Positions 1 to 47,510 of a DNA stretch of 47,510 nucleotides are shown here, piece after piece (positions within the stretch are counted from its first letter, which is position 1; every line of letters starts with the position of its first letter). The notes beneath the pieces were generated by a model. It made no database searches, was not told the origin of the DNA, and was given only the letters and a program-made list of their open reading frames with translations. Location of the stretch: positions 1 to 47,510 of the forward strand of contig CAYMTT010000002.1 in assembly GCA_964393465.1 (NCBI GenBank), in the 5' to 3' direction. Source of the DNA: an uncultured Candidatus Saccharibacteria bacterium (GTDB lineage: Bacteria; Patescibacteriota; Minisyncoccia; Minisyncoccales; MHMH01). Both the position numbers and the translations under genes were made by a program.

Positions 1-69
1 AAAATTTAAGAATTTTTGATAAAATGAGTTCGAGCGGAATCATAAATATACTCCATAAAAAAAGGAGGA

Positions 70-327
70 ATGATGGAAATAAAGCTTGAAAGAGGGAATT
101 CTGAAACCCGGATAACGGTTTCGGGACTGGAAGGATTAGGGCCCCTGAAATACTACATTTCCGAACGCAGCATTGCCCTTGACTGCCGCAACCTTTCAGA
201 CAGGGAACTGCACCAAATAGTCGAAAAAGTAAAGGAGATGACGCGAGCCTCGAAAGATACGCCTCCCGTATACCGAGAAATGCTGCAAGAATTAAAAAAA
301 ATCATGCGTATTCGAGACCAAAGATAA
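70..327 (+). CDS. hypothetical small protein (85 aa)
   Basis: Listed ORF. AGGAGG at 63-68 lies directly upstream of tandem ATGs (70 and 73). A hairpin terminator follows. No motif I recognise. Confidence 0.5.
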   Translation: MMEIKLERGNSETRITVSGLEGLGPLKYYISERSIALDCRNLSDRELHQIVEKVKEMTRASKDTPPVYREMLQELKKIMRIRDQR

Positions 328-364
328 AAATTCTCGCTAAACCGAACGGTTCCCGACGAATAAC

Positions 365-393
365 AAAAGAGCCGGAATATTCCGGCTCTTTTC
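365..393. terminator. bidirectional intrinsic terminator between convergent genes
   Basis: Palindrome GAGCCGGAA (369-377) / TTCCGGCTC (380-388), with an A-run upstream and a T-run downstream. Confidence 0.6.
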
Positions 394-394
394 T

Positions 395-667
395 CTATTT
401 CACCGCGTCTTTCAAAATCTTTCCCGCTTTGAACTTGGGGGCTTTTCCCGCCGGAATCTTTATCTTCTCTCTTGTCTTTGGATTCACCCCCTGCCTTTCT
501 TTTCTTTGAGCCACCGAAAACCTTCCGAATCCGGTAAGAGCGACTTCTTCCCCTTTGGAAAGGGTTTTAATTATCTCTTCCAAAACGGCGTTCAAGACCT
601 GACCGGCCTGGTTTTTGGAAAGGCCGGTTTTCCTGGCCGTTTGCTCAATCAATTCGTTTTTGTCCAT
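395..667 (-). CDS. hup: HU-family nucleoid DNA-binding protein (90 aa)
   Basis: Typical HU sequence: MDKNELIEQTARKTGLSKNQAGQVLNAVLEEI...GFGRFSVAQRKERQGVNPKT.E.I.IPA...PKFKAGK. Confidence 0.92.
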   Translation of the reverse strand: MDKNELIEQTARKTGLSKNQAGQVLNAVLEEIIKTLSKGEEVALTGFGRFSVAQRKERQGVNPKTREKIKIPAGKAPKFKAGKILKDAVK

Positions 668-673
668 ATGGTT

Positions 674-2701
674 TTAAAACATTAAGAATAATGGAATGAA
701 AATGACGGCTATCTTGCCGATGAGCTTGATCAAAATGTTGAGAGAGGGGCCGGCGGTATCTTTCATGGGATCTCCGATGGTGTCTCCCACCACGGCTGCC
801 TTGTGGGCCTCAGACCCCTTGCCCCCGAGATTGCCCGCTTCAATGAATTTTTTGGCGTTATCCCAGGCTCCTCCGGCGTTTGACATCATCACAGCCAGCA
901 AAAATCCTGCGACCAGCCCTCCTATCAGAACTCCTCCCAGCCCTTCTATCCCCAGAAAGATGCCGGACAATATGGGAACTGCCACTACCAAAATCCCCGG
1001 AAGCACCATTTCTTTCAATGCTCTTTTGGTGGTCAGATGGACTGTTTTGGAATAATCGGGCTTGGCCGTCCCTTCCATCAAGCCCGGAATTTCCTTGAAC
1101 TGTCTCCTTACCTCCTCAACCACCGAAAACGACCCCCTCGATACCGCTCTCATGGAAAGAGCGCAGAAAAAGAAAGAAAGGGCCGCTCCCACCAAAAGAC
1201 CTCCCAGCACCTTGGGATCTATAATGCTGGCAACTATGACTTGAGAAGTCTCGCGGGAAACCGTTTCAAAAAAGGTGGCGATCCAGGCCAAAGAAGCCAA
1301 ACCGGCAGACCCTATGGCAAATCCCTTTCCGGCGGCCGCCGTGCTGTTTCCGACAGAATCCAAAGCGTCGGTCTTTTGCCTGACTTGGTCTGGCAAATCT
1401 GCCATTTCGGCAATTCCGGCTGCATTATCCACAATGGGGCCGTAAGAATCGGAAGACAAGTTTATCCCCAGAACGGCCAAAATACCGACAGATGACAGAG
1501 CTATCCCAAAGAGCCCTCTGCCCAAGTCCTCGGATCCTCCCAAGAACAAAAAAGCGGAAATCATGGCGACAGCCACCCCCAAAGCGGGCAAGGCAACAGA
1601 GATCATCCCCTGGGAAAGCCCTTCTATGATATTTATGGAAGATCCGCTTTCTGCAGCCTTTGCTATTCCCTGGACGGGCTTGTTCCTGTCGGAAGTATAG
1701 TATTTGGTTGTCTCCCCTATCAAAACGCCTACTGCCATTCCCGACAGCAAGGCCCAAAACATCCCCTGATCTCCGAATTGCTGGCAGATGAACCAAGCGG
1801 CTCCCACCATTAACAAGTTGGCCACTATCATTCCTCTTTCCATGGCTTTTCTGACAGATTCTGTCTGTTCCTGGAAAGAGAGGCCTTCTTTTTCTTTAAC
1901 TTTGACAAGGAAATTCCCGATTATGGAAGCTAAAATTCCGGCAGATGCCAGCAACACGGGAAGTATGAGCCCTTTTTCTCCGAATAAAGGGACTCCCAGG
2001 ACTATGGTAGCGATTATGGCAGAAACATAGGATTCAAAAAGATCGGATCCCATTCCCGCGACATCCCCGACATTATCCCCGACCGCGTCGGCAATAACAG
2101 CCGGATTCCTGGGGTCGTCTTCCGGAATATTTTTTTCAATCTTTCCCACCAAATCGGCTCCGATGTCTGCAGACTTTGTATATATTCCTCCTCCCACTCT
2201 CAAAAACAGGGCGATAAAAGAAGAGCCGAAAGCGTAGCCTATCAGCAATTGCGGATCTTTGAAAATAAGCCAAACGACCAAAAGCCCCAAAAGCCCGAGA
2301 CCGACAACCAACATTCCCATTACGGCTCCGGCCTTGTAAGCTACCCTGAAAGATTTGGAAAAACTGGAAATGGCCGCATTGGCGCATCTTCCGTTGGACA
2401 TTGTCGATATCATCATTCCAAAGTATCCTGCCAATCCCGAAACTCCCGCTCCCACCAGGAAGGTTATGGCTTCTTTGGGATGTCCGGTGGCGAAAATAAG
2501 GCCGGCGGCAACCAAGGCCAAAACCACCACCAAAAGCTTAAATTCTGCTTTCAGAAAAGCCTTGGCTCCTTCCCTGATATGAGAGGAAATTTCCTGGATT
2601 TTTTCAGAGCCGGGAGAAATTCTTAAAATCTGCCTGCTTAAAACAAAGGCAAAAAGTATCGCGGCCAGCGATACTAAAAAAGAGAAATATATGTAGCTCA
2701 T
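674..2701 (-). CDS. hppA: membrane-integral H+/Na+-translocating pyrophosphatase (675 aa)
   Basis: Polytopic protein with motifs GDNVGDVAGMGSDLFESY, SNAGGAWDNAKKFIE and GDTIGDPMKDTAGPSLNILIKL. GNSTAAAGKGFAIGS has Ala at the position associated with K+-dependent enzymes. Confidence 0.93.
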   Translation of the reverse strand: MSYIYFSFLVSLAAILFAFVLSRQILRISPGSEKIQEISSHIREGAKAFLKAEFKLLVVVLALVAAGLIFATGHPKEAITFLVGAGVSGLAGYFGMMISTMSNGRCANAAISSFSKSFRVAYKAGAVMGMLVVGLGLLGLLVVWLIFKDPQLLIGYAFGSSFIALFLRVGGGIYTKSADIGADLVGKIEKNIPEDDPRNPAVIADAVGDNVGDVAGMGSDLFESYVSAIIATIVLGVPLFGEKGLILPVLLASAGILASIIGNFLVKVKEKEGLSFQEQTESVRKAMERGMIVANLLMVGAAWFICQQFGDQGMFWALLSGMAVGVLIGETTKYYTSDRNKPVQGIAKAAESGSSINIIEGLSQGMISVALPALGVAVAMISAFLFLGGSEDLGRGLFGIALSSVGILAVLGINLSSDSYGPIVDNAAGIAEMADLPDQVRQKTDALDSVGNSTAAAGKGFAIGSAGLASLAWIATFFETVSRETSQVIVASIIDPKVLGGLLVGAALSFFFCALSMRAVSRGSFSVVEEVRRQFKEIPGLMEGTAKPDYSKTVHLTTKRALKEMVLPGILVVAVPILSGIFLGIEGLGGVLIGGLVAGFLLAVMMSNAGGAWDNAKKFIEAGNLGGKGSEAHKAAVVGDTIGDPMKDTAGPSLNILIKLIGKIAVIFIPLFLMF

Positions 2702-2717
2702 ATTTTTAAATTAATTA

Positions 2718-4247
2718 TTATTTCGCGTACTCAATTACCCGGCTTTCCCTGATGACATTCACTTTTATCTCGCCAGGGTACCTAAGCTCTTCTTGGATTC
2801 TGCGAGCTATCTCTTTTGCCAATTGGTGGGCTTGAAGGTCTGACACCTGATCTGGCTTAACAAACACCCTTATCTCTTTTCCTGCGTGTAAAGCCCAAAC
2901 TTTATCCACTCCGGGAAGGTTGGCAGCTATCTGCTCCAAATCTTCCAATCGCTTCAAATAATGCTCCAAAGTATCTTTTCTGGCTCCGGGCCTGGCTCCC
3001 GATATCTGGTCGGCGGCCTGTATAATCGCAGCCTCCAGGGTTTCATAAGGATAGTCTTCGTGATGGGATTTCATGGCCTGAATAATTTCCTTTTCTATGC
3101 CGAATCTTTCCAAAACCCTGATTCCGATATCCACGTGGGAACCTTCCACCTGATGATCAACCGCTTTTCCGATGTCGTGCAAGAGTCCGGCTTTTTTGGC
3201 CACCTTGACGTTGCCCCCGACCTCGGCGGCCAGGGCGCCTGCCAAATGGCTCACTTCTATTGAATGCAGGAGGACATTCTGCCCGAAACTGGTCCTGAAT
3301 CTCAATCTTCCCAAAAGCTGGACCAATTTGGGATCCAATCCGATGATTCCGGTGTCGTAAACGGCAGCCTCCCCGGATTCCTTGATCTGGGAAACCACTT
3401 CCTCCTGAGTTTTCTGGACTATCTCTTCTATTCTGGCGGGCTGTATCCTGCCGTCGCTTATCAATTTTTCCAGAGAAATCCTGGCAATATGCCTTCTCAA
3501 GGGGTCGAATCCGGAAATGACCACGGCCTCGGGGGTTTCATCAACCACTATTTCCACTCCGGTGAGCTTTTCCAAAGTCCTGATGTTTCTCCCCTCTTTC
3601 CCTATAATCCTTCCTTTTATTTCGTCCGAAGGCAGAGAAACCGTGGTCGTGGTATTCTCCTGGGATTGGGAAAGGGCGCACTTCTGGATGGCCTGAACGA
3701 TTATTTCCTGGGCCCGGCGCTGAAGCTGATCTTTTCCCTCTCTCTCAAGCTTCTGTATCTTTTCCATCATTTCCTGCTCGTATTCTTTTTCGCAGCCTTT
3801 CAAAAGCTCTTTTTTGGCCTCGTCCCTGGAAAGGCCGGCCAATTTCTGGAGCTTCTCCAAAGATTCCTCTTTTATCTTTTCCAGGCTCTCTTTTATCTCT
3901 CTGAGCTTCTGGCTTTTCTGCTGGAGCTCTTGGTCCCTCTTTTCCAAAGAGGAAGATTTCTGTTCAAGAGCGTTTTCCTTTTTTATCAGGAACTGCTCTG
4001 TTTTTAGGAATCTCTTTCTGGAAAGGTCTTCTTCCCTTTTTGTTTTTTCCAGGGCGGCCGAAGCCTTTCTTTGGGCTTCTTCAATTATTCTTTCCTGCTC
4101 TTTCTGGGCTTGAGAAACTTTCTCTTGAAGCTTCTGCTCTATTGTCCCTATTCTTTTTTTGGCTATAGACTGGCGAGCGAAATATCCCAAAACCGATCCT
4201 GCGGTCAAGGCGATCACGCCCACTGCCAGCGGGATAAATTGGTTCAT
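2718..4247 (-). CDS. rny: ribonuclease Y (509 aa)
   Basis: N-terminal TM helix, long E/K coiled coil, KH domain (GKEGRNIRTLEKLTGV) and HD domain (LLHDIGKAVDH). Confidence 0.93.
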   Translation of the reverse strand: MNQFIPLAVGVIALTAGSVLGYFARQSIAKKRIGTIEQKLQEKVSQAQKEQERIIEEAQRKASAALEKTKREEDLSRKRFLKTEQFLIKKENALEQKSSSLEKRDQELQQKSQKLREIKESLEKIKEESLEKLQKLAGLSRDEAKKELLKGCEKEYEQEMMEKIQKLEREGKDQLQRRAQEIIVQAIQKCALSQSQENTTTTVSLPSDEIKGRIIGKEGRNIRTLEKLTGVEIVVDETPEAVVISGFDPLRRHIARISLEKLISDGRIQPARIEEIVQKTQEEVVSQIKESGEAAVYDTGIIGLDPKLVQLLGRLRFRTSFGQNVLLHSIEVSHLAGALAAEVGGNVKVAKKAGLLHDIGKAVDHQVEGSHVDIGIRVLERFGIEKEIIQAMKSHHEDYPYETLEAAIIQAADQISGARPGARKDTLEHYLKRLEDLEQIAANLPGVDKVWALHAGKEIRVFVKPDQVSDLQAHQLAKEIARRIQEELRYPGEIKVNVIRESRVIEYAK

Positions 4248-4293
4248 AGTTTCTATGGTTTGGCGCTAGGCCAAAGTTAATTTTCATGTTAAT

Positions 4294-4322
4294 AATATAC
4301 CAAAAAATTCAGGGCTTGTCAA
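4294..4322 (-). promoter_or_regulatory. sigma70-type promoter upstream of rny
   Basis: On the - strand: TTGACA (4322-4317), 17-nt spacer, then TGgTATATT with the -10 at 4299-4294. It lies about 45 nt upstream of the rny ATG. Confidence 0.55.
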
Positions 4323-4354
4323 AAACCCCGTCATTGCCCGGATTTTTTCGGGAA

Positions 4355-4939
4355 TTAGATCTTTGTTTTTATCACTTCGTCAATGATTCCGTAGTCTTTG
4401 GACTCTTCTGCGGAGAGATAGAAATCCCTGTCGGTGTCTTTTTCTATTTTACTCATTGGCTGCCCCGTGTGCTTGGCCAGAATTTTGTTCAGCTTCTCCT
4501 TTATTCTCACTATCTGCTTGGCCGTAATCTCTATTTCCACGGCCTGCCCGGTAGCGCCTCCGGCCACCTGGTGCAGCAGAACCTGGGAATTGGGCAGAGC
4601 GAACCTTTTGCCTTTGGCTCCGGCCGCCAGCAGAGTGGCTCCCATGGAAGCTGCCATGCCCACGCAAACGGTGGAAATGGGAGAGCGGACGTATTGCATG
4701 GTGTCGTAAATGGCCATGCCGGCGGTAACTACTCCTCCCGGAGTATTGATGTACAGCTGGATGTCTTTCTTGGAATCCTGCGAAGCCAAAAACAGCATCT
4801 GGGCAATGATGGAGTTGGCTATGGTGTCGGTGATAGGGCCTGCCAAAAAAATTATCCTCTCTTTCAAAAGGCGGGAATAAATATCGTAGGCCCTTTCGCC
4901 GTACTGGCTTTTTTCTATTACTGTCGGAATTAAATTCAT
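4355..4939 (-). CDS. clpP: ATP-dependent Clp protease proteolytic subunit (194 aa)
   Basis: Full-length ClpP. Catalytic Ser context GMAASMG, His in LLHQ, Asp in DTDRDF. Its ATG overlaps the tig stop (ATGA). Confidence 0.94.
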
Positions 4940-5808
4940 TTTTCCTCTCCCCGGCTTTCCAATTTGGCCAGGGTTTTTTCGTTCTTTATTATTTCTCTAG
5001 CATACTCTTTCTTCTGGTTCTCGTCAAGATTGGGGTAAATCCTGGAAACGTTTTCCATTTCCTTTTCCACTTCCTGATCGGAAGCTTCCACGCCCTCTTT
5101 TTTCTCTATGTTCTTTAAAACCAGGAAGTTCTTAACCCTTTTTTCCGCCTCTCCGGCAAAAGACTCTTTCAGTTCCTCTTCGGTTTTTCCGGCTTGCTTT
5201 AAATAGTCCTCGAATTTAATCTGCAGGGTTTTGGGGACCTGGTATTTGAAGTTTTCAAGAATCCTCTTTTTTTCCGTCTCTATTAAAACCTCCGGTATCT
5301 CTGCTTTCACTTTTTCGCTTATCTTGTCGATCATCTCCTGCCTTCTTTTTTCTTTTTCCACGTTTTCTTTCTGCTGTCTGAGCTGTTCTATCTCTTCCGG
5401 AGTGACCTCGATTTTTTTCTTTTCCACCTGGGAGGCTATCTTTTTGTAGTCTGGCAGCTCTATTTCCGGAAGCACCGAAAGGGTGGCTTTGAATTCGAAG
5501 GCGTTGCCCGGCGCCATTTTCAGTATTTCGATTTTTGGCTGGCCGAAAGGCTCGATCTTTTTTTCCTTCAGGGCCTGCAGGTATTTTTCCCTGATGCAGT
5601 CTTCTGCCGCTTTCTGTAAAATCTGCTGCTCTCCGACTTTCTGCTCGATCATTTCCTTGGGAGCTTTGCCCTGCCTGAAGCCTTCCATTTTCAATTCGCT
5701 GCCCAAACTTGAAACGGCCTTGTCGTAAAAAGGCTGGAATTCTTCGGGGGCGAGCTCTATCTTGAGTTCGACTTGGGATTTGGGAAGTTTTTGAATCGAA
5801 ATTTGCAT
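4936..5808 (-). CDS. tig: trigger factor, short form lacking the FKBP/PPIase domain (290 aa)
   Basis: The N-terminal ribosome-binding domain has the GFRQGKAP signature. The sequence runs from about residue 135 straight into the helical C-terminal arm domain. It shows tig-clpP synteny. Confidence 0.8.
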
Positions 5809-5814
5809 AAAGAA

Positions 5815-6960
5815 TTAAGTTAAGAATATTAAAAGGGTTAAAGCGCCGGCAGTTAAGCATTTTACCGGAAACTGCCTGGAATCCTTTTTCGAGATTGCCA
5901 GCAAAATCGACGTTGCCAGGCTTCCGGCTGCAATTCCCGCCGCACCCTGAATTCCCAGAAACATTCCGGTAAAAACCAAAATGATTAAAGGAAGAACAAT
6001 CTTATGAATTTTTTTTCTCAGCAGGGGAAAAAGGAAAACGAGAGCCGTTCCTTCCAGAAAGCCCGCCGAAAAGGCCGGATTAAAGGAGATTCCGTTTCCA
6101 AATTCCTCCGCTCCCTGGAGGTATGTTAACAAGAGAAGAAATAATGTCAAAAACCCCGAAGCCCGAAGGTAAATTTTGGAACCGGAAAAAAAGAAAGGGA
6201 GGGCCGAAACGGAAAAAACGGCAACAGTTAAAAAAGACAGCAAAAAAATACCGTTTTTTGAAGCTTCAAGAACAGAAGAGAAGTTGATCAAAACGAAGGC
6301 AAACCCTAAAGCGGAAAGCCCGAGGGTGAAAATCTTTTTTTTCTTTTCCTCAAAACCGAAACGGCCGACGACGACAAAGGCCAGAACGGAAATCGAGGCC
6401 AAATAAAGGGGAAAAAGCAAAGCCGGAGTTCTGCCGGGAAAATTCAAAGAAACAAGCAGGGCCGCCCCCGCCAAAACCAAAAGGCAGTTTTCGAAAAGCC
6501 GAGGCAAAGAACCCGCTTTCTCTTTTAAAAAAGGATGGAAAGAGATTAAAGCCGAACAGAAAAGCAAACCCAGAAAAAGAGCAACGAAGTTCTCTAATTC
6601 CGGCCCGAAAAGATAAAGAAAAAAAGAGCCCGACAGCAAAGCGAAGCCCGTGGTCAACAGAACGTCCGATCGTCTTTGGAATTCGAGCAGGCAGGCGGTG
6701 GAATAAAAAAGGAGGAACAGAAAAACTCCGGTTAAAAAACTCCAAGCGGAAGAAAACCCCCCAAAAAACCACAAAAACGGAGCAACGGCAAAAGCGGCGG
6801 CGCTCAGAATTTTCAACCGGCCTTTAAAAAAAGCTATTGTTTTTTCCCTGGCCCGGCACAGCTCCCCGGCCTCTTTGCCCGAAGGAACGGATTTCCTTTT
6901 AACGGATAGCAGGGAAAAGAAAATGGCCAGCAGGGAAACTATTACCGGAAGCAAATTCAT
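5815..6960 (-). CDS. polytopic membrane protein of unknown function (381 aa)
   Basis: Listed ORF with about 10 hydrophobic segments. It sits in an operon position between nusA and tig. No diagnostic motif. Confidence 0.6.
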   Translation of the reverse strand: MNLLPVIVSLLAIFFSLLSVKRKSVPSGKEAGELCRAREKTIAFFKGRLKILSAAAFAVAPFLWFFGGFSSAWSFLTGVFLFLLFYSTACLLEFQRRSDVLLTTGFALLSGSFFLYLFGPELENFVALFLGLLFCSALISFHPFLKEKAGSLPRLFENCLLVLAGAALLVSLNFPGRTPALLFPLYLASISVLAFVVVGRFGFEEKKKKIFTLGLSALGFAFVLINFSSVLEASKNGIFLLSFLTVAVFSVSALPFFFSGSKIYLRASGFLTLFLLLLTYLQGAEEFGNGISFNPAFSAGFLEGTALVFLFPLLRKKIHKIVLPLIILVFTGMFLGIQGAAGIAAGSLATSILLAISKKDSRQFPVKCLTAGALTLLIFLT

Positions 6961-6970
6961 TTATGAGAAA

Positions 6971-8203
6971 TTAGGCTTTTTTCTTGGCCTTCGTCTTTTT
7001 CTTTTCTTTTTTGGGTTTTTCTTTTTCCTTTTCCTGGCTTTCTTCATCTGGCTCTGCGCTTTCTTTGTCGGGATCTGCCGCTGCTTTTATTTCGGAGCTT
7101 TCCGGAGAGCGCACGTCTATTTTCCAACCGGTGAGTTTGGCAGCCAGCCTGACATTTTGGCCTTCCTTGCCGATGGCCAGGGAAAGCTGATCCTCGGGAA
7201 CCACGGCCAAGGCTTTGTTTTTAGGCATGATTTTTATCTCCAGAATTTTAGCCGGAGAAAGGGCGTTGGCAAGATATTCCTCGGGATTTTCCTGCCATTC
7301 GATAATATCTATTTTTTCCCCTCCCAGCTCGTTGATGACAGCCGACACCCTGGTGCCTCTCTGGCCCACCATGGAGCCTATGGGATCGACTCCTTCGGCG
7401 TCGGAGGCCACGGCTATTTTTGAGCGGGAACCCGGCTCCCTGGCTATCGATTTTATGACAACAGCTCCCGTGGATACTTCGGGAACTTCCAGTTCGAAAA
7501 GCTTGGTTATCAGCTTGGGATAAGCTCTGGAAAGAAACACAGCCGGACCCTTTGGAGTTTCCTCAACCTTCAAAACATAAACCTTAAGCCTCTGGCCCGG
7601 CCTGTAAAATTCCCCTGGAACCTGCTCTTCCTTGGGCAAAAGCCCCAGAGTTTTTCCTATATCCATGAAAACCGTCCTTCCTTCAACCCTCTGGACAATG
7701 CCGGAAATTATCTCCCCTTCCTTGGACTTAAACTCATTGAGTATGTAGTCCCTTTCGGCTTCCCTGATTCTCTGCAAGACCACCTGTTTTGCCGTCTGGG
7801 CGGCTATTCTTCCATAATCTTTGCGGGCTTCCAGCCGCATTTCCAGGTCCTCGCCGGCCTTGATTTTCGGATTTATCTTTTTGGCCTCCTCGAGCATGAT
7901 ATGCTTTTCCGGATTGAACCTTATCTTTTTTTCTTCCTCTTGGGGTTCTTTTTTTTCTTTCAGGTCTTGAAGCTCTTCTTCGGAATAAATCATGTCTTTG
8001 GTAACCACTTGCTTGACCTGCCAAAACTTCAAATCCCCGGTTTCGGAGTCGAGGCTGGCTTTCACTATCTGGCCTTTTTTGCCGTAGTCTTTTTTGTAGG
8101 CGGCAGCCAGGGCCATTTCAATAGTGTCCATTACTTTTTCTTTTGGAATCCCTTTTTCTTCGGCTATCTGGGCGATGGCCGAGGCGAAATTTTTTAAATC
8201 CAT
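6971..8203 (-). CDS. nusA: transcription termination/antitermination factor NusA (410 aa from internal start)
   Basis: MDLKNFASAIAQIAEEKGI... N-domain, S1-like region and two KH motifs (GQRGTRVSAVINELGGEKIDII; GKEGQNVRLAAKLTGWKIDV), plus a K/E-rich tail. Start moved to Met33 of the listed ORF (ATG at 8203), because the upstream extension is non-homologous. Confidence 0.9.
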   Translation of the reverse strand: MDLKNFASAIAQIAEEKGIPKEKVMDTIEMALAAAYKKDYGKKGQIVKASLDSETGDLKFWQVKQVVTKDMIYSEEELQDLKEKKEPQEEEKKIRFNPEKHIMLEEAKKINPKIKAGEDLEMRLEARKDYGRIAAQTAKQVVLQRIREAERDYILNEFKSKEGEIISGIVQRVEGRTVFMDIGKTLGLLPKEEQVPGEFYRPGQRLKVYVLKVEETPKGPAVFLSRAYPKLITKLFELEVPEVSTGAVVIKSIAREPGSRSKIAVASDAEGVDPIGSMVGQRGTRVSAVINELGGEKIDIIEWQENPEEYLANALSPAKILEIKIMPKNKALAVVPEDQLSLAIGKEGQNVRLAAKLTGWKIDVRSPESSEIKAAADPDKESAEPDEESQEKEKEKPKKEKKKTKAKKKA

Positions 8204-8302
8204 ATTTTTGTTTTGTTTAAAAAATAATGTCCGTTCCCACGGACAAAAACTGAATCTCTTAACTGAATTAAGAATATCATTTCCCAAAAGCCCTGTCAAG
8301 GC

Positions 8303-8331
8303 TTGACAAAAATATGTTTTCGTGATATAGT
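8303..8331 (+). promoter_or_regulatory. near-consensus sigma70 promoter with extended -10
   Basis: TTGACA (8303-8308), 17-nt spacer, TGaTATAGT (-10 at 8326-8331). Confidence 0.65.
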
Positions 8332-8336
8332 CGAAT

Positions 8337-8452
8337 ATTAGCCTTCGGCCATATGGGAGTCAGGCCTCAATTCCCTCCTTGATTGAGGACCCCTTTCGGG
8401 GATACGGGCTCTATGCCTAACGGACTCCCAGTTGATCGAAGGCTAATTTTTT
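8337..8452 (+). ncRNA. structured RNA of unresolved class (stable sRNA or cis-leader of the downstream mini-ORF)
   Basis: An 11-bp closing helix (8337-8347 with 8437-8447) runs into T6. Inner helices are 8355-8361/8423-8429, the hairpin 8365-8388 and the hairpin 8390-8401. It starts about 7 nt after the -10 element. Confidence 0.5.
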
Positions 8453-8465
8453 AAAGGAGGCCCAA

Positions 8466-8597
8466 ATGGCAGGAAAAGACAGGGAAAGAAAAATCAGAAA
8501 AAGAGTCAAAAACAAAACCATGAAAAAGCACGGATTCTCTTTAAAAAGAATTCCGGGACTCTGGCGGGAGCGCCTCGAAAAAAAACGCCGCAGGTAA
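8466..8597 (+). CDS. unlisted 43-aa highly basic peptide (MAGKDRERKIRKRVKNKTMKKHGFSLKRIPGLWRERLEKKRRR)
   Basis: Hand-translated. Perfect SD AAGGAGG at 8454-8460, 5 nt before the ATG. Stop TAA at 8595-8597, 1 nt from the convergent gene. Too short for the ORF track. Confidence 0.4.
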   Translation: MAGKDRERKIRKRVKNKTMKKHGFSLKRIPGLWRERLEKKRRR

Positions 8598-8598
8598 A

Positions 8599-8889
8599 TC
8601 ACCTCGGCGTTCTTTTTAAAATCCGGTAGCAGAGAAACTGAAGATTGACCGCCAACACTATCAAGGCTCCCAAAGTATAGTTGAGCCTGATAACCAAGTC
8701 TTCTGTGAAAAACCAAGACCTCAGGGACAGCACTGCCATTCCGAAAAAAAGGAGCCCGAACATTAGCCAGCTCACTCCTTCGGTGGACTTTCTTTTGTAA
8801 TTAAGTATAAGCTGAGGGAGGCTGGTGACCAAGAGGGCGGCCATGGCCGCCCAGGAGAGAATTTCAAAAAAAGCTGACATCGATTTCAT
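8599..8889 (-). CDS. PQ-loop / SemiSWEET-type small transporter (96 aa)
   Basis: Three TM helices and a PQ motif in the first helix (TSLPQLILNYKRKSTEG). The size is typical of bacterial SemiSWEETs. Confidence 0.75.
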   Translation of the reverse strand: MKSMSAFFEILSWAAMAALLVTSLPQLILNYKRKSTEGVSWLMFGLLFFGMAVLSLRSWFFTEDLVIRLNYTLGALIVLAVNLQFLCYRILKRTPR

Positions 8890-8902
8890 TTTATCATAAA
8901 AA

Positions 8903-8931
8903 AGAAAAGCCCGGAATTATCCGGGCCTTTT
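8903..8931 (-). terminator. intrinsic terminator after the PHP gene
   Basis: GCCCGGA (8909-8915), loop ATTA, TCCGGGC (8920-8926), flanked by A/T runs. Confidence 0.6.
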
Positions 8932-9834
8932 TTATTCGTACCTGTTTACAATCCTCCGCACCCTGCCTTCTTCGAAACGAAAGGGCAGGTTCAGTTCCAA
9001 GCCGAAAGCTTGGAATCCCCCCACTTCCCTTTTATTGCCGTCTGAATTGAGCCTGCCGTCCGACCAATGGAAGTCCGAACCTCCGCTTTCGAAAAGGCAG
9101 AAATCTGAAGCTATCTGGTGCAAAAATTCGGTTTGCTCTCTGGAATAGAAAGAATAGCCCGTTTCAATTCCGTCCAGTCCCAACTTCCTCAAATCGAGAG
9201 CCGTCCTTTCAATCCAGTAATTTCTGTCTTTCTTCCATAAAGGATGAGCCCAAAAAGCCATTCCCCCGATAGAATGAATCAAGGCAATAACTTCCCCGAC
9301 ATGGGGCCGGCGCCGATCCTGAAAAGCCAAGCCGTCGTCTGCCAGAAACTTCCCGAAGAACTGTCCCTGGGTTTCCAGGCCGTGCCTTTCCAGAATTGCC
9401 AAATTACGGTAACCCCGGTAAACCGCCCAGGCGATATGCGGCCTGTTGACGCTGCCGGGAGCAGTTTCCAGAATTTCTTCCAGGTTCACCTTGAACCCGT
9501 AATCCTGGAGCTTGGAAACCATTTTTCTCATCTGGGATATTTTGACTTTCCGCCATCTGGCCAGAAAATCATGGAGTTTAGGGGAAAGATAGTCGATGAA
9601 ATATCCGAGAATATGGAATTCTTTTTTCCGGTACTGGGAAGTGAGCTCTATTCCCGGGATTGTTTTCACGCCCAGAGAGCTTGCCGCTTCGACAAACTCC
9701 AAGGTTCCCCGAGTATTTTCGTGATCGGTAAGGGAAGCTACGCTCAAGCCGGCTTTTTGGCAGGCTTCTGCCACTTCGGTCGGACAGAACTTGCCGTCCG
9801 AATAGCAAGAATGCAAATGCAAGTCGAATTTCAT
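8932..9834 (-). CDS. PHP-domain metal-dependent phosphoesterase (300 aa)
   Basis: MKFDLHLHSCYSDG...LTDHEN... is a typical PHP N-terminal His motif. SD AAGGAGG lies upstream. Confidence 0.85.
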   Translation of the reverse strand: MKFDLHLHSCYSDGKFCPTEVAEACQKAGLSVASLTDHENTRGTLEFVEAASSLGVKTIPGIELTSQYRKKEFHILGYFIDYLSPKLHDFLARWRKVKISQMRKMVSKLQDYGFKVNLEEILETAPGSVNRPHIAWAVYRGYRNLAILERHGLETQGQFFGKFLADDGLAFQDRRRPHVGEVIALIHSIGGMAFWAHPLWKKDRNYWIERTALDLRKLGLDGIETGYSFYSREQTEFLHQIASDFCLFESGGSDFHWSDGRLNSDGNKREVGGFQAFGLELNLPFRFEEGRVRRIVNRYE

Positions 9835-9862
9835 TCACGCCTCCTTTTCAATGTGCTTGATA

Positions 9863-9891
9863 ATATTAATACGAAAAAAGAAATCGGTCAA
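9863..9891 (-). promoter_or_regulatory. sigma70-type promoter for the PHP gene
   Basis: On the - strand: TTGACC (9891-9886), 17-nt spacer, TAATAT (9868-9863). Confidence 0.5.
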
Positions 9892-9892
9892 T

Positions 9893-9930
9893 AAAAAAAA
9901 CGCCTCCGGGCCCAGAAAAGAGGCGTCTTT
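9893..9930 (-). terminator. intrinsic terminator after tRNA-Ala
   Basis: On the - strand: GACGCCTC ... GAGGCGT stem (9901-9906 / 9920-9926) followed by T8 (A-run 9893-9900 on the + strand). Confidence 0.55.
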
Positions 9931-9932
9931 TG

Positions 9933-10005
9933 TGGACCGTGCCAGAGTCGAACTGGCAACCTTCGCAATGCGAATGCGACGCTCTACCAATTGAGCTAAC
10001 GGCCC
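9933..10005 (-). tRNA. tRNA-Ala (anticodon CGC), no encoded CCA
   Basis: Hand-folded 73-nt cloverleaf: GGGCCGT/ACGGTCC acceptor with G3:U70, D-arm GCTC-AATTGGTA-GAGC, anticodon loop TTCGCAT, T-arm GCCAG-TTCGACT-CTGGC, discriminator A. Confidence 0.9.
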
Positions 10006-10301
10006 GAAAAAATACTTTTTATTCTCAAAGCTTCTTTTTCTACCAATTCTCCCTCGTATTCCGCCCCGTGGGCAGAACTTTTGTAAACCGGCTTTTTCTG
10101 GTCCAAGTGAAGATTAATCTCTGTTTTTGAAGTTTCCCGTGAAACTTTCACGTAAGCGTGAAATCTGGGATAGCCAGAGCCCGAGTTCCCTATCTGGCGG
10201 GAAAATACCAGCTCTACTCCTTTTTTTCCTTTGAAAAAGTATCCGCAGCTTCTCATCAGATTATACACGCCGGCGCCGGAAGAATTCAAGCTCAGCTTCA
10301 T
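9996..10301 (-). CDS. hypothetical protein (101 aa)
   Basis: Listed ORF. It starts 4 nt after the upstream stop. The last 10 nt, including the TAG stop, lie inside tRNA-Ala. No family recognised. Confidence 0.5.
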   Translation of the reverse strand: MKLSLNSSGAGVYNLMRSCGYFFKGKKGVELVFSRQIGNSGSGYPRFHAYVKVSRETSKTEINLHLDQKKPVYKSSAHGAEYEGELVEKEALRIKSIFSGR

Positions 10302-10304
10302 AAA

Positions 10305-11717
10305 TCACTCGGTTCCCACGCTGAATCTTATTATTACGTCAAAATCATTCACGTTCCTTTCCTCGTCCCGGCAGCGGACGAAAAAGCTGTAACTTTTTCC
10401 GTCTTCAAGCTTGGTTATTCTGGCAGTATGATAAGTTTCCTCGTCGTTTTGGGATCTCAAATAATTTCTCATATCTTTGTACTCCACTCCCTGGACTTCC
10501 GAATATTTGCAGTCGGCAGACTCGTTAGTGGTAACTCCGATATAAGTTTTCTCCGTTCCGGCAGGCAGCGTTCCTTTCGGCTCCAAATTCCAGCGTTTCG
10601 GGGGAATGGTGTCTTCTGGCACTCCTATTTTTACCGTAATGACAAAATCATTTGTATTTTTATAACCTTCCCTGTCTATGCATCTTACGTAGTATTTGTA
10701 CTCTTTGCCTTCCGAAAACCCGCCGACAGAAACCGTATGCTCGGTGCTCCAGGTCTGGTCAAAGTATTTATACATGCCCTCATAACTGAATCCCGAATCC
10801 ACGCTGTACCTGCAGTTTGCCTCCTCGTCGGTCTTCAAGCCGATGGTAGTGGTTTTTACGTAGTAGGGAAGTTCCTGGTCTTCTGCCGGAATGGGATCGT
10901 ACCTGTAAGGAGGATCGTATTTTTCCTCGTCTTCTTGTTCAGGGGCTACTCCCCCGACCGAAAACTCGATAAGGGCGTCCTCCTGGTTCCTGTTTCCGTC
11001 CATATCGCGGCATCTAACGTAATATTTGTAAAGCCTGTTGTCTTGCAATCCTCTGACGGTTTCGGTATGCAGGGTTTTATCATCGTTGTAGTCCATCCTA
11101 TAGCTCATTCTGTCGTATTCTTCAGATTGCTTGGAATAGCGGCAGTAGCCCGGCTCGTTCGTGCTCACGCTGATTTCAACTTCGCCGGTGCCGGCGGGCA
11201 AGGTGCCGGTGGGATAAAGATTAAAACGCATGGGCGGGCTTTCCGGAGGAACGTAGCTGCCACCGGGATAATATCCGCCCCCTGCCGTTCCTCGGCCTAC
11301 GGTGAATTTAATTACCGCATCTTGCTGATTTCTGTTGCCGGCCAAATCCCGGCAGCGGACAAAATAGGTATAGGTTTTACCCTCCCGAAGCCCTTTAATG
11401 GTGGCCTTGTGAAAGGTTTTGTCGTCGCTGTATTCGAACCTGCTCCTCATTCTGTCGTATTCTTCCGATTCTTTGGAATAGCGGCAGTAGCCGGGCTCGT
11501 TCAAAGTAACGCTTATCTGGACTTCCCTGGTTCCCGAAGAAAGTATGCCGTTGGGAAAAAGATTGCTTCTCACGGGAGAAGATTGATCGTCCGGATTTTC
11601 AACTATGGGTTCGGACAAACCGCCCCTTCCTCCCAAGGATTTAATTCCAAAAACAGCCGCCACGATTATAAGGATGACGCCCAGAATGAAAAGAATTTGA
11701 ATTTGGCCTTTTTGCAT
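10305..11717 (-). CDS. membrane-anchored surface protein with four tandem ~100-114-aa Cys-pair (Ig/FN3-like) repeats (470 aa from internal start)
   Basis: Start moved to MQKGQIQILFILGV... (ATG 11717), because the listed N-terminal extension runs through tRNA-Pro. There is a TM anchor, then four repeats sharing C(R/K)YS...Y..M...H...(I/V)..L..G..Y.(Y/F)(Y/F)VRC.D..GN. Confidence 0.8.
   Translation of the reverse strand: MQKGQIQILFILGVILIIVAAVFGIKSLGGRGGLSEPIVENPDDQSSPVRSNLFPNGILSSGTREVQISVTLNEPGYCRYSKESEEYDRMRSRFEYSDDKTFHKATIKGLREGKTYTYFVRCRDLAGNRNQQDAVIKFTVGRGTAGGGYYPGGSYVPPESPPMRFNLYPTGTLPAGTGEVEISVSTNEPGYCRYSKQSEEYDRMSYRMDYNDDKTLHTETVRGLQDNRLYKYYVRCRDMDGNRNQEDALIEFSVGGVAPEQEDEEKYDPPYRYDPIPAEDQELPYYVKTTTIGLKTDEEANCRYSVDSGFSYEGMYKYFDQTWSTEHTVSVGGFSEGKEYKYYVRCIDREGYKNTNDFVITVKIGVPEDTIPPKRWNLEPKGTLPAGTEKTYIGVTTNESADCKYSEVQGVEYKDMRNYLRSQNDEETYHTARITKLEDGKSYSFFVRCRDEERNVNDFDVIIRFSVGTE
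10317..11576 (-). repeat. four tandem coding repeats; repeats 1 and 2 share a ~56-nt near-identical DNA block
   Basis: The near-identical blocks are at 11104-11159 and 11446-11501 (offset 342 nt = 114 codons). Conserved Cys are at residues 108/152, 222/266, 332/376 and 433/479 of the listed ORF. Confidence 0.8.
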
Positions 11718-11722
11718 AAAAT

Positions 11723-11793
11723 TCGGAGTGCTGGGAGTCGAACCCAGACCACAGACTCCCGAAGCCTGCATACTACCGTTATACGACACTCCG
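11723..11793 (-). tRNA. tRNA-Pro (anticodon CGG), no encoded CCA
   Basis: Hand-folded 71-nt cloverleaf: acceptor CGGAGTG/CACTCCG (C1:G72, A73, typical of bacterial tRNA-Pro), anticodon stem CAGGC/GTCTG, loop TTCGGGA, T-arm CTGGG-TTCGACT-CCCAG. Confidence 0.85.
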
Positions 11794-11816
11794 TTGGTTT
11801 TTTTCACGTGAAACTT

Positions 11817-13274
11817 TTAAGTGACCCAGTATTTATCCTTGGTCATTTTGTCCATTTTCGTTTCAATTTCCTCTCTTTCCATCCTGGCTCTGCCGGCCAG
11901 CTCTTCCAGTTTTTTATCGGGGAGTCCGGCCAGCCTTTCTATTTCTTTTTCCAGAAATTTCTTCGTGTTTTTCTTTGGATCGTCCAAAACGTGGCCCAGG
12001 AGAACGTCCAGAATCTGGCCTACTTTGGGCCCCGGCTCCATTTCCAGCTTTTTCATCACGTCTTTGCCGTCGACTTTCAGCTTCTTTACTGAAATAGGAT
12101 CGCGGGAAACTTTCTCTATTATGTATTTCAAATGCCTGAGCTTGTAAGGTTCGGCCTTCGGCACCCCTGATCCTATCCTGTCGCATTTTCTCAGTTGCAG
12201 AAGCTCTTCCATATTTTCAGGGCCGACGTTCCTCACCAGCCTTCTGACCGAGCTTTCGGTAACCTCATTAACATTGTAGTAAAATAAATGGTATCTGACC
12301 AGCTTGGCAACCTTTTCTATGTCTTTTTTCGGGAATTTCAAGCGCTCCATTATCTGGACTGTCATTTTGGCTCCCGCCATTTCGTGGTTGTAAAAAGTGG
12401 CAGAATCCCCTTGGCCTCTCTTTGTTCTGGGCTTGGCAATATCGTGCAAAAGAGCTGACAGCCTCACGTATTTATTGAACTTCTGTTCGGCAGCATATTT
12501 CAAAGAAAACAAGGAATGCTCGTAGCAATCGTAAATATGGTGCTTATTCTGGGAAATCCCGTAGCTTTCTTCCAGTTCGGGAATAATATATGCGAGCAGA
12601 CCGAGCTCCCTTAAAAGATCAATGCCTTCTGCAGCTCTGTCCGACATTATTATTTTCATCAATTCCTCCCTGATCCTCTCTTTGGAAATTGCCCTGAGCA
12701 AGGAAGCGTTCTCTTTTACAGCTTCAAGAGTGGCTTTTTCTATCTTCCAGCCCGGCTCCAAAACTGATACCAGTCTGGCGGCCCTCATCATTCTCAAGGG
12801 ATCCTGGGAAAGCCTGGCTTTGGGATCTCCCACGGCCCTGATAATCTTTTTTCCAAGGTCTTCCCTGCCCCCGAAAGGATCGATGAGCTCCTTTTTTTCG
12901 GGGTCCATTGCCATGGCATTGACCGTGAAATCTCTTCTGGACAGGTCTTCTTTTATAGTTTTGGCAAAATTGATTTCGTCGGGATGTCTTTTGTCGGTAT
13001 ACCTGGCTTCCGAGCGGTAGGTCGTAATTTCTATCTCTTTCAGGTTTTCCTTCTTGCTGCCGGTCTTGACCGTTACCGTCAAAAATTTGTTTTCGTAAAA
13101 ACTGTCTGGGAATACCTTCTGGATTTCTTCGGGTTTGGCTTTGGTGGCCACGTCCCAGTCGCCGGGCTCCCTGCCTCTCAAAAAATCCCTGAGGCATCCC
13201 CCGACAATGAAAGCTTCATAGCCTTTTTCTTTCAGTTTCCCGACCACAGATTTTACTTCTTTGGGAATTGTCAT
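11817..13274 (-). CDS. cca: CCA-adding tRNA nucleotidyltransferase with HD domain (485 aa)
   Basis: Pol-beta NTase motif GGCLRDFLRGREPGDWDVAT, RRDFTVNAMA, and HD motif LLHDIAKP. Confidence 0.88.
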   Translation of the reverse strand: MTIPKEVKSVVGKLKEKGYEAFIVGGCLRDFLRGREPGDWDVATKAKPEEIQKVFPDSFYENKFLTVTVKTGSKKENLKEIEITTYRSEARYTDKRHPDEINFAKTIKEDLSRRDFTVNAMAMDPEKKELIDPFGGREDLGKKIIRAVGDPKARLSQDPLRMMRAARLVSVLEPGWKIEKATLEAVKENASLLRAISKERIREELMKIIMSDRAAEGIDLLRELGLLAYIIPELEESYGISQNKHHIYDCYEHSLFSLKYAAEQKFNKYVRLSALLHDIAKPRTKRGQGDSATFYNHEMAGAKMTVQIMERLKFPKKDIEKVAKLVRYHLFYYNVNEVTESSVRRLVRNVGPENMEELLQLRKCDRIGSGVPKAEPYKLRHLKYIIEKVSRDPISVKKLKVDGKDVMKKLEMEPGPKVGQILDVLLGHVLDDPKKNTKKFLEKEIERLAGLPDKKLEELAGRARMEREEIETKMDKMTKDKYWVT

Positions 13275-13296
13275 TTTAATTAATTATAGATCAAAT

Positions 13297-13325
13297 TTGA
13301 TTTTTTTCAAATTCTTCAGTAAAAT
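13297..13325 (+). promoter_or_regulatory. sigma70-type promoter upstream of tRNA-Arg
   Basis: TTGATT (13297-13302), 17-nt spacer, TAAAAT (13320-13325). The tRNA 5-prime end is 9 nt downstream. Confidence 0.55.
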
Positions 13326-13333
13326 AAGCTTGC

Positions 13334-13405
13334 GCCCTCGTAGTATAATGGATAAAACGACGGGCTTCGGACCCGTAGATCTCCGTTCGAGTCGGAGCGA
13401 GGGCA
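13334..13405 (+). tRNA. tRNA-Arg (anticodon UCG), no complete CCA (followed by CCG)
   Basis: Hand-folded 72-nt cloverleaf: acceptor GCCCTCG/CGAGGGC, anticodon stem ACGGG/CCCGT, loop CTTCGGA, T-arm CTCCG-TTCGAGT-CGGAG, discriminator A. The D-stem has one mismatch. Confidence 0.85.
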
Positions 13406-13481
13406 CCGGGGGGCTTGACCGATTTTCAATACGGAGGCATCATTATGGCAGTTTTTCAAAATCTGCTATAATATAAAAAAT

Positions 13482-13877
13482 ATGAAAAAAACATTATTGA
13501 CCGTTTTCTTTTTTTCGTTCCTCTTTCCGGGGATCGCCCTGGCTCAGGGGTTTTGCGAAGGTCCTCTGGTTCCCTGCCAAATAGGGGAATGCCAGTTCTG
13601 CGACTTTTTCGTAATGCTCAACAACATCATCAAATTCATGATGTTCTGCCTGGCCCCTTTGCTGGCAGTGGTGATGCTCATTGCGGCGGGAGGAATGCTT
13701 TTTTTCGGCGGTATGAAACCGGGACTGGTTCAAAAAGCCAAAAGCACCATAACCACAACGGTTTTGGGGCTGGCTCTGGTCTTTTGCGCCTGGATAATAG
13801 TCAACACCGTGCTTACCCAGACCGGCCTGGTCCAAGCTCCTTCATTGCTGCAGTGGTACAATATCGAATGCCAATGA
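13482..13877 (+). CDS. short VirB2/TrbC-like pilin (131 aa), candidate major pilin
   Basis: Signal peptide (..FPGIALA/QG), a Cys-rich N-terminus (CEGPLVPCQIGECQFC), then two hydrophobic helices joined by GGMKPGLVQKAKST. This is the same two-helix module as the N-termini of 28454, 30495 and 31579. TGcTATAAT at 13464-13472 lies 10 nt before the ATG. Confidence 0.7.
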   Translation: MKKTLLTVFFFSFLFPGIALAQGFCEGPLVPCQIGECQFCDFFVMLNNIIKFMMFCLAPLLAVVMLIAAGGMLFFGGMKPGLVQKAKSTITTTVLGLALVFCAWIIVNTVLTQTGLVQAPSLLQWYNIECQ

Positions 13878-13880
13878 CGA

Positions 13881-13953
13881 GCCCCTATAACTCAATTGGC
13901 AGAGTAGCGGTCTCTTAAACCGTTAGTTCTAGGTTCGAATCCTAGTGGGGGCA
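13881..13953 (+). tRNA. tRNA-Lys (anticodon CUU), no encoded CCA
   Basis: Hand-folded 73-nt cloverleaf: acceptor GCCCCTA/TGGGGGC, D-arm ACTC-AATTGGCA-GAGT, anticodon loop CTCTTAA, T-arm CTAGG-TTCGAAT-CCTAG. It starts 4 nt after the pilin stop. Confidence 0.9.
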
Positions 13954-13954
13954 C

Positions 13955-13980
13955 ATAGAGATTGAATCTCTATTTGTTTT
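13955..13980 (+). terminator. intrinsic terminator after tRNA-Lys
   Basis: TAGAGAT (13956-13962), loop TGA, ATCTCTA (13966-13972), then TTTGTTTT. Confidence 0.65.
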
Positions 13981-14012
13981 AAAATTAAAAAGAGGTACAA
14001 TAAAAACAGATC

Positions 14013-15272
14013 ATGTTACCGAGGGTAAAAACTTGGCCAAAAAAACTAGAGGGCTACCAAAAATTCACAACCAAAAAACAGCTTGAGCAGATAAAGCATC
14101 TTTCCCAGGAGCTCAAAGGGCTGAAAGTTGCGATGGTCAACTCAACCCCCAGGGGAGGAGGAGTGGCAGAAGTAATGAAAAGCTTGGTTCCCATGATGAA
14201 AGGAGTGGGGATTAAAGTGGAATGGTACACTATCCCCGGGCGCGAAGATTTCTTTAAAATCACCAAGGAGATGCACAACGCTCTCCAAGGGAAGCAATAC
14301 GAATTCGGCTTCAAGGCCAGAAAAAGGTATTTAAAGCACATGGAAAGAACCGCCTGCTTAATGCAGGACATGCGCCCGGATCTCTGGATAATACACGATC
14401 CCCAGCCTGCCGGAACCATTCAGTACCTTTCCAACTTCCATCCGTCTGTCTGTAGGCTGCACATAGACCTTACCACTCCCAACAGGGAAGTCTGGGATTT
14501 CGTTTCCGGCTACCTGGCAATGTACGACAGGGTGGTGGTAAGCTCAAAGGATTTCGTTAGGCCCGAAGTGAAAAAGAAAACCATAGTCTTTCCTCCGGCC
14601 ATCGATCCTCTTTCCCCGAAAAACCAGCCCCTGGACGTCAAAAACTGCAGAGAGATAATCAAGAGCTTCGGGATCAACCCCAACCGGCCCCTGGTAACCC
14701 AGGTTTCCAGATTCGATCCTTGGAAAGCTCCCATGGAGGTGGTCAAAAGCTACCAGCTGGCCAAAAAGAAAATCCCCGACTTGCAGCTGGCCATGGTGGG
14801 GCTCTTTCTGGCCCAGGACGACCCGGAAGCCATCAAGGTCTACAAAGAAGTGAGAAAGGCGACGGGGGGAGATCCCGACGTATTTTTATTCGCCGATCCC
14901 AAATACCTGGGAGGGTTGAAAATAAGTACGTTCGTCAACTCCATACAGGGAGCCTCGGACATTATCCTGCAAAACTCCAAAAAAGAAGGTTTCGGGCTTA
15001 CGGTAGCCGAAGCCATGTGGAAAGAAAAGCCGGTTATCGGAGGGGGCGCGGCCGGCATAAAATACCAGATAAAGCAGGGAAAAAACGGATTCGTGGCCTC
15101 CACTCCAAAGGAAATGTCGGAAAGAATCGAAGAATTGATAAAAGACCCCCAGTTGGCTTCAAAAATAAGCAGGAACGCCCGCCGATCGGTCAAAAGAAAC
15201 TTCCTGATGCCCAGGCTTTTGAAAGACTACCTTTTCTTGTTCAAACATTTAATCTTAAACTGTCGCAGATAA
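14013..15272 (+). CDS. treT: GT4 glycosyltransferase of the trehalose glycosyltransferring synthase (TreT) type (419 aa)
   Basis: Collinear by-eye similarity over most of its length to archaeal/Thermotogae TreT as I remember it: NST.RGGGVAE...[67 protein letters not shown]. Confidence 0.75.
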
Positions 15273-15276
15273 AAAC

Positions 15277-15549
15277 ATGCTTCCAGCAGAAGATAAAACC
15301 CAAATAATAAAGAAGTACAAGCTTCACGAAAAGGACACCGGATCCCCAGAGGTTCAGGTCGCCCTTTTGACAGAAGAAATAGAGAGGCTGCTTTCCCATT
15401 TGAAAAAGCACAAAAAAGACTTCCATTCAAAAAGAGGGCTTTTGAAAATGGTGGCCAAAAGAAGGAAACTCCTTGACTACCTGAAAAACGAAGACCCAAA
15501 AAGATACGCTTCTACCATCAAAAAAGTAGCCTTAAAATTAAAAAAATAA
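15277..15549 (+). CDS. rpsO: 30S ribosomal protein uS15 (90 aa)
   Basis: Typical S15: ...[53 protein letters not shown]. Confidence 0.95.
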
Positions 15550-15552
15550 GGC

Positions 15553-16053
15553 ATGGTCAAGTTAAAAGAGCAGCGGGTCGGAATTCTCATTGACGTGCAG
15601 AATCTCTACCATTCGGCAAAAAACCTCTACAGGTCCAAAGTCAATTTTTCAGAAATCTTGAAAACCGGAGTAGCGGGCAGAAAACTGATACGGGCTTTCG
15701 CCTACGTGGTAAGGACAAAGACCGGGGAAGAGCGGCCCTTTTTCGACGCCCTGGTCAAACTGGGCATAGAAACCAGAATAAAAGACCTTCAAGAATATTT
15801 TGGCGGTTTGAAAAAAGCCGACTGGGACGTGGGAATAACCGTTGACGCGGTAAGAGCGTCCGCCAGCGTGGACGTCATAGTCCTGGTTTCCGGAGACGGA
15901 GATTTCATCCAATTGGTCGAATACCTGAAAAACCAAGGCAAAAGAGTGGAGGTTATGGCTTTCGGAAAATCGGCTTCCAGCAAACTCAAGGAAACCGCTG
16001 ACGAATTCACCGACCTGGGAGAAAATCCGGCCAAATACTTGCTTAAAAGATAA
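15553..16053 (+). CDS. NYN-domain (LabA/DUF88-like) predicted RNase (166 aa)
   Basis: VGILIDVQNLYHSAK..., DVGITVDAV and VLVSGDGDFIQLVEYLKNQGKRVEVMAF match the LabA-like NYN/PIN-like fold signature. Confidence 0.8.
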   Translation: MVKLKEQRVGILIDVQNLYHSAKNLYRSKVNFSEILKTGVAGRKLIRAFAYVVRTKTGEERPFFDALVKLGIETRIKDLQEYFGGLKKADWDVGITVDAVRASASVDVIVLVSGDGDFIQLVEYLKNQGKRVEVMAFGKSASSKLKETADEFTDLGENPAKYLLKR

Positions 16054-16061
16054 ACATTATT

Positions 16062-18176
16062 ATGGAAAATAAAAACTTCAAAAAAGAAATAGGAGGAAGA
16101 GAACTCCAAGTGGAATTCAAAAAAATGGCAGAACAGGCTTCCGGCAACTGCCTGGTCAGATACGGAGACACGGTTGTCATGGCCACTGCCGTAATGGCCC
16201 AAAAGGACGTGGAAGGCAAAGATTTCTTTCCTTTGACGGTCGAGTTTGAAGAAAAATTTTACGCGGCGGGAAAAATACTCGGTTCCCGCTTTTTAAGAAG
16301 GGAAAACAGGCCTTCCGAAGAAGCCATACTGACAGCCAGAGCCATAGACAGAGCTATCAGGCCCAGATTCCCAAAAGATTTCAAAAGAGAAGTCCAAGTG
16401 GTAATTACCTGCCTTTCCTGGGACGGAGAAAACGACCCCGACGTAATAGGCTTGATGGCAGCCTCCTTGGCCTTGTCGGTTTCCAATATTCCTTGGGAAG
16501 GTCCAATAGCTGCAGTCAGGACCGGAAAAAAGGAAGACCGATTAATATTCAACCCCACTTACAAAGAAAGAGAGGAAGCGGAGATGGAAATGCTTCTGAC
16601 CGCCCCGGAAGAAGATCTGGTTAATATGATAGAAATGGAAGGTTCTCAGCTCCAGGAAGAAGAAATTATGGAAATTTACGATTTCGTAAAGCCGGAAATA
16701 AAAAAGCTGCTCGATTTCCAGAAAGACATAATCAAGGAAATGGGCGAAAAAAAGGCGGAAATCGAATTCGGCCAGAGGGATTTGCAGTTTGAAGAAGAAA
16801 TGAGAAAATTCCTGGGCGACAGGCTGGAAAAAGCGGTTTTCGGCAAAAAAACCAAAGCCGAAAAATCCCAGCAAACGGATAAAATAAAAGAAGATCTTTT
16901 CGAATTTGCCGAAAACAAATTCCCGGGAGAGAAAAAATCGGAATATGTCAAAGCCTTCCTTGACCGGGAAACCGACCGCATCGTCCACCAGAAAGCCATC
17001 GAGAAAGGAGAAAGGCCCGACGGCAGAAAACCCGACCAGGTCAGGGAAATTACAGGCCAGGTGGGAATCCTGCCCAGAACCCACGGATCCGGTCTCTTTT
17101 CCAGGGGAATTACAAGAGCCCTTTCCATACTCACTCTGGGCTCTCCCAGCGACGTCAAAATGATGGAAGGCATGGAAGTCAGGGGAAAGAAGCGTTTCAT
17201 GCACCACTACAACTTCCCGCCTTACTGTTCGGGGGAAATAAAACCCATGAGGGGCCCGGGCAGAAGGGAAATAGGGCACGGCATGCTGGCAGAAAAAGCC
17301 CTGACCCCTTTGATTCCCGACGTCGAAGAATTCCCCTATACCATAAGAGTGGTGACCGAAATCCTTTCTTCCAACGGATCCACTTCCATGGCTTCGGTTT
17401 CGGCAGCCTCCTTAGCCTTAATGGACGCCGGAGTCCCGATAAAGGAACCGGCCACGGGAATCGCCATAGGCTTGATGTCCGACCAAAAAGGCAACTATAA
17501 GCTGCTGGCCGACATTCAAGGGCCCGAAGACCATCACGGAGACATGGATTTCAAGGTGGCCGGAACCAAAAAAGGAATCACCGCCATCCAGCTGGACGTG
17601 AAAGTGAAGGGAATAAGCAGAGAAATGTTCAAGGAAGCCCTGGAGCTCGGCAAAAAAAGCAGGCTCCAAATACTGGAAACCATGGAAAAAACCATTCCGG
17701 GGTCGAGAAAAGAACTTTCCCAATGGGCTCCCCGCATTTACACCTTCCAGATAAAACCAGACAAGATAAGAGAGGTTATCGGTCCGGGAGGCAAGATCAT
17801 AAACGAGATAATCGAAACATGCGAAGTTTCCATAGACATTGAAGACTCGGGCAAAATATTCATTACCGCCGAAAAAGAAGAAGCGGCAGAAAAAGCTCTT
17901 TCCTGGATTAAAAATATCACCAGGGAGGTGAAGCCCGGCGAAGTCTTCCAGGGCAAAGTTAAAAGGATTCTCAATTTCGGAGCCTTTGTCGAAATTCTTC
18001 CCGGCCAGGAAGGCCTGGTTCACATTTCCCAGCTGGCTCCCTACCGGGTGGAAAAAGTGGAAGATATAGTCAAAGTGGGGGACATGGTCCCGGTAAAAGT
18101 CTTAGAAATAGACGAACAGGGTAGAATTAATTTATCAATTAAAGCCCTGAAAAATGGCGAACGAGGAACAAAATAA
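16062..18176 (+). CDS. pnp: polyribonucleotide nucleotidyltransferase (PNPase, 704 aa)
   Basis: Two RNase PH domains, KH (IGPGGKIINEI) and S1 (GEVFQGKVKRILNFGAFVEILPGQEGLVHISQL). Confidence 0.95.
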   Translation: MENKNFKKEIGGRELQVEFKKMAEQASGNCLVRYGDTVVMATAVMAQKDVEGKDFFPLTVEFEEKFYAAGKILGSRFLRRENRPSEEAILTARAIDRAIRPRFPKDFKREVQVVITCLSWDGENDPDVIGLMAASLALSVSNIPWEGPIAAVRTGKKEDRLIFNPTYKEREEAEMEMLLTAPEEDLVNMIEMEGSQLQEEEIMEIYDFVKPEIKKLLDFQKDIIKEMGEKKAEIEFGQRDLQFEEEMRKFLGDRLEKAVFGKKTKAEKSQQTDKIKEDLFEFAENKFPGEKKSEYVKAFLDRETDRIVHQKAIEKGERPDGRKPDQVREITGQVGILPRTHGSGLFSRGITRALSILTLGSPSDVKMMEGMEVRGKKRFMHHYNFPPYCSGEIKPMRGPGRREIGHGMLAEKALTPLIPDVEEFPYTIRVVTEILSSNGSTSMASVSAASLALMDAGVPIKEPATGIAIGLMSDQKGNYKLLADIQGPEDHHGDMDFKVAGTKKGITAIQLDVKVKGISREMFKEALELGKKSRLQILETMEKTIPGSRKELSQWAPRIYTFQIKPDKIREVIGPGGKIINEIIETCEVSIDIEDSGKIFITAEKEEAAEKALSWIKNITREVKPGEVFQGKVKRILNFGAFVEILPGQEGLVHISQLAPYRVEKVEDIVKVGDMVPVKVLEIDEQGRINLSIKALKNGERGTK

Positions 18177-20658
18177 AAAAAAGCAGTATTTCAGCAGGGA
18201 AGATATAAGGACGATGGCAAAGGATATCCAGAAAATCCAGGAGGGGGAAGCCGCCCAAAAAAGGGAAAAAATAGCAGGATTAAGGACCGATGAAGAAAAA
18301 AGACAGGAGAAAGAAAGGCAGCAAATGGCAGCAAAAGCGGCCCAAGAAAGGGAAAAATCCCAAAAAGAAATACTTGAACGTGAAGAGCATTTCAAAGAGC
18401 TCCAGCAAGAAAGAGAAAGAAAAAAAGCTCAAGAGGTCCCCCAGGAAGTGACCAAGGCCCAGAAAATGAAAAAGGTGCTTTCCGAGGCCCAGAAAAGAGA
18501 AGAAGAGGCCCGGAAGAAATTCATGGAAAGGGTAGCCGGTAAAAAACCCGAACCCGCAGAGCCTCCTCCCGTCCCCAAATCCAAACCCTCTGCTCCGGAG
18601 CCCCAAGAAGAACCGCAGGAGCGTCCCTCGGAGCCTCAAGAAGAACCCCGAGAAAAAGAAAGCTCCCGGGAAACCTTCCTCCAGAGAACGGGCAAAAAGC
18701 CCAAAGACGTCATCGAAGAAAAAAGGCAGGAGATAAAAGAGCAGCTGGAATTCCTTCCGACCGATAAAAAACCTCTTCAGGAAGAAAAAGAAAGGCTTTC
18801 CAAAGAGATTGAAAGCGTTAAAGCTTCCCTTCCGCCTGTGCTGGAAAGGGAAAACGAGATAAAGAAAAAGAAAGAAGAAATAGAAAGAAGGGAAATGGCC
18901 GCCACCACCATCGAACTCAAGCAGGAAATAGAAAGGGAAAGATGGGCGGTCGAAGAGGAAAGGAAAAAAACGGAAAACGAGCGCTGGAAGATAGAAGACA
19001 GAATCAAGGAAATAGAACAAAGGATAAAAGAGTGCGAATCCGGTTCAAAAGAGCTTTCCCAGAGGGAAAAAGAACTCAACGACGAACTGGAAAAACTGGA
19101 TCTCCAGGAGAAAAAAATAGATCTTCTGGAAGAAAAAAAGAAACTCCAGAATAAACTGGATAAAGTCCTTGAAGAGAAAGAAGGGCCTTCCGGAGAACTG
19201 GCCAAAATAAACCGGATGAAAAGCGAAGTGAGAGAAAAACTGGCCAAAATTTCCATAGACGAAAACGAAGTTGAACAAAGGATAAAAGAAATCGAAAAAC
19301 AAATAGAACAAGCCTCCGACGAGCAGAAAAAACGCCAACTGATAGAACAAAGAAGATCAGAAGAAGAAAGAAGAAGAAAAACGGAGAAAGAAAGGTGGCT
19401 GCTGGAAACCCAGAAAGAAAAACTGGCCGCCCAAGAAAAAGAAATCGGTTTCACCCATCAAAGGCTATCAAAAAAAGAAAAACAGCTCCAAAAAGAGATC
19501 GACGAACTCAATTCCTCGATCGAAGACTTGCCCGAATTGAATATCCCCGGATTTAAAGAAAAATTCGAGGGACCGGCGCCGGTTCCTCCCCCTGCTCCCG
19601 AACCTCCTTCTCAAGAGCCGGAACCTCAAGCTCAAAAAGAAAAAGAGTCTCCCCCCGAGCCCGAAAAGGAACCTGCTCCCGAGCCCGAAAAGGAACCTGC
19701 TCCCGAACCCGAAAAAGAGTTTGACCGGGAAGAGCAGGAAAGAAAAGCTTTTATGGAAAGGGTTTCTGCCAAAAGCCGGGAAGGATCTTCGCCAAAATCT
19801 CCCTCTTTGCCGGAAACTCCATCCGAAAAAAAGCCCCAAAAACCTTCCTTGCCAGATATAAAAAAGCCGGGAATTCCAGAAAAAGCCTTGAGAAAAATAA
19901 AAAAGGCCGCTCTTCCCAAACCGGTACTGGAAAAACCCACCAAGAGGGAAAAATTCTGGATTAGATTCATTCTAAGCTTTTTAATAATCGCCATTCTGGC
20001 GGGAATTGTCACTTTTTGGTATTGGTATTTAAACGTCAGGGAAAAGGCGGAAAAGGAGCCTCCTCCCCAGCAAACCGAAGAACAGCAAGAAGAAGAGCAA
20101 ACGCCTTCTCCTTTGGTCTTTATGGACGAATCCCACACGGTGGAGATTTCTGGCCAAGACCAGCTGGTGGACGCCGTAGCCTTGGCCTTCCAGCGCCAAT
20201 TCCAGGAAGAAAAATTCACCAGAATAATAATAGAAAACACCCAGGAAAACGCTTTTCCCGGACTGCGGGAATTCTTGCAGGCTTTCCAGGTTAAAACCCC
20301 CTCGGGATTGTTCGACAAAGTCTCCTCTGAAGACTTCACCCTGTTCGTTTACGCTTCCGAAGGAGAAAACCGGCTGGGCTGGGTGGCCGAAAAGACAGAC
20401 GGCGGCCTTTATTCCCTGATAGAAGCCTGGGAGCCGAACATGGAAGCCCAAATGGAAAACCTTTTCCAGGTTTTGGGTAAGGTGGGTCCTGCCTCGGATT
20501 CCGATTTTAAAGAATCTTCTCACCAAGGAGTAGCTTTCCGCTATATTTCCTTCCAAACCCCAAATATGGGAATCTGCTGGGCGGTAACCGAGGACTATTT
20601 CATTTTTACCACTTCGGGAGAAAGCATAATTAAAATTATAGATAAGATAACCGAGTAG
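18154..20658 (+). CDS. E/K-rich coiled-coil protein with a single TM helix and a ~190-aa C-terminal domain (834 aa)
   Basis: Listed ORF overlapping the pnp end by 23 nt (an alternative start is Met21 at 18214). About 600 aa are charged heptad-like sequence, followed by a P/E-rich repeat, the TM helix FWIRFILSFLIIAILAGIVTFWYWYL, and a globular tail. Confidence 0.7.
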   Translation: MANEEQNKKKQYFSREDIRTMAKDIQKIQEGEAAQKREKIAGLRTDEEKRQEKERQQMAAKAAQEREKSQKEILEREEHFKELQQERERKKAQEVPQEVTKAQKMKKVLSEAQKREEEARKKFMERVAGKKPEPAEPPPVPKSKPSAPEPQEEPQERPSEPQEEPREKESSRETFLQRTGKKPKDVIEEKRQEIKEQLEFLPTDKKPLQEEKERLSKEIESVKASLPPVLERENEIKKKKEEIERREMAATTIELKQEIERERWAVEEERKKTENERWKIEDRIKEIEQRIKECESGSKELSQREKELNDELEKLDLQEKKIDLLEEKKKLQNKLDKVLEEKEGPSGELAKINRMKSEVREKLAKISIDENEVEQRIKEIEKQIEQASDEQKKRQLIEQRRSEEERRRKTEKERWLLETQKEKLAAQEKEIGFTHQRLSKKEKQLQKEIDELNSSIEDLPELNIPGFKEKFEGPAPVPPPAPEPPSQEPEPQAQKEKESPPEPEKEPAPEPEKEPAPEPEKEFDREEQERKAFMERVSAKSREGSSPKSPSLPETPSEKKPQKPSLPDIKKPGIPEKALRKIKKAALPKPVLEKPTKREKFWIRFILSFLIIAILAGIVTFWYWYLNVREKAEKEPPPQQTEEQQEEEQTPSPLVFMDESHTVEISGQDQLVDAVALAFQRQFQEEKFTRIIIENTQENAFPGLREFLQAFQVKTPSGLFDKVSSEDFTLFVYASEGENRLGWVAEKTDGGLYSLIEAWEPNMEAQMENLFQVLGKVGPASDSDFKESSHQGVAFRYISFQTPNMGICWAVTEDYFIFTTSGESIIKIIDKITE
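19657..19719 (+). repeat. 24-nt tandem coding repeat (about 2.6 copies) encoding EPEKEPAP
   Basis: gagcccgaaaaggaacctgctccc occurs at 19657-19680 and 19681-19704, with a partial copy at 19705-19719. Confidence 0.85.
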
Positions 20659-20736
20659 CTCTCAAAATTCACAAAGGTGAGGAAAAACTGTGGAAAAACT
20701 TTGGATTCGAGCCTAATTTGAACTTAATTTGGAAAC

Positions 20737-20765
20737 TTGACTCGATTCCAGACCCGTGAGATAAT
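20737..20765 (+). promoter_or_regulatory. near-consensus sigma70 promoter with extended -10
   Basis: TTGACT (20737-20742), 17-nt spacer, TGaGATAAT (-10 at 20760-20765). Confidence 0.6.
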
Positions 20766-20766
20766 G

Positions 20767-20886
20767 ACTTCAGAACCTTCCCGCTGGAATTTCAGGCAAT
20801 CAGCCGAATTCCGGCCAACATATTCACAAGGAAGCTGGGCGAAAGTCCAGATTTCAAAGGGGGTTGAGTCCCTGAAGTAATTTTTC
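20767..20886 (+). ncRNA. structured RNA of unresolved class (~120 nt)
   Basis: ACUUCAG (20767-20773) pairs with CUGAAGU (20872-20878) and is followed by AAUUUUU. Internal hairpins are GGAAUU...GAAUUCC and CUGG-GCGAAAGU-CCAG. It starts just after the -10 element. Confidence 0.4.
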
Positions 20887-20924
20887 AAAAAGCGGGCTTA
20901 CCAACCCCTTATTTTTTTACTCCG

Positions 20925-21302
20925 ATGAACAAAAATTTAACCAAAAAGCTGCAAGAAGAGCTGAAAAAAAGAAAAGCTGCCCTGGAAGAGCAGCTGGCAA
21001 CCTTTGCCGAGAAAGACCCCAATTTAAAAGGCGACTGGGATTCCAAATTTCCCAAGTTCGAAGGGGAATTCGGAGGAGCTATCCTGGAAACGGGAGCGGA
21101 CGAAGTGGAAGAATACGGCGCCCGGCTGCCAGTGGAATACAGTTTCGAAATAAGGCTGAAAGATATAGATGCGGCCCTGGAAAAAATCAAAAAAGGATCG
21201 GGCTACGGCAAATGCGAAAACTGCGGCAAAAAAATAGAAGAAGAACGACTAAAAATATATCCCGAAGCCAGGCTCTGTATGAAATGCCATTCCAAGAAAT
21301 AA
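20925..21302 (+). CDS. DksA/TraR-family C4 zinc-finger protein (125 aa)
   Basis: A coiled-coil N-terminus followed by CENCGKKIEEERLKIYPEARLCMKC. Confidence 0.8.
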   Translation: MNKNLTKKLQEELKKRKAALEEQLATFAEKDPNLKGDWDSKFPKFEGEFGGAILETGADEVEEYGARLPVEYSFEIRLKDIDAALEKIKKGSGYGKCENCGKKIEEERLKIYPEARLCMKCHSKK

Positions 21303-21304
21303 AA

Positions 21305-21330
21305 AAACCGCTCTCTCGAAGGCGGTTTTT
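21305..21330. terminator. weak bidirectional hairpin terminator between convergent genes
   Basis: A7 - ACCGC (21307-21311) ... GCGGT (21322-21326) - T6. The stem is short and the loop is 10 nt. Confidence 0.4.
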
Positions 21331-21333
21331 TCG

Positions 21334-21423
21334 TTAGGAAATTAACACTCCTATCCTATCCAGTAAAATTAGAATGACTATTCCTATCAAAAAGACCCAG
21401 ATTAGAACGAATTCCAGAGACAT
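21334..21423 (-). CDS. unlisted 29-aa hydrophobic peptide (MSLEFVLIWVFLIGIVILILLDRIGVLIS)
   Basis: Hand-translated. The ATG is 4 nt after the LysM-CHAP stop. It has one TM-like helix and ends just before the hairpin at 21305-21330. Confidence 0.3.
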   Translation of the reverse strand: MSLEFVLIWVFLIGIVILILLDRIGVLIS

Positions 21424-21426
21424 ATT

Positions 21427-22521
21427 TCAGTAAATATATCCTTTTATCAAAGGGTCCCCGACGGTCAATGTCCTATAATTCATCTTGCCCCAGCCAATGT
21501 AGTTCATTTCAGAAAACACCACTTTATTTCCTTTAACCTGCTCAACATAGCCTACGTGGCCGTAAAGCCTATGGCCTTCCAAAGAGATAACAGCTCCCGT
21601 CTGGGGGACGCAGTATCTTCCCGTGCAAGTGGAATAGCCCGCCGCCGCGGCGTTGGGGAGCCAGTCTTTGGCATTTCCCCAGGTAGGAACGGCTCTTTTC
21701 TGGGCCACCCACCAGGTGCACTGGCCGTAAGGGAAAGCGTGGCTTTTGCCGTAAAAATCGTTGGTGGAAAGACCCGACAGGGTTTCTGCAGTGGAAGATT
21801 GGCTTACAGAAGAATAAGAAGGCATTTGCCCTCCCGGTATAATCAATACTTCCCCTTCGAAAACGTCCCCGTTGCCGTTAATGTCATTGAAAGCGAATAC
21901 GTCTTTCGCTTCCGCCTTGTATTCTTCAGCTATAGTGCTAACTGTATCTCCCGATTCCACCAGATGCATGACTCCCGAGACGGGAAGTATAAGGAGTTTC
22001 TGACCCGGCCTTATCAAGGCGCTGTCAACGTCATTGGCCCAAATAATAGTGTCTATGGACACTCCGAATTCTACGGCTATGGACCATAAACTGTCTCCCT
22101 TTTTTATCTCATACTCTATAATCTCCCTTCTGGCCCCTTCAAAATCGGAACCTTCCATTAAAGCTCCCAGAACCTGGGGAGTGGCCATAATTGGAGGAGA
22201 AACCGAAGCCAAACTGTTATTTTGAACCAGACAAAGGTCGGGAGATTCCTTCACTTTGTCTTCCGGGAAAAGAAAAACCCTGCCTTGGCTGTCGGGGGTT
22301 TCGTAAAAAACGCTGTTGAAGTTTTCAGACGGCGCCGTACAAGCTGTCAGAAAAAAAAGAACGAGGGACGCCGCCCACAAATAAAGGAAGGGATCTTTTT
22401 TAGAGCCCTTTAAATGTTTCCATGCCTTGTAAATGGTATCTGGCAAGCTTTCCATAATTTTTTGCCCTTTTTTCAGGATATCACCGCCACCTTTAAAGTC
22501 AAGCGGTTTTTCCACACCCAC
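21427..22521 (-). CDS. secreted peptidoglycan hydrolase: two LysM domains plus a C-terminal CHAP domain (364 aa)
   Basis: LysM repeats (YEIKKGDSLWSIAVEFGVSIDTIIWAN; HLVESGDTVSTIAEEYKAEAKDVFAFN). CHAP Cys/His context (FPYGQCTWWVAQKR...GHVGYVEQV). The N-terminal TM/lipobox-like segment LFFLTAC suggests a possible alternative start at Met23 (22455). Confidence 0.85.
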   Translation of the reverse strand: MGVEKPLDFKGGGDILKKGQKIMESLPDTIYKAWKHLKGSKKDPFLYLWAASLVLFFLTACTAPSENFNSVFYETPDSQGRVFLFPEDKVKESPDLCLVQNNSLASVSPPIMATPQVLGALMEGSDFEGARREIIEYEIKKGDSLWSIAVEFGVSIDTIIWANDVDSALIRPGQKLLILPVSGVMHLVESGDTVSTIAEEYKAEAKDVFAFNDINGNGDVFEGEVLIIPGGQMPSYSSVSQSSTAETLSGLSTNDFYGKSHAFPYGQCTWWVAQKRAVPTWGNAKDWLPNAAAAGYSTCTGRYCVPQTGAVISLEGHRLYGHVGYVEQVKGNKVVFSEMNYIGWGKMNYRTLTVGDPLIKGYIY

Positions 22522-22537
22522 AATAAGCTTTTTTTTA

Positions 22538-22546
22538 TGTTAAAAT
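22538..22546 (+). promoter_or_regulatory. extended -10 element placing the TSS at or next to the rsmA ATG (leaderless candidate)
   Basis: TGtTAAAAT at 22538-22546. The ATG A is at 22553, 7 nt after the -10, and there is no SD. Confidence 0.4.
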
Positions 22547-22552
22547 GAGCTA

Positions 22553-23365
22553 ATGGAAAACGTTCCCGAGATACTCGGATCCTATAAGATCAGGCCTTCC
22601 AAGATGCTGGGCCAAAACTTTTTAACCAGCAAGCAGGCTGTCAAAAAAATAGTCGGGTCGGCCGACCTTACAAAAACCGACACCGTTCTGGAAGTGGGCC
22701 CCGGCACGGGAAGCCTGACCTGGGAGCTCTGCCAGAAGGCGGGAAAAGTGATAGTTATCGAAAAAGACCAGAAAATGATAGAAGTGCTGAGAGAAAGGCT
22801 CCGAAGCTGGAACGTTGAAAACGTAACCATAATTAAAGAGGATATTTTAAAGTTCCAAATAAAAGAGCCCTGCAAGGTGGTGGGCAACCTGCCTTTCTAC
22901 CTGACTTCCCCTTTGATAAGGAAATTCCTTGAATCGAACCCCCGGCCTTCTTTGATGGTCTTGGTGGTCCAAAAAGAAGTTGCCCAGAGAATCTGCGCCA
23001 AGCCTCCGCGGATGAGCCTGCTGGCGGTCTCCGTCCAAATATATTCTTCTCCCAGAATAATTTCTTATCTTTCCAAAAAACTATTCTGGCCCCGGCCGGA
23101 AGTGGACGCGGCCGTCATTGAAATCGTGCCCAAGCCGAGTCGAATAGGGGAGAAAGATCTTTTTTTCAGAATAGCCAAAGCCGGTTTTTCCCAACCCAGA
23201 AAACAGCTTGCCAACAACCTGTCCAAGGGGCTGGGGCTCGAAAAAGATAAAATCAGCGCCTGGCTGAAAAAAAACGGAATAGATCCTTCCTGGAGAGCCG
23301 AAGTTTTAAGCTTGGAGCAGTGGATAAAATTAACAAAAAGCGCTCATTCTGTGCTACAATTATAA
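22553..23365 (+). CDS. rsmA: 16S rRNA (adenine1518/1519-N6)-dimethyltransferase (270 aa)
   Basis: LGQNFL, the SAM motif VLEVGPGTGSLT and NLPFYLTSP. Confidence 0.92.
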   Translation: MENVPEILGSYKIRPSKMLGQNFLTSKQAVKKIVGSADLTKTDTVLEVGPGTGSLTWELCQKAGKVIVIEKDQKMIEVLRERLRSWNVENVTIIKEDILKFQIKEPCKVVGNLPFYLTSPLIRKFLESNPRPSLMVLVVQKEVAQRICAKPPRMSLLAVSVQIYSSPRIISYLSKKLFWPRPEVDAAVIEIVPKPSRIGEKDLFFRIAKAGFSQPRKQLANNLSKGLGLEKDKISAWLKKNGIDPSWRAEVLSLEQWIKLTKSAHSVLQL

Positions 23366-23376
23366 TATAAAAACAT

Positions 23377-24753
23377 ATGGGCAAATCTTTTAAAAAAATA
23401 TTCCTCGGTTCGGCCAGAAAAATCATACTGCTTTTCTTCGGCCTGGGAGTTTCCGGAATCCTCCTTCTGCCCCAGCCGGCTTCCGCTCAGCTTTGGGACA
23501 AATTGCTGGGAGGCCTAACTTTCGTTCCCAACAACATCATAAATGTTTTCTTCCAGTTCGTTCTTTTGTTTTCTGCTGCTGCGGCCGCTCTGGCTGGAGC
23601 CATTTTGAAATGGGTCCTCAGCCCGGGATTCATCAGCTGGGGATATGTTGATAACAATCCGGTGGTCCAGATAGGCCTTGGCATCACCAAAAGTTTTGTC
23701 AATATGGGCCTAGTGCTCGTTTTAATATTCATAGCTTTCGGAATAATCCTGAGGCTGAAAGAATACGAAGCCAAAAAAACCCTGTCCACCTTGATAATCG
23801 TAGCTCTTTTGGTCAACTTCGCCCCGGTCATCTGCGGGTTCATAGTGGACGCTTCCAACATCGCCATGTATTACTTTACCGATAATCTGACCGGAATGCA
23901 GAATTTGACCGACCATCTAAAAAGCATGTCAGACAACATAGCCGCCAGCATAAGGACATTAAGGGCGACTGAACAGTTTGAAGAAATTTTCAGTACGGGA
24001 GTAATGATTGCTTTTACCTGGGCCACTTTCTTCATACTTATCATTTACGCCTTTTTGTTCCTTTTCAGGTATGTTGCCATTTGGACGGCCGTTATCCTGG
24101 CCCCTCTGGCTTTCGTTTCCCGCATTCTGCCTTCAACCAGTTTCTGGAATACTTGGTGGCGGCAGTTTACCCAGTGGTGCATAATAGGGATTCCGGCAGC
24201 CTTCTTTTTGTACCTGGGAGAAAGAATAGCCTCGGACCTGGCCCCGACGGCGCTAATCGAAGGCATGGGAGCAGAATACGGCTGGATGGACTCCATTCTG
24301 CCTCATTTTGTCACTCTGGCTTTTTTGATAATGGGGTTAATGGTCGCTTTCAGCACCAGCGCCTGGGGAGCCGGAAGAATCATGGAAGGGGGCAGAAAGA
24401 TAGGAAGGAATGGTCCCGCGTTTATATTTAAAACAGCTCCCAGGATTGCTAAAAAAGCTCCCAGGATTGCGTCCGGAATATCCAGAATAACCAAACCCTC
24501 TGAAACAAGCTACAAGCAAACTTACAAACAGGCTTACCAAGCAGCCAGACAAAGAGGATGGTCGAAAAGAAAAGCTACTATAGGAGCGACTAAAAAAACG
24601 GGGCAATCTTTCGCAAGAACCGCAAGAACAGTTGCTCCGCAGCCGCCGCCCCAGGGATATAAAAAATTTGTTTTGCAAGGACTTGATAAAGCTTGGAAAA
24701 CAACTTGGGATACTGTTGTCGTGCCCCCAAAAAAGAAAAATAAAAAAACCTAA
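23377..24753 (+). CDS. polytopic membrane protein, VirB6/TrbL-like by topology and context (458 aa)
   Basis: First gene of the secretion operon. It has a signal-like N-terminus (..PQPASAQ), at least 6 hydrophobic helices and a K/R-rich C-terminal tail. The family call is contextual and not motif-proven. Confidence 0.55.
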   Translation: MGKSFKKIFLGSARKIILLFFGLGVSGILLLPQPASAQLWDKLLGGLTFVPNNIINVFFQFVLLFSAAAAALAGAILKWVLSPGFISWGYVDNNPVVQIGLGITKSFVNMGLVLVLIFIAFGIILRLKEYEAKKTLSTLIIVALLVNFAPVICGFIVDASNIAMYYFTDNLTGMQNLTDHLKSMSDNIAASIRTLRATEQFEEIFSTGVMIAFTWATFFILIIYAFLFLFRYVAIWTAVILAPLAFVSRILPSTSFWNTWWRQFTQWCIIGIPAAFFLYLGERIASDLAPTALIEGMGAEYGWMDSILPHFVTLAFLIMGLMVAFSTSAWGAGRIMEGGRKIGRNGPAFIFKTAPRIAKKAPRIASGISRITKPSETSYKQTYKQAYQAARQRGWSKRKATIGATKKTGQSFARTARTVAPQPPPQGYKKFVLQGLDKAWKTTWDTVVVPPKKKNKKT

Positions 24754-24757
24754 AAAT

Positions 24758-25189
24758 ATGATTCAAAACCCCGAAATAAACGAAATTAAAAAATCTCTTT
24801 TGGGCAAGGTTCCAGAACCCGTCCTGGAATTGGCGGGATCGGAAGAAACGGCCTCCCAAATAGCTCAGATCTGCTCTGACAATGAAGTGGAAAGTAAAGA
24901 AGAGATAGAACAAACCGCCCTTCAAATAGGATTGGTGCTTTTGGGAAAACTGAATCCAGAAAAGTTGACCGACGCCTTGAAAAAAGAGGCGGATTTGGAT
25001 CCCCAGACCGCAGAAAGGGTTTACCTTGAAGTAAACAGGCTGATTTTCTCCCAAGTAAGGGGGGAATTGGCTAAAATGTACAAAAAAGAAGAAGAAGGCA
25101 AATCCAAGATAAGAAAGGACTCTCTTCCTCCGAAAGAAGAAACCCAAGGGTCGTCTAAAAACGACACTTACAGAGAACCTATCGAATAA
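24758..25189 (+). CDS. acidic soluble protein of unknown function (143 aa)
   Basis: Start set at MIQNPEINEIKK (ATG 24758, 4 nt after the upstream stop). The listed longer ORF would overlap the upstream gene. Confidence 0.6.
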   Translation: MIQNPEINEIKKSLLGKVPEPVLELAGSEETASQIAQICSDNEVESKEEIEQTALQIGLVLLGKLNPEKLTDALKKEADLDPQTAERVYLEVNRLIFSQVRGELAKMYKKEEEGKSKIRKDSLPPKEETQGSSKNDTYREPIE

Positions 25190-25599
25190 TGGATAATTTT
25201 ACGGTTCCAAAGTTTATAGAAGAAAAACCCAAGGTGGTCGGACCTTTAACTTTCCGGCAGTTCCTTTTTGTGGGAACGGCGGCGGGCATCTGCTTGATAC
25301 TGTATTTTACCGTTCCCCTGCACATATTCCTGATCTGCGGCGTAATCCTTCTAACCGGTTCTTTCTTTCTGGCTTTCGGCAAGGTTAACGGAATACCCAT
25401 TATAATGGTGATAAAGAATTTTTTTGTTTTTCTTTCCGCTCCCAAAATTTATCTTTGGAAAAGAAAAGTGCTCCCTCCAAAATTCGTGGAGAAAGCCGCC
25501 AAACCCCCCGAAAAAGAAGATAAAAAAGATGTCCCCAGGATAGCGGAAAAAAGCCAATTAAGAGATCTTTCTACGAGAATTGAAACGGGAGTAAAATAA
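25189..25599 (+). CDS. PrgI/VirB3-like two-TM protein (136 aa)
   Basis: FTVPKFIEEKPKVVGPLTFRQFLFVG is followed by two TM helices, and the gene lies immediately upstream of VirB4-like genes. The ATG overlaps the upstream TAA (TAATG). Confidence 0.6.
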   Translation: MDNFTVPKFIEEKPKVVGPLTFRQFLFVGTAAGICLILYFTVPLHIFLICGVILLTGSFFLAFGKVNGIPIIMVIKNFFVFLSAPKIYLWKRKVLPPKFVEKAAKPPEKEDKKDVPRIAEKSQLRDLSTRIETGVK

Positions 25600-25603
25600 A
25601 AAT

Positions 25604-26242
25604 ATGAAACAACTAACCACACAATCTTTTCTGGAAATAGATCAAATAAGGGAAGGCGTCATCGTCTTGAAAGACAACTCCTTGAAAGGAGCGCTGATGG
25701 CTTCCTCTTTGAACTTCGCTTTGAAATCGGAAGAAGAGCAGACTGCCATAGTCTACCAATTCCAGAATTTCTTAAACTCTTTGGATTTCTCCTGCCAGGT
25801 GGTGATTCAGTCCAGAAAACTTAATATGACAGGATATCTGGAAAAACTGAAGGAGCTGGAAAACAAGCAGCAAAACGAGCTTCTGAAAATACAAACCAAA
25901 GAATACCACAATTTTATAAAAGAGCTGGTGGCCACGGGCGACATCATGAGCAAGTCTTTTTATGTGGTGGTTCCTTTTTACCCTCTCCAAACATGGAAAA
26001 AGGCTTCCAAAAATATATTCAAATCTTCCAAACAGCAAAAACTGACAGAGAACGATTTTCAAAGGGGAAAACAGCAGCTCTGGCAGAGAATGGAGTTCGT
26101 AGCCCTGGGCCTCAGGAGATGCGGCGTCCAGGGAGTGCCCTTGACCACCCCCGAATTGATAGAGCTTCTGTGGGGGCTCCACCATCCAAAAAGAGCCGAA
26201 GTGGGATATTATCCAGAGGTTCCTCCTGAATTATCAAGATAA
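25604..26242 (+). CDS. hypothetical protein resembling a free-standing VirB4 N-terminal domain (212 aa)
   Basis: Pattern FLEIDQIREGVIVLKDNSLKGALMASSLNFALKSEEEQTAIVYQFQNFLNSLDFSCQVVIQSRKLN parallels the N-region of the next gene (IAPSSIEIKSSWLKLGERFSKSFFIFSYPRYLNTAWFSPIINLDIPMDISLFIHP). Confidence 0.55.
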   Translation: MKQLTTQSFLEIDQIREGVIVLKDNSLKGALMASSLNFALKSEEEQTAIVYQFQNFLNSLDFSCQVVIQSRKLNMTGYLEKLKELENKQQNELLKIQTKEYHNFIKELVATGDIMSKSFYVVVPFYPLQTWKKASKNIFKSSKQQKLTENDFQRGKQQLWQRMEFVALGLRRCGVQGVPLTTPELIELLWGLHHPKRAEVGYYPEVPPELSR

Positions 26243-26251
26243 AAAATTTCT

Positions 26252-28045
26252 ATGAAACTTCCTTTTTTCGGCAAAAAAAAGAAAAAACCGCTTCCCGGAG
26301 ATCAGCTTTTCGAAGGGGAAGCCATGAGAGCGGCAGACATTATCGCCCCTTCTTCCATTGAAATTAAATCTTCCTGGCTCAAACTGGGAGAAAGGTTTTC
26401 AAAATCCTTTTTCATCTTCTCTTATCCCAGATATCTTAACACGGCCTGGTTTTCCCCTATAATCAATCTGGATATTCCCATGGATATTTCCCTGTTCATC
26501 CATCCAATAGAAGCGGGCTTGATTTTAAAGCAATTGAGAAGAAGGATAACCGAAATACAAGCAGAAATGATGGAAAGGGAAGAAAAGGGAATGATCAGGG
26601 ATCCGGCCTTGGAAACGGCCCACAACGACGTCGAAGAACTCAGAGACAGATTGCAAACCGCCCAGGAAAGAATGTTCAAAATAGGAATATATCTAACGGT
26701 ATACGCCGACACCGAAAAAGAGCTCGACAATATGGAAAACACCCTCCGCTCGATTCTGGAGGCCAAGCTGATCTATATAAAGCCGGCTCTCTACCAGCAG
26801 AAAGAGGGATTCATATCCACTTCTCCCTACTGCATGGATCAGCTGGGAGTTCACGCTTCCATGAACACCGGGCCCTTGTCCTCCACTTTTCCTTTTGTGT
26901 CTTTTGATTTAAGCTCCAACGAAGGCATACTTTACGGGGTCAACCAGCATAACAACTCTTTGGTTCTTTTTGACAGATTCAGTCTGGAAAACGCCAATAT
27001 GACCGTTTTCGGGGTGGCCGGATCCGGCAAAAGCTACGCCTTGAAACTGGAAATACTGCGCTCCCTGATGCTGGGAACAGACACTGTAATTGTCGACCCG
27101 GAAAACGAATATAAGTTTTTGTCCGACGCCGTGGGCGGCTCTTTTTTCAAAATATCTCTGGGCAGCCCCAGCCATATCAACCCTTTTGATTTGCCTATCC
27201 CCAGAGAGGATGAAAAAGCGGAAGACGTTTTGAGGTCGAACATAATAAACCTGGTGGGCTTAATGAGGCTCATGCTGGGAGGGCTGACCGCAGAAGAAGA
27301 CGCCATTATGGACAGAGCGCTGACCGAAACCTATGCTGCCAAAGACATTACTCCCGAATCCGACTTTTCCAAAGTGAGCCCTCCTTTGATGTCCGACTTG
27401 GAATCGGTTCTGAACACCATGGAAGGGGCCGAATCCCTGGTCAGAAGAGTAAGAAAATTCACCAAGGGGAGCTATGCCAACTTTTTCAACCAGCATTCCA
27501 ACGTAAACATGAAAAACAGCCTGGTGGTTTTCGGCATAAGGGATATGGAAGAAGGCCTAAGGCCCATAGCAATGTACATCATCACCCGCTACATTTGGAA
27601 CCAAATACGCTCCGAGCTCAAAAAGAGGATATTCGTGGTCGACGAAGCTTGGTGGCTGATGCATTCAGAAGACGGAGCCTCTTTCCTTTTCGGAATAGTC
27701 AAAAGGGCCAGAAAATACTGGCTGGGGGTCACCACCATCACCCAGGACGTCAACGACTTTATGAGATCCGACTACGGAAAACCGATAATCACAAACTCCG
27801 CGCTTTCTCTTTTAATGAAACAAAGCCCGGCGACCATAAACACCGTCCAGGAAACTTTCAATCTCACCGACTGGGAAAAAGACTTGCTTTTGGGATCTGC
27901 GGTGGGGGAGGGAGTGTTTTTTGCCGGCCAGAAGCATGTTTCGGTCAAGGTTACAGCTTCTTACACAGAAGACCAATTCATCACCACGGCCCCCGAAGAG
28001 GTGGCCAAAATTAAAAAAACGAGGAAAGAACAACCTTCCTCTTAA
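26252..28045 (+). CDS. VirB4/TraC/TrbE-family secretion ATPase (597 aa)
   Basis: Walker A GVAGSGKSYALK, Walker B RIFVVDEAWWLM, and the downstream motif GVTTITQDVNDF. Confidence 0.85.
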   Translation: MKLPFFGKKKKKPLPGDQLFEGEAMRAADIIAPSSIEIKSSWLKLGERFSKSFFIFSYPRYLNTAWFSPIINLDIPMDISLFIHPIEAGLILKQLRRRITEIQAEMMEREEKGMIRDPALETAHNDVEELRDRLQTAQERMFKIGIYLTVYADTEKELDNMENTLRSILEAKLIYIKPALYQQKEGFISTSPYCMDQLGVHASMNTGPLSSTFPFVSFDLSSNEGILYGVNQHNNSLVLFDRFSLENANMTVFGVAGSGKSYALKLEILRSLMLGTDTVIVDPENEYKFLSDAVGGSFFKISLGSPSHINPFDLPIPREDEKAEDVLRSNIINLVGLMRLMLGGLTAEEDAIMDRALTETYAAKDITPESDFSKVSPPLMSDLESVLNTMEGAESLVRRVRKFTKGSYANFFNQHSNVNMKNSLVVFGIRDMEEGLRPIAMYIITRYIWNQIRSELKKRIFVVDEAWWLMHSEDGASFLFGIVKRARKYWLGVTTITQDVNDFMRSDYGKPIITNSALSLLMKQSPATINTVQETFNLTDWEKDLLLGSAVGEGVFFAGQKHVSVKVTASYTEDQFITTAPEEVAKIKKTRKEQPSS

Positions 28046-28051
28046 ACTTTT

Positions 28052-28453
28052 ATGGCCGAAGAAACCGGAGGAAACGCCAATTTATTAGGACCGGAAGCCG
28101 TTCTTATGCTCACTTTAGCCTGCATGATAGACGGAGGCGAACTGGTAATAGAGCATATTCCGGGAGTCGGACAGATAATCTCGGTGGCCCTGGATATTTT
28201 CGCTTTCCTGTTTTTCGGCGTTTGGATGGTTTTTAGAAATAGCAGTGGAATCCGGGTTCCGAGCCGAACCAAAGCCAAAGCCACCAAACTGGCAAAAAGA
28301 ATCAAATGGCTGAGGCCTTTCTTCTTTGGAACCAAAAAAATCAAATGGCTGAGGCCTCTCTGCTTCGGAATAGAACTGATTCCCATATTCAGCAGCTATC
28401 TGCCTTTTTGGATTTTGATCGTCTTTTTGGAATTAAAAAACACCGAAACTTAA
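28052..28453 (+). CDS. small membrane protein with an internal 13-aa duplication (133 aa)
   Basis: Listed ORF with hydrophobic helices. KRIKWLRPFFFGT / KKIKWLRPLCFGI is a tandem duplication. Confidence 0.6.
   Translation: MAEETGGNANLLGPEAVLMLTLACMIDGGELVIEHIPGVGQIISVALDIFAFLFFGVWMVFRNSSGIRVPSRTKAKATKLAKRIKWLRPFFFGTKKIKWLRPLCFGIELIPIFSSYLPFWILIVFLELKNTET
28301..28357 (+). repeat. 18-nt direct repeat at 39-nt spacing inside the CDS
   Basis: atcaaatggctgaggcct occurs at 28301-28318 and 28340-28357. Confidence 0.85.
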
Positions 28454-30493
28454 ATGATAAGATTGAAAGAAATCCGAAAACTCTTTCTGCCTCTGCTTAT
28501 TTTTTTCTTGCTGGCCGGGGCAGGTTCCGTTTTGGCTCAAAGAGATCTGGAAGTGGATTATCCCTCCCTGCCCGGCGTGGAAATGTCTCTGAATACCGTT
28601 GAAGGGACTTCTCTGCCAGACTACGTAAAATACATATTCAACTTCGCCATAGCTCTTGCCGGAATCGCCGCCCTGGTCGCTTTGGTTATGGGAGGAATGA
28701 AATATCTTACCTCTGCCGGGGATCCTGCCAAAATGCAAGAGGCCAAAAGTCGAATTCTGGCCGCTTTCCTGGGAATAATAATCCTTTTCAGCTCATATTT
28801 CATCTTCACCACCATAAATCCAGAGCTGGTGGTTTTCGAGGTATCCGGACTGCCCGATATAAGCATTATAGAAAAATACGTGCCCTTTGAACTTCCATCT
28901 ATAAACACCTCTTTTAATGTTGAAATACCGGTGGAAACCAGGTTCAAGGGCATAGAAGAACAGGATTTTGGAGTTTTCGAGCCCAACCGCCTGGAAAAAA
29001 TCAGAGATTTTTCCATTGCGGCTGAAGAAACGGCCATAGAAACCAAAGGAATATCCAACGAACTGACAAGCCTCACTTTTCAATGCAAATGCAACTACGG
29101 ATGCAATCCTCCCGCCGGCTGCGTCCAACCTTTCTGTGAAGGAAATTGCGAATGGGTGTGTAATGAATATGGGGAAGAATGCGTTTGTGAAGGCTGCTGC
29201 GATGCGGTAAAAAAAGACACGAGTTCGGGAGCAGAAAACGGAGAGGAAAGCCAAGAAGGAGAAGTTCAAGGAGAGGTTAAGGGATGTTCCGGCGGCAGCT
29301 GTCCGATAGGCGAAGAGGAAGAGGAGGAGGAAGAAGAGGAGGAGGAAGAGGGAGGATATATGGTGGAATGCAGCAGCGACCCTTGTTGTTTGGTCAGGTC
29401 CCAAATGTCCAGCAAAATGGCAGAAAACAGAATCAAAGTTACTCAATTTGAAGAATTGATAAAACTTTTACACAGGGAAAGAACGGAAATGGAAATGGAG
29501 GCTGACCGCCTGGAAAAAGCCATGGAAATAATGCAAGAATGCCCCATTTATGGAGTCTTGAGCAGGGATAACTTCATCAGCTTGAAAGATTATTACGATC
29601 AGCACAATTGGATACTGAAAAAAATCATATACTGGGAAGAAATTCCTTATCTTTTGCCGGGTTCTTACGCCGATGTTTATTGTCCGGTGGGCGGCAATAT
29701 TTCCGAATATGTTCCAGAAAACGAAGTTACAGAAGAAACTTTAGACGAGTCCACTGAAGAATTCCAAAAATACCTGGAAGAAGGCGGAGGCTACGAAGAA
29801 GTAACCGTGGATTGCAATATACCCATACCCTTCGGGGAAGTGGTTGATTTCGGGCTCAAGGTGGCTTATGAATTCATAGAACTGGTCAAAGAACTCATAG
29901 AATTGCAAACGGAAATGATAGAAACTGTAGCCCAACTGCACGAGGCCGTTTCCGGGTGCACCTCGATGAACTGCACGGCTGAATGCGGTTGCACTCTATG
30001 TGAAGAATGCGGATGCGGAGGATTTTGCACGGGAACTCCCTGCCCCACATCGGAAATTCTTAAGGCCAACGATAAAATAGAAAAATTACAAGAACAAATA
30101 ACAGAAAAAAGAGAAGAAATAGAGGAATACATAGACGTGGAAATACCAGATTATCTTGAAGGGCCATTTACCGAAATGGCCAACAGATTCCATAATTGCC
30201 AAGCGGAGCCCGAACAATTGGAGCCCGGATATCTTTTGATGGACTGCCAACGGAGCATGGGAGGCATAGGGCCCGACGGCAAAGTCCTAGGAATTGAAGG
30301 AGGAACCCAAACCTGGGAAACCCAGGCCTGCAAATGCCAGGAATTTTCCTCTTGCAGAAGGGATTTCCACGACATTTTAGAAACTTATACCTTGGGGGGC
30401 TGCGACAATCCCACTACGGTGCTCGAATACAGATGTGAACATATAGAAAATTGCTACGAATACAATTTCTTTTGTTGCAGAATAAAAGATTAA
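28454..30493 (+). CDS. pilin-module fusion protein with two Cys-knot clusters, helical segments and a poly-Glu tract (679 aa)
   Basis: N-terminus: signal peptide, LEVDYPSLPG, LPDYVKYIFNF, helix, GGMKYLTSAGDPAKMQEAKSR, helix, TTINPELVVFE. C-terminus: CKCNYGCNPPAGCVQPFCEGNCEWVCNEYGEECVCEGCC and CTSMNCTAECGCTLCEECGCGGFCTGTPCP. Confidence 0.7.
   Translation: MIRLKEIRKLFLPLLIFFLLAGAGSVLAQRDLEVDYPSLPGVEMSLNTVEGTSLPDYVKYIFNFAIALAGIAALVALVMGGMKYLTSAGDPAKMQEAKSRILAAFLGIIILFSSYFIFTTINPELVVFEVSGLPDISIIEKYVPFELPSINTSFNVEIPVETRFKGIEEQDFGVFEPNRLEKIRDFSIAAEETAIETKGISNELTSLTFQCKCNYGCNPPAGCVQPFCEGNCEWVCNEYGEECVCEGCCDAVKKDTSSGAENGEESQEGEVQGEVKGCSGGSCPIGEEEEEEEEEEEEEGGYMVECSSDPCCLVRSQMSSKMAENRIKVTQFEELIKLLHRERTEMEMEADRLEKAMEIMQECPIYGVLSRDNFISLKDYYDQHNWILKKIIYWEEIPYLLPGSYADVYCPVGGNISEYVPENEVTEETLDESTEEFQKYLEEGGGYEEVTVDCNIPIPFGEVVDFGLKVAYEFIELVKELIELQTEMIETVAQLHEAVSGCTSMNCTAECGCTLCEECGCGGFCTGTPCPTSEILKANDKIEKLQEQITEKREEIEEYIDVEIPDYLEGPFTEMANRFHNCQAEPEQLEPGYLLMDCQRSMGGIGPDGKVLGIEGGTQTWETQACKCQEFSSCRRDFHDILETYTLGGCDNPTTVLEYRCEHIENCYEYNFFCCRIKD
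29312..29350 (+). repeat. GAR codon tract encoding 13 consecutive Glu
   Basis: gaagaggaagaggaggaggaagaagaggaggaggaagag, in frame within 28454-30493. Confidence 0.9.
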
Positions 30494-30494
30494 A

Positions 30495-31577
30495 ATGAAA
30501 GGCTTCAAATTAAAAATATTTTTGGGACTGATAATAACGATGCTCTTTTTCGCCTCGCCGATTTTCGGCCAGGAAAGACAATTGGAGCTCGATTATCCGG
30601 AAATAGAGGGTTTCTCTCCTCAAACTGTTTCCACCGGACTTCCAGACTATGTAAAATACCTGTTTAACTTCTCTTTGGGCATAGCCGCTTTGGTTTGTTT
30701 TATCGTTCTCGTTTATGCCGGCTTCCGCTGGGCGACTTCCATGGGAAATCCGGCAAAGAAACTCGATGCCAAAGACAGGGTTTTTTCCGCCTTCCTGGGG
30801 CTGACCATTTTGGTTTTTTCTTATTTGATTTTCACCACCATAAATCCAGAACTGGTTATTTTCGAAATGGCAGAGATAGAAAAAGTTCAAGAAGCCCCTC
30901 CTTCTCCTTCTCCGACAGAAAAAATGTCCATCGATCCTTTAACCAGAATCGTGAAACTGGCTCGCGATGTCAAGGGATCCGCTTATGATTTAAGCAAGGC
31001 CGGCTCCGTCCTTTATGGGGCGGTCGAAGCATGCAGCTGCGATTACGTGCGGTCTTTCTGCGACTGCGGAGGATTATCATGTATCCCCAGATTTTGTTAT
31101 GGGTATCCCTGTCTCGACAGAGACAGCATGGTGGAACATCAGAAAAAACTGGTGGAAATGATAGACCAAATTCTGTATTATAAAAACAGGGTGAACATTG
31201 AAAGGCAGCATATGGGCCCGGAGTTGGAAAGATTCCAGTTCTGGGGCACTTTGAACGAAAGCCAAAGCAGGGACCTTGTCGACAAAATGGAATCTTTGCC
31301 CGAAAAAATAATAGAAATGTCCAGAGCCGGCCAAAATCTTGTTTGGCTTCCCGAAACTTGCTCCGCTAGAAACTGCGATGCCGGCTGTACCCAAGAAAGT
31401 TGCCACGATACTCCCGGCTGCCGCTCCTTGGTTTGCACCGGAGAGAATCCTTGCAATCTTCACAAACCCTGCATGTCCGCCGAAGCGGGCGAAGATGAAA
31501 CCGACGTCGAATTTATGAAAAGAATGTACCAAGAGATATCCGATATTTGCGACGCCATAATTAACATTCTGGAATAA
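30495..31577 (+). CDS. pilin-module fusion protein with a Cys-rich C-terminal domain (360 aa)
   Basis: It has the same N-terminal module (LELDYPEIEG, LPDYVKYLFNF, GFRWATSMGNPAKKLDAKDR, TTINPELVIFE). C-terminus: CSCDYVRSFCDCGGLSCIPRFCYGYPC and CSARNCDAGCTQESCHDTPGCRSLVCTGENPC. Confidence 0.7.
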   Translation: MKGFKLKIFLGLIITMLFFASPIFGQERQLELDYPEIEGFSPQTVSTGLPDYVKYLFNFSLGIAALVCFIVLVYAGFRWATSMGNPAKKLDAKDRVFSAFLGLTILVFSYLIFTTINPELVIFEMAEIEKVQEAPPSPSPTEKMSIDPLTRIVKLARDVKGSAYDLSKAGSVLYGAVEACSCDYVRSFCDCGGLSCIPRFCYGYPCLDRDSMVEHQKKLVEMIDQILYYKNRVNIERQHMGPELERFQFWGTLNESQSRDLVDKMESLPEKIIEMSRAGQNLVWLPETCSARNCDAGCTQESCHDTPGCRSLVCTGENPCNLHKPCMSAEAGEDETDVEFMKRMYQEISDICDAIINILE

Positions 31578-31578
31578 T

Positions 31579-32625
31579 ATGCTTAAAAAAAGAATTTTAT
31601 CTATATTTTTTCTGGCCGGATTGCTGCTTTCTGCAAGCGGAGGTTTTTTATCGGCGCAAGACAGGCCCCTGGAGCTCGATTATCCGACCATACCCGGCGT
31701 AACCATCGTTCCAAAAAACGTTGAAGAGACCTCCTTGCCAGAATACATAGACTATATCTTCAATCTGGCTCTCTGGGTGGTGGGATTAATCGCTTTCGGA
31801 GCCCTGGTTTACGGAGGATTCAGATATATAACTTCCATGGGGAATCCGGCTTCGATGGGAGACGCCAAAAGCCAGATTTTCGCTGGAATTCTCGGTTTAA
31901 TAATTCTTGTGTCTTCTTATCTTGTCTTGACGACTATAAACCCTCAGCTTGTGGTTTTCGACGTGGAAGAAATACAAAATGTCTCCACCGTCGGACCGGG
32001 CGTCTGGCTCTGTAATGCCTCCATTGATAATATTGAAAGTTTTATGGAAAATCCAAACAACTTCGAGTCCGAAGAAAGAGAGCGCCTGACTCAATTGGTG
32101 CAAAATCATTGTTTCAGACCCTCGACCAAAACCTTGATTCCCGATCGTATAAAAAACGGCCTGGAAAAGGCCTATGTGGTGGGGGATTATGGGGCTGTCC
32201 TGCACGAGGGACCGGAACCTTTCAAAGGCGAATGCCAGGTTGTCGCCCAGAGCCAGTCGGTGGGAACTGCCAACTCGGTGACTCCTTTCCTTATAAACGA
32301 AACGGCTTTTGCTGGGAACGGGGTTACCTTATATGAAAACAGGGATTTTAATCTCGACGAGCCGGGAAAGGAAGCCAATTACACTTCCGACGCCAGCAGC
32401 GGCATGGAGCCCTGCCAGTCAATAAAAATAAACGAAGAAAACCAATGGGTAGCCGTAGCTTTCAAAGACAGGGGCTTCCAAGGAGAGTGTGAAGTTTTCG
32501 ACAGAAGTGATAGGGATTTAAACGACGATTACGTGGGCAGATTCTGCATCCCCGGTCTTGCTTTCTGGGAGAGGCAAACCTGCATATATTCTCTGAAGGT
32601 ATTTAAAGGGTTGCTCTTGGATTAA
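31579..32625 (+). CDS. pilin-module fusion protein with a different, possibly beta/gamma-crystallin-like C-terminal domain (348 aa)
   Basis: It has the same N-terminal module (LELDYPTIPG, LPEYIDYIFNL, GFRYITSMGNPASMGDAKSQ, TTINPQLVVFD). The C-terminus has repeated VTLYENRDFN / AVAFKDRGFQGECEVFDRSDRDL-type motifs. Confidence 0.7.
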   Translation: MLKKRILSIFFLAGLLLSASGGFLSAQDRPLELDYPTIPGVTIVPKNVEETSLPEYIDYIFNLALWVVGLIAFGALVYGGFRYITSMGNPASMGDAKSQIFAGILGLIILVSSYLVLTTINPQLVVFDVEEIQNVSTVGPGVWLCNASIDNIESFMENPNNFESEERERLTQLVQNHCFRPSTKTLIPDRIKNGLEKAYVVGDYGAVLHEGPEPFKGECQVVAQSQSVGTANSVTPFLINETAFAGNGVTLYENRDFNLDEPGKEANYTSDASSGMEPCQSIKINEENQWVAVAFKDRGFQGECEVFDRSDRDLNDDYVGRFCIPGLAFWERQTCIYSLKVFKGLLLD

Positions 32626-33083
32626 TGCCCCGGCTTTATAATCACTCTTCTGCGCAGGCCTTCTCCCTCGCTTTCGGTAATGACGTTCTCCCTGCCTGAC
32701 AATTCCAAATGGATTATTCTCCTTTCGTAGGCAGGCATGGGAGGCAAGGGTCTTTCCATTCTGGTTAAAACCACTTCGTCTGCCATGTTTCTGACTATTT
32801 CCTTCAGATATTCGGCTTTCTTTTTTTTATAGTTGTTAATATCCAGATCGACGTAGAAAACCTCTTGAGAGGTTATTTTTTTCTTCAGAACGTTTTTTAA
32901 AAGATTTTGGATTTCGATTAAAGTGCGGCCCTTTTCTCCTATTAAGAATCTGGGCTCGTCGGTTTTCAAATCGATTGGTATTGTCGAATCACTCGGTTCC
33001 CCGACTGTCACCTGAACCGGAAAGCCGGTCCTTTTGAAAAAGTCCTCCACCGCTTCTTTAATTTTCCTGTGCTCTTCCTGCAT
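32622..33083 (-). CDS. jag: Jag-type KH/R3H RNA-binding protein (153 aa)
   Basis: KH-like region (LIGEKGRTLIEIQNLL) and R3H (PAYERRIIHLEL). It follows yidC as in the canonical origin cluster. Confidence 0.85.
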   Translation of the reverse strand: MQEEHRKIKEAVEDFFKRTGFPVQVTVGEPSDSTIPIDLKTDEPRFLIGEKGRTLIEIQNLLKNVLKKKITSQEVFYVDLDINNYKKKKAEYLKEIVRNMADEVVLTRMERPLPPMPAYERRIIHLELSGRENVITESEGEGLRRRVIIKPGH

Positions 33084-33786
33084 ATTTGCTGTTATCGCTC
33101 TTTTTAAGGATAATATATTGCTGGCCGATTGTAAAGAGGGTGGTGGTAAGCCAGTAAAGAGCGATGGCAGAAGGAAGTTGCCAGAGGATAAAAACCGTAA
33201 AGATGGGGAAAAAATACAACATTTGCTTCTGCATCATCTGGGAAAAATCCGCGGGTTTTTTATCATTCTTGGGCTGGCCGCTGGTTTTAGCCTGAAAAAA
33301 CTGGGCGATCCCGGTAATAAAAGCCAGCATCGCCGACTTTTCGGAGAGATTGATCAACCCCAAAAAAGAGGGGTCCAACTGCCCGGGGTGGGGGATGAAA
33401 CCGTAAAGATTTTTAAGCTGTTCGGCTTCCAGGCCCTGTTTAAAAAGCCAAAAAAGAGTTATCAGGACGGGCAATTGAATTAAAATGGGCAAAAAGCCGG
33501 AAAAGGGGTTAACCTGCTCTTTTTTGTATAAATCCATTACTTCTTTCACTTGTTTTTCCTTGTCGTTTTTGAATTTTTCCTGTAGAGCTTTTACTTTCGG
33601 CTGTATTTCGGTGATTTTCTTTTGGTTTTTTATTCCTTTGGCCGCCAACGGATAAAGCAAAAATTTAATCAGCAAAGTGAGCACAATGACCGCCACGCCA
33701 AAATCCCTGCCCGGAAAATACTGATAAATCAGAATGAGCGCGTTGAATAAAGGTTGATAAAGTATGGTATGAAAAAAATCAATCAT
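33058..33786 (-). CDS. yidC: membrane protein insertase YidC, short Oxa1-like form (242 aa)
   Basis: LLIKFLLYPL..K......KI..IQPKVKALQEKFK.DKEK....MDLYKKE.VNP..G.LP.LIQLP. It shows rnpA-yidC synteny. Confidence 0.9.
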   Translation of the reverse strand: MIDFFHTILYQPLFNALILIYQYFPGRDFGVAVIVLTLLIKFLLYPLAAKGIKNQKKITEIQPKVKALQEKFKNDKEKQVKEVMDLYKKEQVNPFSGFLPILIQLPVLITLFWLFKQGLEAEQLKNLYGFIPHPGQLDPSFLGLINLSEKSAMLAFITGIAQFFQAKTSGQPKNDKKPADFSQMMQKQMLYFFPIFTVFILWQLPSAIALYWLTTTLFTIGQQYIILKKSDNSKYAGRAQEN

Positions 33787-34129
33787 GGTTTTGAAGTAAT
33801 TGAGCTTTTTTAAGCAGTTTAATTAAAGTTTGTTCGGTTGTTTCAAAGTCTTTTTCGGCAGATTCCGGCCTGGCCACCAAAACGACGTCGTATCCTTTTT
33901 TTGTCCTTTTAAGCGCGCCCCTCAAGGCTTCCTGCAAGCGCCTTTTTATTTTGTTTCTTGTAACCGCTTTTTTGGCCGTTTTCTGGCTGACGACGAAACC
34001 GAAACGGCTTTCTTTGAGCCCGTTTTCGGCCATTTTCAAAAATAAAAAATCTTCCTTGAAATTTCTTCCTTTCTTGAAAACTTTTTCGAAATCTTTCTTT
34101 TTTCTCAGCCGATTGGCTTGAGCCAACAT
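33779..34129 (-). CDS. rnpA: ribonuclease P protein component (116 aa)
   Basis: LRKKKDFEKVFKKG, a basic RNR-like segment (KKAVTRNKIKRRL), and rpmH-rnpA synteny. Confidence 0.9.
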   Translation of the reverse strand: MLAQANRLRKKKDFEKVFKKGRNFKEDFLFLKMAENGLKESRFGFVVSQKTAKKAVTRNKIKRRLQEALRGALKRTKKGYDVVLVARPESAEKDFETTEQTLIKLLKKAQLLQNHD

Positions 34130-34132
34130 AAA

Positions 34133-34258
34133 TCAAACAGTTAACCTCTGCCTTTTTTTGCTTCTCCTCCGGTTCAAAACCTTGCTGTTTTTCCGGCGAG
34201 ATCTGAACCCGTGCACCTTCTTTCTTTTCCTTTTTTTGGGGTTATGTGTGAATGACAT
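34133..34258 (-). CDS. rpmH: 50S ribosomal protein bL34 (41 aa; not in the ORF track)
   Basis: Hand-translated: MSFTHNPKKRKRKKVHGFRSRRKNSKVLNRRRSKKRQRLTV. The KRKR..HGFR...RR..GR..L.V pattern is typical, and the stop is 3 nt before the rnpA ATG. Confidence 0.9.
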   Translation of the reverse strand: MSFTHNPKKRKRKKVHGFRSRRKNSKVLNRRRSKKRQRLTV

Positions 34259-34338
34259 ATGTTTAAATATTAACAATTTTTCCCCATTTTTTCAACACCT
34301 CTTTCTCTTTTCGGTTCATTTTGTTTTTATTTGACATG

Positions 34339-34347
34339 TGCTATAAT
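34339..34347 (+). promoter_or_regulatory. extended -10 promoter element for dnaA
   Basis: TGcTATAAT (34339-34347), 26 nt before the dnaA ATG. The -35 is weak. Confidence 0.45.
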
Positions 34348-34373
34348 AGCTCTTGTAACCAAAAAATTCTCGT

Positions 34374-35744
34374 ATGAACAAAGAAGAACTGTGGCAAGCG
34401 CTTCTTGCTCAAGTCCAATTGAATATCTCCAAAGCCAATTTCGCCACTTGGTTTAAAAACACGGAAATAATATCCAAAAAAGAGGGGCAGGTGATAATTT
34501 CTGTGCCGAATAATTTTTCCAAAGAATGGCTGGAAAACAAGTATAACAAGTCTATTTCCAAAATCCTCCACAGTTTGGACGACGATATAAAAGAGATTAA
34601 ATACTGCGTGGCTCAGCCGGGCGCCAGTCCTTCTTTTTCGTCAACGGCCACTTCGACCAAAAAAAGGTCTCAAAATCAAATTTTCTCCCAGCTAGAATTC
34701 CAAGAGTTTAAAATAGACAAAGAAACTAATTTAAACCCCCGCTATACTTTCGACAATTTCATAGTGGGGCCTTTTAATGAATTGCCCCATGCGGCCGCCT
34801 GGGCGATAGTAAAAAATCCCGGTTTCGTTTACAACCCCTTGTTTATATATGGAGGAGTCGGACTGGGAAAAACCCATCTTTTGCAGGCGATAGGAAACGG
34901 GGTCATTAAAAAATTCCCTCAAAAAAAGATAAAATACGTTTCTTCCGAAAAACTTATCTCGGGAATAGTAAATTCCATTCAAAACCGCAACATAGAAAAA
35001 CTAAAGTCTTTATACAAAGACACGGACGTTTTGATAGTAGACGACATTCAATTTTTAGCCGGCAAAGAAAAGACCCAAGAAGAATTCTTTCACATATTCA
35101 ACAACCTATACGACAAAAACAAACAAATAATTTTATCTTCTGACCGCTCTCCCAAAGCCATTTCTTCTTTAGAAGAAAGACTGAGATCTCGTTTCGAGGG
35201 AGGAATGATAGCCGACATCGGTTTTCCGGACGTAGAAACGAGAATAGCTATTTTAAACTCCAAATCTCAGGAAAAAAACATCAATCTTTCCGGTGAAATA
35301 ATAGAATATATAGCCAACAATATCCAGAGGAACATAAGAGAATTGGAAGGGGCTTTAAATAGAATAATAGCTTACCAGAGACTTAATAATTCCACTCCCT
35401 CCCTGGAAACCGTCAAAACTTTATTGAAAAACCTTGTTTTTTCTCCGAAAAACGTGGTTACCCCCGAAAAAATAATAAAATCTGTTGCGTTTTTTTACGA
35501 CATTAAAGAAAGGGATCTTTTGGACGTTTCCAGAAAAAAAGAGATAGTTAAACCTCGCCAGGTATCGATGTATCTTTTAAGGGAAGAATTAAAAAGCTCT
35601 TTTCCTTTTATTGGCAGAAAGTTCGGAGGAAAAGATCACACTACCGCCATTCACGCCTACAATAAAATTTCCAAAGGGGTGGATTCCGACGAAAATTTAA
35701 ACAAGGAAATAGAGTTGATAAAAGAACAGATAAGCCGTTTATAA
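34374..35744 (+). CDS. dnaA: chromosomal replication initiator DnaA (456 aa)
   Basis: Walker A GGVGLGKTHLL, Walker B VLIVDDIQFL, sensor/box VII regions, and the C-terminal DNA-binding helix ...GGKDHTTAIHAYNKI. Confidence 0.95.
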   Translation: MNKEELWQALLAQVQLNISKANFATWFKNTEIISKKEGQVIISVPNNFSKEWLENKYNKSISKILHSLDDDIKEIKYCVAQPGASPSFSSTATSTKKRSQNQIFSQLEFQEFKIDKETNLNPRYTFDNFIVGPFNELPHAAAWAIVKNPGFVYNPLFIYGGVGLGKTHLLQAIGNGVIKKFPQKKIKYVSSEKLISGIVNSIQNRNIEKLKSLYKDTDVLIVDDIQFLAGKEKTQEEFFHIFNNLYDKNKQIILSSDRSPKAISSLEERLRSRFEGGMIADIGFPDVETRIAILNSKSQEKNINLSGEIIEYIANNIQRNIRELEGALNRIIAYQRLNNSTPSLETVKTLLKNLVFSPKNVVTPEKIIKSVAFFYDIKERDLLDVSRKKEIVKPRQVSMYLLREELKSSFPFIGRKFGGKDHTTAIHAYNKISKGVDSDENLNKEIELIKEQISRL

Positions 35745-35885
35745 GTTGTTGATAAAAAAAAGACTGATTGTTTTTCTTTTTAATCCCAACTTTATCCAAT
35801 AATTATTAGAAGGTTTTAAACAGTTTTTTCCCCAATTCAATTAAAATAAAATAATTAATTATCCACAACAACAATAATAACAACT
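35745..35885. other. candidate oriC (dnaA-dnaN spacer)
   Basis: A very AT-rich 141-nt spacer with a perfect DnaA box TTATCCACA (35859-35867) and a 7/9 box TTATCCAAT (35792-35800). It has the classic rpmH/dnaA/dnaN context. Confidence 0.5.
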
Positions 35886-37016
35886 ATGAAATTAATAGTT
35901 TTAAAAGAAAATATAAATAAAGGTTTAAATATTGTTGGCAGAGTAACCGGAAAAAATTTAACTCTTCCGATTTTAAGTAATATTTTAATTTCCACTCAAA
36001 AAAATATTTTAAATCTTTCCGGAACAGATCTTGAAATAGGGATAAAATATTGGGTTTTGTGTAAAACCGAAAAAGAGGGAAAAATAACAATTCCCGCCAG
36101 AACCATATCGAATTTTATAAATCTTTTACCCGAAGAAAAAATAACCTTGGAAACTAAAAATCAGGATTTAATAATAAACTGTAAAAATAATAATACTAAA
36201 ATTAAAGGATTGGATGCGGAAGAATTTCCTATTATTCCAAAAACTGAAAATAAAGATTTTATAGAATTAAATTCTCAATTTTTTTGCCAAGGGCTTTCTC
36301 AGGTCGTTGATTTTTGCGCAATAAACCAAGCCCGTCCGGAATTGTCGGGAGTTTATTTTAGTTTTCAAAAAGATAAATTGAAAATAACAGCCACTGACAG
36401 TTTCAGGTTGGCAGAAAAAGTTTTAAAATTTGAACAAAAAACCAATAAAGAATTTTCATTTATACTCCCCCAAAAAACCGCCAGAGAGGTAGTTAATATT
36501 TTTTCCGAAAATGAAGGAAAGATAAAATTATATTATTCTTCCAATCAAGTTTTATTTGAGTCCCCGATAAAAGAATCTTCCTATCCGCAGGTCCAACTGG
36601 TTTCCCGTTTGATAGAGGGGGAATATCCCGATTATCAGGGAATAATTCCGGATAAACACGACGTTCAGGTGATTTTGAACAGGGAAGATTTTTTAAATCA
36701 AGTTAAAACTGCCAGTATTTTCAGTGGCAAAAGCAATGAAGTTAAAATTAAAACCAACCCCGAAAAAGGCGGAATAGAAATTCTTTCCCAAAATCCGGAG
36801 CTGGGAGAAAATAAAAATTTCTTATCCGGCCAAATAAACGGAGGAGATAAAAAAGAGTTAGAAACCTCTTTTAATTATAAATTCCTCTTGGAGGGACTGT
36901 CGAATATAAAAAGCCCGAAAATAGTTTTCGAGCTTAATAAAGAAGAAGGACCGGCAGTAGTCAAACCCGAAGGAGATCCCAATTATCTTTATATATTGAT
37001 GCCCATTAAGTCTTAG
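35886..37016 (+). CDS. dnaN: DNA polymerase III beta sliding clamp (376 aa)
   Basis: Follows dnaA. Three-domain clamp length, with the typical start MKLIVLKENINKGLNIV and ..ATDSFRLAEK. Confidence 0.93.
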   Translation: MKLIVLKENINKGLNIVGRVTGKNLTLPILSNILISTQKNILNLSGTDLEIGIKYWVLCKTEKEGKITIPARTISNFINLLPEEKITLETKNQDLIINCKNNNTKIKGLDAEEFPIIPKTENKDFIELNSQFFCQGLSQVVDFCAINQARPELSGVYFSFQKDKLKITATDSFRLAEKVLKFEQKTNKEFSFILPQKTAREVVNIFSENEGKIKLYYSSNQVLFESPIKESSYPQVQLVSRLIEGEYPDYQGIIPDKHDVQVILNREDFLNQVKTASIFSGKSNEVKIKTNPEKGGIEILSQNPELGENKNFLSGQINGGDKKELETSFNYKFLLEGLSNIKSPKIVFELNKEEGPAVVKPEGDPNYLYILMPIKS

Positions 37017-39118
37017 GAATCCGAAATGTCGGTCGAAGTGGGGTGCAGATAATAATAAATAGCTTTTTCCCAATTTGGATATTGTTTATCTCTTTCGGGC
37101 TCTTCTTCGAGATAATACAATATGGAATGAGGATCTTCCAGATCCAACGTTTCTTTTAAGGGTAAATTTTCAACATAAGCGGATTCGTCCGCTTTTTTAA
37201 ATTCCGTGTTGGGAAAATATTCCAAAGCCTTTTCCATAAAAGAATTCCAAATGGGAGCCGCTAAAACCAGGCCCGGCTTTTGATCGGTGGAAGAACTGTT
37301 GTTGTTTCCGGCCCAAACTCCGGCCACCAAGTTCGGGGTGTAGCCGATCGTCCAGGCGTCTTTGTATTGCTGGGTGGTTCCGGTCTTGGCCGCTACCTGA
37401 TATCCCGGGATATATAAAGAAGATCTGGAACCGAATAAAGGGGCTCTGGCTTCATTATCGGAGAGTACGTCGTTGATTATTCTGGTTACCTGAGATTCCA
37501 AGGCCCTTTTAGGGGTTTTTTTATTCTCTTCTATTATATTTCCTTCAGAATCCTCTATTCTTAAAATAAAAGAAGGCTCGGTTTTTATACCGTCTGCGGC
37601 AAAAACCCCGTAAGCTGAAACCATATCAATAAGTTTCACTTCTCCTCCTCCCAGAACCAAAGCCAGTCCGTAGAATCCGAGATCTTCATTTAATGTGGAT
37701 ATTTCCATCGATTTTGCCAATTTTATGGTTTCTTTAACTCCGGCCAGGTAAAGAACTTTGACCGAAGGAACATTTATGGATTGGGCCAAGGCTTCTCTCA
37801 AAGAGACGGGGCCTCTGAATTTTTCGTCGTAGTTTTTGGGATGATAACAGTCGAGTCCGTTCTCATTTTCTTCCTGGTCGGCCGTACTGGTGCAGTTCGG
37901 ATTAAATTCGGTTTTTACGTCCCAAAGAACGGTTTCCGGCGAGGCTCCGCTTTTAAAAAACTGAGAATAGGCAAAGGGTTTAAAAGCAGATCCCGGCTGT
38001 CTGCCGCCTCCGTAAACCGTGACATTAACCTTGGGCTCAAAAAAACAATTTAAACCCGGTTCGCATCCTTCAGGATACAATTGGCCCCAATAATCTGCGG
38101 ATCCGACCATAGCTAGAATTCCTCCGGTATTAGGATCCATAGCAACCAGCCCGGCGTTGTGAGAATTAAAACTTTTATTTATTTCTATCCTTTCTTGGAC
38201 GGCTTCCTCCGCCAGCTGCTGCAGGTCCCAATCCAAGGTGGTATATATTCTCAAACCCTTTTCCCTGAGGAAATAGTCTGAATATTTGTTTTCCAAATAG
38301 TTTTTTACATAAAGAACGAAATGAGGAGCCAGTATTTGATGGCGGATGTCGGCAAAAACAATTTCTTTTTCCTGAGCTTCTTTTGATTCTTCCTTCGATA
38401 TGTAGCCCAAAGAAGCCATTCTTTCCAAGATAAAATCTTTAACGTCCATCAATTCTTGGTGATTGGGCCCTTCGGGGGAAAGTCGGCTGGGGCCGCGTAT
38501 CAAAGCGGCCAAAATTGCGGATTCTTCCAGGGTCAGTTCCTGGACCGGTTTGTTAAAATAAGTTTTGGAAGCGGCTCCAACTCCGTAGGCATTGAAACCG
38601 AAAGGAATTTGGTTTAAGTAAAATTCCAGAATTTGGTCTTTGGAATAACGCCTTTCCAATTCCAGAGTGAGAATTATTTCCTTTGCTTTTCTTTGTATAG
38701 TTTTGTCGAGCGTCAGAAAACTGGATCTTATCAGTTGTTGGGAAATAGTAGACCCTCCGTATACGGGCTTGCCAATTTGTATATTCTTTAAAATCGACCT
38801 CAAAATGCCTTTTAAATCTATGCCGGGGTGGTTGTAAAAATTCGAGTCTTCGGCAGCCAGCGCCGCTTTTTTAAAATGATCGGGCACCTGGTCCAAACTG
38901 ACTATGGTTCTTTTTTCTTCTCCGTAAATCTGGTATAAAAGAGTTTCTCCGTTGCGATCGTAAATTTCGGCCGGCAGCACGAAAGGTTTTTCCGTGAAAA
39001 CTTCTGGCCTGGGCAGGTCATTGGCGTAATAAATAAAAACAAGCAGGGCGCAGAAAAAAAATAAAGCCAGCGTCCCGCCAATTATTTTAATTACCAATGC
39101 AGTTTTGGGCGATAACAT
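37013..39118 (-). CDS. class A penicillin-binding protein (glycosyltransferase GT51 plus transpeptidase, 701 aa)
   Basis: N-terminal TM. GT51 motifs EDSNFYNHPGID, GGSTISQQL and RKAKE. Transpeptidase motifs SAFKP (SxxK), SIN (SxN) and KTGTT. Confidence 0.92.
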   Translation of the reverse strand: MLSPKTALVIKIIGGTLALFFFCALLVFIYYANDLPRPEVFTEKPFVLPAEIYDRNGETLLYQIYGEEKRTIVSLDQVPDHFKKAALAAEDSNFYNHPGIDLKGILRSILKNIQIGKPVYGGSTISQQLIRSSFLTLDKTIQRKAKEIILTLELERRYSKDQILEFYLNQIPFGFNAYGVGAASKTYFNKPVQELTLEESAILAALIRGPSRLSPEGPNHQELMDVKDFILERMASLGYISKEESKEAQEKEIVFADIRHQILAPHFVLYVKNYLENKYSDYFLREKGLRIYTTLDWDLQQLAEEAVQERIEINKSFNSHNAGLVAMDPNTGGILAMVGSADYWGQLYPEGCEPGLNCFFEPKVNVTVYGGGRQPGSAFKPFAYSQFFKSGASPETVLWDVKTEFNPNCTSTADQEENENGLDCYHPKNYDEKFRGPVSLREALAQSINVPSVKVLYLAGVKETIKLAKSMEISTLNEDLGFYGLALVLGGGEVKLIDMVSAYGVFAADGIKTEPSFILRIEDSEGNIIEENKKTPKRALESQVTRIINDVLSDNEARAPLFGSRSSLYIPGYQVAAKTGTTQQYKDAWTIGYTPNLVAGVWAGNNNSSSTDQKPGLVLAAPIWNSFMEKALEYFPNTEFKKADESAYVENLPLKETLDLEDPHSILYYLEEEPERDKQYPNWEKAIYYYLHPTSTDISDS

Positions 39119-39193
39119 ACTTCAATTAGGAATTATATCACCTCTTTTTGTTTTTTTCAAAACATGATAGATTATAATTGAAACAATTTTCTC

Positions 39194-40354
39194 ATGGGAT
39201 TCTCCGAAGAAAAAATAAAAGACGTTTTGAATAGGGGAGTAGAAGAATTGATAGATAGACAGAACCTCAAAAAAGATCTGGAGTCGGGCCGAAAACTGAG
39301 AGTGAAGTTCGGCATCGACCCGACCGCCCCTCATATCCACCTAGGTCAAGCTTCGATTCTCTGGAAATTGAAGGATTTCCAGGACTTGGGGCACCAAATA
39401 GTCTTGATTATGGGAGATTTCACCGCCCAGATAGGCGATCCCACCAACAGATCGGCCGTTCGCCGGTCTTTGACCGAGCAAGAGGTCAAAGAAAATATGA
39501 AAGACTATAAAAAACAGGTGGGGAAAATATTGAATATGAAGAAAACCGAAGTTGTCCGCAACAGCAGTTATTTATCGAAGATGAGCTTTGCCGAATTAAT
39601 CCACCTGAGCCATTATTTCACCGTCGGGCAAATGATGGAAAGGGATATGTTCCAGAAAAGAAAACAGGAGAAAAAACCCATTTGGCTGCACGAATTTCTT
39701 TATCCTCTTTCGCAAGCTTATGATTCGGTCCAAATTAAAGCCGATTTGGAACTGGGAGGGTCAGATCAACTTTTCAATATGCTGGCCGGAAGATCTTTGC
39801 AGCCCCGTTTCGGGCAGAAAGGCCAGGACGTGATGGCTTTGAAAATTCTAACCGGGACAGACGGCAAGAAAAAAATGAGCCAAAGCTTCGGCAATTACAT
39901 AGGCATAGAAGAAAAGCCCTCAGAACAATACGGCAAAGTGATGTCCATTCCGGACCGTTCAATAAAAGAATATTTGGAACTTTGCACAAGACTTACCTTT
40001 AAAAAAGATTTTCCACCCAGGCAAGCCAAAGCCGAATTGGCCAGAGAGATAGTTTCCCTTTATCACGGCAGAAAAGCCGCTTTGGAAGCAGAAAAAGAAT
40101 TCAACCGGGTTTTTAAAGACAAGAGAATGCCGACCCAGGTTCCGGAAGCGGAGATTAAAGAAGAATCGATGAATATTCTTAAAATAATGGTGAAAACCGG
40201 CTTGTCCGGTAGCAATTCGGAAGCCAAAAGATTGGTTATTCAGGGAGCGGTGAAAGTGGACGGCCGGGTAGAAAAAGATTGGAAAAAGGAAATAAAAATC
40301 AAAAAAGGAATGATTATTCGGGTTGGGAAAAGAAAATTCGTCAAATTGAGATAA
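39194..40354 (+). CDS. tyrS: tyrosyl-tRNA synthetase (386 aa)
   Basis: GIDPTAPHIHLGQ (HIGH-type), GDFTAQIGDPT, KMSQS (KMSKS-type), and a C-terminal S4-like domain. Confidence 0.92.
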   Translation: MGFSEEKIKDVLNRGVEELIDRQNLKKDLESGRKLRVKFGIDPTAPHIHLGQASILWKLKDFQDLGHQIVLIMGDFTAQIGDPTNRSAVRRSLTEQEVKENMKDYKKQVGKILNMKKTEVVRNSSYLSKMSFAELIHLSHYFTVGQMMERDMFQKRKQEKKPIWLHEFLYPLSQAYDSVQIKADLELGGSDQLFNMLAGRSLQPRFGQKGQDVMALKILTGTDGKKKMSQSFGNYIGIEEKPSEQYGKVMSIPDRSIKEYLELCTRLTFKKDFPPRQAKAELAREIVSLYHGRKAALEAEKEFNRVFKDKRMPTQVPEAEIKEESMNILKIMVKTGLSGSNSEAKRLVIQGAVKVDGRVEKDWKKEIKIKKGMIIRVGKRKFVKLR

Positions 40355-40360
40355 TAATCA

Positions 40361-40388
40361 AAAACCCCGCAATTATGCGGGGTTTTTG
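40361..40388. terminator. strong bidirectional intrinsic terminator
   Basis: AAAA-CCCCGCA (40365-40371), loop ATTA, TGCGGGG (40376-40382), then TTTTT. Confidence 0.75.
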
Positions 40389-40390
40389 AT

Positions 40391-40522
40391 TTACATCTGA
40401 GTTTCTTCTCCTCCTTCGCCTTCTCCGCCTTCTTCTCCGCCTTCAGTTTCTTCTTTTGAAGGTTCCTCAGTGGAGGGTTCCTCTTCCATAACGAAAGGAG
40501 TTAAAATTTCTTCGTAAGCCAT
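40391..40522 (-). CDS. unlisted 43-aa extremely acidic peptide (MAYEEILTPFVMEEEPSTEEPSKEETEGGEEGGEGEGGEETQM), doubtful
   Basis: Hand-translated. It is bracketed by the ruvC terminator and the 40361-40388 terminator. It has no SD, is low-complexity, and may be non-coding. Confidence 0.25.
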   Translation of the reverse strand: MAYEEILTPFVMEEEPSTEEPSKEETEGGEEGGEGEGGEETQM

Positions 40523-40596
40523 ATTTTTGTTTTTTATTTTCTAATTCAATTTTCCGACCTTTCCCCGTTTTTTAACGGGGCCCCCCCGGCTCTTTT

Positions 40597-40621
40597 TAAA
40601 AAAGAACCAGGTAATGGTTCT
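40597..40621 (-). terminator. intrinsic terminator after ruvC
   Basis: On the - strand: AGAACC (40621-40616), 7-nt loop, GGTTCT (40608-40603), followed by a T-run (A-run 40598-40602 on the + strand). Confidence 0.6.
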
Positions 40622-40653
40622 ACAAGAGCATTATACTCCCCTTAAAATATCTG

Positions 40654-41130
40654 TCAAGGCCTGGGAGCCACTCTGGAGCAGCAGATAGCTATGGCCAAGG
40701 CATCGGCGGCGTCGTCGGGCTTGGGGATTTCCTTAAGGTCAAGAAGAATTTTAACTATTTTTTGGATTTGTTTTTTTTCGGCTTTTCCATAACCGGTCAT
40801 GGTCATTTTTACCTGAAGAGGGGTAAACTCGTAGATAGGTATCTTTTTTTTGGCCGCCGTCATTAAAATCACTCCTCTGGCTTGGCTGACGGGCATGGCC
40901 GTTTTTAAATTCTTGAAAAAAAACAGGTTTTCCACGGCTATGGCTTGGGGACGGTATTTTTTTATCAATTTGTTCAACTCGTTGTTTATTATCTTCAACC
41001 TTTCGGAAGCGGCCAGAGACGGGGAAGTCTCTATTAAGCCGTAGCTCACGCATTGAGGATCGGCTTTTTCCATTTTTATCACTCCGTAGCCGGTAGTTGC
41101 CGTTCCCGGGTCGATTCCTATTATAATCAT
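40654..41130 (-). CDS. ruvC: crossover junction endodeoxyribonuclease RuvC (158 aa)
   Basis: MIIIGIDPGTATTGYGVI..., E in AVENLFF, and C-terminal DAADALAIAIC. Confidence 0.92.
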   Translation of the reverse strand: MIIIGIDPGTATTGYGVIKMEKADPQCVSYGLIETSPSLAASERLKIINNELNKLIKKYRPQAIAVENLFFFKNLKTAMPVSQARGVILMTAAKKKIPIYEFTPLQVKMTMTGYGKAEKKQIQKIVKILLDLKEIPKPDDAADALAIAICCSRVAPRP

Positions 41131-41131
41131 G

Positions 41132-41866
41132 TTAGGATTCTAAATTCGAATAAATTTCCTGGACGGAATCGGATTCGTCCAAAGCCTCAAAAAGTTTTTC
41201 GCAGGACTCTTTTTCTTTTTCGCTCACCTGGACGTATTCTTTGGGCACCCAGTCCAAGGAAGCCCTTTCGGTTTTTAAGCCTTTTTCTTCGAGGGTTTTT
41301 TTAACTTCGTAAAGCCGGTCGGGTTTCGTATAAACGTTTAAAAGGTTGTCGTCCCAAGAAATATCTTCCGCTCCCGAATCGATGGCGGCCATTTCCCATT
41401 CTTCTTTGGAATCCAGTCTTTTTTCTTGGTTTTCGACGTCCAGGGAAAGGCATCCTTTCATTTCGAACATCCATTTAACCGCTCCTTCTCCCACTAGCTT
41501 GCCGCCGTGCTGGTTTAAAATCTGTTTTACTTCGCTTAAAGACCTTTTTTTATTGTCGGTGATGCCTTCTATGATCAAGGCCGTGTTGCCCGGGCCGTAG
41601 GCTTCGAACATGACTTTTTCGTAATTTACTCCCTCCAGTTCGCCCGTCCCCCTTTTTATGGCCCTTTCCATGTTTTCAGAGGACATGTTCATATTTTTGG
41701 CTTTTTCCAAAATCATTCTCAATTTGGGATTGAAATTCGTGTCGCCGCCGCCCTCTTTGGCAGCTATTGTGATTTCTCTCGATATTTTGGAAAAGACTTT
41801 GCTTTTTTTGGCGTCAGCCGCTCCCTTTTTATGTTTGATTGAATGCCAATGGGAATGTCCGCTCAT
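41132..41866 (-). CDS. yebC: YebC/PmpR-family DNA-binding regulator (244 aa)
   Basis: MSGHSHWHSIKHKKGAADAKKSKVFSK... is the hallmark N-terminus. Confidence 0.92.
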   Translation of the reverse strand: MSGHSHWHSIKHKKGAADAKKSKVFSKISREITIAAKEGGGDTNFNPKLRMILEKAKNMNMSSENMERAIKRGTGELEGVNYEKVMFEAYGPGNTALIIEGITDNKKRSLSEVKQILNQHGGKLVGEGAVKWMFEMKGCLSLDVENQEKRLDSKEEWEMAAIDSGAEDISWDDNLLNVYTKPDRLYEVKKTLEEKGLKTERASLDWVPKEYVQVSEKEKESCEKLFEALDESDSVQEIYSNLES

Positions 41867-41881
41867 GTTTTTTATTATACC

Positions 41882-42523
41882 TTATTTTTGATTTTTTTTC
41901 AGCTTCAAAACTGCGGCCGCCGAAAAAAGAGCTGTGGCTGCGGCTATCAAAAAAATTTTGAAATCACCTTTGCTTTCGACCAATGAAGGGAGATTTTCCG
42001 GTTTTTCTTCAACTGCCGGCTCTTTTTCTCCCTGGCTGTTTTCGCTTTTAGGAGTCCCCCCAGGATTTAAGCTGGTCTGCCAGCCTTCGGCGCTTTTTTC
42101 CATAGTTTGTTTGGTTTCGTTGTTTCCCGAAGGCCATCCCTGGGAAGCGTCCAAGGAATCCTGCAAAGATCCCGAAGCGTCGTAAAGCTCCAGTTTTTCC
42201 CCTTGGTTGCCCAAAGCCCCGGTGTATATAAGATCGGCTTCTATATCTGGCAGGGTCTGCTGGTCGGTCCTTTCGAGCAGATAAAAGTCTTGGGCGGTGA
42301 TTGTTCCCGAAAGCTCTATTTCGAGAGATCCGTCGGCGGTCTTCAGTTCCCATCCATCCAGGTTTATTTGAGAGTCGCTGTAATTTTTCAATTCTATCCA
42401 TTCGTCGGCATGAGATTTCGAGCTTCCCATCCAAGCCACTTCATTTATATAAACGGAAGCGGAAACAAAATTGGCTGAAAAAAATCCAGCCAAAAAAACG
42501 ATCCAAAAAAACGAAATCCTCAT
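41882..42523 (-). CDS. lamin-tail-domain (LTD) surface protein with a signal peptide and C-terminal TM anchor (213 aa)
   Basis: VYINEVAWMGSSKSHADEWIELKNYSDSQINLDGWELK is the LTD signature. The N-terminus is hydrophobic, and the C-terminus has FKIFLIAAATALFSAAAVLKL plus a basic tail. Confidence 0.75.
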   Translation of the reverse strand: MRISFFWIVFLAGFFSANFVSASVYINEVAWMGSSKSHADEWIELKNYSDSQINLDGWELKTADGSLEIELSGTITAQDFYLLERTDQQTLPDIEADLIYTGALGNQGEKLELYDASGSLQDSLDASQGWPSGNNETKQTMEKSAEGWQTSLNPGGTPKSENSQGEKEPAVEEKPENLPSLVESKGDFKIFLIAAATALFSAAAVLKLKKNQK

Positions 42524-43521
42524 AAGAGCTCCTGGTTTTTTTTATACTCCAGGCCCAGATGGCGGTAAGCGGTTTTGGTGGCCATTCTTCCGCGGGGAGT
42601 TCTTTCGATAAACCCCATTTGCATTAAATACGGTTCGTATATTTCCATTATCGAATCTCTTTCTTCGGAGGTGGCCGCCGCCAAAGTTTGGATTCCCACC
42701 GGACCTCCGCTGAATTTTTTTATAATCGTCTCCAATATTTTTCTGTCCCCCGGTTCCAGGCCGAGTCGGTCTATCTCCAGAAAATTTAGAGCTTTTTTGG
42801 CGGTTTTTCCATCGATTATATCTTCTCCCTCGACTTGGGCGAAATCCCTGGCTCTTTTCAAAAGGCGGTTGGCCACTCTCGGAGTAAAACGGGAGCATCC
42901 GGCGATAACTTCCACGGCGACCGGATCCGTTTTGATCCCCAGGATTTTTGAAGACCTTTGAATGATTTTTTTGATGTCTTCCAGTTCGTAGAAGTTAAGC
43001 TGGAATATGCCTCCGAATCTGTTTCTGATAGGGGAGGACAGCAAGGCCATCCGGGTGGTCGCTCCTATTAACGTGAAATGGGGCAGATCCAAGGTCATTG
43101 TCCTGGCCATGGGGCCTTTTCCGACCACGATATTGAGCTTAAAATCTTCCATGGCCGAATAGAGGTATTCTTCTATTAGTCTGTTCAGGCGGTGGCATTC
43201 GTCGACAAAAAGAATGTCGCCTTCGTTCAAGCTGGTTAGAATCGCCGCCAAATCTCCGGTTTTTTCCAAAGCCGGACCCGAGGTGGTTTTAATGTTCGCC
43301 TGCATCTCATTGGCTATGACATAGGCCAGAGTGGTTTTTCCCATTCCGGCGCAGCCGTAAAAAAGAAGATGGTCGGGCGGTTCCGACCTTTTTTTGGCCG
43401 CGTCTATGATAATTCTGAGATTTTTCTTTATTTTTTCCTGGCCTACGTATTCTTGCCAGGATTTCGGCCTTAAAGTCAAATCCAGGGTCTGTTCTTCTTT
43501 TGGGGTTGACAAATTTTTCAT
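42520..43521 (-). CDS. ruvB: Holliday junction branch-migration ATPase RuvB (333 aa)
   Basis: LRPKSWQEYVGQE, Walker A GCAGMGKTTLA, Walker B FVDECHRL, and a winged-helix C-terminus. Confidence 0.95.
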   Translation of the reverse strand: MKNLSTPKEEQTLDLTLRPKSWQEYVGQEKIKKNLRIIIDAAKKRSEPPDHLLFYGCAGMGKTTLAYVIANEMQANIKTTSGPALEKTGDLAAILTSLNEGDILFVDECHRLNRLIEEYLYSAMEDFKLNIVVGKGPMARTMTLDLPHFTLIGATTRMALLSSPIRNRFGGIFQLNFYELEDIKKIIQRSSKILGIKTDPVAVEVIAGCSRFTPRVANRLLKRARDFAQVEGEDIIDGKTAKKALNFLEIDRLGLEPGDRKILETIIKKFSGGPVGIQTLAAATSEERDSIMEIYEPYLMQMGFIERTPRGRMATKTAYRHLGLEYKKNQELL

Positions 43522-43534
43522 AATGCCTTATAAT
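43506..43534 (+). promoter_or_regulatory. perfect-consensus sigma70 promoter facing away from ruvB
   Basis: TTGACA (43506-43511), 17-nt spacer, TATAAT (43529-43534). The spacer overlaps the ruvB start codon on the opposite strand. Confidence 0.55.
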
Positions 43535-43540
43535 ATCAAG

Positions 43541-43702
43541 TTGTGCAGTAGGAACTTTTTATTAGGGAAAGTAGCTCTGAGGCTGGGGGGAGGAATTGCT
43601 TTTTGATTGGATGGTCCAGGTGATGCTGAACCAATCCTCGAAGTAATTCTAAACTTTATGTTCCCAAGCTAGAGTATGCACCCCCAGCCTTAGCGTTATT
43701 TT
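43541..43702 (+). ncRNA. structured intergenic element (~160 nt), strand and class unresolved
   Basis: A 13-bp long-range helix joins 43577-43589 with 43681-43693 (including one G:U that is valid only in + strand RNA) and is followed by UUAUUUU. There are internal competing helices around GAUUGG/CCAAUC. Confidence 0.35.
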
Positions 43703-44991
43703 CCCGTCATTCTTTCTACTTCTTCCACGGTGGTTACGCCTTGCAGGATTTTTATGAATCCGTCCTGCTTCATTAAAACCATTCCTTTTTTAACGGCCAT
43801 TTTTCTCAAAACAGCTATGGAAGGAGACGTCAGGATGAATTTTTCCATTTCTTCATCCACGGGAAATCCTTCAAAAATTCCTATCCTTCCCTTGTAACCG
43901 GTATGGTTGCATTCAGGGCATCCCTTAGCTTTGGGGATTTTTATTTTATCGGTTATTTTCGGAGTTTTAACTCCTTTGGGAAGGCCCTTCAAAGCATTTT
44001 TAATCTTTTTCAATTCTTCAGGAGATGGTTTTTCCATTTTTCCGCATTTTGGGCAGATTTGTCTCACCAGTCTTTGGGCGATAGCCAGGTTTATGGCCGG
44101 ACCTATATTTGAAGGATCGGCTCCCAAGCTGATCAGCCTGGCTATGGTTCCCGCCGCATCGTTGGTGTGCAGGGTGGTTAAAACCAGATGCCCGGTTAAT
44201 GCCGCCTGCAAGGCTATCTTGGCGGTTTCCAGATTTCTTATTTCTCCCACCAATATGACGTCTGGGTCTTGGCGCATTATCGACTGGAGTCCGTTGGCAA
44301 AATCATATCCTTTGGAAGGATTGACCTGAGTTTGCGATATTCCTTTCAAATGATATTCGATGGGGTCTTCAATGGTTATTATTTTTATTTCTCTCCTTTG
44401 GATTTTCTTCAAAAAAGCGTAAAGGGTCGTAGTTTTACCCGAACCCGTAGGACCTGTAACTATAACCATGCCGTTCGGTTTTTTTATTTCCTTGCGGAAG
44501 TCTTTGAGAAGATCCTGCCTCAGGCCCAGCTTTTCCATCTCAATCAAAGTTTTGGGATTCAAAATTCTCATAACCACCGTTTCTCCGTGTTCTGCCGGAA
44601 GGGCTGAAGATCTGATCTCCACCTCCATTTTATTCAGAACGATCGAAAATCTGCCGTCTTGGGGCCGATCGGAAACATTCAGTTTCATTTCGGAAAGCAG
44701 CTTTATCCTCGAAAGCAGAGATCGGTAAAGCGGCAAGGGGATTGAGGTCACGTCCTGCAAAATCCCGTCCATTCTCAGTCTTAAAAGAGCCTGTTTTTCT
44801 CTGGGTTCTATGTGGAGGTCTGAAGCTTCCGAAAGGAAAGCCGATCCCAGAAGAAGTTCCAAAAGCTGGGTGGTTTTTTTATCAGCGGAGTTCCCTATTT
44901 GTTTTTTCAGATCGGGTATGTTGGAGGATTTTTTTTGCAGTTCGGAAAGCCTGGCTTGGGAAATCTGGATTTTTCCGGTGATATTTTTCAT
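43696..44991 (-). CDS. GspE/PilB-family type II/IV secretion (pilus assembly) ATPase, short N-terminus (431 aa)
   Basis: ASDLHIEP, Walker A GPTGSGKTTTLY, Asp box TIEDPIEY, Walker B DPDVILVGEIR, His box TGHLVLTTLHTN, and the tetra-Cys motif CPKC...CPEC typical of PilB/GspE rather than PilT. Confidence 0.88.
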   Translation of the reverse strand: MKNITGKIQISQARLSELQKKSSNIPDLKKQIGNSADKKTTQLLELLLGSAFLSEASDLHIEPREKQALLRLRMDGILQDVTSIPLPLYRSLLSRIKLLSEMKLNVSDRPQDGRFSIVLNKMEVEIRSSALPAEHGETVVMRILNPKTLIEMEKLGLRQDLLKDFRKEIKKPNGMVIVTGPTGSGKTTTLYAFLKKIQRREIKIITIEDPIEYHLKGISQTQVNPSKGYDFANGLQSIMRQDPDVILVGEIRNLETAKIALQAALTGHLVLTTLHTNDAAGTIARLISLGADPSNIGPAINLAIAQRLVRQICPKCGKMEKPSPEELKKIKNALKGLPKGVKTPKITDKIKIPKAKGCPECNHTGYKGRIGIFEGFPVDEEMEKFILTSPSIAVLRKMAVKKGMVLMKQDGFIKILQGVTTVEEVERMTGK

Positions 44992-44994
44992 AAA

Positions 44995-46104
44995 CTAGAG
45001 AATTTTTAATATTTTTTCTTCTGCCGTCTCCAGTTCTTTTTCTCTTATTAAAAACAGGGCTCCGTTTCTTTTAGAAACTCCCTCGAAATTTTCCAGGATT
45101 TTTTCCGCCGGTCCTTGCTTGGTTGAATAGAATATTCCTTTGACCGCCGGCGGGGAAGCGTGGCTTTCCCAAAGTATTAGGAGATTGGAAAGATATCTGA
45201 AGTTTAATTTCAGTTCCTCAAAAACGAAACTCAAATCGCTCGAAGAAGCTCCCGCTTCCTTAAAGTCTTTTTCTGCCAGGGAGATGACGTAGAGATCCTT
45301 GTTTTTATTAAAGTTTATCTTTTCCAGAGCTTTGCCCAGCAGTTTTATTTGGGAAATGTTTTTTTGCTTATAAAGATGCTGGATTATTTTTTGATGATTG
45401 CCCCTTTTTTCTATAAGGCGGGCAGCGGTTTCCAGGGTTTTGGGCCGAGTTCTCGGATCGCGGAAATTTTGGTATCTCCATATTATGCCGGTTAGAAGCA
45501 CGGTAGCTACATTTTGGTCTATTAATTCTTTTTCAGAACCGAATTTTTCTATCAAATCGACCGCGATTTCGGCCAAAGAAGAGGCGGGTTCGATTAGATT
45601 GACCTCTCCAAACCCTTCGTTGTGAACCTGGTTGTCCATGTTTAAAACGGGGGTTTTGTCGAAAACAGGGCAATATTTGGAAAAGAAATTGCCCAGACTT
45701 TCAAGAGATTCCGCGCCCACCACTATTAAAAGATCGGGGTTTTTGATTTGCGGCTGGACGATTTGCTCGGGGAAAGTGACCATTTCTTTGCTCAATTCCC
45801 CATTGTTCAAGGCCAGATAGATTTTCAGGTCTTTTCCTTCTTTCTGGTATCTCATTTTCTTTATTTCAGCTTCGGAAGTGTTGATTGAAATGACGAACTC
45901 TCCGTTGTTGTCGGGATTCACCAGAAAACGGAATCTTTTTGGGATTCTTTTGGTAAAAATGTTTACATTTTTGCCTAATTTCTTTAGAGTAAAAAAAAGC
46001 GCCAAAGAACCGGCAAGGCCGTCGGCCTGCGAATCGGCGGATGGCGCAATCCAGATATTTCGGGATCGCTCCAATAAATTTTTAGCTCGTTCTAAAGCGT
46101 TCAT
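44995..46104 (-). CDS. DHH/DHHA1-like protein with degenerate catalytic motifs (369 aa)
   Basis: The layout is NrnA-like (..IAPSADSQADGLAGSLAL.., ..LLIVVGAES.., ..VLNMDNQVHNEGFGEVNLI..). However, DHH is replaced by DNQ and the other Asp motifs are altered. The alignment is by eye only. Confidence 0.6.
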   Translation of the reverse strand: MNALERAKNLLERSRNIWIAPSADSQADGLAGSLALFFTLKKLGKNVNIFTKRIPKRFRFLVNPDNNGEFVISINTSEAEIKKMRYQKEGKDLKIYLALNNGELSKEMVTFPEQIVQPQIKNPDLLIVVGAESLESLGNFFSKYCPVFDKTPVLNMDNQVHNEGFGEVNLIEPASSLAEIAVDLIEKFGSEKELIDQNVATVLLTGIIWRYQNFRDPRTRPKTLETAARLIEKRGNHQKIIQHLYKQKNISQIKLLGKALEKINFNKNKDLYVISLAEKDFKEAGASSSDLSFVFEELKLNFRYLSNLLILWESHASPPAVKGIFYSTKQGPAEKILENFEGVSKRNGALFLIREKELETAEEKILKIL

Positions 46105-46132
46105 GGCAAGTTATATCAAATTAACTCAACCT

Positions 46133-46612
46133 ATGGAAAAAGTCAACTCTATTGAAGCCTTTTGCTTGACAAACAAACCCGGCCAGACGAAAAAAGCTGG
46201 ATTTTTGCTGGCCAAGGAAATAATAAAGCAGGGGCCGGGCCGAAAAGCCTTGGTCTTGGGGCTGGTCGGCGACCTGGGAGGGGGAAAAACCACTTTTTTG
46301 CAGGGGCTGGCCAAAGGCCTGGGAATCGAAAAAAAGATTTTGAGCCCCACGTTCGTTTTAATGAAGAAATTCAAAATCCCTAAAAAAGATTTCGGTTTTT
46401 TTTACCATCTGGACTGTTATCGGATTGAAAAACCCGAAGAGATCGCCGGATTGGGATTCAAAGAAATAATTTCTTTGCCCGGGAACGTGGTGGCCGTGGA
46501 GTGGTCCGACAGAATCCGCAAGCTTTTGCCTCCGGACTCTTTGATTCTGGAGTTTGAATTCAAAGATAATAAAAAAAGGGGAATCGTGCTAAAATATAAA
46601 GATGGAAGATAA
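46133..46612 (+). CDS. tsaE: tRNA t6A37 biosynthesis ATPase TsaE (159 aa from internal start)
   Basis: P-loop GDLGGGKTTFLQGLAKGLG, SPTFVLMKKF, YHLDCYR and VVAVEWSDR. Start chosen at MEKVNSIE (46133), because the listed longer ORF overlaps the divergent gene. Confidence 0.85.
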   Translation: MEKVNSIEAFCLTNKPGQTKKAGFLLAKEIIKQGPGRKALVLGLVGDLGGGKTTFLQGLAKGLGIEKKILSPTFVLMKKFKIPKKDFGFFYHLDCYRIEKPEEIAGLGFKEIISLPGNVVAVEWSDRIRKLLPPDSLILEFEFKDNKKRGIVLKYKDGR

Positions 46613-47402
46613 AAAGCGCCTTCTCATAATAGACAGCAATTCGGTGATCCACCGGGCTTATCACGCTCTCCCTCCGCTTACCGCAAAATCCGGCCAGCTG
46701 GTTAACGCGGTCTACGGATTTTTGCTGGTTTTTTTCAAAGCTCTTAAAGACTTTAGTCCGGATTTTGTGGCCGCTTCTTTTGATTATCCCGCTCCCACTT
46801 TCCGGCATGAAAAATACAAGGGATACAAAGCCAAGAGGCCTCCGGCCCCGGAAAATCTTTACAGCCAGATTCCGGCGGTAAAAGAAATCCTCAATACTTT
46901 TGGAGTGCCGATTTTCGAAAAACAGGGATTCGAGGCCGACGATATAATAGGGACCATAGCCAGGCAGGCCCCCAGAAAAAAGGTTTTGCCCGAATTGGAA
47001 AGTGTTATTCTCAGCGGGGACTTGGACGCCCTTCAACTGGTGGATTCCAAAACCAAAGTTTATTCTTTAAGAAAAGGAGTGAAAGACACGGTTTTATACG
47101 ACCGGGATTCGGTTAAGGAAAAGTATCAGGGTTTGGAGCCCGGACAACTTCTGGATTTCAGAGCCTTGAGAGGCGATCCTTCCGATAATATTCCCGGCGT
47201 TCCAGGTGTGGGCGAAAAGACCGCCATTCAGCTTATAAAAGAGTTCGGCTCCTTGGAGGAAATCTATGAAAACTTGCCTTTGGTAAAAGATAAACTGAGG
47301 GAAGTTCTGATTCAAGGCAAAAAACACGCTTTTTTAAGTGTTGTGGTTTTAATCATTTTAAAGACATTAAAAATAATTTATAAAGTTTGGTTTTATGAGT
47401 GA
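46602..47402 (+). CDS. stand-alone 5-prime to 3-prime exonuclease / flap endonuclease (Pol I N-terminal domain homologue, 266 aa)
   Basis: LLIIDSNSVIHRAYHAL, FDYPAPTFRHEKYKGYKAKR, FEADDIIGT, and H3TH GDPSDNIPGVPGVGEKTA. No polymerase domain follows. Confidence 0.85.
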   Translation: MEDKKRLLIIDSNSVIHRAYHALPPLTAKSGQLVNAVYGFLLVFFKALKDFSPDFVAASFDYPAPTFRHEKYKGYKAKRPPAPENLYSQIPAVKEILNTFGVPIFEKQGFEADDIIGTIARQAPRKKVLPELESVILSGDLDALQLVDSKTKVYSLRKGVKDTVLYDRDSVKEKYQGLEPGQLLDFRALRGDPSDNIPGVPGVGEKTAIQLIKEFGSLEEIYENLPLVKDKLREVLIQGKKHAFLSVVVLIILKTLKIIYKVWFYE

Positions 47403-47406
47403 ATAG

Positions 47407-47510
47407 ATGGGTTTTACTATAAAAAAATTCAAAAATTATATTGCAAATCTGGGTTTAATTGGAATTGCTCTTCTGATTTACATGGCACTTTTGTATTATG
47501 ATTCTTTTCT
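47407..47510 (+). CDS. partial CDS (5-prime end only), hydrophobic N-terminus
   Basis: ATG at 47407. MGFTIKKFKNYIANLGLIGIALLIYMALLYYDSF... runs off the window, and the DNA is very AT-rich. Confidence 0.35.
   Translation, partial: MGFTIKKFKNYIANLGLIGIALLIYMALLYYDSF

Follow-up and report, generated by a model that had tools for sequence, protein, structure and literature searches.

The question raised by this locus is what the plus strand encodes between two minus-strand genes, in a stretch of DNA of 47,510 nucleotides (the window). Both flanking genes were confirmed to lie on the minus strand: nusA (6971-8203) is divergent to the element, and a gene for a PQ-loop/SemiSWEET-like membrane protein (8599-8889) is convergent with it. 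The sequence-only reading of the region had left two choices, namely a stable small RNA, paired at its ends and driven by a promoter of its own, or a leader controlling termination or translation of a small basic peptide encoded just downstream. The element is a small structured RNA gene, uncatalogued until now. To our knowledge, almost nothing is known about the regulatory and structural RNAs of CPR/Patescibacteria.

Promoter, fold and ends of the element

The promoter assigned earlier to 8303-8331 (TTGACA-17-TGaTATAGT) is present in the sequence at every coordinate. It is of the sigma-70 type and consists, on the plus strand, of TTGACA at 8303-8308, a 17-nt spacer that includes TG at 8323-8324, and TATAGT at 8326-8331; promoter scoring gave 11 of 12 hexamer matches, with the TG as an extra. 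The same scoring places the divergent promoter of nusA on the minus strand at 8271-8299 (TTGACA-17 nt-TATTCT, 10/12 with TG), so that the two promoters stand back to back. In the 1.1-kb region three promoter-like sites were counted, where shuffles have 1.2 on average. Inspection by eye showed that TGTCAAG at the nusA promoter is kept in the loci of relatives, and that TTGACA and a -10-like box are found equally far upstream of the RNA in most of the family loci inspected.

The RNA, of about 115 nt, is predicted from its fold and from covariance-model matches to span 8337-8452 on the plus strand. In the minimum-energy fold of 8334-8455, a closing stem of 22 bp leads to a four-way junction with three hairpins; the fold has a free energy of -56.7 kcal/mol as compared with -33.2 +/- 3.8 in 200 shuffles (z = -6.25), none of which (0/200) folds as stably. 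The strands of the closing helix, supported by both fold and covariation, are 8337-8361 and 8423-8447, and their 22 pairs are interrupted by two small internal loops. The pairing of the ends claimed earlier stands; its length, put at 11 bp, is 12 bp in the fold (8337-8348 with 8436-8447). The inner helix, placed at 8355-8361/8423-8429, is recovered with 8354-8361 paired to 8423-8430, and the fold adds a short helix at 8350-8351/8433-8434. Two hairpins already recognized, hairpin 1 (8365-8388) and the CCCC-UUUC-GGGG hairpin 2 (8390-8401), are both in the fold, and hairpin 3 (GGGC-UCUAU-GCCU, 8406-8418), absent from the sequence-only reading, is added to them; all three are supported by fold and covariation. 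The loop of hairpin 1, CCCUCCUU at 8373-8380, looks like an anti-SD and is unpaired in both the minimum-energy and the centroid folds. In the alignments no covariation was seen by eye that would indicate a pseudoknot of this CCUCC loop with either GGGG in hairpin 2 or GGAGG in the 3' strand. Directly after the closing helix there is a T6 run (8447-8452), the probable point of intrinsic termination. By eye, many homologues likewise have a T-run behind the helix, and in others a separate hairpin with a T-run is found further on. With its own promoter and a terminator-like end, the RNA is predicted to be an independent transcription unit.

Conservation, distribution and known RNA families

Conservation and covariation of the helices in relatives had been named beforehand as a test, and both were found in 28 sequences. 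In their alignment 94.5% of cells pair, as against 37-54% when the partners are slid, and compensatory changes on both sides occur in 34 of 37 pairs; none of 500 shuffles attains any of the five measures used. Both-sided changes were found in 21 of the 22 pairs of the closing helix, and all eight stem pairs (8/8) of hairpin 1 covary. In hairpin 2, 99.1% of cells are paired; its loop grows to as much as about 40 nt in other families, and the hairpin is followed by a nearly invariant GAUA. The covariance model keeps three pairs of hairpin 3, which are 100% paired and of which two covary. A reduced variant of the RNA, in G013, is without hairpin 1. Covariance-model matches score 139.2, 117.9, and 115.9 bits as compared with about 40 bits on the opposite strand, and this roughly threefold higher score, together with frequent G-U pairs, fixes the RNA to the plus strand.

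With covariance models, the RNA was found as a single copy per genome in 10 of 19 family genomes, in at least 10 of 151 genomes of an order sample, and in at least 14 of 151 of a class sample, the latter two counts being lower bounds since they come from Infernal's stricter filters. Each of the three counts includes the genome of the window, and together they comprise 30 different genomes. The neighbours of the RNA vary. The gene nusA is divergent to it in 9/9 family loci examined, this adjacency being limited to one family, and in other families the neighbours are RtcA or PolX with DUF218, ClpP with iPGM, DUF4340, or SLT_2. This variation between families argues against the RNA being a leader. 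In several loci, tRNA genes are located a few hundred bases or less from the RNA. The first of the two earlier choices, the stable small RNA, is thus borne out by its presence, together with its promoter, in 30 genomes in one copy each, its strong covariation, and its differing neighbours, and on such comparative sequence evidence the RNA seems to form a new, well-supported family spread across a class.

That the element belongs to no known class had been the impression by eye, and the Rfam search agrees with it. At gathering thresholds, Rfam 15 matched only four tRNAs in the window. With E up to 10, region 8200-8700 gave one chance lncRNA match within the ORF (11.4 bits against a threshold of 55 bits), and with E up to 1 no match was obtained at the position of the RNA in 20 homologous loci. 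In the literature searched on anti-SD in CPR/Parcubacteria/Patescibacteria and on CPR structured RNAs, no description of an RNA of this kind was found. Term look-ups in two 2026 bioRxiv preprints gave no mention of Patescibacteria, CPR, nusA, or anti-SD; a cluster of this sort may still be listed in their supplements.

A divergent copy of a housekeeping or catalytic RNA already known (SRP RNA, 6S RNA, Y RNA, a piece of tmRNA, or a small ribozyme) was also considered. The RNA resembles SRP, 6S, and Y RNA in the long helix formed from both its ends, its size of about 115 nt, its single copy, and its strong promoter. Moreover, neither SRP RNA (Rfam models) nor tmRNA (ARAGORN) was detected in the genome, so those roles look unfilled. 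However, the RNA matches none of the covariance models, either in the region of the window or in the 20 homologous loci, and its patchy presence, in a minority of related genomes, is not that of an essential RNA; a known RNA in disguise is therefore highly improbable. SRP RNA in particular was rejected: RF00169 and RF01854 are unmatched genome-wide, the former even at E up to 10, and RF00169 does match in 12-13 of 14 reference genomes used as a control. The SRP proteins are missing as well. For the partner protein Ffh, with its RNA-binding M domain, neither SRP_SPB (PF02978) nor the SRP54-type GTPase (PF00448) was found in the genome (G000), and among 25 genomes of the order PF00448 gave weak P-loop matches only, in three of them. 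An SRP RNA would thus be without a partner.

The anti-SD-like loop and the 43-codon frame

The feature that first drew attention to the locus, CCUCCUU (8374-8380) in the loop of hairpin 1 with its exact complement AAGGAGG downstream (8454-8460, plus strand), is confirmed by the sequence. CCUCC is found in an apical hairpin of 25 of the 28 homologues, in hairpin 1 of 23 and in hairpin 2 of two, and is wholly missing in the remaining three. The loop reads CCCUCCUU in the family of the window and ACCUCCUU in others, with variants CACCUCCUU in L022 and GGAUCCCUCCUUA in L058; for comparison, relatives in which the anti-SD is retained have GGATCACCTCC at the end of their 16S rRNA. On these alignments and folds, the loop is taken to be the part under selection, a conserved seed, predicted to be unpaired, with complementarity to the start regions of mRNAs.

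The downstream AAGGAGG lies 5 nt upstream of the ATG of a K/R-rich frame of 43 codons (8466-8597, plus strand, ATG to TAA), missing from the ORF list and present in the sequence as described; its SD-like site has the same form as those of 42 other genes. A weak terminator-like site of the PQ-loop/SemiSWEET-like gene (8533-8518, minus strand) falls within this frame. The second of the earlier choices made the RNA a translational or termination leader for this basic peptide, which was held to be possibly ribosome- or nucleic-acid-binding. The conservation of the mini-ORF, for which tblastn and HMM searches had been proposed as a check, was not observed in any relative or in the protein database. 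No similar peptide is encoded downstream of the RNA in 28 other loci (0/28; best tblastn E = 0.041 over 18 aa). The 43-aa peptide has no Pfam match at E up to 1, no NCBIfam match at E up to 10, and, in a collection of 5.8 billion proteins searched at lengths of 23-76 aa, no homologue. These results support neither the peptide nor the leader. The faint likeness of the peptide to bL34 was also considered, but bL34 is encoded elsewhere in the window (C2:34136-34249), and the frame was rejected as this or another known small protein. The length of the frame is unremarkable, since the DNA is poor in T (17 T in 147 bases of 8454-8600, where a second frame is open too) and 36% of mononucleotide shuffles of this region contain a frame that stays open for 43 codons or more. 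The frame is probably no conserved gene, and the 43-codon mini-gene is probably accidental.

What would speak for a cis-acting leader, in which the CCUCCUU loop pairs with AAGGAGG at 8454-8460 and controls the 43-codon peptide, is the exact 7-nt complement followed by a well-spaced start codon and an open frame right after the T-run in the genome of the window, and the AAGGAGG-N6-ATG that follows the RNA in L054. The latter is the only one of the 28 other loci (1/28) with AAGGAGG and ATG just after the RNA, but the frame of 30 codons which it opens is unrelated. Moreover, the genes downstream differ between loci and mostly lie on the opposite strand (convergent). Together with the missing peptide homologues and families, and with the frequency of such frames in shuffles, this makes control in cis extremely improbable, and at the level of the family the cis-leader reading is largely refuted. 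As part of the tentative explanation preferred below, the downstream AAGGAGG with its 43-codon frame would be a peculiarity of one genome, outside the conserved device.

The 16S rRNA, SD-like sites and possible action in trans

The 16S rRNA gene of the host has no CCUCC after GGAUCA, and a "perfect SD" in this genome therefore cannot carry its usual meaning. CCTCC after GGATCA is missing in 7/7 family 16S ends read. Among 81 genomes of the order that carry the 16S 3' marker, the anti-SD is present in three and lacking in 78, and in the class sample it is lacking in 58 of 90. Tsurumaki et al. (2022; PMC9297842) describe the loss of the anti-SD from 16S rRNA in part of the Parcubacteria and suppose that in these bacteria SD helices have ceased to form. 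Without CCTCC, the ribosome cannot use GGAGG sites in the usual way.

Such sites nevertheless exist. The earlier remark that SDs are rare among the genes of the window agrees with a genome census on crude gene calls, in which GGAGG starts at -16 to -8 before 42 of 658 genes (about 6%). In a control interval of equal width at -56 to -48, four GGAGG were counted among 650 starts with enough upstream sequence, and other permutations of G3A2 are not enriched at the SD position. The consensus of the SD-like site is AAAAGGAGG-N6-ATG, often right after a promoter, and AAGGAGG-N4-9-ATG occurs 44 times as compared with 7 for the reversed control. Many of the genes bearing these sites are patchily distributed accessory genes; examples of SD-bearing genes are the PHP gene at 8932-9834, purA, and the Pup-ligase cluster. 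Sites complementary to the loop are therefore predicted, from sequence, near the start codons of a group of mRNAs. The match is confined to the core. The bases 3' of GGAGG in the targets are mostly T and rarely G, whereas the CCCUCC loop of the family would favour G, and by eye no complementarity beyond AAGGAGG was seen between the loop flanks and the target sequence.

Could the RNA then supply in trans the anti-SD which the ribosome lacks? It is conceivable that it docks on the anti-SD-less small subunit and lends its CCUCCUU loop for placing SD mRNAs. The 16S rRNA without anti-SD would fit, as would the sharp GGAGG peak at classical spacing, which suggests a ribosome-like geometric constraint, and the lack of a 16S anti-SD in 10 of 11 RNA-bearing genomes with a readable 16S end. 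The distribution of the RNA speaks against it: in the order where 78 of 81 16S ends lack the anti-SD, the RNA was detected in only 10 of 151 genomes, and genomes without it show an equal or higher excess of SD motifs. GGAGG-N4-9-ATG exceeds its control 1.3-3.6x in all 19 family genomes, the highest value belonging to the nearly complete G008, which has neither the RNA nor an anti-SD. For the class sample, the medians of this ratio are 3.69 with the RNA (14 genomes) and 3.80 without it (137 genomes), a difference for which the Mann-Whitney test, uncorrected for relatedness, gives P = 0.85; across genomes, the presence of the RNA does not go together with that of target sites. A substitute was sought in five RNA-less family genomes by a crude search for other promoter-driven CCTCCTT elements, which gave five matches against one in the control; by eye none has a rightly placed -10 box, and no convincing substitute was found there. 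Finally, G275 carries both the RNA and a 16S anti-SD, which shows that the RNA does not depend on anti-SD loss. An anti-SD in trans is on this evidence very doubtful. The phyletic pattern likewise does not support the RNA as an obligatory SD reader in anti-SD-less genomes. Nor can the RNA be said to be restricted to anti-SD-less lineages, as the 10 of 11 cases represent about three clades lacking the anti-SD anyway and G275 has both.

The explanation tentatively preferred here is a stand-alone, stable RNA of about 115 nt that would act in trans by pairing of its loop with SD-like sites. It is predicted to be transcribed from its own strong promoter, probably ends at the T-run after the closing helix, and belongs to a family found across a class of small-genome, CPR-type bacteria. 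The long closing helix encloses the four-way junction, and one apical loop shows the single-stranded CCUCCUU, the letters of an anti-SD. We infer that this loop pairs in trans with sequences of the AAGGAGG type that immediately precede start codons. The targets would be the minority of mRNAs with such sites, about 42 genes in the genome, many of them accessory, and the pairing would alter their translation or stability. It is proposed that, as the host 16S rRNA has lost its anti-SD, the RNA would face no ribosomal competition for SD-like sites. Several observations count against this reading: the RNA does not follow the abundance of SD-like motifs across genomes, the complementarity stops at AAGGAGG, three of the 28 homologues lack CCUCC, the G013 variant is without hairpin 1, and G275 retains its 16S anti-SD. 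Conservation of the junction and of hairpin 3 also goes beyond the needs of a simple seed sRNA, which hints at a protein or ribosome partner.

Conservation of the junction counts for another reading, that of a protein-binding or decoy RNA. Its junction and CCUCC loop would imitate the tail of the 16S rRNA at the 3' end, and instead of pairing with mRNAs it would bind, or titrate away, a protein with affinity for that sequence. Candidate partners are a small-subunit protein, a nuclease, or a factor that has a KH domain or takes part in ribosome assembly. Class-wide, little variation is seen in the inner closing helix or in the junction strands, namely GAUA following hairpin 2 and an A-rich strand ahead of the 3' helix, all of which are nearly invariant; a seed sequence would require less. 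The GGAUCCCUCCUUA loop of L058 is close to the GAUCA-CCUCC element, which, according to a review (PMC10582724), is bound by the KH domain of Era. That the presence of the RNA is unrelated to the abundance of SD motifs also suits a decoy. The adjacency to nusA, confined as it is to one family, counts against it, and we regard this reading as rather unlikely.

A broader view, itself improbable, is that in this clade SD/anti-SD pairing no longer belongs to the ribosome: the 16S rRNA lost its anti-SD, about 6% of genes keep an AAGGAGG at classical spacing, and a small RNA, now the carrier of the anti-SD, reads the SD as an address tag. The RNA might then deliver SD mRNAs to anti-SD-less ribosomes, as an anti-SD in trans, or it might silence SD-tagged messages of foreign type, which would discriminate between self and acquired genes at translation. 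The sharp and specific GGAGG signal that persists at the SD position in anti-SD-less genomes bears on the puzzle of translation start. Some of these genomes also encode a separate, abundant-looking RNA that shows the missing anti-SD letters in a loop, and the signal and the RNA together offer a testable handle on the start and control of translation on anti-SD-less ribosomes. Should the RNA be an ordinary SD-blocking sRNA, it would still be a useful new family for the annotation of CPR genomes.

Two known systems may be compared with the RNA as preferred here, a trans-acting small RNA. With the 3' tail of 16S rRNA (GGATCACCTCC in relatives) it shares 5-9 letters, CCUCC(UU), in single-stranded form, and one homologue has GGAUCCCUCCUUA; here, however, the letters are in the hairpin loop of a separate small RNA and not at a free 3' end. 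The cia-dependent csRNAs of streptococci and RsaE/RoxS are Gram-positive trans-acting sRNAs with C/U-rich anti-SD seed loops. The RNA described here differs from them in matching no Rfam family in sequence or structure, in its 22-bp closing helix and four-way junction with conserved junction strands found class-wide, and in its host, whose ribosome has no anti-SD and leaves the loop without 16S competition. In common with them, it is about 100 nt long with a promoter of its own and a terminator-like 3' end, is tied to no one neighbouring gene, and exposes an unpaired pyrimidine-rich loop complementary to GGAGG at mRNA starts.

The small RNA gene beside nusA

Every feature listed in the sequence-only reading was recovered in place when the sequence was re-read. 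Between nusA (6971-8203, - strand) and a PQ-loop/SemiSWEET-like gene (8599-8889, - strand), the + strand carries a sigma-70-type promoter with an 11/12 match (TTGACA 8303-8308, a 17-nt spacer with TG, TATAGT 8326-8331). In the minimum-energy fold of 8334-8455, a long closing helix (8337-8348/8436-8447, 8350-8351/8433-8434 and 8354-8361/8423-8430) encloses three hairpins in a four-way junction: hairpin 1 (8365-8388) with the loop CCCUCCUU, hairpin 2 (8390-8401, CCCC-UUUC-GGGG) and hairpin 3 (8406-8418), absent from the earlier list. A T6 run (8447-8452) lies directly 3' of the closing helix. The fold energy is -56.7 kcal/mol versus -33.2 +/- 3.8 in 200 dinucleotide-preserving shuffles, none of which was as stable (0/200; z = -6.25). 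These features show a predicted small RNA gene at 8337-8452 (+) that is promoter-driven, terminator-ended and structurally constrained. On the opposite strand, the leader of nusA (promoter 8299-8271, start 8203) contains a GC-rich hairpin, TGTCCGTGGGAACGGACA, with a T-run behind it (8228-8245, -), and similar hairpins were seen by eye in the nusA leaders of relatives; NusA may regulate its own synthesis through this hairpin as an attenuator.

Among 41 related genomes, blastn matched the RNA part in one relative (81% identity), where it is again divergent from nusA behind a TTGACA-17-TATAAT promoter; the ORF part was unmatched. Covariance models, built in three rounds, each from an enlarged alignment, found the RNA in one copy per genome in 10/19 genomes of the family, 10/151 sampled from the order and 14/151 sampled from the class, where each count includes the host, the samples are subsamples with members related to one another, and the last two counts are lower bounds, since they were run under Infernal's stricter filters. 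In the final alignment of 28 sequences the helices covary: standard pairs fill 94.5% of cells, versus 37-54% with the 3' partners slid 1-3 columns, and changes on both sides occur in 34 of the 37 pairs. None of 500 column shuffles matched the observed value on any of five measures, and the earlier rounds agree. Fitting the alignment to the structure of the model biases it toward that structure; even so, a genuine covariation signal is indicated by the slid controls and by how many pair types occur. The stable small RNA, one of two options in the sequence-only reading, is thus borne out by covariation together with one-copy conservation in a total of 30 different genomes. The many G-U pairs and the score (~116-139 bits on the + strand versus ~40 bits on the opposite strand) indicate that the + strand is transcribed.

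The Rfam scan gave the RNA no family, either across the window at gathering thresholds or within bases 8200-8700 at E up to 10, and the RNA position in 20 homologous loci had no match at E up to 1. By these comparisons it is shown as a new family, with a distribution that is class-wide yet patchy. SRP RNA (RF00169, RF01854) was not found in the whole host genome, and ARAGORN found no tmRNA gene in its 27 contigs; that the RNA is a divergent form of a known housekeeping RNA is nevertheless very improbable, given the Rfam results. Neither the SRP_SPB domain nor the SRP54-type GTPase domain (Ffh/FtsY) was found in the host, and PF00448 gave weak P-loop matches only, in 3/25 order genomes (the host and 24 others), with 14/14 control genomes matched. 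Either the SRP pathway was lost lineage-wide or its genes are very divergent.

The downstream mini-ORF and the gene neighbourhood

The second option of the sequence-only reading was a leader controlling the ATG-to-TAA mini-ORF of 43 codons at 8466-8597 (+), which is preceded by AAGGAGG (8454-8460, +). This option was not supported, because the peptide is absent from the 28 other loci (best tblastn E = 0.041 over 18 residues) and the neighbours vary. The search for conservation of the 43-aa peptide likewise yielded no conserved homologue: it matches neither Pfam nor NCBIfam, and none was found among the 23-76-residue proteins of a large protein collection. bL34, which the peptide faintly recalls, was rejected as its identity, as bL34 has its own gene elsewhere in the window. 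AAGGAGG-N6-ATG follows the RNA at one other locus only (L054, from another order), where the frame has 30 codons, is non-basic and is unrelated.

The mini-ORF DNA is T-poor, with 17 T among 147 bases; in 36% of its shuffles a frame stays open for 43 codons or more, and the sequence itself has a second open frame. The A-richness of the + strand here is the complement of a T-rich stretch that follows the convergent membrane-protein gene and includes a weak terminator-like site (8533-8518, -). The mini-ORF is, as far as the compared loci tell, outside the conserved RNA device. Its AAGGAGG and ATG are exact and unusual, in a form shared with the start regions of ~40 real host genes, so its translation from read-through transcripts is possible in this organism only.

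nusA is the divergent neighbour of the RNA in 9/9 family loci. In other families the neighbours are RtcA or PolX upstream with DUF218 downstream, ClpP with iPGM, DUF4340, or SLT_2, and several loci have tRNA genes within a few hundred bases. As the neighbours differ between families and the downstream gene is mostly convergent, the RNA does not behave as a leader, and a cis leader, which the host's AAGGAGG and mini-ORF had made conceivable, is hardly credible. One homologue without the CCUCC loop (L018, 1501-1691) has a same-strand tRNA gene 6 nt downstream and is therefore probably co-transcribed and processed with it. In G008, a genome of the family, the same nusA-divergent back-to-back promoter (L045) drives AAAAAAGGAGG-N5-ATG and a long basic ORF, which stands where the host has the RNA gene and by eye has no evident similarity to the 43-aa frame.

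The 16S tail and the SD-like sites of the host

The host genome (646 kb) has a 16S gene that continues after GGATCA with TACATTTTT; its 3' end (contig C10, ~31006 downward, - strand; locus L027, ~1440-1501) reads ...GGATCATACATTTTT, without CCTCC, and CCTCC occurs neither in the assembled 16S pieces nor in the 700 bases downstream. Judged from its gene, the host ribosome is without an anti-SD, as in 7/7 family genomes with a readable 16S end. With status defined by one exact 14-nt marker, AAGTCGTAACAAGG, and CCTCC 24-34 nt after it, the marker was found in 81/151 order genomes, only 3 of them with CCTCC (78/81 without), and in 90/151 class genomes, 32 with CCTCC (58/90 without). For one subgroup of Parcubacteria, anti-SD loss has already been published (Tsurumaki et al. 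2022, PMC9297842). That loss and the 646-kb genome size would place the host near this subgroup. In G008 the 16S gene is split near its 3' end by an insert of >1 kb containing open reading frames (L035, contig C1), after which come the last helix and a tail without anti-SD.

SD-like sites persist NEVERTHELESS in the host, with a sharp GGAGG peak starting at -15 to -7. Genes were taken crudely, with no gene caller, as long ORFs that do not overlap and start at the first ATG; in this set GGAGG stands at -16..-8 before 42/658 genes, a ~10-fold enrichment, versus only 4 of the 650 starts with enough upstream sequence in a control window of equal size (-56..-48), and no other ordering of three G and two A is enriched. 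The consensus is AAAAGGAGG, about 6 nt and ATG, often shortly downstream of a TTGACA/TATAAT promoter. The -10-box-like 5-mers TATAA, ATAAT and AATAA are enriched 5-7-fold at -16..-8 before ATG genome-wide, which suggests that many host mRNAs are leaderless or nearly so.

One of the 42 is the window's PHP-domain gene (8932-9834, -) and one a spurious frame within the 16S gene; a Pfam scan of the remaining 40 gave families for 17 and none for 23. The families include SecY, RecA, adenylosuccinate synthetase, NDK, thymidylate kinase, NT5C, class-II amidotransferase, M16 and M42 peptidases and a GNAT, and, on contig C13, two Pup-ligase genes, an AAA ATPase and a Lon-like protease. Six consecutive ORFs there (8838-17300, -), including a 79-aa ORF between the Pup-ligase genes, have a strong AAGGAGG site in 5/6 and look like an acquired cluster. 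The host purA is missing from 4/5 family relatives searched and ndk from 5/5, so many SD-bearing genes look accessory; the sole purA homologue found, in G008 at 57% identity, likewise begins with AAGGAGGTG-N5-ATG.

The CCUCC loop and its possible targets

CCUCC lies in hairpin 1 of 23/28 homologues and in the hairpin 2 loop of 2/28, and is absent from 3/28; by eye it is also in hairpin 2 of the L059 homologue, left outside the 28 by a cut set against reverse-strand matches, below which its E-value fell. The loop reads (U)CCCUCCUU in the host's family, (U/C)ACCUCCUU(U) in other families of the order and CCCUCCUG in one family of another order, with two exceptions, one CACCUCCUU and one GGAUCCCUCCUUA; the 16S gene ends with GGATCACCTCC in relatives retaining the ribosomal anti-SD. 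The alignments show a conserved, apical anti-SD-like loop. Since CCUCC is kept even after moving hairpin, it is an anti-SD look-alike under selection to stay single-stranded and apical.

We tentatively propose, at somewhat short of an even chance, that the RNA acts in trans, its CCUCC loop pairing with AAGGAGG in the start regions of those mRNAs, a minority, that carry an SD. The complementarity is exact over 7 nt, the sites are placed so that the duplex would span the start region, and the ribosome would not compete for them. Against this, GGAGG-N4-9-ATG exceeds its reversed control 1.3-3.6-fold in all 19 family genomes and peaks in G008 (97% complete, 6 contigs), a genome without an anti-SD and without the RNA, whether beside nusA or anywhere else. 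In the class sample the median AAGGAGG-N4-9-ATG ratio is 3.69 with the RNA (14 genomes) and 3.80 without it (137 genomes; P = 0.85, relatedness uncorrected). The base that follows GGAGG in the targets is mostly T, as in classical SDs, and rarely the G favoured by the family's CCCUCC loop; and G013 has only a reduced RNA (26 bits) without hairpin 1. The RNA as keeper of the SD-like sites was rejected, as the motif excess is the same with or without it.

An anti-SD supplied in trans would suit a host without its own, and 10/11 RNA-bearing genomes with a readable 16S end lack one; these 10 come from a few clades lacking it anyway. G008 has neither RNA nor anti-SD and G275 has both, so an obligatory substitute was rejected, and supply in trans in general is improbable. 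The RNA therefore neither keeps the sites nor obligatorily replaces the anti-SD. In the class sample the AAGGAGG-N4-9-ATG ratio is no lower, and if anything higher, where the 16S anti-SD is missing (4.15, n = 58) than where it is kept (2.42, n = 32; P = 0.02, relatedness uncorrected).

Other readings are conceivable too, given how strongly the junction is conserved: that the RNA binds a protein or mimics the 16S tail is a lesser, rather unlikely possibility, and the remaining probability falls to a function unrelated to the loop. As for the proposed pairing in trans, known Gram-positive sRNAs work through C/U-rich seed loops; the RNA described here shows no homology to them, but its loop would pair in a like manner.

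Follow-up and report, generated by a model that had tools for sequence, protein, structure and literature searches.

A type IV secretion pilin gene between tRNA-Arg and tRNA-Lys: an order-wide arrangement in Patescibacteria and its predicted leaderless message

The window, a 47,510-nt stretch of a contig from an uncultured, ultrasmall Candidatus Saccharibacteria bacterium (CPR, Nealsonbacteria-like), carries a short pilin gene between two tRNA genes (Table 1). The conserved left neighbour of this block is cca, which is divergent from the tRNA-Arg unit and has a promoter-like site of its own (TTGAAA-16-TATAAT, minus strand, 13310 to 13283, 11/12 in the consensus scan), the end of which lies 8 nt ahead of the ATG. 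On the right side, rpsO is followed by a gene for a NYN-domain protein and then by pnp, as identified by the Pfam NYN and PNPase domains.

Table 1 Features of the pilin locus. Positions refer to the window.
Feature	Position	Strand	Evidence and remarks
cca (CCA-adding enzyme)	11817..13274	-	Pfam PolyA_pol, PolyA_pol_RNAbd, HD, tRNA_NucTran2_2
Promoter-like site TTGATT-17-TAAAAT	13297..13325	+	Consensus scan, 9/12; end 8 nt ahead of tRNA-Arg; putative
tRNA-Arg(TCG)	13334..13405/7	+	ARAGORN; Rfam RF00005, 61.7 bits; single copy in genome
Extended -10 box TGcTATAAT	13464..13472	+	Consensus scan; TATAAT end 9 nt ahead of pilin ATG
131-aa VirB2/TrbC-type pilin ORF, 4-Cys subclass	13482..13877	+	Pfam
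tRNA-Lys(CTT)	13881..13953/4	+	ARAGORN; Rfam RF00005, 68.6 bits; single copy in genome
Weak terminator-like hairpin, 8 bp, A/U-rich, plus UUUGUUUU	13955..13980	+	RNAfold
TreT-type trehalose synthase gene	14013..15272	+	Pfam TreT_GT1, Glycos_transf_1
rpsO (ribosomal protein S15)	15277..15549	+	Presumed ancestral right neighbour of tRNA-Lys

Both tRNA genes were placed on the plus strand by ARAGORN and by Rfam, the gathering score of RF00005 being 29. The order tRNA-Arg, 131-aa pilin ORF, tRNA-Lys at 13334-13953, and the tRNA ends given in a preliminary description of this DNA, were thus borne out. The discriminator bases are A13405 in tRNA-Arg and A13953 in tRNA-Lys; since the letters that follow are CCG and CAU, respectively, CCA is encoded by neither gene. 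The TGA stop codon of the pilin ORF (13875-13877) is separated by 3 nt from G1 of tRNA-Lys. The genome contains 46 tRNA genes and a gene for RNase P RNA (G000:C6:19155-19574, 115 bits).

Promoters and terminators are called here as consensus matches only. Seven promoter-like sites were observed between 12800 and 14500, against 1.9 +/- 1.4 in shuffled sequences. The promoter previously proposed ahead of tRNA-Arg was recovered by the scan, and the extended -10 box upstream of the pilin is included in a site reading ATGGCA-16-TATAAT with an upstream TG (13445-13472, 10/12).

Identification of the ORF as a VirB2/TrbC-type pilin module, already made in the preliminary description, is supported by scores exceeding the gathering cutoffs of both T4SS_pilin PF18895 (31.2-31.8 bits, cutoff 26.6) and TrbC/VirB2 PF04956 (29.6 bits, cutoff 27.9). 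The protein is composed, in this order, of a signal peptide, a Cys-rich exported N-terminus (LVPC, CxFC[DH]FF), a helix hairpin and a C-terminal W..I.C motif. In an alignment of 30 orthologues, C37 and C40 are invariant, and C130 is conserved in at least 90% of the proteins. A cleavage site of the A-x-A type is predicted at ALA|QG in the window pilin, the alignment consensus being QAA|GLVPCG. The AF2 model (mean pLDDT 72.5) features helices at residues 3-14, 38-75 and 80-114; model and alignment together give the protein the signal peptide, with cleavage as a prediction, and the hairpin of two hydrophobic helices that characterize the pilin family. The best PDB match found by Foldseek is the Agrobacterium T-pilus VirB2 (8exh_A; TM 0.63 by target, 28% identity), with a non-significant E value of 1.1; a hairpin of helices being so simple in fold, the top rank of the T-pilus is no test of identity. 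A search with the pilin sequence profile retrieved no PDB chains at E <= 1. Judged by its conserved residues, the pilin is a member of a distinct subclass marked by four conserved exported Cys residues (LVPCG, CxFC and the C-terminal Cys). Hypothetically, disulfides could join the N- and C-terminal tails.

The pilin gene stands alone, outside the T4SS operon. A PrgI/VirB3-like gene (25189-25599) and a VirB4/TraG-like gene (26252-28045) are located on the same contig, 11-12 kb downstream. Three long proteins encoded at 28454-32625 each carry a PF18895 module near the N-terminus, in agreement with the earlier observation that they share a module with the pilin. The genome encodes a second short pilin, 113 residues in length (G000:C13:21751-22092), which belongs to a Cys-free class and scores 47.9 bits on PF18895. 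This class is as widespread as the 4-Cys class; its members occur in 54/61 relatives, in many cases as tandem arrays.

Orthologues of the 131-aa pilin are present in 59/61 genomes of the order and in 139/151 genomes of the class. Conservation of the tRNA-pilin-tRNA arrangement, proposed earlier as a check, proved strongly positive within the order. The next same-strand tRNA downstream of the pilin is tRNA-Lys(CTT) in 67 of 81 orthologous loci, and tRNA-Arg(TCG) lies upstream in 55 of the 81; in a smaller set of 30 loci of the order, tRNA-Lys(CTT) is present in 27. The distance from the pilin stop codon to tRNA-Lys does not exceed 10 nt in 37 of the 67 loci (<=0 nt in 5, where the stop codon contacts or overlaps the tRNA, and 1-10 nt in 32), ranges from 11 to 40 nt in 13, and is larger than 160 nt in 5. 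According to tblastn searches of related loci, cca is divergent and upstream of tRNA-Arg in 51/80, and an S15 gene lies downstream of tRNA-Lys, in its orientation, in 57/80, within 10 nt in 9 of them. By tblastn, the window and loci L033, L038 and L041 are the only ones with a TreT gene after tRNA-Lys. In three of them (L033, L041 and the window) this gene separates tRNA-Lys from rpsO; the stretch of L038 that was examined yielded no rpsO match. Going by this distribution, TreT is a lineage-specific insertion, and we infer an ancestral block in which a divergent cca was followed by tRNA-Arg, pilin, tRNA-Lys, rpsO and pnp.

Flanking tRNAs are not a class-wide trait: among 60 loci from other orders, tRNA-Lys(CTT) was found in 3 and tRNA-Arg(TCG) in 2. 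Moreover, tRNA-Lys is not located beside rpsO in any of the 5 outgroup genomes examined. The tRNA-Arg - pilin - tRNA-Lys layout is therefore essentially order-specific, and the pilin predates it, because the same pilin occurs without tRNA flanks outside the order. The conserved block may be used as a synteny marker for the order. Our search of the literature found no published description of a pilin gene placed between tRNA genes.

At the 5' side, the pilin ATG of the window is separated from tRNA-Arg by a 76-nt spacer which contains its own promoter-like site. The preliminary description had pointed to this extended -10 box and to an almost leaderless mRNA, and the comparison with relatives strengthens the point. 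The motif TGnTAnnnT, followed after 4-10 nt by an in-frame start codon, was found in 27 of 77 loci, the window included, against 2.0 expected by chance. In 15/77 loci, the 3' end of tRNA-Arg lies 0-17 nt from the pilin ATG. The two configurations never coincide (0/77), and an SD-like motif precedes the pilin in a single locus out of 77. The position of TGcTATAAT predicts a pilin mRNA that is leaderless or has a leader of 1-3 nt. Either the box or an abutting tRNA-Arg would result in a leaderless message, and such is very probably the nature of the pilin mRNA.

Throughout the genome, -10-like hexamers are most frequent 6-9 nt ahead of start codons. Leaderless-type promoters are general in this 646-kb genome and are not peculiar to the pilin.

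At the 3' side, the pilin ORF and tRNA-Lys are on the same strand, and the 3-nt gap offers no space for a terminator or a promoter, as in mixed mRNA-tRNA operons. A stop codon placed 0-10 nt ahead of the tRNA leaves no room for termination, so that pilin transcripts must enter tRNA-Lys; the absence of terminator space and the conserved spacing uphold the earlier placement of the pilin in one unit with tRNA-Lys, and the two are probably co-transcribed. Similarly, rpsO starts 6-10 nt past tRNA-Lys in 9 loci, and its transcription must consequently cross the tRNA gene. Cleavage by RNase P may well set the 3' end of the pilin mRNA, for which E. coli secG-leuU provides a precedent. What had been described as a clean terminator at 13955-13980 does comprise a hairpin and a U-tract, but the hairpin (13955-13973) is weak, at -6.7 kcal/mol (RNAfold; z = -2.5, 3/200 shuffles folding as well). 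The terminator scan made no call on the plus strand after tRNA-Lys, because the hairpin has fewer than three G-C pairs. A hairpin followed by a T-run is found after tRNA-Lys in 23/67 related loci; in many others, rpsO comes directly next.

The expectation that pilin expression is coupled to the tRNA-Arg promoter was retained in part. Read-through from tRNA-Arg is possible because no terminator lies in between, but in the window a promoter precedes the pilin itself, so that the tight, conserved coupling is with tRNA-Lys rather than with tRNA-Arg. The preliminary view that protein genes rarely lie between tRNAs found no confirmation in this genome, where approximately 12 of the 46 tRNAs start 0-10 nt after the stop codon of a same-strand ORF. 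Since tight tRNA-ORF spacing is general in the genome, the pilin-tRNA linkage may reflect genome compaction and not a regulation specific to the pilin.

Taken as a whole, the following explanation is, in our opinion, probably correct. The ORF would encode a Sec-exported VirB2/TrbC-type pilin belonging to the type IV secretion apparatus of Patescibacteria. Its gene is located in an order-wide conserved housekeeping block made of a divergent cca and of tRNA-Arg(TCG), pilin, tRNA-Lys(CTT), rpsO and pnp. Transcription of the window pilin would most likely start at its own extended -10 promoter, giving rise to a leaderless mRNA, and additional transcripts may derive from read-through of the tRNA-Arg promoter. 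RNA polymerase would proceed from the pilin straight through tRNA-Lys and stop at the weak hairpin. A cut by RNase P at G1 of tRNA-Lys would set the tRNA free, and the pilin mRNA left behind would extend 3 nt past the stop codon, so that the message would be essentially devoid of untranslated regions. The maintenance of the layout throughout the order makes a leaderless pilin message sharing a transcript with tRNA-Lys very probable, and we infer both the tRNA processing sites and the constitutive expression of the pilin.

A broader proposal, which we regard as tentative and somewhat less likely to be right than wrong, is that tRNA processing routinely generates mRNA ends in this CPR order (Nealsonbacteria / Minisyncoccales-like), much as in mitochondrial punctuation. 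The T4SS pilin would be hard-wired into a tRNA-Arg, pilin, tRNA-Lys, rpsO and pnp transcript, selection would keep its mRNA leaderless by two interchangeable routes (at the ATG, either an extended -10 box or the 3' end of a tRNA), and an endonuclease other than canonical RNase Z would cut at the 3' side of the tRNA. No canonical RNase Z (TIGR02651) turned up in the genome, the completeness of which is estimated at 100%; the mRNA 5' end following an abutting tRNA-Arg in relatives consequently has no assigned enzyme, a point against the preferred explanation. Three MBL-fold ORFs were considered as RNase Z and rejected, being an RNase J, a protein with a ComEC-like domain and a generic hydrolase.

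On the full reading of the preliminary description, the pilin would be the main building block of the T4SS filament, present in abundance, and would owe its expression mainly to the strong tRNA-Arg promoter. The protein is the most compact pilin form, consisting of the module only, and is the product of a core gene in a housekeeping context; no terminator separates it from tRNA-Arg, and in two Minisyncoccaceae genomes of the same order (PMX.108 and PMX.50; Kuroda et al. 2024, PMC10936435) T4SS pilins, the paralogue being unspecified, rank in the top five of signal-peptide genes by expression. We nevertheless consider this role unlikely, and abundance as the major subunit is unsupported. The 113-aa pilin outscores the 131-aa pilin on PF18895, and its equally widespread class usually occurs in arrays like the tandem pilin arrays that were reported to be essential in Saccharimonadia (PMC12102498). 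In addition, the pilin gene has a promoter of its own, and transcripts reading through from tRNA-Arg would have a 76-nt leader lacking an SD.

It is less plausible still, and in our judgement improbable, that the locus consists of three independent transcription units, with a tRNA-Lys promoter inside the pilin ORF, and that compaction and slow rearrangement account for the gene order, processing playing no part in the linkage. An extended -10-like sequence, TGgTACAAT, is indeed present in the 3' end of the window ORF (13855-13863), 17 nt ahead of tRNA-Lys, and could drive the tRNA independently; the tight tRNA-ORF spacing seen genome-wide would fit adjacent independent units, and the arrangement has been lost without obvious consequence in the 5 loci with the widest gaps and is missing from 57/60 loci of other orders. 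In relatives, however, -10-like hexamers are not enriched over the final 40 nt of the ORF (10/40 loci, against 29% expected), pilin transcripts would enter the tRNA regardless of any internal promoter, and rpsO, when close to tRNA-Lys, likewise needs upstream transcription. Finally, tRNA genes are classic integration sites and T4SS genes typical cargo, and the pilin lies ~11 kb from the T4SS cluster, yet a conjugative or integrative element once inserted at the tRNA-Arg 3' end and since decayed, except for an orphan pilin with little present function, was rejected as most improbable, given an intact gene of constant architecture and invariant residues throughout order and class, no integrase or relaxase gene nearby (Pfam), and a pilin older than the arrangement.

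CPR/Patescibacteria rely on contact with a host, a lifestyle to which few surface components have been tied, T4SS-like pilins being one of them. Such pilins are reported to be essential in one cultivated strain (PMC12102498) and highly expressed in archaea-parasitising relatives (PMC10936435). If the preferred explanation holds, with the pilin in a tRNA/ribosomal-protein unit and its message without UTRs, the protein would be expressed constitutively, in a housekeeping-like manner, and these organisms would provide a simple bacterial model of mRNA ends set by tRNA processing. The either/or pattern of own -10 box and abutting tRNA offers a direct, testable prediction on selection for leaderless initiation.

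The window pilin resembles the VirB2-like pilins of Patescibacteria (Quinonero-Coronel et al. 2025, PMC12102498), Agrobacterium VirB2 and RP4 TrbC in its PF18895/PF04956 matches, signal peptide and helix hairpin, and the genome, as in the Patescibacteria T4SS described in that paper, also has VirB4, VirB3/PrgI and VirB6-like genes. Unlike the pilins reported there, its gene stands alone, ~11 kb from virB4; the four-Cys subclass is not singled out in that paper, in the text of which the word tRNA is absent. The closest parallel for the 3' end is E. coli secG-leuU (Mohanty and Kushner 2008, PMC2241853), in which RNase P cuts a single transcript, giving the tRNA its mature 5' end and fixing the 3' end of the mRNA. 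The two loci share a small membrane-protein gene and a tRNA directly after it; next comes a Rho-independent terminator in secG-leuU and a weak terminator-like hairpin in the window. The pilin locus, known from sequence alone, differs in its 3-nt gap, its predicted leaderless mRNA and the second tRNA upstream, as well as in having a T4SS pilin as the partner and a layout extending over a whole CPR order.

In mitochondria, hardly any spacer separates an mRNA from the tRNAs on its two sides, tRNA-processing enzymes make the mRNA ends, and the mRNAs are leaderless, a tRNA punctuation reportedly described by Ojala, Montoya and Attardi in 1981. Relatives in which the ATG lies 0-17 nt past tRNA-Arg or the stop codon touches or overlaps tRNA-Lys come close to it. 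In the window, by contrast, the mRNA abuts a tRNA at the 3' side only (3 nt), the 5' side featuring 76 nt and a promoter; furthermore, unlike in mitochondria, bacterial promoters and terminators are still in use, and canonical RNase Z was not found. In the E. coli tufB operon (thrU-tyrU-glyT-thrT-tufB), tRNA genes and a downstream protein gene are transcribed from the tRNA promoter. The presence of tRNA upstream of a protein gene on a shared transcript would be common to both loci, but tufB, unlike the pilin, has a normal leader with an SD and no tRNA at its 3' end.

The tRNA-pilin-tRNA arrangement, which the preliminary description proposed to look for in relatives, is conserved across the order. 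Sampling of the order yielded a pilin orthologue in 59 of 61 genomes, distributed over 43 families. Of the 30 loci returned (the window and 29 relatives), 27 contain tRNA-Lys(CTT) and 24 contain tRNA-Arg(TCG). A separate, independent scan covering 185,579 species genomes added 80 loci, 81 with the window. tRNA-Lys(CTT) is the next downstream same-strand tRNA in 67 of these and tRNA-Arg(TCG) the nearest upstream same-strand tRNA in 55, and both flanks are found in 50. The gap between the pilin stop codon and tRNA-Lys is 0 nt or less in 5 loci, 1-10 nt in 32, 11-40 nt in 13, 41-160 nt in 12 and more than 160 nt in 5.

The four-cysteine pilin is found class-wide, as a profile built from the alignment of 30 orthologues matches 139 of 151 genomes (E <= 1e-12), but its tRNA flanks are not. 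In other orders, tRNA-Lys(CTT) and tRNA-Arg(TCG) were found at only 3 and 2 of 60 loci, respectively (best hit +/- 2 kb), and tRNA-Lys does not lie beside rpsO in any of five outgroup genomes. The pilin therefore predates the arrangement, which, judging from these distributions, dates back to the ancestor of the order or close to it.

Features of the window locus and of the second pilin locus (L111) of the same genome (G000), which maps to contig C13
Feature	Position	Strand	Remarks
cca	11817-13274		Divergent
Promoter-like TTGATT-17-TAAAAT	Ends 8 nt upstream of tRNA-Arg	+	Promoter scan
tRNA-Arg(TCG)	13334-13405	+	ARAGORN and Rfam concordant; discriminator A13405; CCA not encoded
Extended -10 box TGcTATAAT	Ends 9 nt upstream of pilin ATG	+	Promoter scan
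Pilin ORF, 131 aa	13482-13877	+	Sole long ORF separating the two tRNAs
tRNA-Lys(CTT)	13881-13953	+	ARAGORN and Rfam concordant; discriminator A13953; CCA not encoded
TreT gene	14013-15272
rpsO	15277-15549		Followed by NYN-domain gene, then pnp
NYN-domain (PIN-like nuclease) gene	15553-16053		Between rpsO and pnp, within conserved block
Second pilin locus (L111)	G000:C13:21569-22819		113-aa Cys-free short pilin and pilin of at least 224 aa

The genome comprises 646 kb in 27 contigs (estimated 100% complete), of which the window is contig C2; related records bear the names Candidatus Nealsonbacteria, Paceibacteria or Minisyncoccales. Both flanking tRNA ends were confirmed, and the two promoter-like sites named in the preliminary description were recovered. 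The clean terminator proposed downstream of tRNA-Lys exists as a hairpin of 8 A/U-rich pairs, which is real but weak (-6.7 kcal/mol, z = -2.5 in folding). With its own promoter, a 76-nt spacer and this terminator-like hairpin, the window locus is a milder variant of the layout.

The nearest neighbours of the pilin locus are RNA housekeeping genes. With the S15 and CCA proteins of the window as tblastn queries, the block could be extended: a divergent cca lies upstream of tRNA-Arg in 51 loci, and among 80 loci, 57 have rpsO on the same strand after tRNA-Lys, 9 of them at a distance of 6-10 nt. These placements point to the ancestral order cca | tRNA-Arg - pilin - tRNA-Lys - rpsO (- NYN - pnp). 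The TreT gene follows tRNA-Lys only in the window and in three relatives (L033, L038 and L041), which marks it as a lineage-specific insertion. In the window, L033 and L041 it separates tRNA-Lys from rpsO, while no rpsO match was found within the examined stretch of L038. The insertion brought the terminator-like hairpin behind tRNA-Lys. Speculatively, the NYN-domain protein is a candidate processing nuclease for the tRNA-mRNA transcripts of the block. The 59-nt intergenic region (13275-13333) carries two overlapping, back-to-back promoter-like sites, TTGATT-17-TAAAAT ahead of tRNA-Arg on the + strand and TTGAAA-16-TATAAT (11/12 matches) on the - strand. Since the latter ends 8 nt ahead of the cca ATG, cca also looks leaderless.

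Start codons were assigned at 77 orthologous loci by means of signal-peptide features, revealing two layouts at the 5' end of the pilin gene. In 34 loci, including the window, a -10-like hexamer ends 3-13 nt before the ATG (mode 6-8 nt), with a TG extension in 20. In 15 loci, the tRNA-Arg 3' end instead lies 0-17 nt from the ATG, leaving no room for a promoter. Neither rule fits the remaining 28 loci, several of which have weaker -10 boxes, and an SD-like motif occurs in a single locus of the 77. The strict pattern TGnTAnnnT, followed by 4-10 nt and an in-frame start, was found in 27 of the 77 loci, compared with 2.0 expected from shuffles; it is absent from every locus whose ATG is genuinely abutted by the tRNA. 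One relative's locus, L031, was rejected as an overlap of both layouts: its start had been called upstream, and the box precedes a second in-frame ATG 30 nt on. Under either layout the mRNA is expected to have little or no leader, and would be produced by transcription initiation in the first and by tRNA 3' processing in the second. Comparison among relatives lends good support to the predicted co-transcription and leaderless initiation of the pilin, in line with the almost leaderless mRNA of the preliminary description.

Similar traits are seen genome-wide. In a crude whole-genome ORF map, the spacing between -10-like hexamers, many with TG, and start codons peaks at 6-9 nt (34 cases at 6 nt, 25 at 8 nt, background about 5-8), and the SD-like signal is weak. 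Leaderless initiation may predominate in this organism. The 46 tRNA genes of the genome comprise one per anticodon, except for Met(CAT), which occurs twice. For about 12 of the 46, the distance from the stop of a preceding same-strand ORF is 0-10 nt, with a 4-nt gap in six cases, and a few ORFs start at most 13 nt downstream of a tRNA. This spacing suggests that tRNA-punctuated polycistronic transcripts are general in the genome; together with the -10 peaks, it marks leaderless messages and mixed tRNA-mRNA units as the house style. A protein gene nested between tRNAs, earlier regarded as unusual, is consequently not special to the pilin. The special feature is the long retention of the tRNA-Arg - pilin - tRNA-Lys triplet. 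Precedents exist both for mixed tRNA-mRNA operons (secG-leuU, tufB) and for VirB2-like pilins of Patescibacteria. No mention of the order-wide tRNA-Arg - pilin - tRNA-Lys - rpsO block or of either/or leaderless layouts was found in the searchable literature; the word tRNA is absent from the text of PMC12102498, and literature on Patescibacteria and "leaderless" gave incidental matches only.

As only 3 nt separate the pilin TGA from G1 of tRNA-Lys, every pilin transcript must enter the tRNA. Alternatively, tRNA-Lys might be driven by a promoter inside the pilin ORF. A TGgTACAAT box does occur in the window 17 nt upstream of the tRNA, but among relatives with a gap of 15 nt or less, -10-like boxes at this position are at chance level (10/40 vs 29% expected). 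For a pilin 3' end defined by tRNA-Lys and RNase P, as earlier proposed, the closest studied case is E. coli secG-leuU (PMC2241853), where RNase P cuts the tRNA off the mRNA once the terminator has been removed, and the released secG mRNA decays quickly. A bacterial type-A RNase P RNA is encoded in the genome (115 bits). A canonical RNase Z (TIGR02651) was not detected in this genome, estimated 100% complete; its MBL-fold proteins are RNase J, a ComEC-like domain and a generic hydrolase. RNase J maps to C7:11453-13129, directly after tRNA-Leu(CAG). None of the window's four tRNA genes encodes CCA, as read at their 3' ends. According to ARAGORN coordinates, the pilin stop overlaps the first tRNA-Lys base in two relatives (L042 and L095, gap -1) and touches it in three (L040, L073 and L110, gap 0). 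An RNase P cut in these five would leave an mRNA ending at the stop codon or one base short of it, a mitochondria-like outcome.

The pilin clears the Pfam gathering scores for T4SS_pilin (PF18895) and TrbC/VirB2 (PF04956). An AlphaFold2 model based on 30 orthologues (mean pLDDT 72.5) predicts a signal-peptide helix (3-14) followed by an extended hairpin of two helices (38-75 and 80-114). Among PDB structures, Foldseek ranks the T-pilus VirB2 chain 8exh_A of Agrobacterium first, a match that is at most suggestive (E = 1.1), and a sequence-profile search found no solved relatives. The tRNA-flanked pilin is single-copy and set apart from other pilin classes, paralogues within the same genome matching it at E about 1e-4 only. 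It features the signature LVPCG ... CxFC[HD]FF ... helix hairpin ... W..I.C, in which C37 and C40 are invariant and C130 is present in at least 90% of aligned sequences. The family has four conserved exported cysteines, to which the window protein adds a fifth (C24) and two intrahelical ones (C56 and C102); the CxxC[HD] motif is immediately N-terminal to helix 1. The conserved cysteines could possibly serve in disulfide bonding or metal binding. VirB2 and TrbC undergo head-to-tail cyclisation. Since both pilin tails are expected outside the membrane, a disulfide tie between the N and C termini is conceivable and might, speculatively, be an analogue of this cyclisation.

Seven PF18895 matches are found in the genome. 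Further downstream, at 25189-32625, the Patescibacteria T4SS locus covered in the survey of Quinonero-Coronel et al. 2025 (PMC12102498) encodes a PrgI/VirB3-like protein, a VirB4/TraG-like ATPase and, in addition, three long proteins that all start with the same pilin module, in agreement with the two-helix module previously described as common to the pilin and three fusion proteins. T4SS pilins are reported to be among the five top-expressed signal-peptide genes in two Minisyncoccaceae genomes (Kuroda et al. 2024, PMC10936435). That the tRNA-flanked pilin is the abundant major subunit is not established. The 113-aa C13 pilin outscores it on PF18895 (47.9 vs 31.8 bits) and belongs to a Cys-free class present in 54 of 61 relatives, mostly in tandem arrays resembling the VirB2 arrays described in PMC12102498. 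The longer L111 pilin has an N-terminal domain that is both Cys-rich and poly-Glu/Gly, and is probably truncated, its frame being open at the contig end (22819-22820). A tRNA-Leu(TAG) lies 98 nt beyond the L111 pilins on the same strand. In several relatives (L037, L053, L095, L098 and others), the tRNA-flanked pilin carries an exported N-terminal extension of 300-450 residues. The module is thus C-terminal, the reverse of the window's three fusion proteins, and these genes remain between tRNA-Arg and tRNA-Lys.

Follow-up and report, generated by a model that had tools for sequence, protein, structure and literature searches.

A type IV secretion and pilin cluster near the chromosomal origin of Patescibacteria, probably non-conjugative, with large domains fused to its pilins

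Introduction

Nine abutting genes in a 47,510-nt stretch of DNA (hereafter the window) raise the question of whether they encode a conjugation machine or an apparatus with which an episymbiont touches its host. A sequence-only reading had proposed a chromosomally encoded pilus or cell-contact apparatus, non-conjugative and belonging to a probable episymbiont, which agrees with the published view (PMC12102498, PMC10633639, PMC12857230), the absence of a coupling protein applying to the window only. The run at 23377-32625 is the chromosomal, origin-proximal T4SS/pilin cluster already described across Patescibacteria. Quinonero-Coronel et al. 2025 (PMC12102498) have described the same T4SS and reported its MPF_FATA-class kinship to monoderm conjugation systems, its TrsD, PrgI and VirB6 proteins and VirB2 arrays, a missing relaxase, and a location near dnaA/ksgA/rnpA. 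The T4SS of Southlakia epibionticum has no recognisable coupling protein or relaxase (PMC10633639). T4SS pilins are among the top-expressed unknown genes of archaea-parasitising Patescibacteria (PMC10936435), and Ca. Nealsonbacteria have been seen attached to Methanothrix (bioRxiv 10.1101/2022.04.20.488981).

The sole poorly documented detail of this known locus is the fusion of large surface domains to its pilins. In the literature we found no description of near-universal pilin fusions in this lineage or of the two-domain β-γ-crystallin tail of g9, none of the orphan g7 and g8 domains with their many conserved cysteines, and none of the conserved orphan families g2 and g6 within the T4SS core.

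Results

Gene run and upstream neighbours

The nine plus-strand ORFs are all present as claimed (Table 1), separated from g1 to g9 by 4, −1, 4, 9, 6, 0, 1 and 1 nt, where the −1 corresponds to the TAATG overlap of g2 and g3 at 25189. The motifs FTVPKFIEEKPKVVGPLTFRQFLF, GVAGSGKS and FVVDEAWWLM were also found in the sequence. For g2, the mechanical ORF starts with TTG at 24632, but the alignment of orthologues favours the ATG at 24758. Terminator-like sites number 29 on both strands, compared to 21.4 ± 4.9 expected from shuffles, and none above shuffle expectation was found on the plus strand within the run, which suggests that g1-g9 are likely co-transcribed. With a GC content of 0.41-0.47, the operon matches its housekeeping flanks (0.44-0.50).

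Table 1. Features of the window and the evidence for their assignment
Feature	Position	Strand	Length (aa)	Assignment	Basis
Short pilin	13482-13877	+	131	Stand-alone VirB2/TrbC pilin	Pfam TrbC 29.6 bits (cutoff 27.9), T4SS_pilin 31.2 bits
Hydrolase	21427-22521	-		LysM-LysM-CHAP peptidoglycan hydrolase, N-terminal TM segment	Pfam LysM 73 bits, CHAP 56 bits
KsgA	22553-23365	+		KsgA/RsmA rRNA dimethyltransferase	Pfam RrnaAD 180 bits
g1	23377-24753	+	458	VirB6/TrbL-like polytopic membrane protein, K/R-rich C-terminal tail	Pfam TrbL in orthologues, Foldseek
g2	24758-25189	+	143	Acidic soluble protein, orphan family	Orthologue alignment
g3	25189-25599	+	136	PrgI/VirB3-family two-TM protein	Pfam PrgI
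g4	25604-26242	+	212	TrsD-like, VirB4 N-terminal domain as separate gene	NCBIfam profiles
g5	26252-28045	+	597	VirB4-family ATPase, CD1110/PrgJ type, without own N-domain	NCBIfam, Pfam, PDB
g6	28052-28453	+	133	Small three-TM membrane protein, orphan family	Between virB4 and pilin genes
g7	28454-30493	+	679	Signal peptide, VirB2-type pilin hairpin, 545-aa acidic domain	Pfam T4SS_pilin 37.8 bits
g8	30495-31577	+	360	Signal peptide, VirB2-type pilin hairpin, 235-aa domain	Pfam T4SS_pilin 29.7 bits
g9	31579-32625	+	348	Signal peptide, VirB2-type pilin hairpin, two-domain β-γ-crystallin-fold tail	Pfam T4SS_pilin 37.2 bits
ATPase	43696-44991	-		T2SSE superfamily, GspE/PilB type	

The KsgA gene, which is co-oriented with g1 and stops 11 nt upstream of it, probably heads the transcript. 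It neighbours the T4SS in 26 related loci, and ksgA has been reported to lie often near virB4 (PMC12102498). On its other side, 31 bp away, is the divergent gene for the LysM-CHAP hydrolase, an arrangement found in 22 related loci. The top NCBIfam match of the hydrolase, and its best family match, is the CHAP domain of PcsB (E=1e-17), a cell-division hydrolase; in Paceibacteria, VirB1-like hydrolases are associated with virB4 (PMC12102498). The protein is a candidate for a wall-opening partner of the VirB1/PrgK type, or alternatively for a cell-division hydrolase.

A split VirB4 motor and its membrane partners

The claim of a VirB4/TraC-like ATPase is borne out for g5, which scores 374 bits against NCBIfam conju_CD1110 (cutoff 325; profile positions 183-733) and matches the VirB4 structure 4ag5 (E=6e-37) as well as Pfam P-loop_TraG (88 bits) and AAA_10 (45 bits). 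It carries GVAGSGKS as Walker A and FVVDEAWW as Walker B, and hhalign aligns it to residues 227-776 of PrgJ (probability 99.6). The matches of g4, which had been read as a VirB4 N-domain, are confined to the TrsD profile and to the N-terminal part of VirB4 profiles, over their first ∼120-260 positions; they comprise VirB4_plasma (positions 103-262 of 894, E=1e-7), CD1110 (positions 7-119 of 752, E=7e-6) and TrsD (E=5e-4), all below the curated cutoffs, and the N-terminal part of Pfam TraC_F_IV (E=0.07). Since g4 matches only the N-terminal part of VirB4 and g5 aligns to the remainder of PrgJ, the two together constitute a split VirB4; they are adjacent in 77 of 80 related loci. The nearest plasmid VirB4s (29-34% identity) come from Bacillota and Actinomycetota, which, together with the g5 score above the CD1110 cutoff, points to a monoderm ancestry.

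A Pfam PrgI match of 34.4 bits (cutoff 27, E=3e-8) confirms g3 as PrgI/VirB3; its gene adjoins g4/g5 in 72 of the 80 loci. The VirB6/TrbL-like nature of g1 is supported indirectly: the protein itself has no direct match in Pfam or NCBIfam, but 9 of 32 orthologues match Pfam TrbL/VirB6 (best E=4e-6), and the best Foldseek matches in PDB to its AF2 model (pLDDT 73.8) are to R388 TrwI/VirB6 (8rtd_L, 8rt9_F, 7o3v_F), with probability 1.0 and TM 0.57-0.60 at weak E-values of 0.05-0.2. Its closest partner in pCF10 is PrgH (E=0.009). Several g1 orthologues have C-terminal zinc ribbons.

The T4SS core includes two orphan families that are conserved, those of g2 and g6. Located invariably directly 5' of prgI and found in 47 of the 80 loci, g2 has a conserved C-terminal motif, D-x-Y-R-E-P; 1.84 billion representative proteins yielded 564 clusters of this family, without a credible match in Pfam, NCBIfam, PDB or the pCF10 proteins. 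In 19 related loci g6 is immediately 3' of virB4, and an alignment of 17 orthologues has the invariant residues D, D, W, R, E, P, P, W, V and E; searches against Pfam, NCBIfam and the pCF10 proteins gave no match. Within the g6 gene, 39 nt are duplicated in tandem.

In Pfam scans covering every plausible gene of the 47.5-kb window, neither VirD4/TraG nor a relaxase, an integrase or VirB8/9/10 was detected, in agreement with the earlier reading that the window lacks a coupling ATPase, relaxase, integrase and VirB8-11. Without a VirB8-like protein in the window, the channel model is incomplete. The lone T2SSE-superfamily ATPase of the window was considered as VirB11 and rejected, as it scores 457 and 444 bits for GspE/PilB versus 61 bits for VirB11.

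Pilin-module fusions

Each of g7, g8 and g9 has a signal peptide, two TM helices and a Pfam T4SS_pilin module above cutoff, as expected from their description as three pilin-module fusions. The modules are 49-52% identical among themselves, whereas the tails have diverged wholly. The tail of g7 contains 38 cysteines and a poly-Glu run and has no match in Pfam or PDB; about 10 loci encode a full-length orthologue, and over 20 cysteine positions are conserved in at least 90% of these proteins. In g8, whose tail has no match in PDB, a predicted helical segment lies between two clusters of conserved cysteines, of which 13 are invariant among 12 orthologues and one more is kept in at least 90%.

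For g9, the family profile matches only β-γ-crystallins in PDB (3hzb, Protein S; E=1e-3), and two of 16 orthologues match Pfam Crystall (E=6.5e-6) and one Inhibitor_I36. The AF2 model has helices at 55-85 and 90-119 and a tail with a pLDDT of 85-90 at about residues 140-240, lower beyond. In Foldseek searches with it, the top 16 matches were γ-crystallins (2g98, E=2e-4, TM 0.56) and the top 33 were all proteins of the β/γ-crystallin fold. The signal peptide and two TM helices, combined with cysteine-rich or crystallin-fold tails, suggest that the tails face outward.

Locus pilins in this lineage are nearly all fusions, 106 of 121 pilin-module ORFs in related loci being longer than 300 aa. The only short pilin of the window, encoded between tRNA-Arg and tRNA-Lys genes, shares 24-25% identity with the modules of g7 and g9. 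It is a candidate for the major pilin of the g1-g9 system from 10 kb away, a link that is a guess; a filament of subunits with tails of 200-550 residues is sterically doubtful.

Synteny and conservation

At 75-84% identity, the closest homologues of VirB4 carry the names Ca. Nealsonbacteria or Parcubacteria, and the 80 related loci are mostly from Nealsonbacteria/Paceibacteria MAGs; judged by these matches, the source genome appears to be Candidatus Nealsonbacteria-like, class Paceibacteria. A comparison across relatives recovered the same gene set and order in 80 related genomes, which places the grouping of g1-g9 far above chance. The recurrent synteny is KsgA-g1-g2-g3-g4-g5-(g6-pilins)-Jag-YidC-RnpA-DnaA-DnaN, in which Jag, YidC and RnpA face KsgA and the T4SS, and DnaA and DnaN again point in the direction of the T4SS. 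The locus is flanked by housekeeping genes and lies near oriC in all 80. Pilin modules are within it in 57 of 80 cases; pilin genes are upstream of g1 in L003, L004, L022, L023, L042, L044 and L075, and some loci have none next to virB4.

VirB4 is 65-80% identical across the 80 genomes. Its median identity is 70%, against 65.5% for DnaA, and in 49 of 51 loci VirB4 is better conserved than DnaA, a comparison biased by the choice of loci through VirB4 similarity. Conservation about equal to that of DnaA indicates strong purifying selection. With medians of 61% for TrsD (g4), 41% for PrgI, 34% for VirB6 and 26-30% for the pilin fusions, conservation declines from the cytoplasmic to the surface parts. 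No att-like repeats were found around the locus and no plasmid matched it at the DNA level; together with the housekeeping flanks, the native GC and the synteny, this supports the view that it is chromosomal and vertically inherited.

Discussion

We consider it likely that the locus is a vertically inherited, origin-proximal Patescibacteria T4SS of monoderm MPF_FATA descent, probably non-conjugative, that serves an episymbiotic lifestyle. By homology, the VirB6/TrbL-like channel protein g1 and the PrgI/VirB3 protein g3 form the translocon in the cytoplasmic membrane, with the TrsD-like g4 and the CD1110-type ATPase g5 as a split motor. VirB4 would pull hairpins of the three Sec-dependent pilin modules from the membrane and build a surface structure, leaving the pilin C-terminal domains, a crystallin pair in g9 and cysteine-rich domains in g7 and g8, presumably outside the cell by membrane topology. 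The short pilin could provide the bulk subunit and g7-g9 minor or tip subunits touching the host, while opening of the cell wall may fall to the divergent LysM-CHAP hydrolase, and g2, in the cytoplasm, and g6, in the membrane, might act as lineage-specific accessory subunits.

The VirB4 of conjugation family CD1110 would also fit a working conjugative or DNA-exporting T4SS whose coupling protein and relaxase lie elsewhere on the chromosome, as coupling-protein genes are often apart from virB4, and VirD4-like genes, present in most Patescibacteria genomes and counted in 2,918, usually lie far from it (PMC12102498). We regard this as improbable, given 47.5 kb without relaxase, coupling protein or integrase, and a position fixed near oriC in 80 genomes with housekeeping-level conservation, unlike a mobile element. 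Moreover, relaxases occur in only 103 genomes, those without special T4SS features (PMC12102498), and according to the passage of PMC12102498 citing PMC10633639, the VirD4 homologue of S. epibionticum is dispensable whereas the T4SS is essential. That relaxase, coupling protein and VirB8 are absent from the window could also suggest a decaying, functionless remnant of an integrated conjugative element, but this is hardly credible for nine intact, tightly packed ORFs of native GC, with neither integrase nor att repeats and a VirB4 whose conservation in 80 genomes matches or exceeds that of DnaA.

Two further explanations concern function. Bulky tails seem hard to fit into a VirB2 helix, and pilin genes shift relative to the core or are absent beside virB4; g7-g9 could therefore be adhesins on the cell surface whose VirB2-like hairpin serves merely as a membrane anchor, without a pilus and with a separate role for the VirB3/4/6 core. 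This is fairly unlikely, as the modules stay within most of the T4SS loci, still score above the Pfam cutoff for T4SS_pilin, and have remained alike while their tails diverged, which points to an assembly interface under selection; the pilin array of S. epibionticum is essential along with the T4SS (Wang et al. 2023, PMC10633639). A machine for import in the manner of ComB or Ced, bringing in DNA, nucleotides or other building blocks of the host instead of acting as exporter or adhesion organelle, would suit Patescibacteria, which lack nucleotide synthesis, and the T4SS has been proposed as an uptake route, being essential where comEC is dispensable (PMC11665869). It is nonetheless unlikely: the weak match of g5 to the archaeal DNA importer CedB (50 bits against a 700-bit cutoff) reflects only the shared ATPase fold, Pfam and NCBIfam searches found no ComB-specific or Ced-specific partners, and sequence does not reveal which way transport runs.

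We therefore favour a T4SS that is unlikely to be conjugative. Southlakia epibionticum, in which the T4SS genes and the pilin array are essential, offers the analogy for its role, which would most likely be host contact combined with export or import of a substrate, in support of episymbiosis.

Operon organization

The nine abutting plus-strand genes, g1 to g9, lie exactly where a sequence-only reading had placed them, as judged by an ORF check; the spacers between them (4, −1, 4, 9, 6, 0, 1 and 1 nt) and the TAATG overlap at 25189 also agree with that reading. The gene for KsgA/RsmA ends 11 nt before g1 and is separated by only 31 bp from the divergent LysM-CHAP gene. Alignment with 23 orthologues places the start of g2 at ATG 24758 and not at the upstream TTG. 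A pattern scan yielded no convincing internal terminators, with counts about those expected from shuffling, and promoter and terminator scans were altogether uninformative for the same reason. We consider a single transcript likely for the operon. At the junctions between 23350 and 31595, most start codons are preceded by A-rich spacers (e.g. AAAAATATG and TTAAAATG) and lack a purine-rich Shine-Dalgarno run, which suggests that translation may be coupled or initiated independently of a Shine-Dalgarno sequence.

Features in and around the operon (positions in nt of the window)
Feature	Position	Strand	Pfam or NCBIfam match
500-aa ORF, surface-type protein	10305-11807	-	weak fn3/Big-like
tRNA-Pro	11723-11793	-	
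tRNA-Arg	13334-13407		
Stand-alone VirB2/TrbC pilin, 131 aa, 7 cysteines	13482-13877	+	Pfam TrbC 29.6 bits, T4SS_pilin 31.2 bits
tRNA-Lys	13881-13954		
834-aa protein	18154-20658	+	none in Pfam or NCBIfam
LysM-CHAP gene	21427-22521	-	
KsgA/RsmA	22553-23365	+	
Operon, g1 to g9	23377-32625	+	
21-nt tandem repeat in g1	24429-24470		
39-nt tandem duplication in g6	28295-28370		
Pilin fusions, g7 to g9	28454-32625	+	Pfam T4SS_pilin above cutoff
Low-GC stretch (rnpA-dnaA spacer, dnaA, dnaN)	34130-37016		
213-aa lamin-tail protein	41882-42523	-	Pfam LTD 48 bits
GspE/PilB-type secretion ATPase, 431 aa	43696-44991	-	NCBIfam GspE 457, PilB 444, VirB11 61 bits

The translocon core

The protein encoded by g5 belongs, as had been proposed, to the VirB4-family ATPases: it scores 374 bits against the NCBIfam family CD1110 (cutoff 325), matches PDB entry 4ag5 with E=6e-37 and Pfam P-loop_TraG with 88 bits, and its translation contains both Walker A and Walker B motifs. 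In hhalign comparisons with PrgJ of plasmid pCF10, residues 227-776 were aligned with a probability of 99.6. We therefore assign g5, from its profile and motif matches, to the VirB4 ATPases of the monoderm CD1110/PrgJ type. The match spans only positions 183-733 of the 752 in the CD1110 profile, so that, measured against this profile and PrgJ, g5 is without the first ~180-226 positions of its family.

The preceding gene, g4, encodes a protein of 212 aa. It matches three VirB4 profiles in their N-terminal parts and also the TrsD profile (E=1e-7 to 5e-4, all below cutoff). The NCBIfam profiles are the sole basis of this N-domain assignment, and a comparison of the g4 family with the single PrgJ sequence in hhalign gave no meaningful match. 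In position and size, g4 fits a TrsD-like protein beside virB4, and it adjoins g5 in 77 of 80 related loci, which were chosen by VirB4 similarity. Because g5 is without the N-terminal part of its family and g4 matches that very part, the two look like a split VirB4 in the TrsD arrangement. The identification of g3 as PrgI/VirB3 is borne out by its Pfam PrgI score (34.4 bits, cutoff 27) and by its location next to virB4 in 72 of the 80 loci.

For g1, the window protein has no Pfam or NCBIfam profile match, and its assignment to the VirB6/TrbL/PrgH type holds by way of its orthologues, 9 of 32 of which match Pfam TrbL/VirB6, and of its AlphaFold (AF2) model (pLDDT 73.8). The three best specific matches of this model in PDB were to TrwI/VirB6 of R388 (probability 1.0, TM 0.57-0.60), with weak E-values of 0.05-0.2. 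Compared in hhalign with all pCF10 Prg/Pcf proteins, the g1 family alignment showed a weak signal to PrgH (E=0.009) and to nothing else. C-terminal zinc-ribbon domains are present in 8 of the 32 aligned orthologues; the window protein carries a K/R-rich tail in their place, and this tail contains a 21-nt tandem repeat. We read the cytoplasmic tail of g1-type VirB6 proteins as a variable module.

Two orphan subunits

Ortholog alignments show g2 and g6 to be conserved orphan families, with no match to either among Pfam, NCBIfam, PDB or pCF10 proteins. We considered whether they are homologues of PrgF, PrgG, PrgL or PrgM, and found none at the sensitivity of hhalign with family alignments against pCF10. 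An exhaustive phmmer search with g2 returned 564 clusters; neither a PDB profile search nor a Pfam scan covering 45 of the clusters gave anything beyond noise. The window copy of g6 carries a 39-nt tandem duplication that results in a 13-residue insertion (KIKWLRP... repeated), absent from 17 aligned orthologues.

Pilin modules and their fused tails

The pilin modules expected in g7, g8 and g9 are present in all three; they share 49-52% mutual identity, and the tails that follow are unrelated to one another. The g9 tail can be placed structurally: its orthologues match Pfam Crystall, a search of PDB with the family profile returned crystallin-fold chains only, and the sequence FKDRGFQG is visible, comparable to the Y/F-x-x-x-x-F/Y-x-G signature of paired Greek-key domains. 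In the AlphaFold model of g9, a signal peptide is followed by a VirB2-like helical hairpin (helices 55-85 and 90-119), and confidence is high over about residues 140-240 of the tail (pLDDT 85-90) and lower beyond. The model also matches complete gamma-crystallins, with an alignment of about 180 columns (2g98, E=2e-4). The g9 tail has a two-domain beta-gamma-crystallin fold.

The tails of g7 and g8 are rich in conserved cysteines. In g8, 13 cysteines are invariant and one more is kept in at least 90% of orthologues, forming two clusters around a helical stretch; the homology search with g8 found only 3 full-length relatives. The strongly acidic g7 contains 38 cysteines, of which over 20 recur in at least 90% of its orthologues. 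When the g7 and g8 families were compared with PDB and Pfam by profile, the pilin module alone was matched, leaving the tails without known relatives. Since a signal peptide is followed by two transmembrane helices, the standard topology rule would have the tails of g7 to g9 all face outward. Directly after the signal peptide, g7 to g9 and their orthologues share the motif R-x-L-E-[LIV]-x-Y-P-x-[IL]-P-G, whose L, E and P do not vary among 16 g9-type sequences; this may be a processing or an assembly site.

Next to virB4 in the related loci, 121 ORFs contain a pilin module; 106 of them exceed 300 aa, some reach 1,000-1,477 aa, and no more than 4 have 160 aa or fewer, these lengths being approximate, as they follow from a simple start-codon rule. 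Fusion pilins are the rule in the Nealsonbacteria/Paceibacteria lineage. Within the window, the stand-alone protein of 131 aa is the sole short pilin; it lies between a tRNA-Arg and a tRNA-Lys gene, 10 kb upstream of the operon. It is a plausible candidate for the bulk subunit, although this is a guess.

Synteny and genomic neighbourhood

The remaining genes of the window are all housekeeping or type IV pilus genes. Those upstream include H+-PPase, RNase Y, ClpP, trigger factor, NusA, CCA-adding enzyme, PNPase, DksA and KsgA, and those downstream are Jag, YidC, RnpA, DnaA, DnaN, PBP1, TyrRS, RuvC, YebC, RuvB and a GspE/PilB-type ATPase. Thousands of VirB4 homologues were found, the closest of which (75-84% identity) are annotated as Ca. 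Nealsonbacteria or Parcubacteria. The gene order proposed for the operon was confirmed in its translocon part, KsgA, g1, g2, g3, g4, g5 (followed by g6 and the pilin genes) recurring in the 80 loci and continuing there into Jag < YidC < RnpA < and DnaA > DnaN > (arrowheads give gene direction). It did not hold throughout for the pilin genes, which are found at times upstream of g1 or are missing beside virB4. Among the T4SS proteins, median identity falls in the order VirB4 (70%), the TrsD-like g4 (61%), PrgI (41%), VirB6 (34%) and the pilin fusions (26-30%). In 49 of 51 loci conservation was stronger for VirB4 than for DnaA, a comparison biased by the choice of loci through VirB4 similarity.

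The LysM-CHAP gene beside the operon is syntenic in 22 loci, and its neighbours DksA and KsgA are equally syntenic. Its product, which most closely matches the cell-division hydrolase PcsB, could equally act in division or as a VirB1-type hydrolase.

GC content falls to 0.32-0.38 across the rnpA-dnaA spacer, dnaA and dnaN, against 0.44-0.50 in the rest of the window. We rejected a chimeric assembly at this stretch, as relatives show the same dip (the dnaA dip recurs in loci L003 and L004) and the same gene order; the low GC appears to be typical of the origin region in this lineage.

Three further proteins of the window were noted. The 834-aa protein is strongly enriched in E, K and P, with recurring PEPEKE-like stretches, and has one predicted transmembrane segment about two-thirds along and a globular C-terminal part. 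The 500-aa surface-type ORF is overlapped at its 5' end by the tRNA-Pro gene, so its true start codon must be further downstream. The lamin-tail protein is encoded between yebC and ruvB.

Missing conjugation components and the origin of the locus

The absence of a coupling protein, relaxase, integrase and VirB8-11 homologues, claimed from sequence inspection, holds within the 47.5-kb window: we found no coupling protein of the VirD4/TcpA type, no relaxase of any MOB family among ORFs of at least 100 aa, no integrase and no member of the VirB8-11 families. In sequence comparisons, no window protein matched the VirB8, PrgL or TraM family. As VirB8 is rarely found in Patescibacteria (PMC12102498), it is not a defining component of their type IV secretion system (T4SS) clade. 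The sole ATPase of the T2SSE superfamily in the window has a VirB11 match, yet its GspE and PilB scores are far higher and it lies 11 kb from the T4SS operon among unrelated genes; we therefore rejected it as VirB11. It is presumably the motor of a type IV pilus or type II secretion system, outside the T4SS.

An integrative conjugative element (ICE) is rejected on base composition, synteny and the lack of integrase and att sites: operon GC (0.41-0.47) equals that of the flanks, the locus occupies a chromosomal site near dnaA, dnaN, rnpA and ksgA without a relaxase nearby (from the gene content of the window and synteny across the 80 loci), and the window contains no att-like repeats, its direct repeats occurring only between paralogous pilin modules or, as short ones, inside single genes. 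An origin from a plasmid is rejected too: there was no plasmid match at the DNA level, and the nearest plasmid-encoded VirB4s, from Bacillota and Actinomycetota, have only 29-34% identity.

Interpretation

The system in the window is already known from the work of Quinonero-Coronel et al. 2025 (PMC12102498); the interpretation reached from sequence alone was correct and had already been published (PMC12102498, PMC10633639). What the window adds, fusion pilins with crystallin or cysteine-rich tails and the families of g2 and g6, is modest and does not amount to a new type of system. PMC12102498 does not mention the g2 and g6 families, searching its text gave nothing on fused pilins or on crystallin or cysteine-rich tails, and we found no description of a fusion-pilin display architecture in the Patescibacteria T4SS literature examined.

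Patescibacteria T4SS lack the hallmarks of conjugation and are essential in the one species tested; recent literature calls their function unknown and proposes effector delivery or uptake (2025 review PMC12857230; perspective PMC11665869). Since nearly all T4SS pilins of this lineage are large fusions with ectodomains, it is possible, if rather doubtful, that Nealsonbacteria/Paceibacteria use not a thin conjugative-type pilus but a VirB4-driven device for the display or injection of modular adhesins, in which conserved VirB2-type hairpins carry host-facing ectodomains. T4SS pilins are highly expressed in Patescibacteria that parasitise archaea (PMC10936435), and Ca. Nealsonbacteria attach to Methanothrix (bioRxiv 10.1101/2022.04.20.488981). 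An adhesin-display device of the kind considered here might target archaeal hosts of the Methanothrix type, with g2 and g6 as lineage-specific assembly factors.

Patescibacteria T4SS are the only monoderm T4SS with VirB2-like pilins, and the window offers a complete, clear-cut case from Paceibacteria, in which VirB4 is apparently split, g2 and g6 form conserved orphan families and the pilins are fused to crystallin-fold and cysteine-rich tails. These fusions provide handles on whether a pilus is built and on what it would touch on the host, for instance as antibody targets or lectin-like domains.

Comparison with known systems

According to Quinonero-Coronel et al. 2025 (PMC12102498), the Patescibacteria VirB4 clade is related to MPF_FATA and has TrsD as its commonest partner; PrgI/VirB3, VirB6 and VirB2-like arrays are part of the repertoire, and in Paceibacteria LysM-bearing VirB1-like hydrolases are linked to virB4. 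Relaxases are almost absent, coupling-protein genes mostly lie far from virB4, and virB4 is sited near dnaA, dnaN, rnpA and ksgA. The window locus resembles their Paceibacteria type in its VirB4, PrgI/VirB3, VirB6 and VirB2-like pilin array, probably also in its putative TrsD and in the LysM protein nearby, a candidate VirB1-like hydrolase, in having no relaxase or coupling protein near virB4, and in its chromosomal place beside the same four genes; nothing essential differs.

Tn-seq showed the T4SS of Southlakia epibionticum ML1 (SEML1_0006-0019), including its pilin array, to be essential, and neither a coupling protein nor a relaxase could be recognised in its cluster (Wang et al. 2023, PMC10633639). 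It shares with the window locus the Gram-positive type, the in-cluster pilin array, the lack of these two genes and, as its low locus-tag numbers imply, a near-origin position. It differs in belonging to the class Saccharimonadia, with an actinobacterium as host, in having six sequence-divergent VirB2-like pilins (PMC12857230) instead of three fusion pilins of 348-679 aa, and in its peptidase and lysozyme genes after virB4, where the window has the LysM-CHAP gene upstream on the other strand.

Among conjugative plasmids, the order PrgH(VirB6)-PrgI(VirB3)-PrgJ(VirB4) of pCF10 from Enterococcus faecalis, the MPF_FATA prototype, is mirrored by g1-(g2)-g3-(g4)g5, and g5 falls, like PrgJ, into NCBIfam family CD1110. 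pCF10 has in addition a coupling protein (PcfC), a relaxase (PcfG), PrgK (VirB1), PrgL (VirB8-like) and LPXTG adhesins; this plasmid is without pilins, whereas the window locus has pilins, an apparently split VirB4, and g2 and g6 without Prg counterparts. In the Trs systems of pGO1 and pSK41 (TrsD and TrsE), a small separate TrsD, related to the VirB4 N-terminus, is encoded beside the VirB4 ATPase; g4 would be its counterpart, and matches NCBIfam TrsD with E=5e-4, well under the family cutoff (20 vs 200 bits). The conjugative plasmid pGO1 carries a relaxase and a coupling protein but no pilins (PMC12102498).

The Mycoplasma ICE is a further case of a wall-less/monoderm lineage pairing a VirB2-like protein with an MPF_FATA VirB4. 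Its pilin-like family Mbov_0395 weakly matches the g7 to g9 modules (E 4e-7 to 1e-3, below the equivalog cutoff), and the N-terminal part of its VirB4 profile, Mbov_0397, matches g4 and the C-terminal part g5, both below equivalog cutoffs. Mycoplasma ICEs differ in being mobile, with a DDE recombinase of their own, whereas the window locus is fixed in the chromosome.

Follow-up and report, generated by a model that had tools for sequence, protein, structure and literature searches.

Three genes in the origin-proximal T4SS locus of a Patescibacteria (CPR) bacterium raise the question of what pilin-like proteins with large exported domains could do in such a system. The proteins, P1, P2 and P3, are encoded in tandem within a 47,510-nt stretch of DNA (the window). 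A large exported domain on a conjugative-type pilin hairpin may explain how ultrasmall Patescibacteria/CPR parasites make contact with their host cells.

The genes for P1 (679 aa, 28454..30493), P2 (360 aa, 30495..31577) and P3 (348 aa, 31579..32625) lie on the + strand with exactly the coordinates and lengths reported in the initial annotation, in which a common N-terminal module of ~130 aa was described and read as a VirB2-like pilin. Both claims held. The module, ~125-135 aa long, consists of a signal peptide (aa 1-29 in P1, 1-25 in P2 and 1-27 in P3) and a two-helix VirB2-like hairpin (aa 30-128, nt 28541-28837; aa 26-123, nt 30570-30863; and aa 28-127, nt 31660-31959, respectively), which in the AF2 model of P3 is a helical hairpin of aa 55-85 and 90-119. 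Pairwise identity over this length was 47-51%, with 42 invariant columns that include the motifs quoted earlier (R.LE.DYP, LP(D/E)Y..Y.FN, TS.G.P..AK and TTINP.LV.F). At the DNA level, the 20-mer TTCACCACCATAAATCCAGA was found, as claimed, at 28805-28824 and 30831-30850. These are its only copies, compared with 0 expected from shuffled sequences, and they belong to a conserved 47-nt stretch that encodes TTINPxLV in P1, P2 and P3.

All three proteins scored above the gathering threshold of Pfam PF18895 (T4SS_pilin), with 37.8 bits for P1 (cutoff 26.6), 29.7 bits for P2 and 37.2 bits for P3. A profile built from relatives matched their N-modules with E values of 1e-48 to 1e-53, and weak matches were obtained to NCBIfam NF045849, the Mycoplasma ICE 'pilin-like conjugal transfer protein'. 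P1-P3 stayed below the TrbC/VirB2 Pfam threshold, and no sequence match to the N-module was found among solved VirB2/TraA structures, the best hits being unrelated TM hairpins at E ~0.4. The only other ORF with a pilin module in the window encodes P0, a stand-alone VirB2-like pilin of 131 aa (13482..13877, + strand, between tRNA-Arg and tRNA-Lys). In the comparison proposed in the initial annotation, P0 aligned over the full length of the module (profile search, E 2e-11), and it passed both PF18895 (31.2 bits) and TrbC/VirB2 PF04956 (29.6 bits, cutoff 27.9). It has four Cys in its exported N-terminal segment, lies ~10 kb away from the T4SS operon and is a candidate for the major subunit.

The side of the membrane on which the C-terminal cargo lies was deduced from charge. 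The n-region of the signal peptides has a net charge of +3 and the exported N-segment one of -4 or -5, the hairpin loop carries 0 to +2 with K/R at its edges, and the C-domains are acidic (-16 to -79, pI 4.2-4.7) and hold nearly all of the Cys. In relatives with tandem modules, the number of helices per module stays even. From charge distribution and Cys content, the cargo of P1-P3 is predicted to be outside the cell and not in the cytoplasm, as the earlier proposal of exported C-domains had it.

The exported C-region of P1 (aa 129-679; the whole protein has 38 Cys) runs through a linker, a helix (177-209), the variable Cys knot 1 (210-311), a helix (312-362), an insert domain (363-459), a helix (460-500), Cys knot 2 (501-531), a helix (532-582) and a C-terminal Cys-rich domain (583-679). 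The two Cys clusters quoted earlier are both present, as is the tract of exactly 13 Glu, located at aa 287-299 within knot 1, which occurs in this window only and is missing in all orthologs. Full-length homologs of P1 share 25-49% identity; among the segments, conservation is highest in the hairpin (59% identity, a fixed length of 65 aa), and variation is greatest in knot 1 (25% identity, 53-118 aa, 11-21 Cys). In P2 (17 Cys), the hairpin is followed by a Pro-rich linker and by two tandem helix-Cys knot-helix units (~aa 138-250 and 251-360), detected by hhalign as an internal duplication (95.8%, E 7e-9). The C-regions of P1 and P2 were also homologous to each other (hhalign probability 99.4%, E 2e-21), which upholds the earlier description of P2 as a shorter version of the same plan and contradicts the label 'unrelated' given to these domains. 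Judged from such profile comparisons, the cargo of both proteins is made of related repeats of one helix-knot-helix unit. In the AF2 model of P1, four helices reached pLDDT 90-97 while the rest was of low confidence, and no significant fold match was obtained, so that we infer both the stalk shape and the disulfide bonding considered below.

The C-region of P3 (aa ~138-348, nt 31990-32622) is confidently modelled as a double beta/gamma-crystallin fold with a helical insert at aa 152-177 (mean pLDDT 83.5, C-domain mostly >90). The top 34 PDB matches in Foldseek were all beta/gamma-crystallins, with E values down to 2e-5, bearing out what had first been a guess from sequence motifs. TM-scores were 0.55-0.64 with those two-domain lens crystallin entries (gamma/beta-B3) that superposed well, 0.36-0.37 (rmsd ~17 A) with other crystallin chains, and 0.67-0.76 with single microbial domains. 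In a profile search of PDB sequences, the top-ranked matches, all weak, were 3hzb, spherulin 3a and protein S. The predicted double Greek-key fold is also that of microbial beta/gamma-crystallins such as Protein S, spherulin 3a and the single domains of Flavobacterium and Clostridium, and some relatives of the P3 family pass Pfam Crystall or Crystall_3. Unlike these proteins, P3 falls below Pfam detection, has a helical insert in its first motif and conserved Cys pairs, and has its crystallin module joined to a pilin hairpin. A calcium motif of the canonical form N/D-N/D-x-x-S/T-S was not obvious in P3. As it contains only seven Cys, about six of them conserved, P3 is not especially Cys-rich and the initial label 'disulfide-rich' does not suit it.

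P1-P3 come directly after genes for a polytopic VirB6-like protein, PrgI/VirB3 and a split VirB4 ATPase, and adjoin jag-yidC-rnpA-dnaA; the locus is the T4SS already known from Patescibacteria, which lies near the origin and contains an array of VirB2-like pilins. On the + strand, a 458-aa polytopic membrane protein (23377..24753) with at least six hydrophobic segments had no Pfam match of its own, but its positional equivalent in locus L008 matches PF19590 TrbL_3; as a VirB6/TrbL-like candidate, it is the presumed assembly platform for pilins. It is followed by PrgI (VirB3-like, 25189..25599, PF12666 at 34.4 bits), by a TrsD/TraC-like equivalent of the VirB4 N-terminal domain (25604..26242; weak NCBIfam matches to VirB4 N-terminal regions and TrsD, with PF26593 TraC-like in positional orthologs) and by the C-terminal ATPase part of VirB4 (26252..28045; P-loop_TraG, AAA_10, and NF045971 of the VirB4-like CD1110 family at 374 bits, cutoff 325). 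Directly after virB4, with operon-tight gaps of 0-1 nt, come P1-P3 and, ahead of them, a gene for a 133-aa membrane protein (28052..28453, +) whose stop abuts the P1 start; the protein has three hydrophobic segments without a signal peptide and no Pfam or NCBIfam match, and its gene is kept between virB4 and the first fusion in related loci. A LysM-LysM-CHAP cell-wall hydrolase (21427..22521, - strand), replaced in the equivalent slot of L004 by a LysM-M23 peptidase, is a possible VirB1-like partner. VirB5 and VirB8 homologs were not recognised in the locus with Pfam or NCBIfam, and neither a relaxase nor a coupling protein was seen in the window.

The same three-gene array was found in the same slot of four other metagenome-derived loci (L001, L004, L005 and L006), in the recurring order PrgI, TraC-like, VirB4, small TM protein, three fusions and jag-yidC-rnpA-dnaA. 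The C-domains of the positional orthologs are 33-47% identical, which speaks against a display cassette that swaps fast within the clade. In the more distant L007 (Nealsonbacteria) and L008, the order is kept and the cargo is swapped, slot 1 encoding a pilin-M23 peptidase fusion and slot 2 a protein without the pilin module; there, one helix-knot-helix unit joins the pilin module to M23, which fits a role as stalk or spacer. A wider survey, suggested in the initial annotation, did find the N-module joined to other partners, namely M23, SLT, NlpC/P60, C39-like, crystallin and dockerin domains, and some relatives contain 2-10 tandem hairpins per chain.

Within the T4SS, P1-P3 are best read either as modular pilins in minor or tip positions, presumably incorporated into a pilus, or as docked components of a stalk. 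To the fuller proposal, that they are modular VirB2-like pilins of an origin-proximal, monoderm-type T4SS exposing cargo for host contact, we give about even chances. As conserved, operon-coupled parts of this chromosomal system, they would lose their Sec signal peptide and insert the PF18895 hairpin into the cytoplasmic membrane, with its short basic loop toward the cytoplasm and both ends outward, and the acidic, Cys-bearing C-terminal module would fold outside the cell. The cargo of P1 and P2 would form elongated stalks of repeated helix-Cys knot-helix hairpins, with the knots at the hairpin turns and presumably disulfide-bonded, and P3 would present a double beta/gamma-crystallin domain, a fold of microbial surface and binding proteins. 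The hairpins may be taken up by the VirB4/VirB6-like machine like ordinary VirB2 subunits, with P0 possibly building the shaft. Every solved conjugative pilus has both pilin termini outside the tube and the C-terminus on its outer surface, and VirB2 assembles on VirB6 (10.64898/2025.12.18.695078); the cargo would therefore be exposed along the exterior of a short pilus or stub, or at its tip. There it could act as a host-contact complex, adhesin or cell-wall-engaging, in the role of the VirB5 tip adhesins of diderm systems. By a rough estimate from F-pilus dimensions, a VirB2-type helix would be crowded if each subunit carried a domain of 25-60 kDa, so that P1-P3 seem feasible only at minor, tip or base positions. 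To our knowledge, none of the T4SS of Patescibacteria has been observed to form a pilus. Their pilin arrays are essential for epibiotic growth (PMC10633639; PMC12857230), but the essential Southlakia pilins are short, and their behaviour need not transfer to the fusions.

Deep conservation of the P1-P3 genes would be expected of fixed structural parts no less than of adhesins. It is possible, if rather improbable, that the proteins are non-polymerising, membrane-anchored parts of the T4SS, with a hairpin that only anchors or docks on the VirB6-like platform and no extended pilus; stalks and crystallin domains would then form a fixed envelope-spanning stalk or cap, functionally analogous to VirB5, VirB8/PrgL or VirB1 in a monoderm machine. 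Strict positional orthology in distant genomes with moderately conserved cargo (33-47% identity) is more like a core machine than like variable adhesins, the M23 peptidase in slot 1 of L007/L008 would supply a VirB1-like activity next to a slot 2 free of the pilin module, the cargo is bulky for a pilus subunit, and VirB5 and VirB8 have no recognised counterpart here. Against this, no segment is better conserved than the hairpin, which retains the loop and the motifs typical of stand-alone pilins; the tandem hairpins of some relatives suggest side-by-side packing as in a polymer, and in these systems the pilin arrays are believed to build a pilus (PMC12857230).

Release of the cargo onto the host, by cleavage near TTINPxLV of effectors or toxins that the pilin-like module carries to the T4SS or surface, appears unlikely. 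Killer toxins and protease inhibitors are among the proteins with a beta/gamma-crystallin fold, the M23, SLT, NlpC/P60 and C39-like partners of the module elsewhere could attack a host wall, and the invariant TTINP motif stands exactly at the boundary between module and cargo; however, TTINPxLV is also present in cargo-free, stand-alone modules such as P0152 (130 aa), neither a cleavage site nor a partner protease was identified, a conserved array of three single-copy genes looks like a structural one, and the cargo, already exported by means of the Sec signal peptide, needs no T4SS step. We consider it very unlikely that P1-P3 are generic surface proteins with a common two-helix anchor and an incidental proximity to virB4. 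The standing of PF18895 as a pilin family comes from bioinformatics, and the N-module also matches unrelated TM hairpins such as Htr2 marginally, but the fusions lie directly after virB4 in every locus examined, distant ones included, their spacing is operon-tight, and the N-module matches an independent NCBIfam conjugation pilin-like model.

Read as modular T4SS pilins, P1-P3 share features with several known systems. VirB5/TraC-type tip adhesins of diderm T4SS resemble them in the proposed host contact at the distal end and in an elongated helical build to which a further region is appended; they have no sequence or fold match to P1-P3, and VirB5 is a soluble periplasmic protein that is not fused to a pilin. 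PrgF(B2) of pCF10 and other Gram-positive VirB2-like pilins belong to T4SS of the same monoderm MPF-FATA type and have two helices, a charged cytoplasmic loop and a proposed assembly on a VirB6-like pentamer, but PrgF is a bare hairpin without cargo, and fusions are not mentioned in that work (10.64898/2025.12.18.695078). The modular cassette was at first not recognised from characterised systems; its variety of pilin-cargo fusions stands, whereas neither tandem arrays in Patescibacteria nor modular pilins in type IV pili are new. Modular type IV pilins such as PilB and PilC of Streptococcus sanguinis are minor pilins with an adhesive domain grafted C-terminally onto a polymerisation module (PMC8179133), a similar design idea in a non-homologous filament system; they have a class III signal peptide and a single N-terminal helix, unlike P1-P3 with their ordinary Sec signal peptide, two-helix hairpin and T4SS instead of T4P locus. 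Tandem VirB2-like arrays beside virB4 and dnaA in Patescibacteria have been published (Quinonero-Coronel et al. 2025, PMC12102498; Wang et al. 2023, PMC10633639) and agree with P1-P3 in PF18895, in their place beside virB4, PrgI and TrsD at an origin-proximal chromosomal site, and in the lack of a visible relaxase or coupling protein. The pilins described there, the experimentally essential ones included, are small (Southlakia genes of 384-435 bp), whereas every operon pilin here is 348-679 aa long and bears a folded domain that is exported. Fusions are not mentioned in the published census, which counted any PF18895 match as VirB2 and has no length column. The pilin-cargo layout is apparently undescribed, and it is widespread, long fusions making up ~94% of the ~230 closest relatives of the N-module.

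The three plus-strand ORFs that the initial annotation had described as fusions of a VirB2-like pilin module to C-terminal domains were recovered with exactly the coordinates and lengths claimed: P1 at 28454-30493 (+; 679 aa, 38 Cys), P2 at 30495-31577 (+; 360 aa, 17 Cys) and P3 at 31579-32625 (+; 348 aa, 7 Cys), with intergenic gaps of 0-1 nt along the array. Their common N-terminal motifs (R.LE.DYP, LP(D/E)Y..Y.FN, TS.G.P..AK and TTINP.LV.F) were borne out by 42 invariant columns and 47-51% identity over ~125-135 residues. The 20-mer reported at 28805-28824 and 30831-30850 was a real repeat present only at these two sites (expected by chance, 0), and it forms part of a 47-nt stretch conserved in P1, P2 and P3 that codes for the TTINPxLV junction. 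Both Cys clusters and the 13-Glu run of P1 were also found. The proteins had been said to diverge completely after TTINPxLV; this was so for P3, which could not be aligned with P1 or P2, but not for the C-regions of P1 and P2, which are homologous (profile-profile comparison, 99.4%, E 2e-21).

All three ORFs passed the PF18895 (T4SS_pilin) gathering cutoff of 26.6 bits (P1, 37.8; P2, 29.7; P3, 37.2) and gave sub-threshold matches to NCBIfam NF045849 ('Mbov_0395 family pilin-like conjugal transfer protein'). With a profile of 229 related modules, exactly four ORFs of the window were matched, P1-P3 (E 1e-48 to 1e-53) and P0, a stand-alone VirB2-like pilin of 131 aa at 13482-13877 (+). The alignment of the N-module with P0, which had been proposed as a check, was obtained over the full module by profile (E 2e-11); hhalign of the three-sequence N-module with P0 alone gave a weak match, with a probability of 64% over 33 columns. 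Only P0 passed both PF18895 and PF04956 (TrbC/VirB2; 29.6 bits, cutoff 27.9); P1-P3 stayed below the PF04956 threshold, with a single sub-threshold match for P2 (E 0.14, 12.9 bits vs 27.9). Against PDB sequences, the N-module profile retrieved no VirB2, TraA or TrbC chain and only marginal TM-hairpin matches (E ~0.4). Therefore, as P1-P3 neither matched solved VirB2/TraA chains nor reached the PF04956 threshold, their link to classical VirB2 is one of family relationship and architecture, not of direct similarity. With C-terminal domains of 220-550 aa, P1-P3 are also not small hairpin-only pilins (about 100-190 aa). The P0 gene is located ~10 kb from the T4SS operon, between tRNA-Arg (13334-13407) and tRNA-Lys (13881-13954), and its product has four Cys within the exported N-terminal segment.

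Three hydrophobic segments were identified in each of P1-P3. Each begins with a hydrophobic signal peptide, the n-region of which is basic; an acidic exported segment (net charge -4 or -5) and helix 1 follow, and the loop between helices 1 and 2 is short, with a net charge of 0 to +2 and K/R at its edges. The C-regions are strongly acidic (net charge -16 to -79, pI 4.2-4.7) and contain essentially all of the Cys. In the AF2 model of P3, the hairpin is made of helices 55-85 and 90-119. This pattern of charges, Cys and helices points to an N-out/C-out topology, in which the C-domains would lie outside the cell. The PF18895-type layout, in which a signal peptide precedes two TM helices that are linked by a short charged loop and have their free ends on the outside, was recognised in P1-P3 by their hydrophobic segments and charge pattern and by the AF2 hairpin of P3. 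The hallmark of type IV pilins, a class III signal peptide (G|FTLxE) with a single N-terminal hydrophobic helix, was absent from P1-P3, the N-termini of which are of the ordinary Sec type (basic n-region, h-region, A/G at -1, then the acidic segment and two helices). A T2SSE/PilB-type ATPase encoded at 43696-44991 (-) indicates a separate type IV pilus or T2SS machinery in this genome.

Pfam and NCBIfam searches with the C-domains of P1-P3 gave nothing usable. For P1, nine full-length homologs (25-49% identity) were found; the mean pLDDT of its AF2 model was 53, and therefore no fold was assigned. Four long helices (177-209, 312-362, 460-500 and 532-582) were modelled at pLDDT 90-97, and the Cys clusters separate helix 1 from helix 2 and helix 3 from helix 4. 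Foldseek of this model against the PDB returned nothing at E<=0.001; the matches beyond that cutoff were coiled coils of BAR domains, V-ATPase stalks and axonemes. The three-helix bundle of VirB5/TraC was considered and rejected, with no Pfam or NCBIfam match and, within the limits of the P1 model quality, no Foldseek match at E<=0.001 (generic long-helix proteins only). P2 lacks a ~100-aa insert and a ~100-aa C-terminal Cys-rich domain of P1, and one half of its C-region is homologous to the other (95.8%, E 7e-9). Therefore, the unit is a helix-Cys knot-helix hairpin that is present twice. From the even Cys count and the location outside the cell, we infer that the knots are probably disulfide-bonded; the helices of P1 and P2 would make up an elongated stalk, at the distal end of which the knots would lie. 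Among P1 orthologs, conservation was highest in the membrane hairpin (59% pairwise identity, always 65 aa) and lowest in knot 1 (25% identity, length 53-118 aa, 11-21 Cys), and the poly-Glu tract was found only in the P1 of this window.

The AF2 model of P3, built from a 25-sequence alignment, had a mean pLDDT of 83.5, with most of the C-region above 90. When it was compared with the PDB by Foldseek, the top 34 matches were all beta/gamma-crystallins (prob 1.00, E down to 2e-5). Among the two-domain lens crystallins, the gamma and beta-B3 entries that superposed well gave target-normalised TM scores of 0.55-0.64, and single microbial domains gave 0.67-0.76; superposition on beta-B2 and on mouse gamma-S octamer chains was poor (TM 0.36-0.37, rmsd ~17 A). 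A profile of the P3 family run against PDB sequences ranked a Flavobacterium crystallin domain, spherulin 3a and protein S first, weakly (best E 0.014). The Greek keys guessed from the repeated motifs were therefore correct at the fold level by AF2 and Foldseek, although P3 itself is below Pfam detection, with no match to Crystall (PF00030) or Crystall_3 (PF08964) at E<=1. Four relatives (P0033, P0039, P0058 and P0082) carry Pfam Crystall/Crystall_3, and Inhibitor_I36 was also found among relatives of the P3 family. The alignment was read for the superfamily signature, Y/FxxxxY/FxG with a conserved Ser in each Greek-key motif: LHE...F.G.C, LYE..DFN and F....F.G.CEVF are conserved, as are Ser positions in SS/SIK, and the optional canonical Ca2+ motif (N/D-N/D-x-x-S/T-S) is not evident.

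Upstream of P1, the plus strand encodes a 458-aa polytopic protein with at least six hydrophobic segments, the positional equivalent of which in a more distant locus (L008) matches TrbL_3, and also PrgI/VirB3 and a TrsD/TraC-like protein. A VirB4-like ATPase that passes NF045971 directly precedes a 133-aa membrane protein (28052-28453, +), which is placed between virB4 and P1 and occupies the same slot in all related loci examined. The 133-aa and 458-aa proteins gave nothing usable in Pfam and NCBIfam searches. A 39-nt tandem repeat in the 133-aa gene (28295-28331 and 28334-28370, 89% identical) codes for KRIKWLRPFFFGT / KKIKWLRPLCFG. Downstream of P3 are jag, yidC and rnpA on the opposite strand, then dnaA and dnaN, and the remainder of the window is chromosomal housekeeping. 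The locus is an origin-proximal, relaxase-less, MPF-FATA-like Patescibacteria T4SS with an adjoining array of VirB2-like pilins; the NCBI labels of the relatives (Patescibacteria group, Parcubacteria, Nealsonbacteria) agree with this assignment. A T4SS of this type with its pilin array is known from Quinonero-Coronel et al. 2025 (PMC12102498), the Patescibacteria T4SS has been reviewed (PMC12857230), and it is essential for the epibiotic growth of Southlakia (Wang et al. 2023, PMC10633639). The GC content around dnaA/dnaN (34001-38000) was 0.35-0.38 compared to ~0.45-0.48 elsewhere, consistent with an AT-rich origin beside the T4SS operon.

The gene order VirB4, small TM gene, module plus P1-type, module plus P2-type, module plus P3-type, jag-yidC-rnpA-dnaA was the same in four other metagenome-derived loci (L001, L004, L005 and L006), with the P1 gene of L004 in fragments. 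Identity between orthologs was 42-62% for the modules and 33-47% for the cargo, apart from one two-module ortholog for which the global alignment was distorted. The closest orthologs were only ~45-55% identical in protein, and synonymous sites were therefore saturated. In the more distant loci L007 (a Nealsonbacteria chromosome) and L008, the locus was kept and the cargo changed: slot 1 encodes the module, one helix-knot-helix unit and an M23 peptidase, slot 2 a helix-knot-helix protein without module, and slot 3 the module with a P3-type domain. A search for hypervariation machinery detected neither a reverse transcriptase nor template-like repeats of the C-domains in the window, and the repeats between P1, P2 and P3 consist only of conserved N-module motifs. 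By the comparison of the orthologs in L001 and L004-L006, P1-P3 are old, stable paralogs and not a rapidly shuffled cassette. A profile scan for the P1 C-domain over one genome per GTDB species found 2 loci only and, as it used two narrow peptide patterns, gives no taxonomic range. Large ORFs were also noted in two of the loci, a DnaA of 622 aa with HNH domains (L001, 10131-11999) and a VirB4 ORF of 1268 aa, compared to 597 aa in the window (L005, 3340-7146), which suggests that essential genes have received insertions of the intein or homing-endonuclease type.

When 1.84 billion representative proteins were searched exhaustively by profile, 48,503 matched at E<=1e-3, and for 310 matches E was <=1e-30. 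The best 150 matches of this search and homologues gathered separately made up a set of 234 close relatives, ~94% of which exceed 200 aa and carry the module N-terminally, with tails of a median ~290 aa and a median Cys content of 3.7%. Tails of the P3 type were present in 121-127 of 219 gathered relatives and those of the P1/P2-type superfamily in 72. Joining of the module to other C-domains, as anticipated, was found: in a Pfam survey of 94 representatives, the tails added SLT, SLT_3, Peptidase_C39_2, Peptidase_C70, NlpC/P60, Crystall and Dockerin, and precomputed annotations added Peptidase_M23. Thus, the module is a widely reused N-terminal carrier of exported domains, and the idea of a modular display was supported across the phylum but not for this array. 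In 30 of the 234 relatives, 2-10 tandem hairpins are found per chain, ~75-85 aa apart; to our knowledge, no covalently linked pilin modules have been described. Examples of these poly-pilins are P0122 (10 hairpins in 1147 aa), P0113, P0114, P0121, P0109 and P0111, and the P3 ortholog of L005 (10582-12075) has two hairpins ahead of the crystallin domain.

Pilin arrays of Patescibacteria T4SS were already known, but the Southlakia pilin genes are small (384-435 bp), whereas P1-P3 are proteins of 348-679 aa. The published census counts each PF18895 match as VirB2, without record of length or mention of fusions (PMC12102498). The Gram-positive pilins of the PrgF study are bare hairpins (10.64898/2025.12.18.695078), in contrast to the C-terminal cargo of P1-P3. 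Grafted adhesive domains are established in modular type IV pilins (PMC8179133), a non-homologous system with the class III signal peptide that P1-P3 lack. A literature search of incomplete coverage returned no description of VirB2-type pilins with C-terminal domains, which is absence of evidence only, and public databases already show these architectures, in some entries named simply 'pilin'. What is new is the long, modular VirB2-like pilins, the T4SS locus itself being already known; the initial annotation was confirmed in its observation and supported in part in its interpretation. P1-P3 challenge the assumption, built into current searches and censuses, that VirB2-like pilins are always small. 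The T4SS and pilins of Patescibacteria were essential for epibiotic growth in the sole system tested (PMC10633639). In a large lineage, the pilins of the operon are more than bare hairpins, as conserved stalk and crystallin-fold domains are exported with them, or peptidoglycan hydrolases in the case of relatives, and the cargo of the fusions provides specific candidates for the host-contact surface.

The architecture of P1-P3, their association with the T4SS and their location outside the cell are very probable. The conjugative pili solved so far all have the loop facing the lumen and the two termini on the outside; assembly is believed to proceed by transfer of subunits from the membrane to a VirB6 pentamer, and in diderms the pilus often bears a VirB5 pentamer as its cap (10.64898/2025.12.18.695078). 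If the hairpins of P1-P3 were handled like ordinary pilins, the cargo would sit on the exterior of the structure or at its tip. By a rough estimate from pilus dimensions, subunits this bulky look sterically unlikely to form homopolymers, and therefore minor or tip positions on a P0 shaft, or a short stub, are favoured. The crystallin and stalk domains would touch the host envelope. We give incorporation of P1-P3 at or on the pilus about an even chance, and its main rival is a hairpin that does no more than anchor or dock stalk components which are fixed parts of the T4SS machine; in favour of this rival are the deep positional conservation of P1-P3 and the hydrolase cargo of the relatives. It is less likely that P1-P3 are carriers that release their cargo as effectors, or that they are surface proteins unrelated to the T4SS. 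The fusion genes directly follow those for PrgI, the TrsD-like protein and the VirB4-like ATPase, an order that recurs in six related loci (L001, L004-L008).

A broader form of the incorporation reading, which we regard as rather doubtful, is that Patescibacteria use the VirB2-type hairpin as a carrier for general purposes. In thousands of protein families, a conjugative-type pilin would have acquired stalks, lectin-like crystallin domains and cell-wall hydrolases, from which the T4SS would assemble a composite tip or stub able to bind the host envelope and breach it, with P1-P3 as a tip complex replacing VirB5 and the poly-pilins (2-10 hairpins) as pre-assembled pilus layers. If true, no modular pilins would have been known before for any T4SS, and the contact between episymbiont and host would gain a concrete basis in structure.

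Other ORFs of the window were also noted. No Pfam match was obtained for an 834-aa ORF at 18154-20658 (+), located between PNPase and a DksA-like gene and with a single hydrophobic segment near aa 599-628, nor for those at 5815-6960 (-; 381 aa) and 44995-46104 (-; 369 aa). An fn3/purple-acid-phosphatase-N-like ORF of 500 aa with a GTG start (10305-11807, -) contains tRNA-Pro (11723-11793) within its 5' end, and therefore its true start is further downstream; it also includes a 173-nt internal direct repeat (11050-11222 and 11392-11564, 73% identical).
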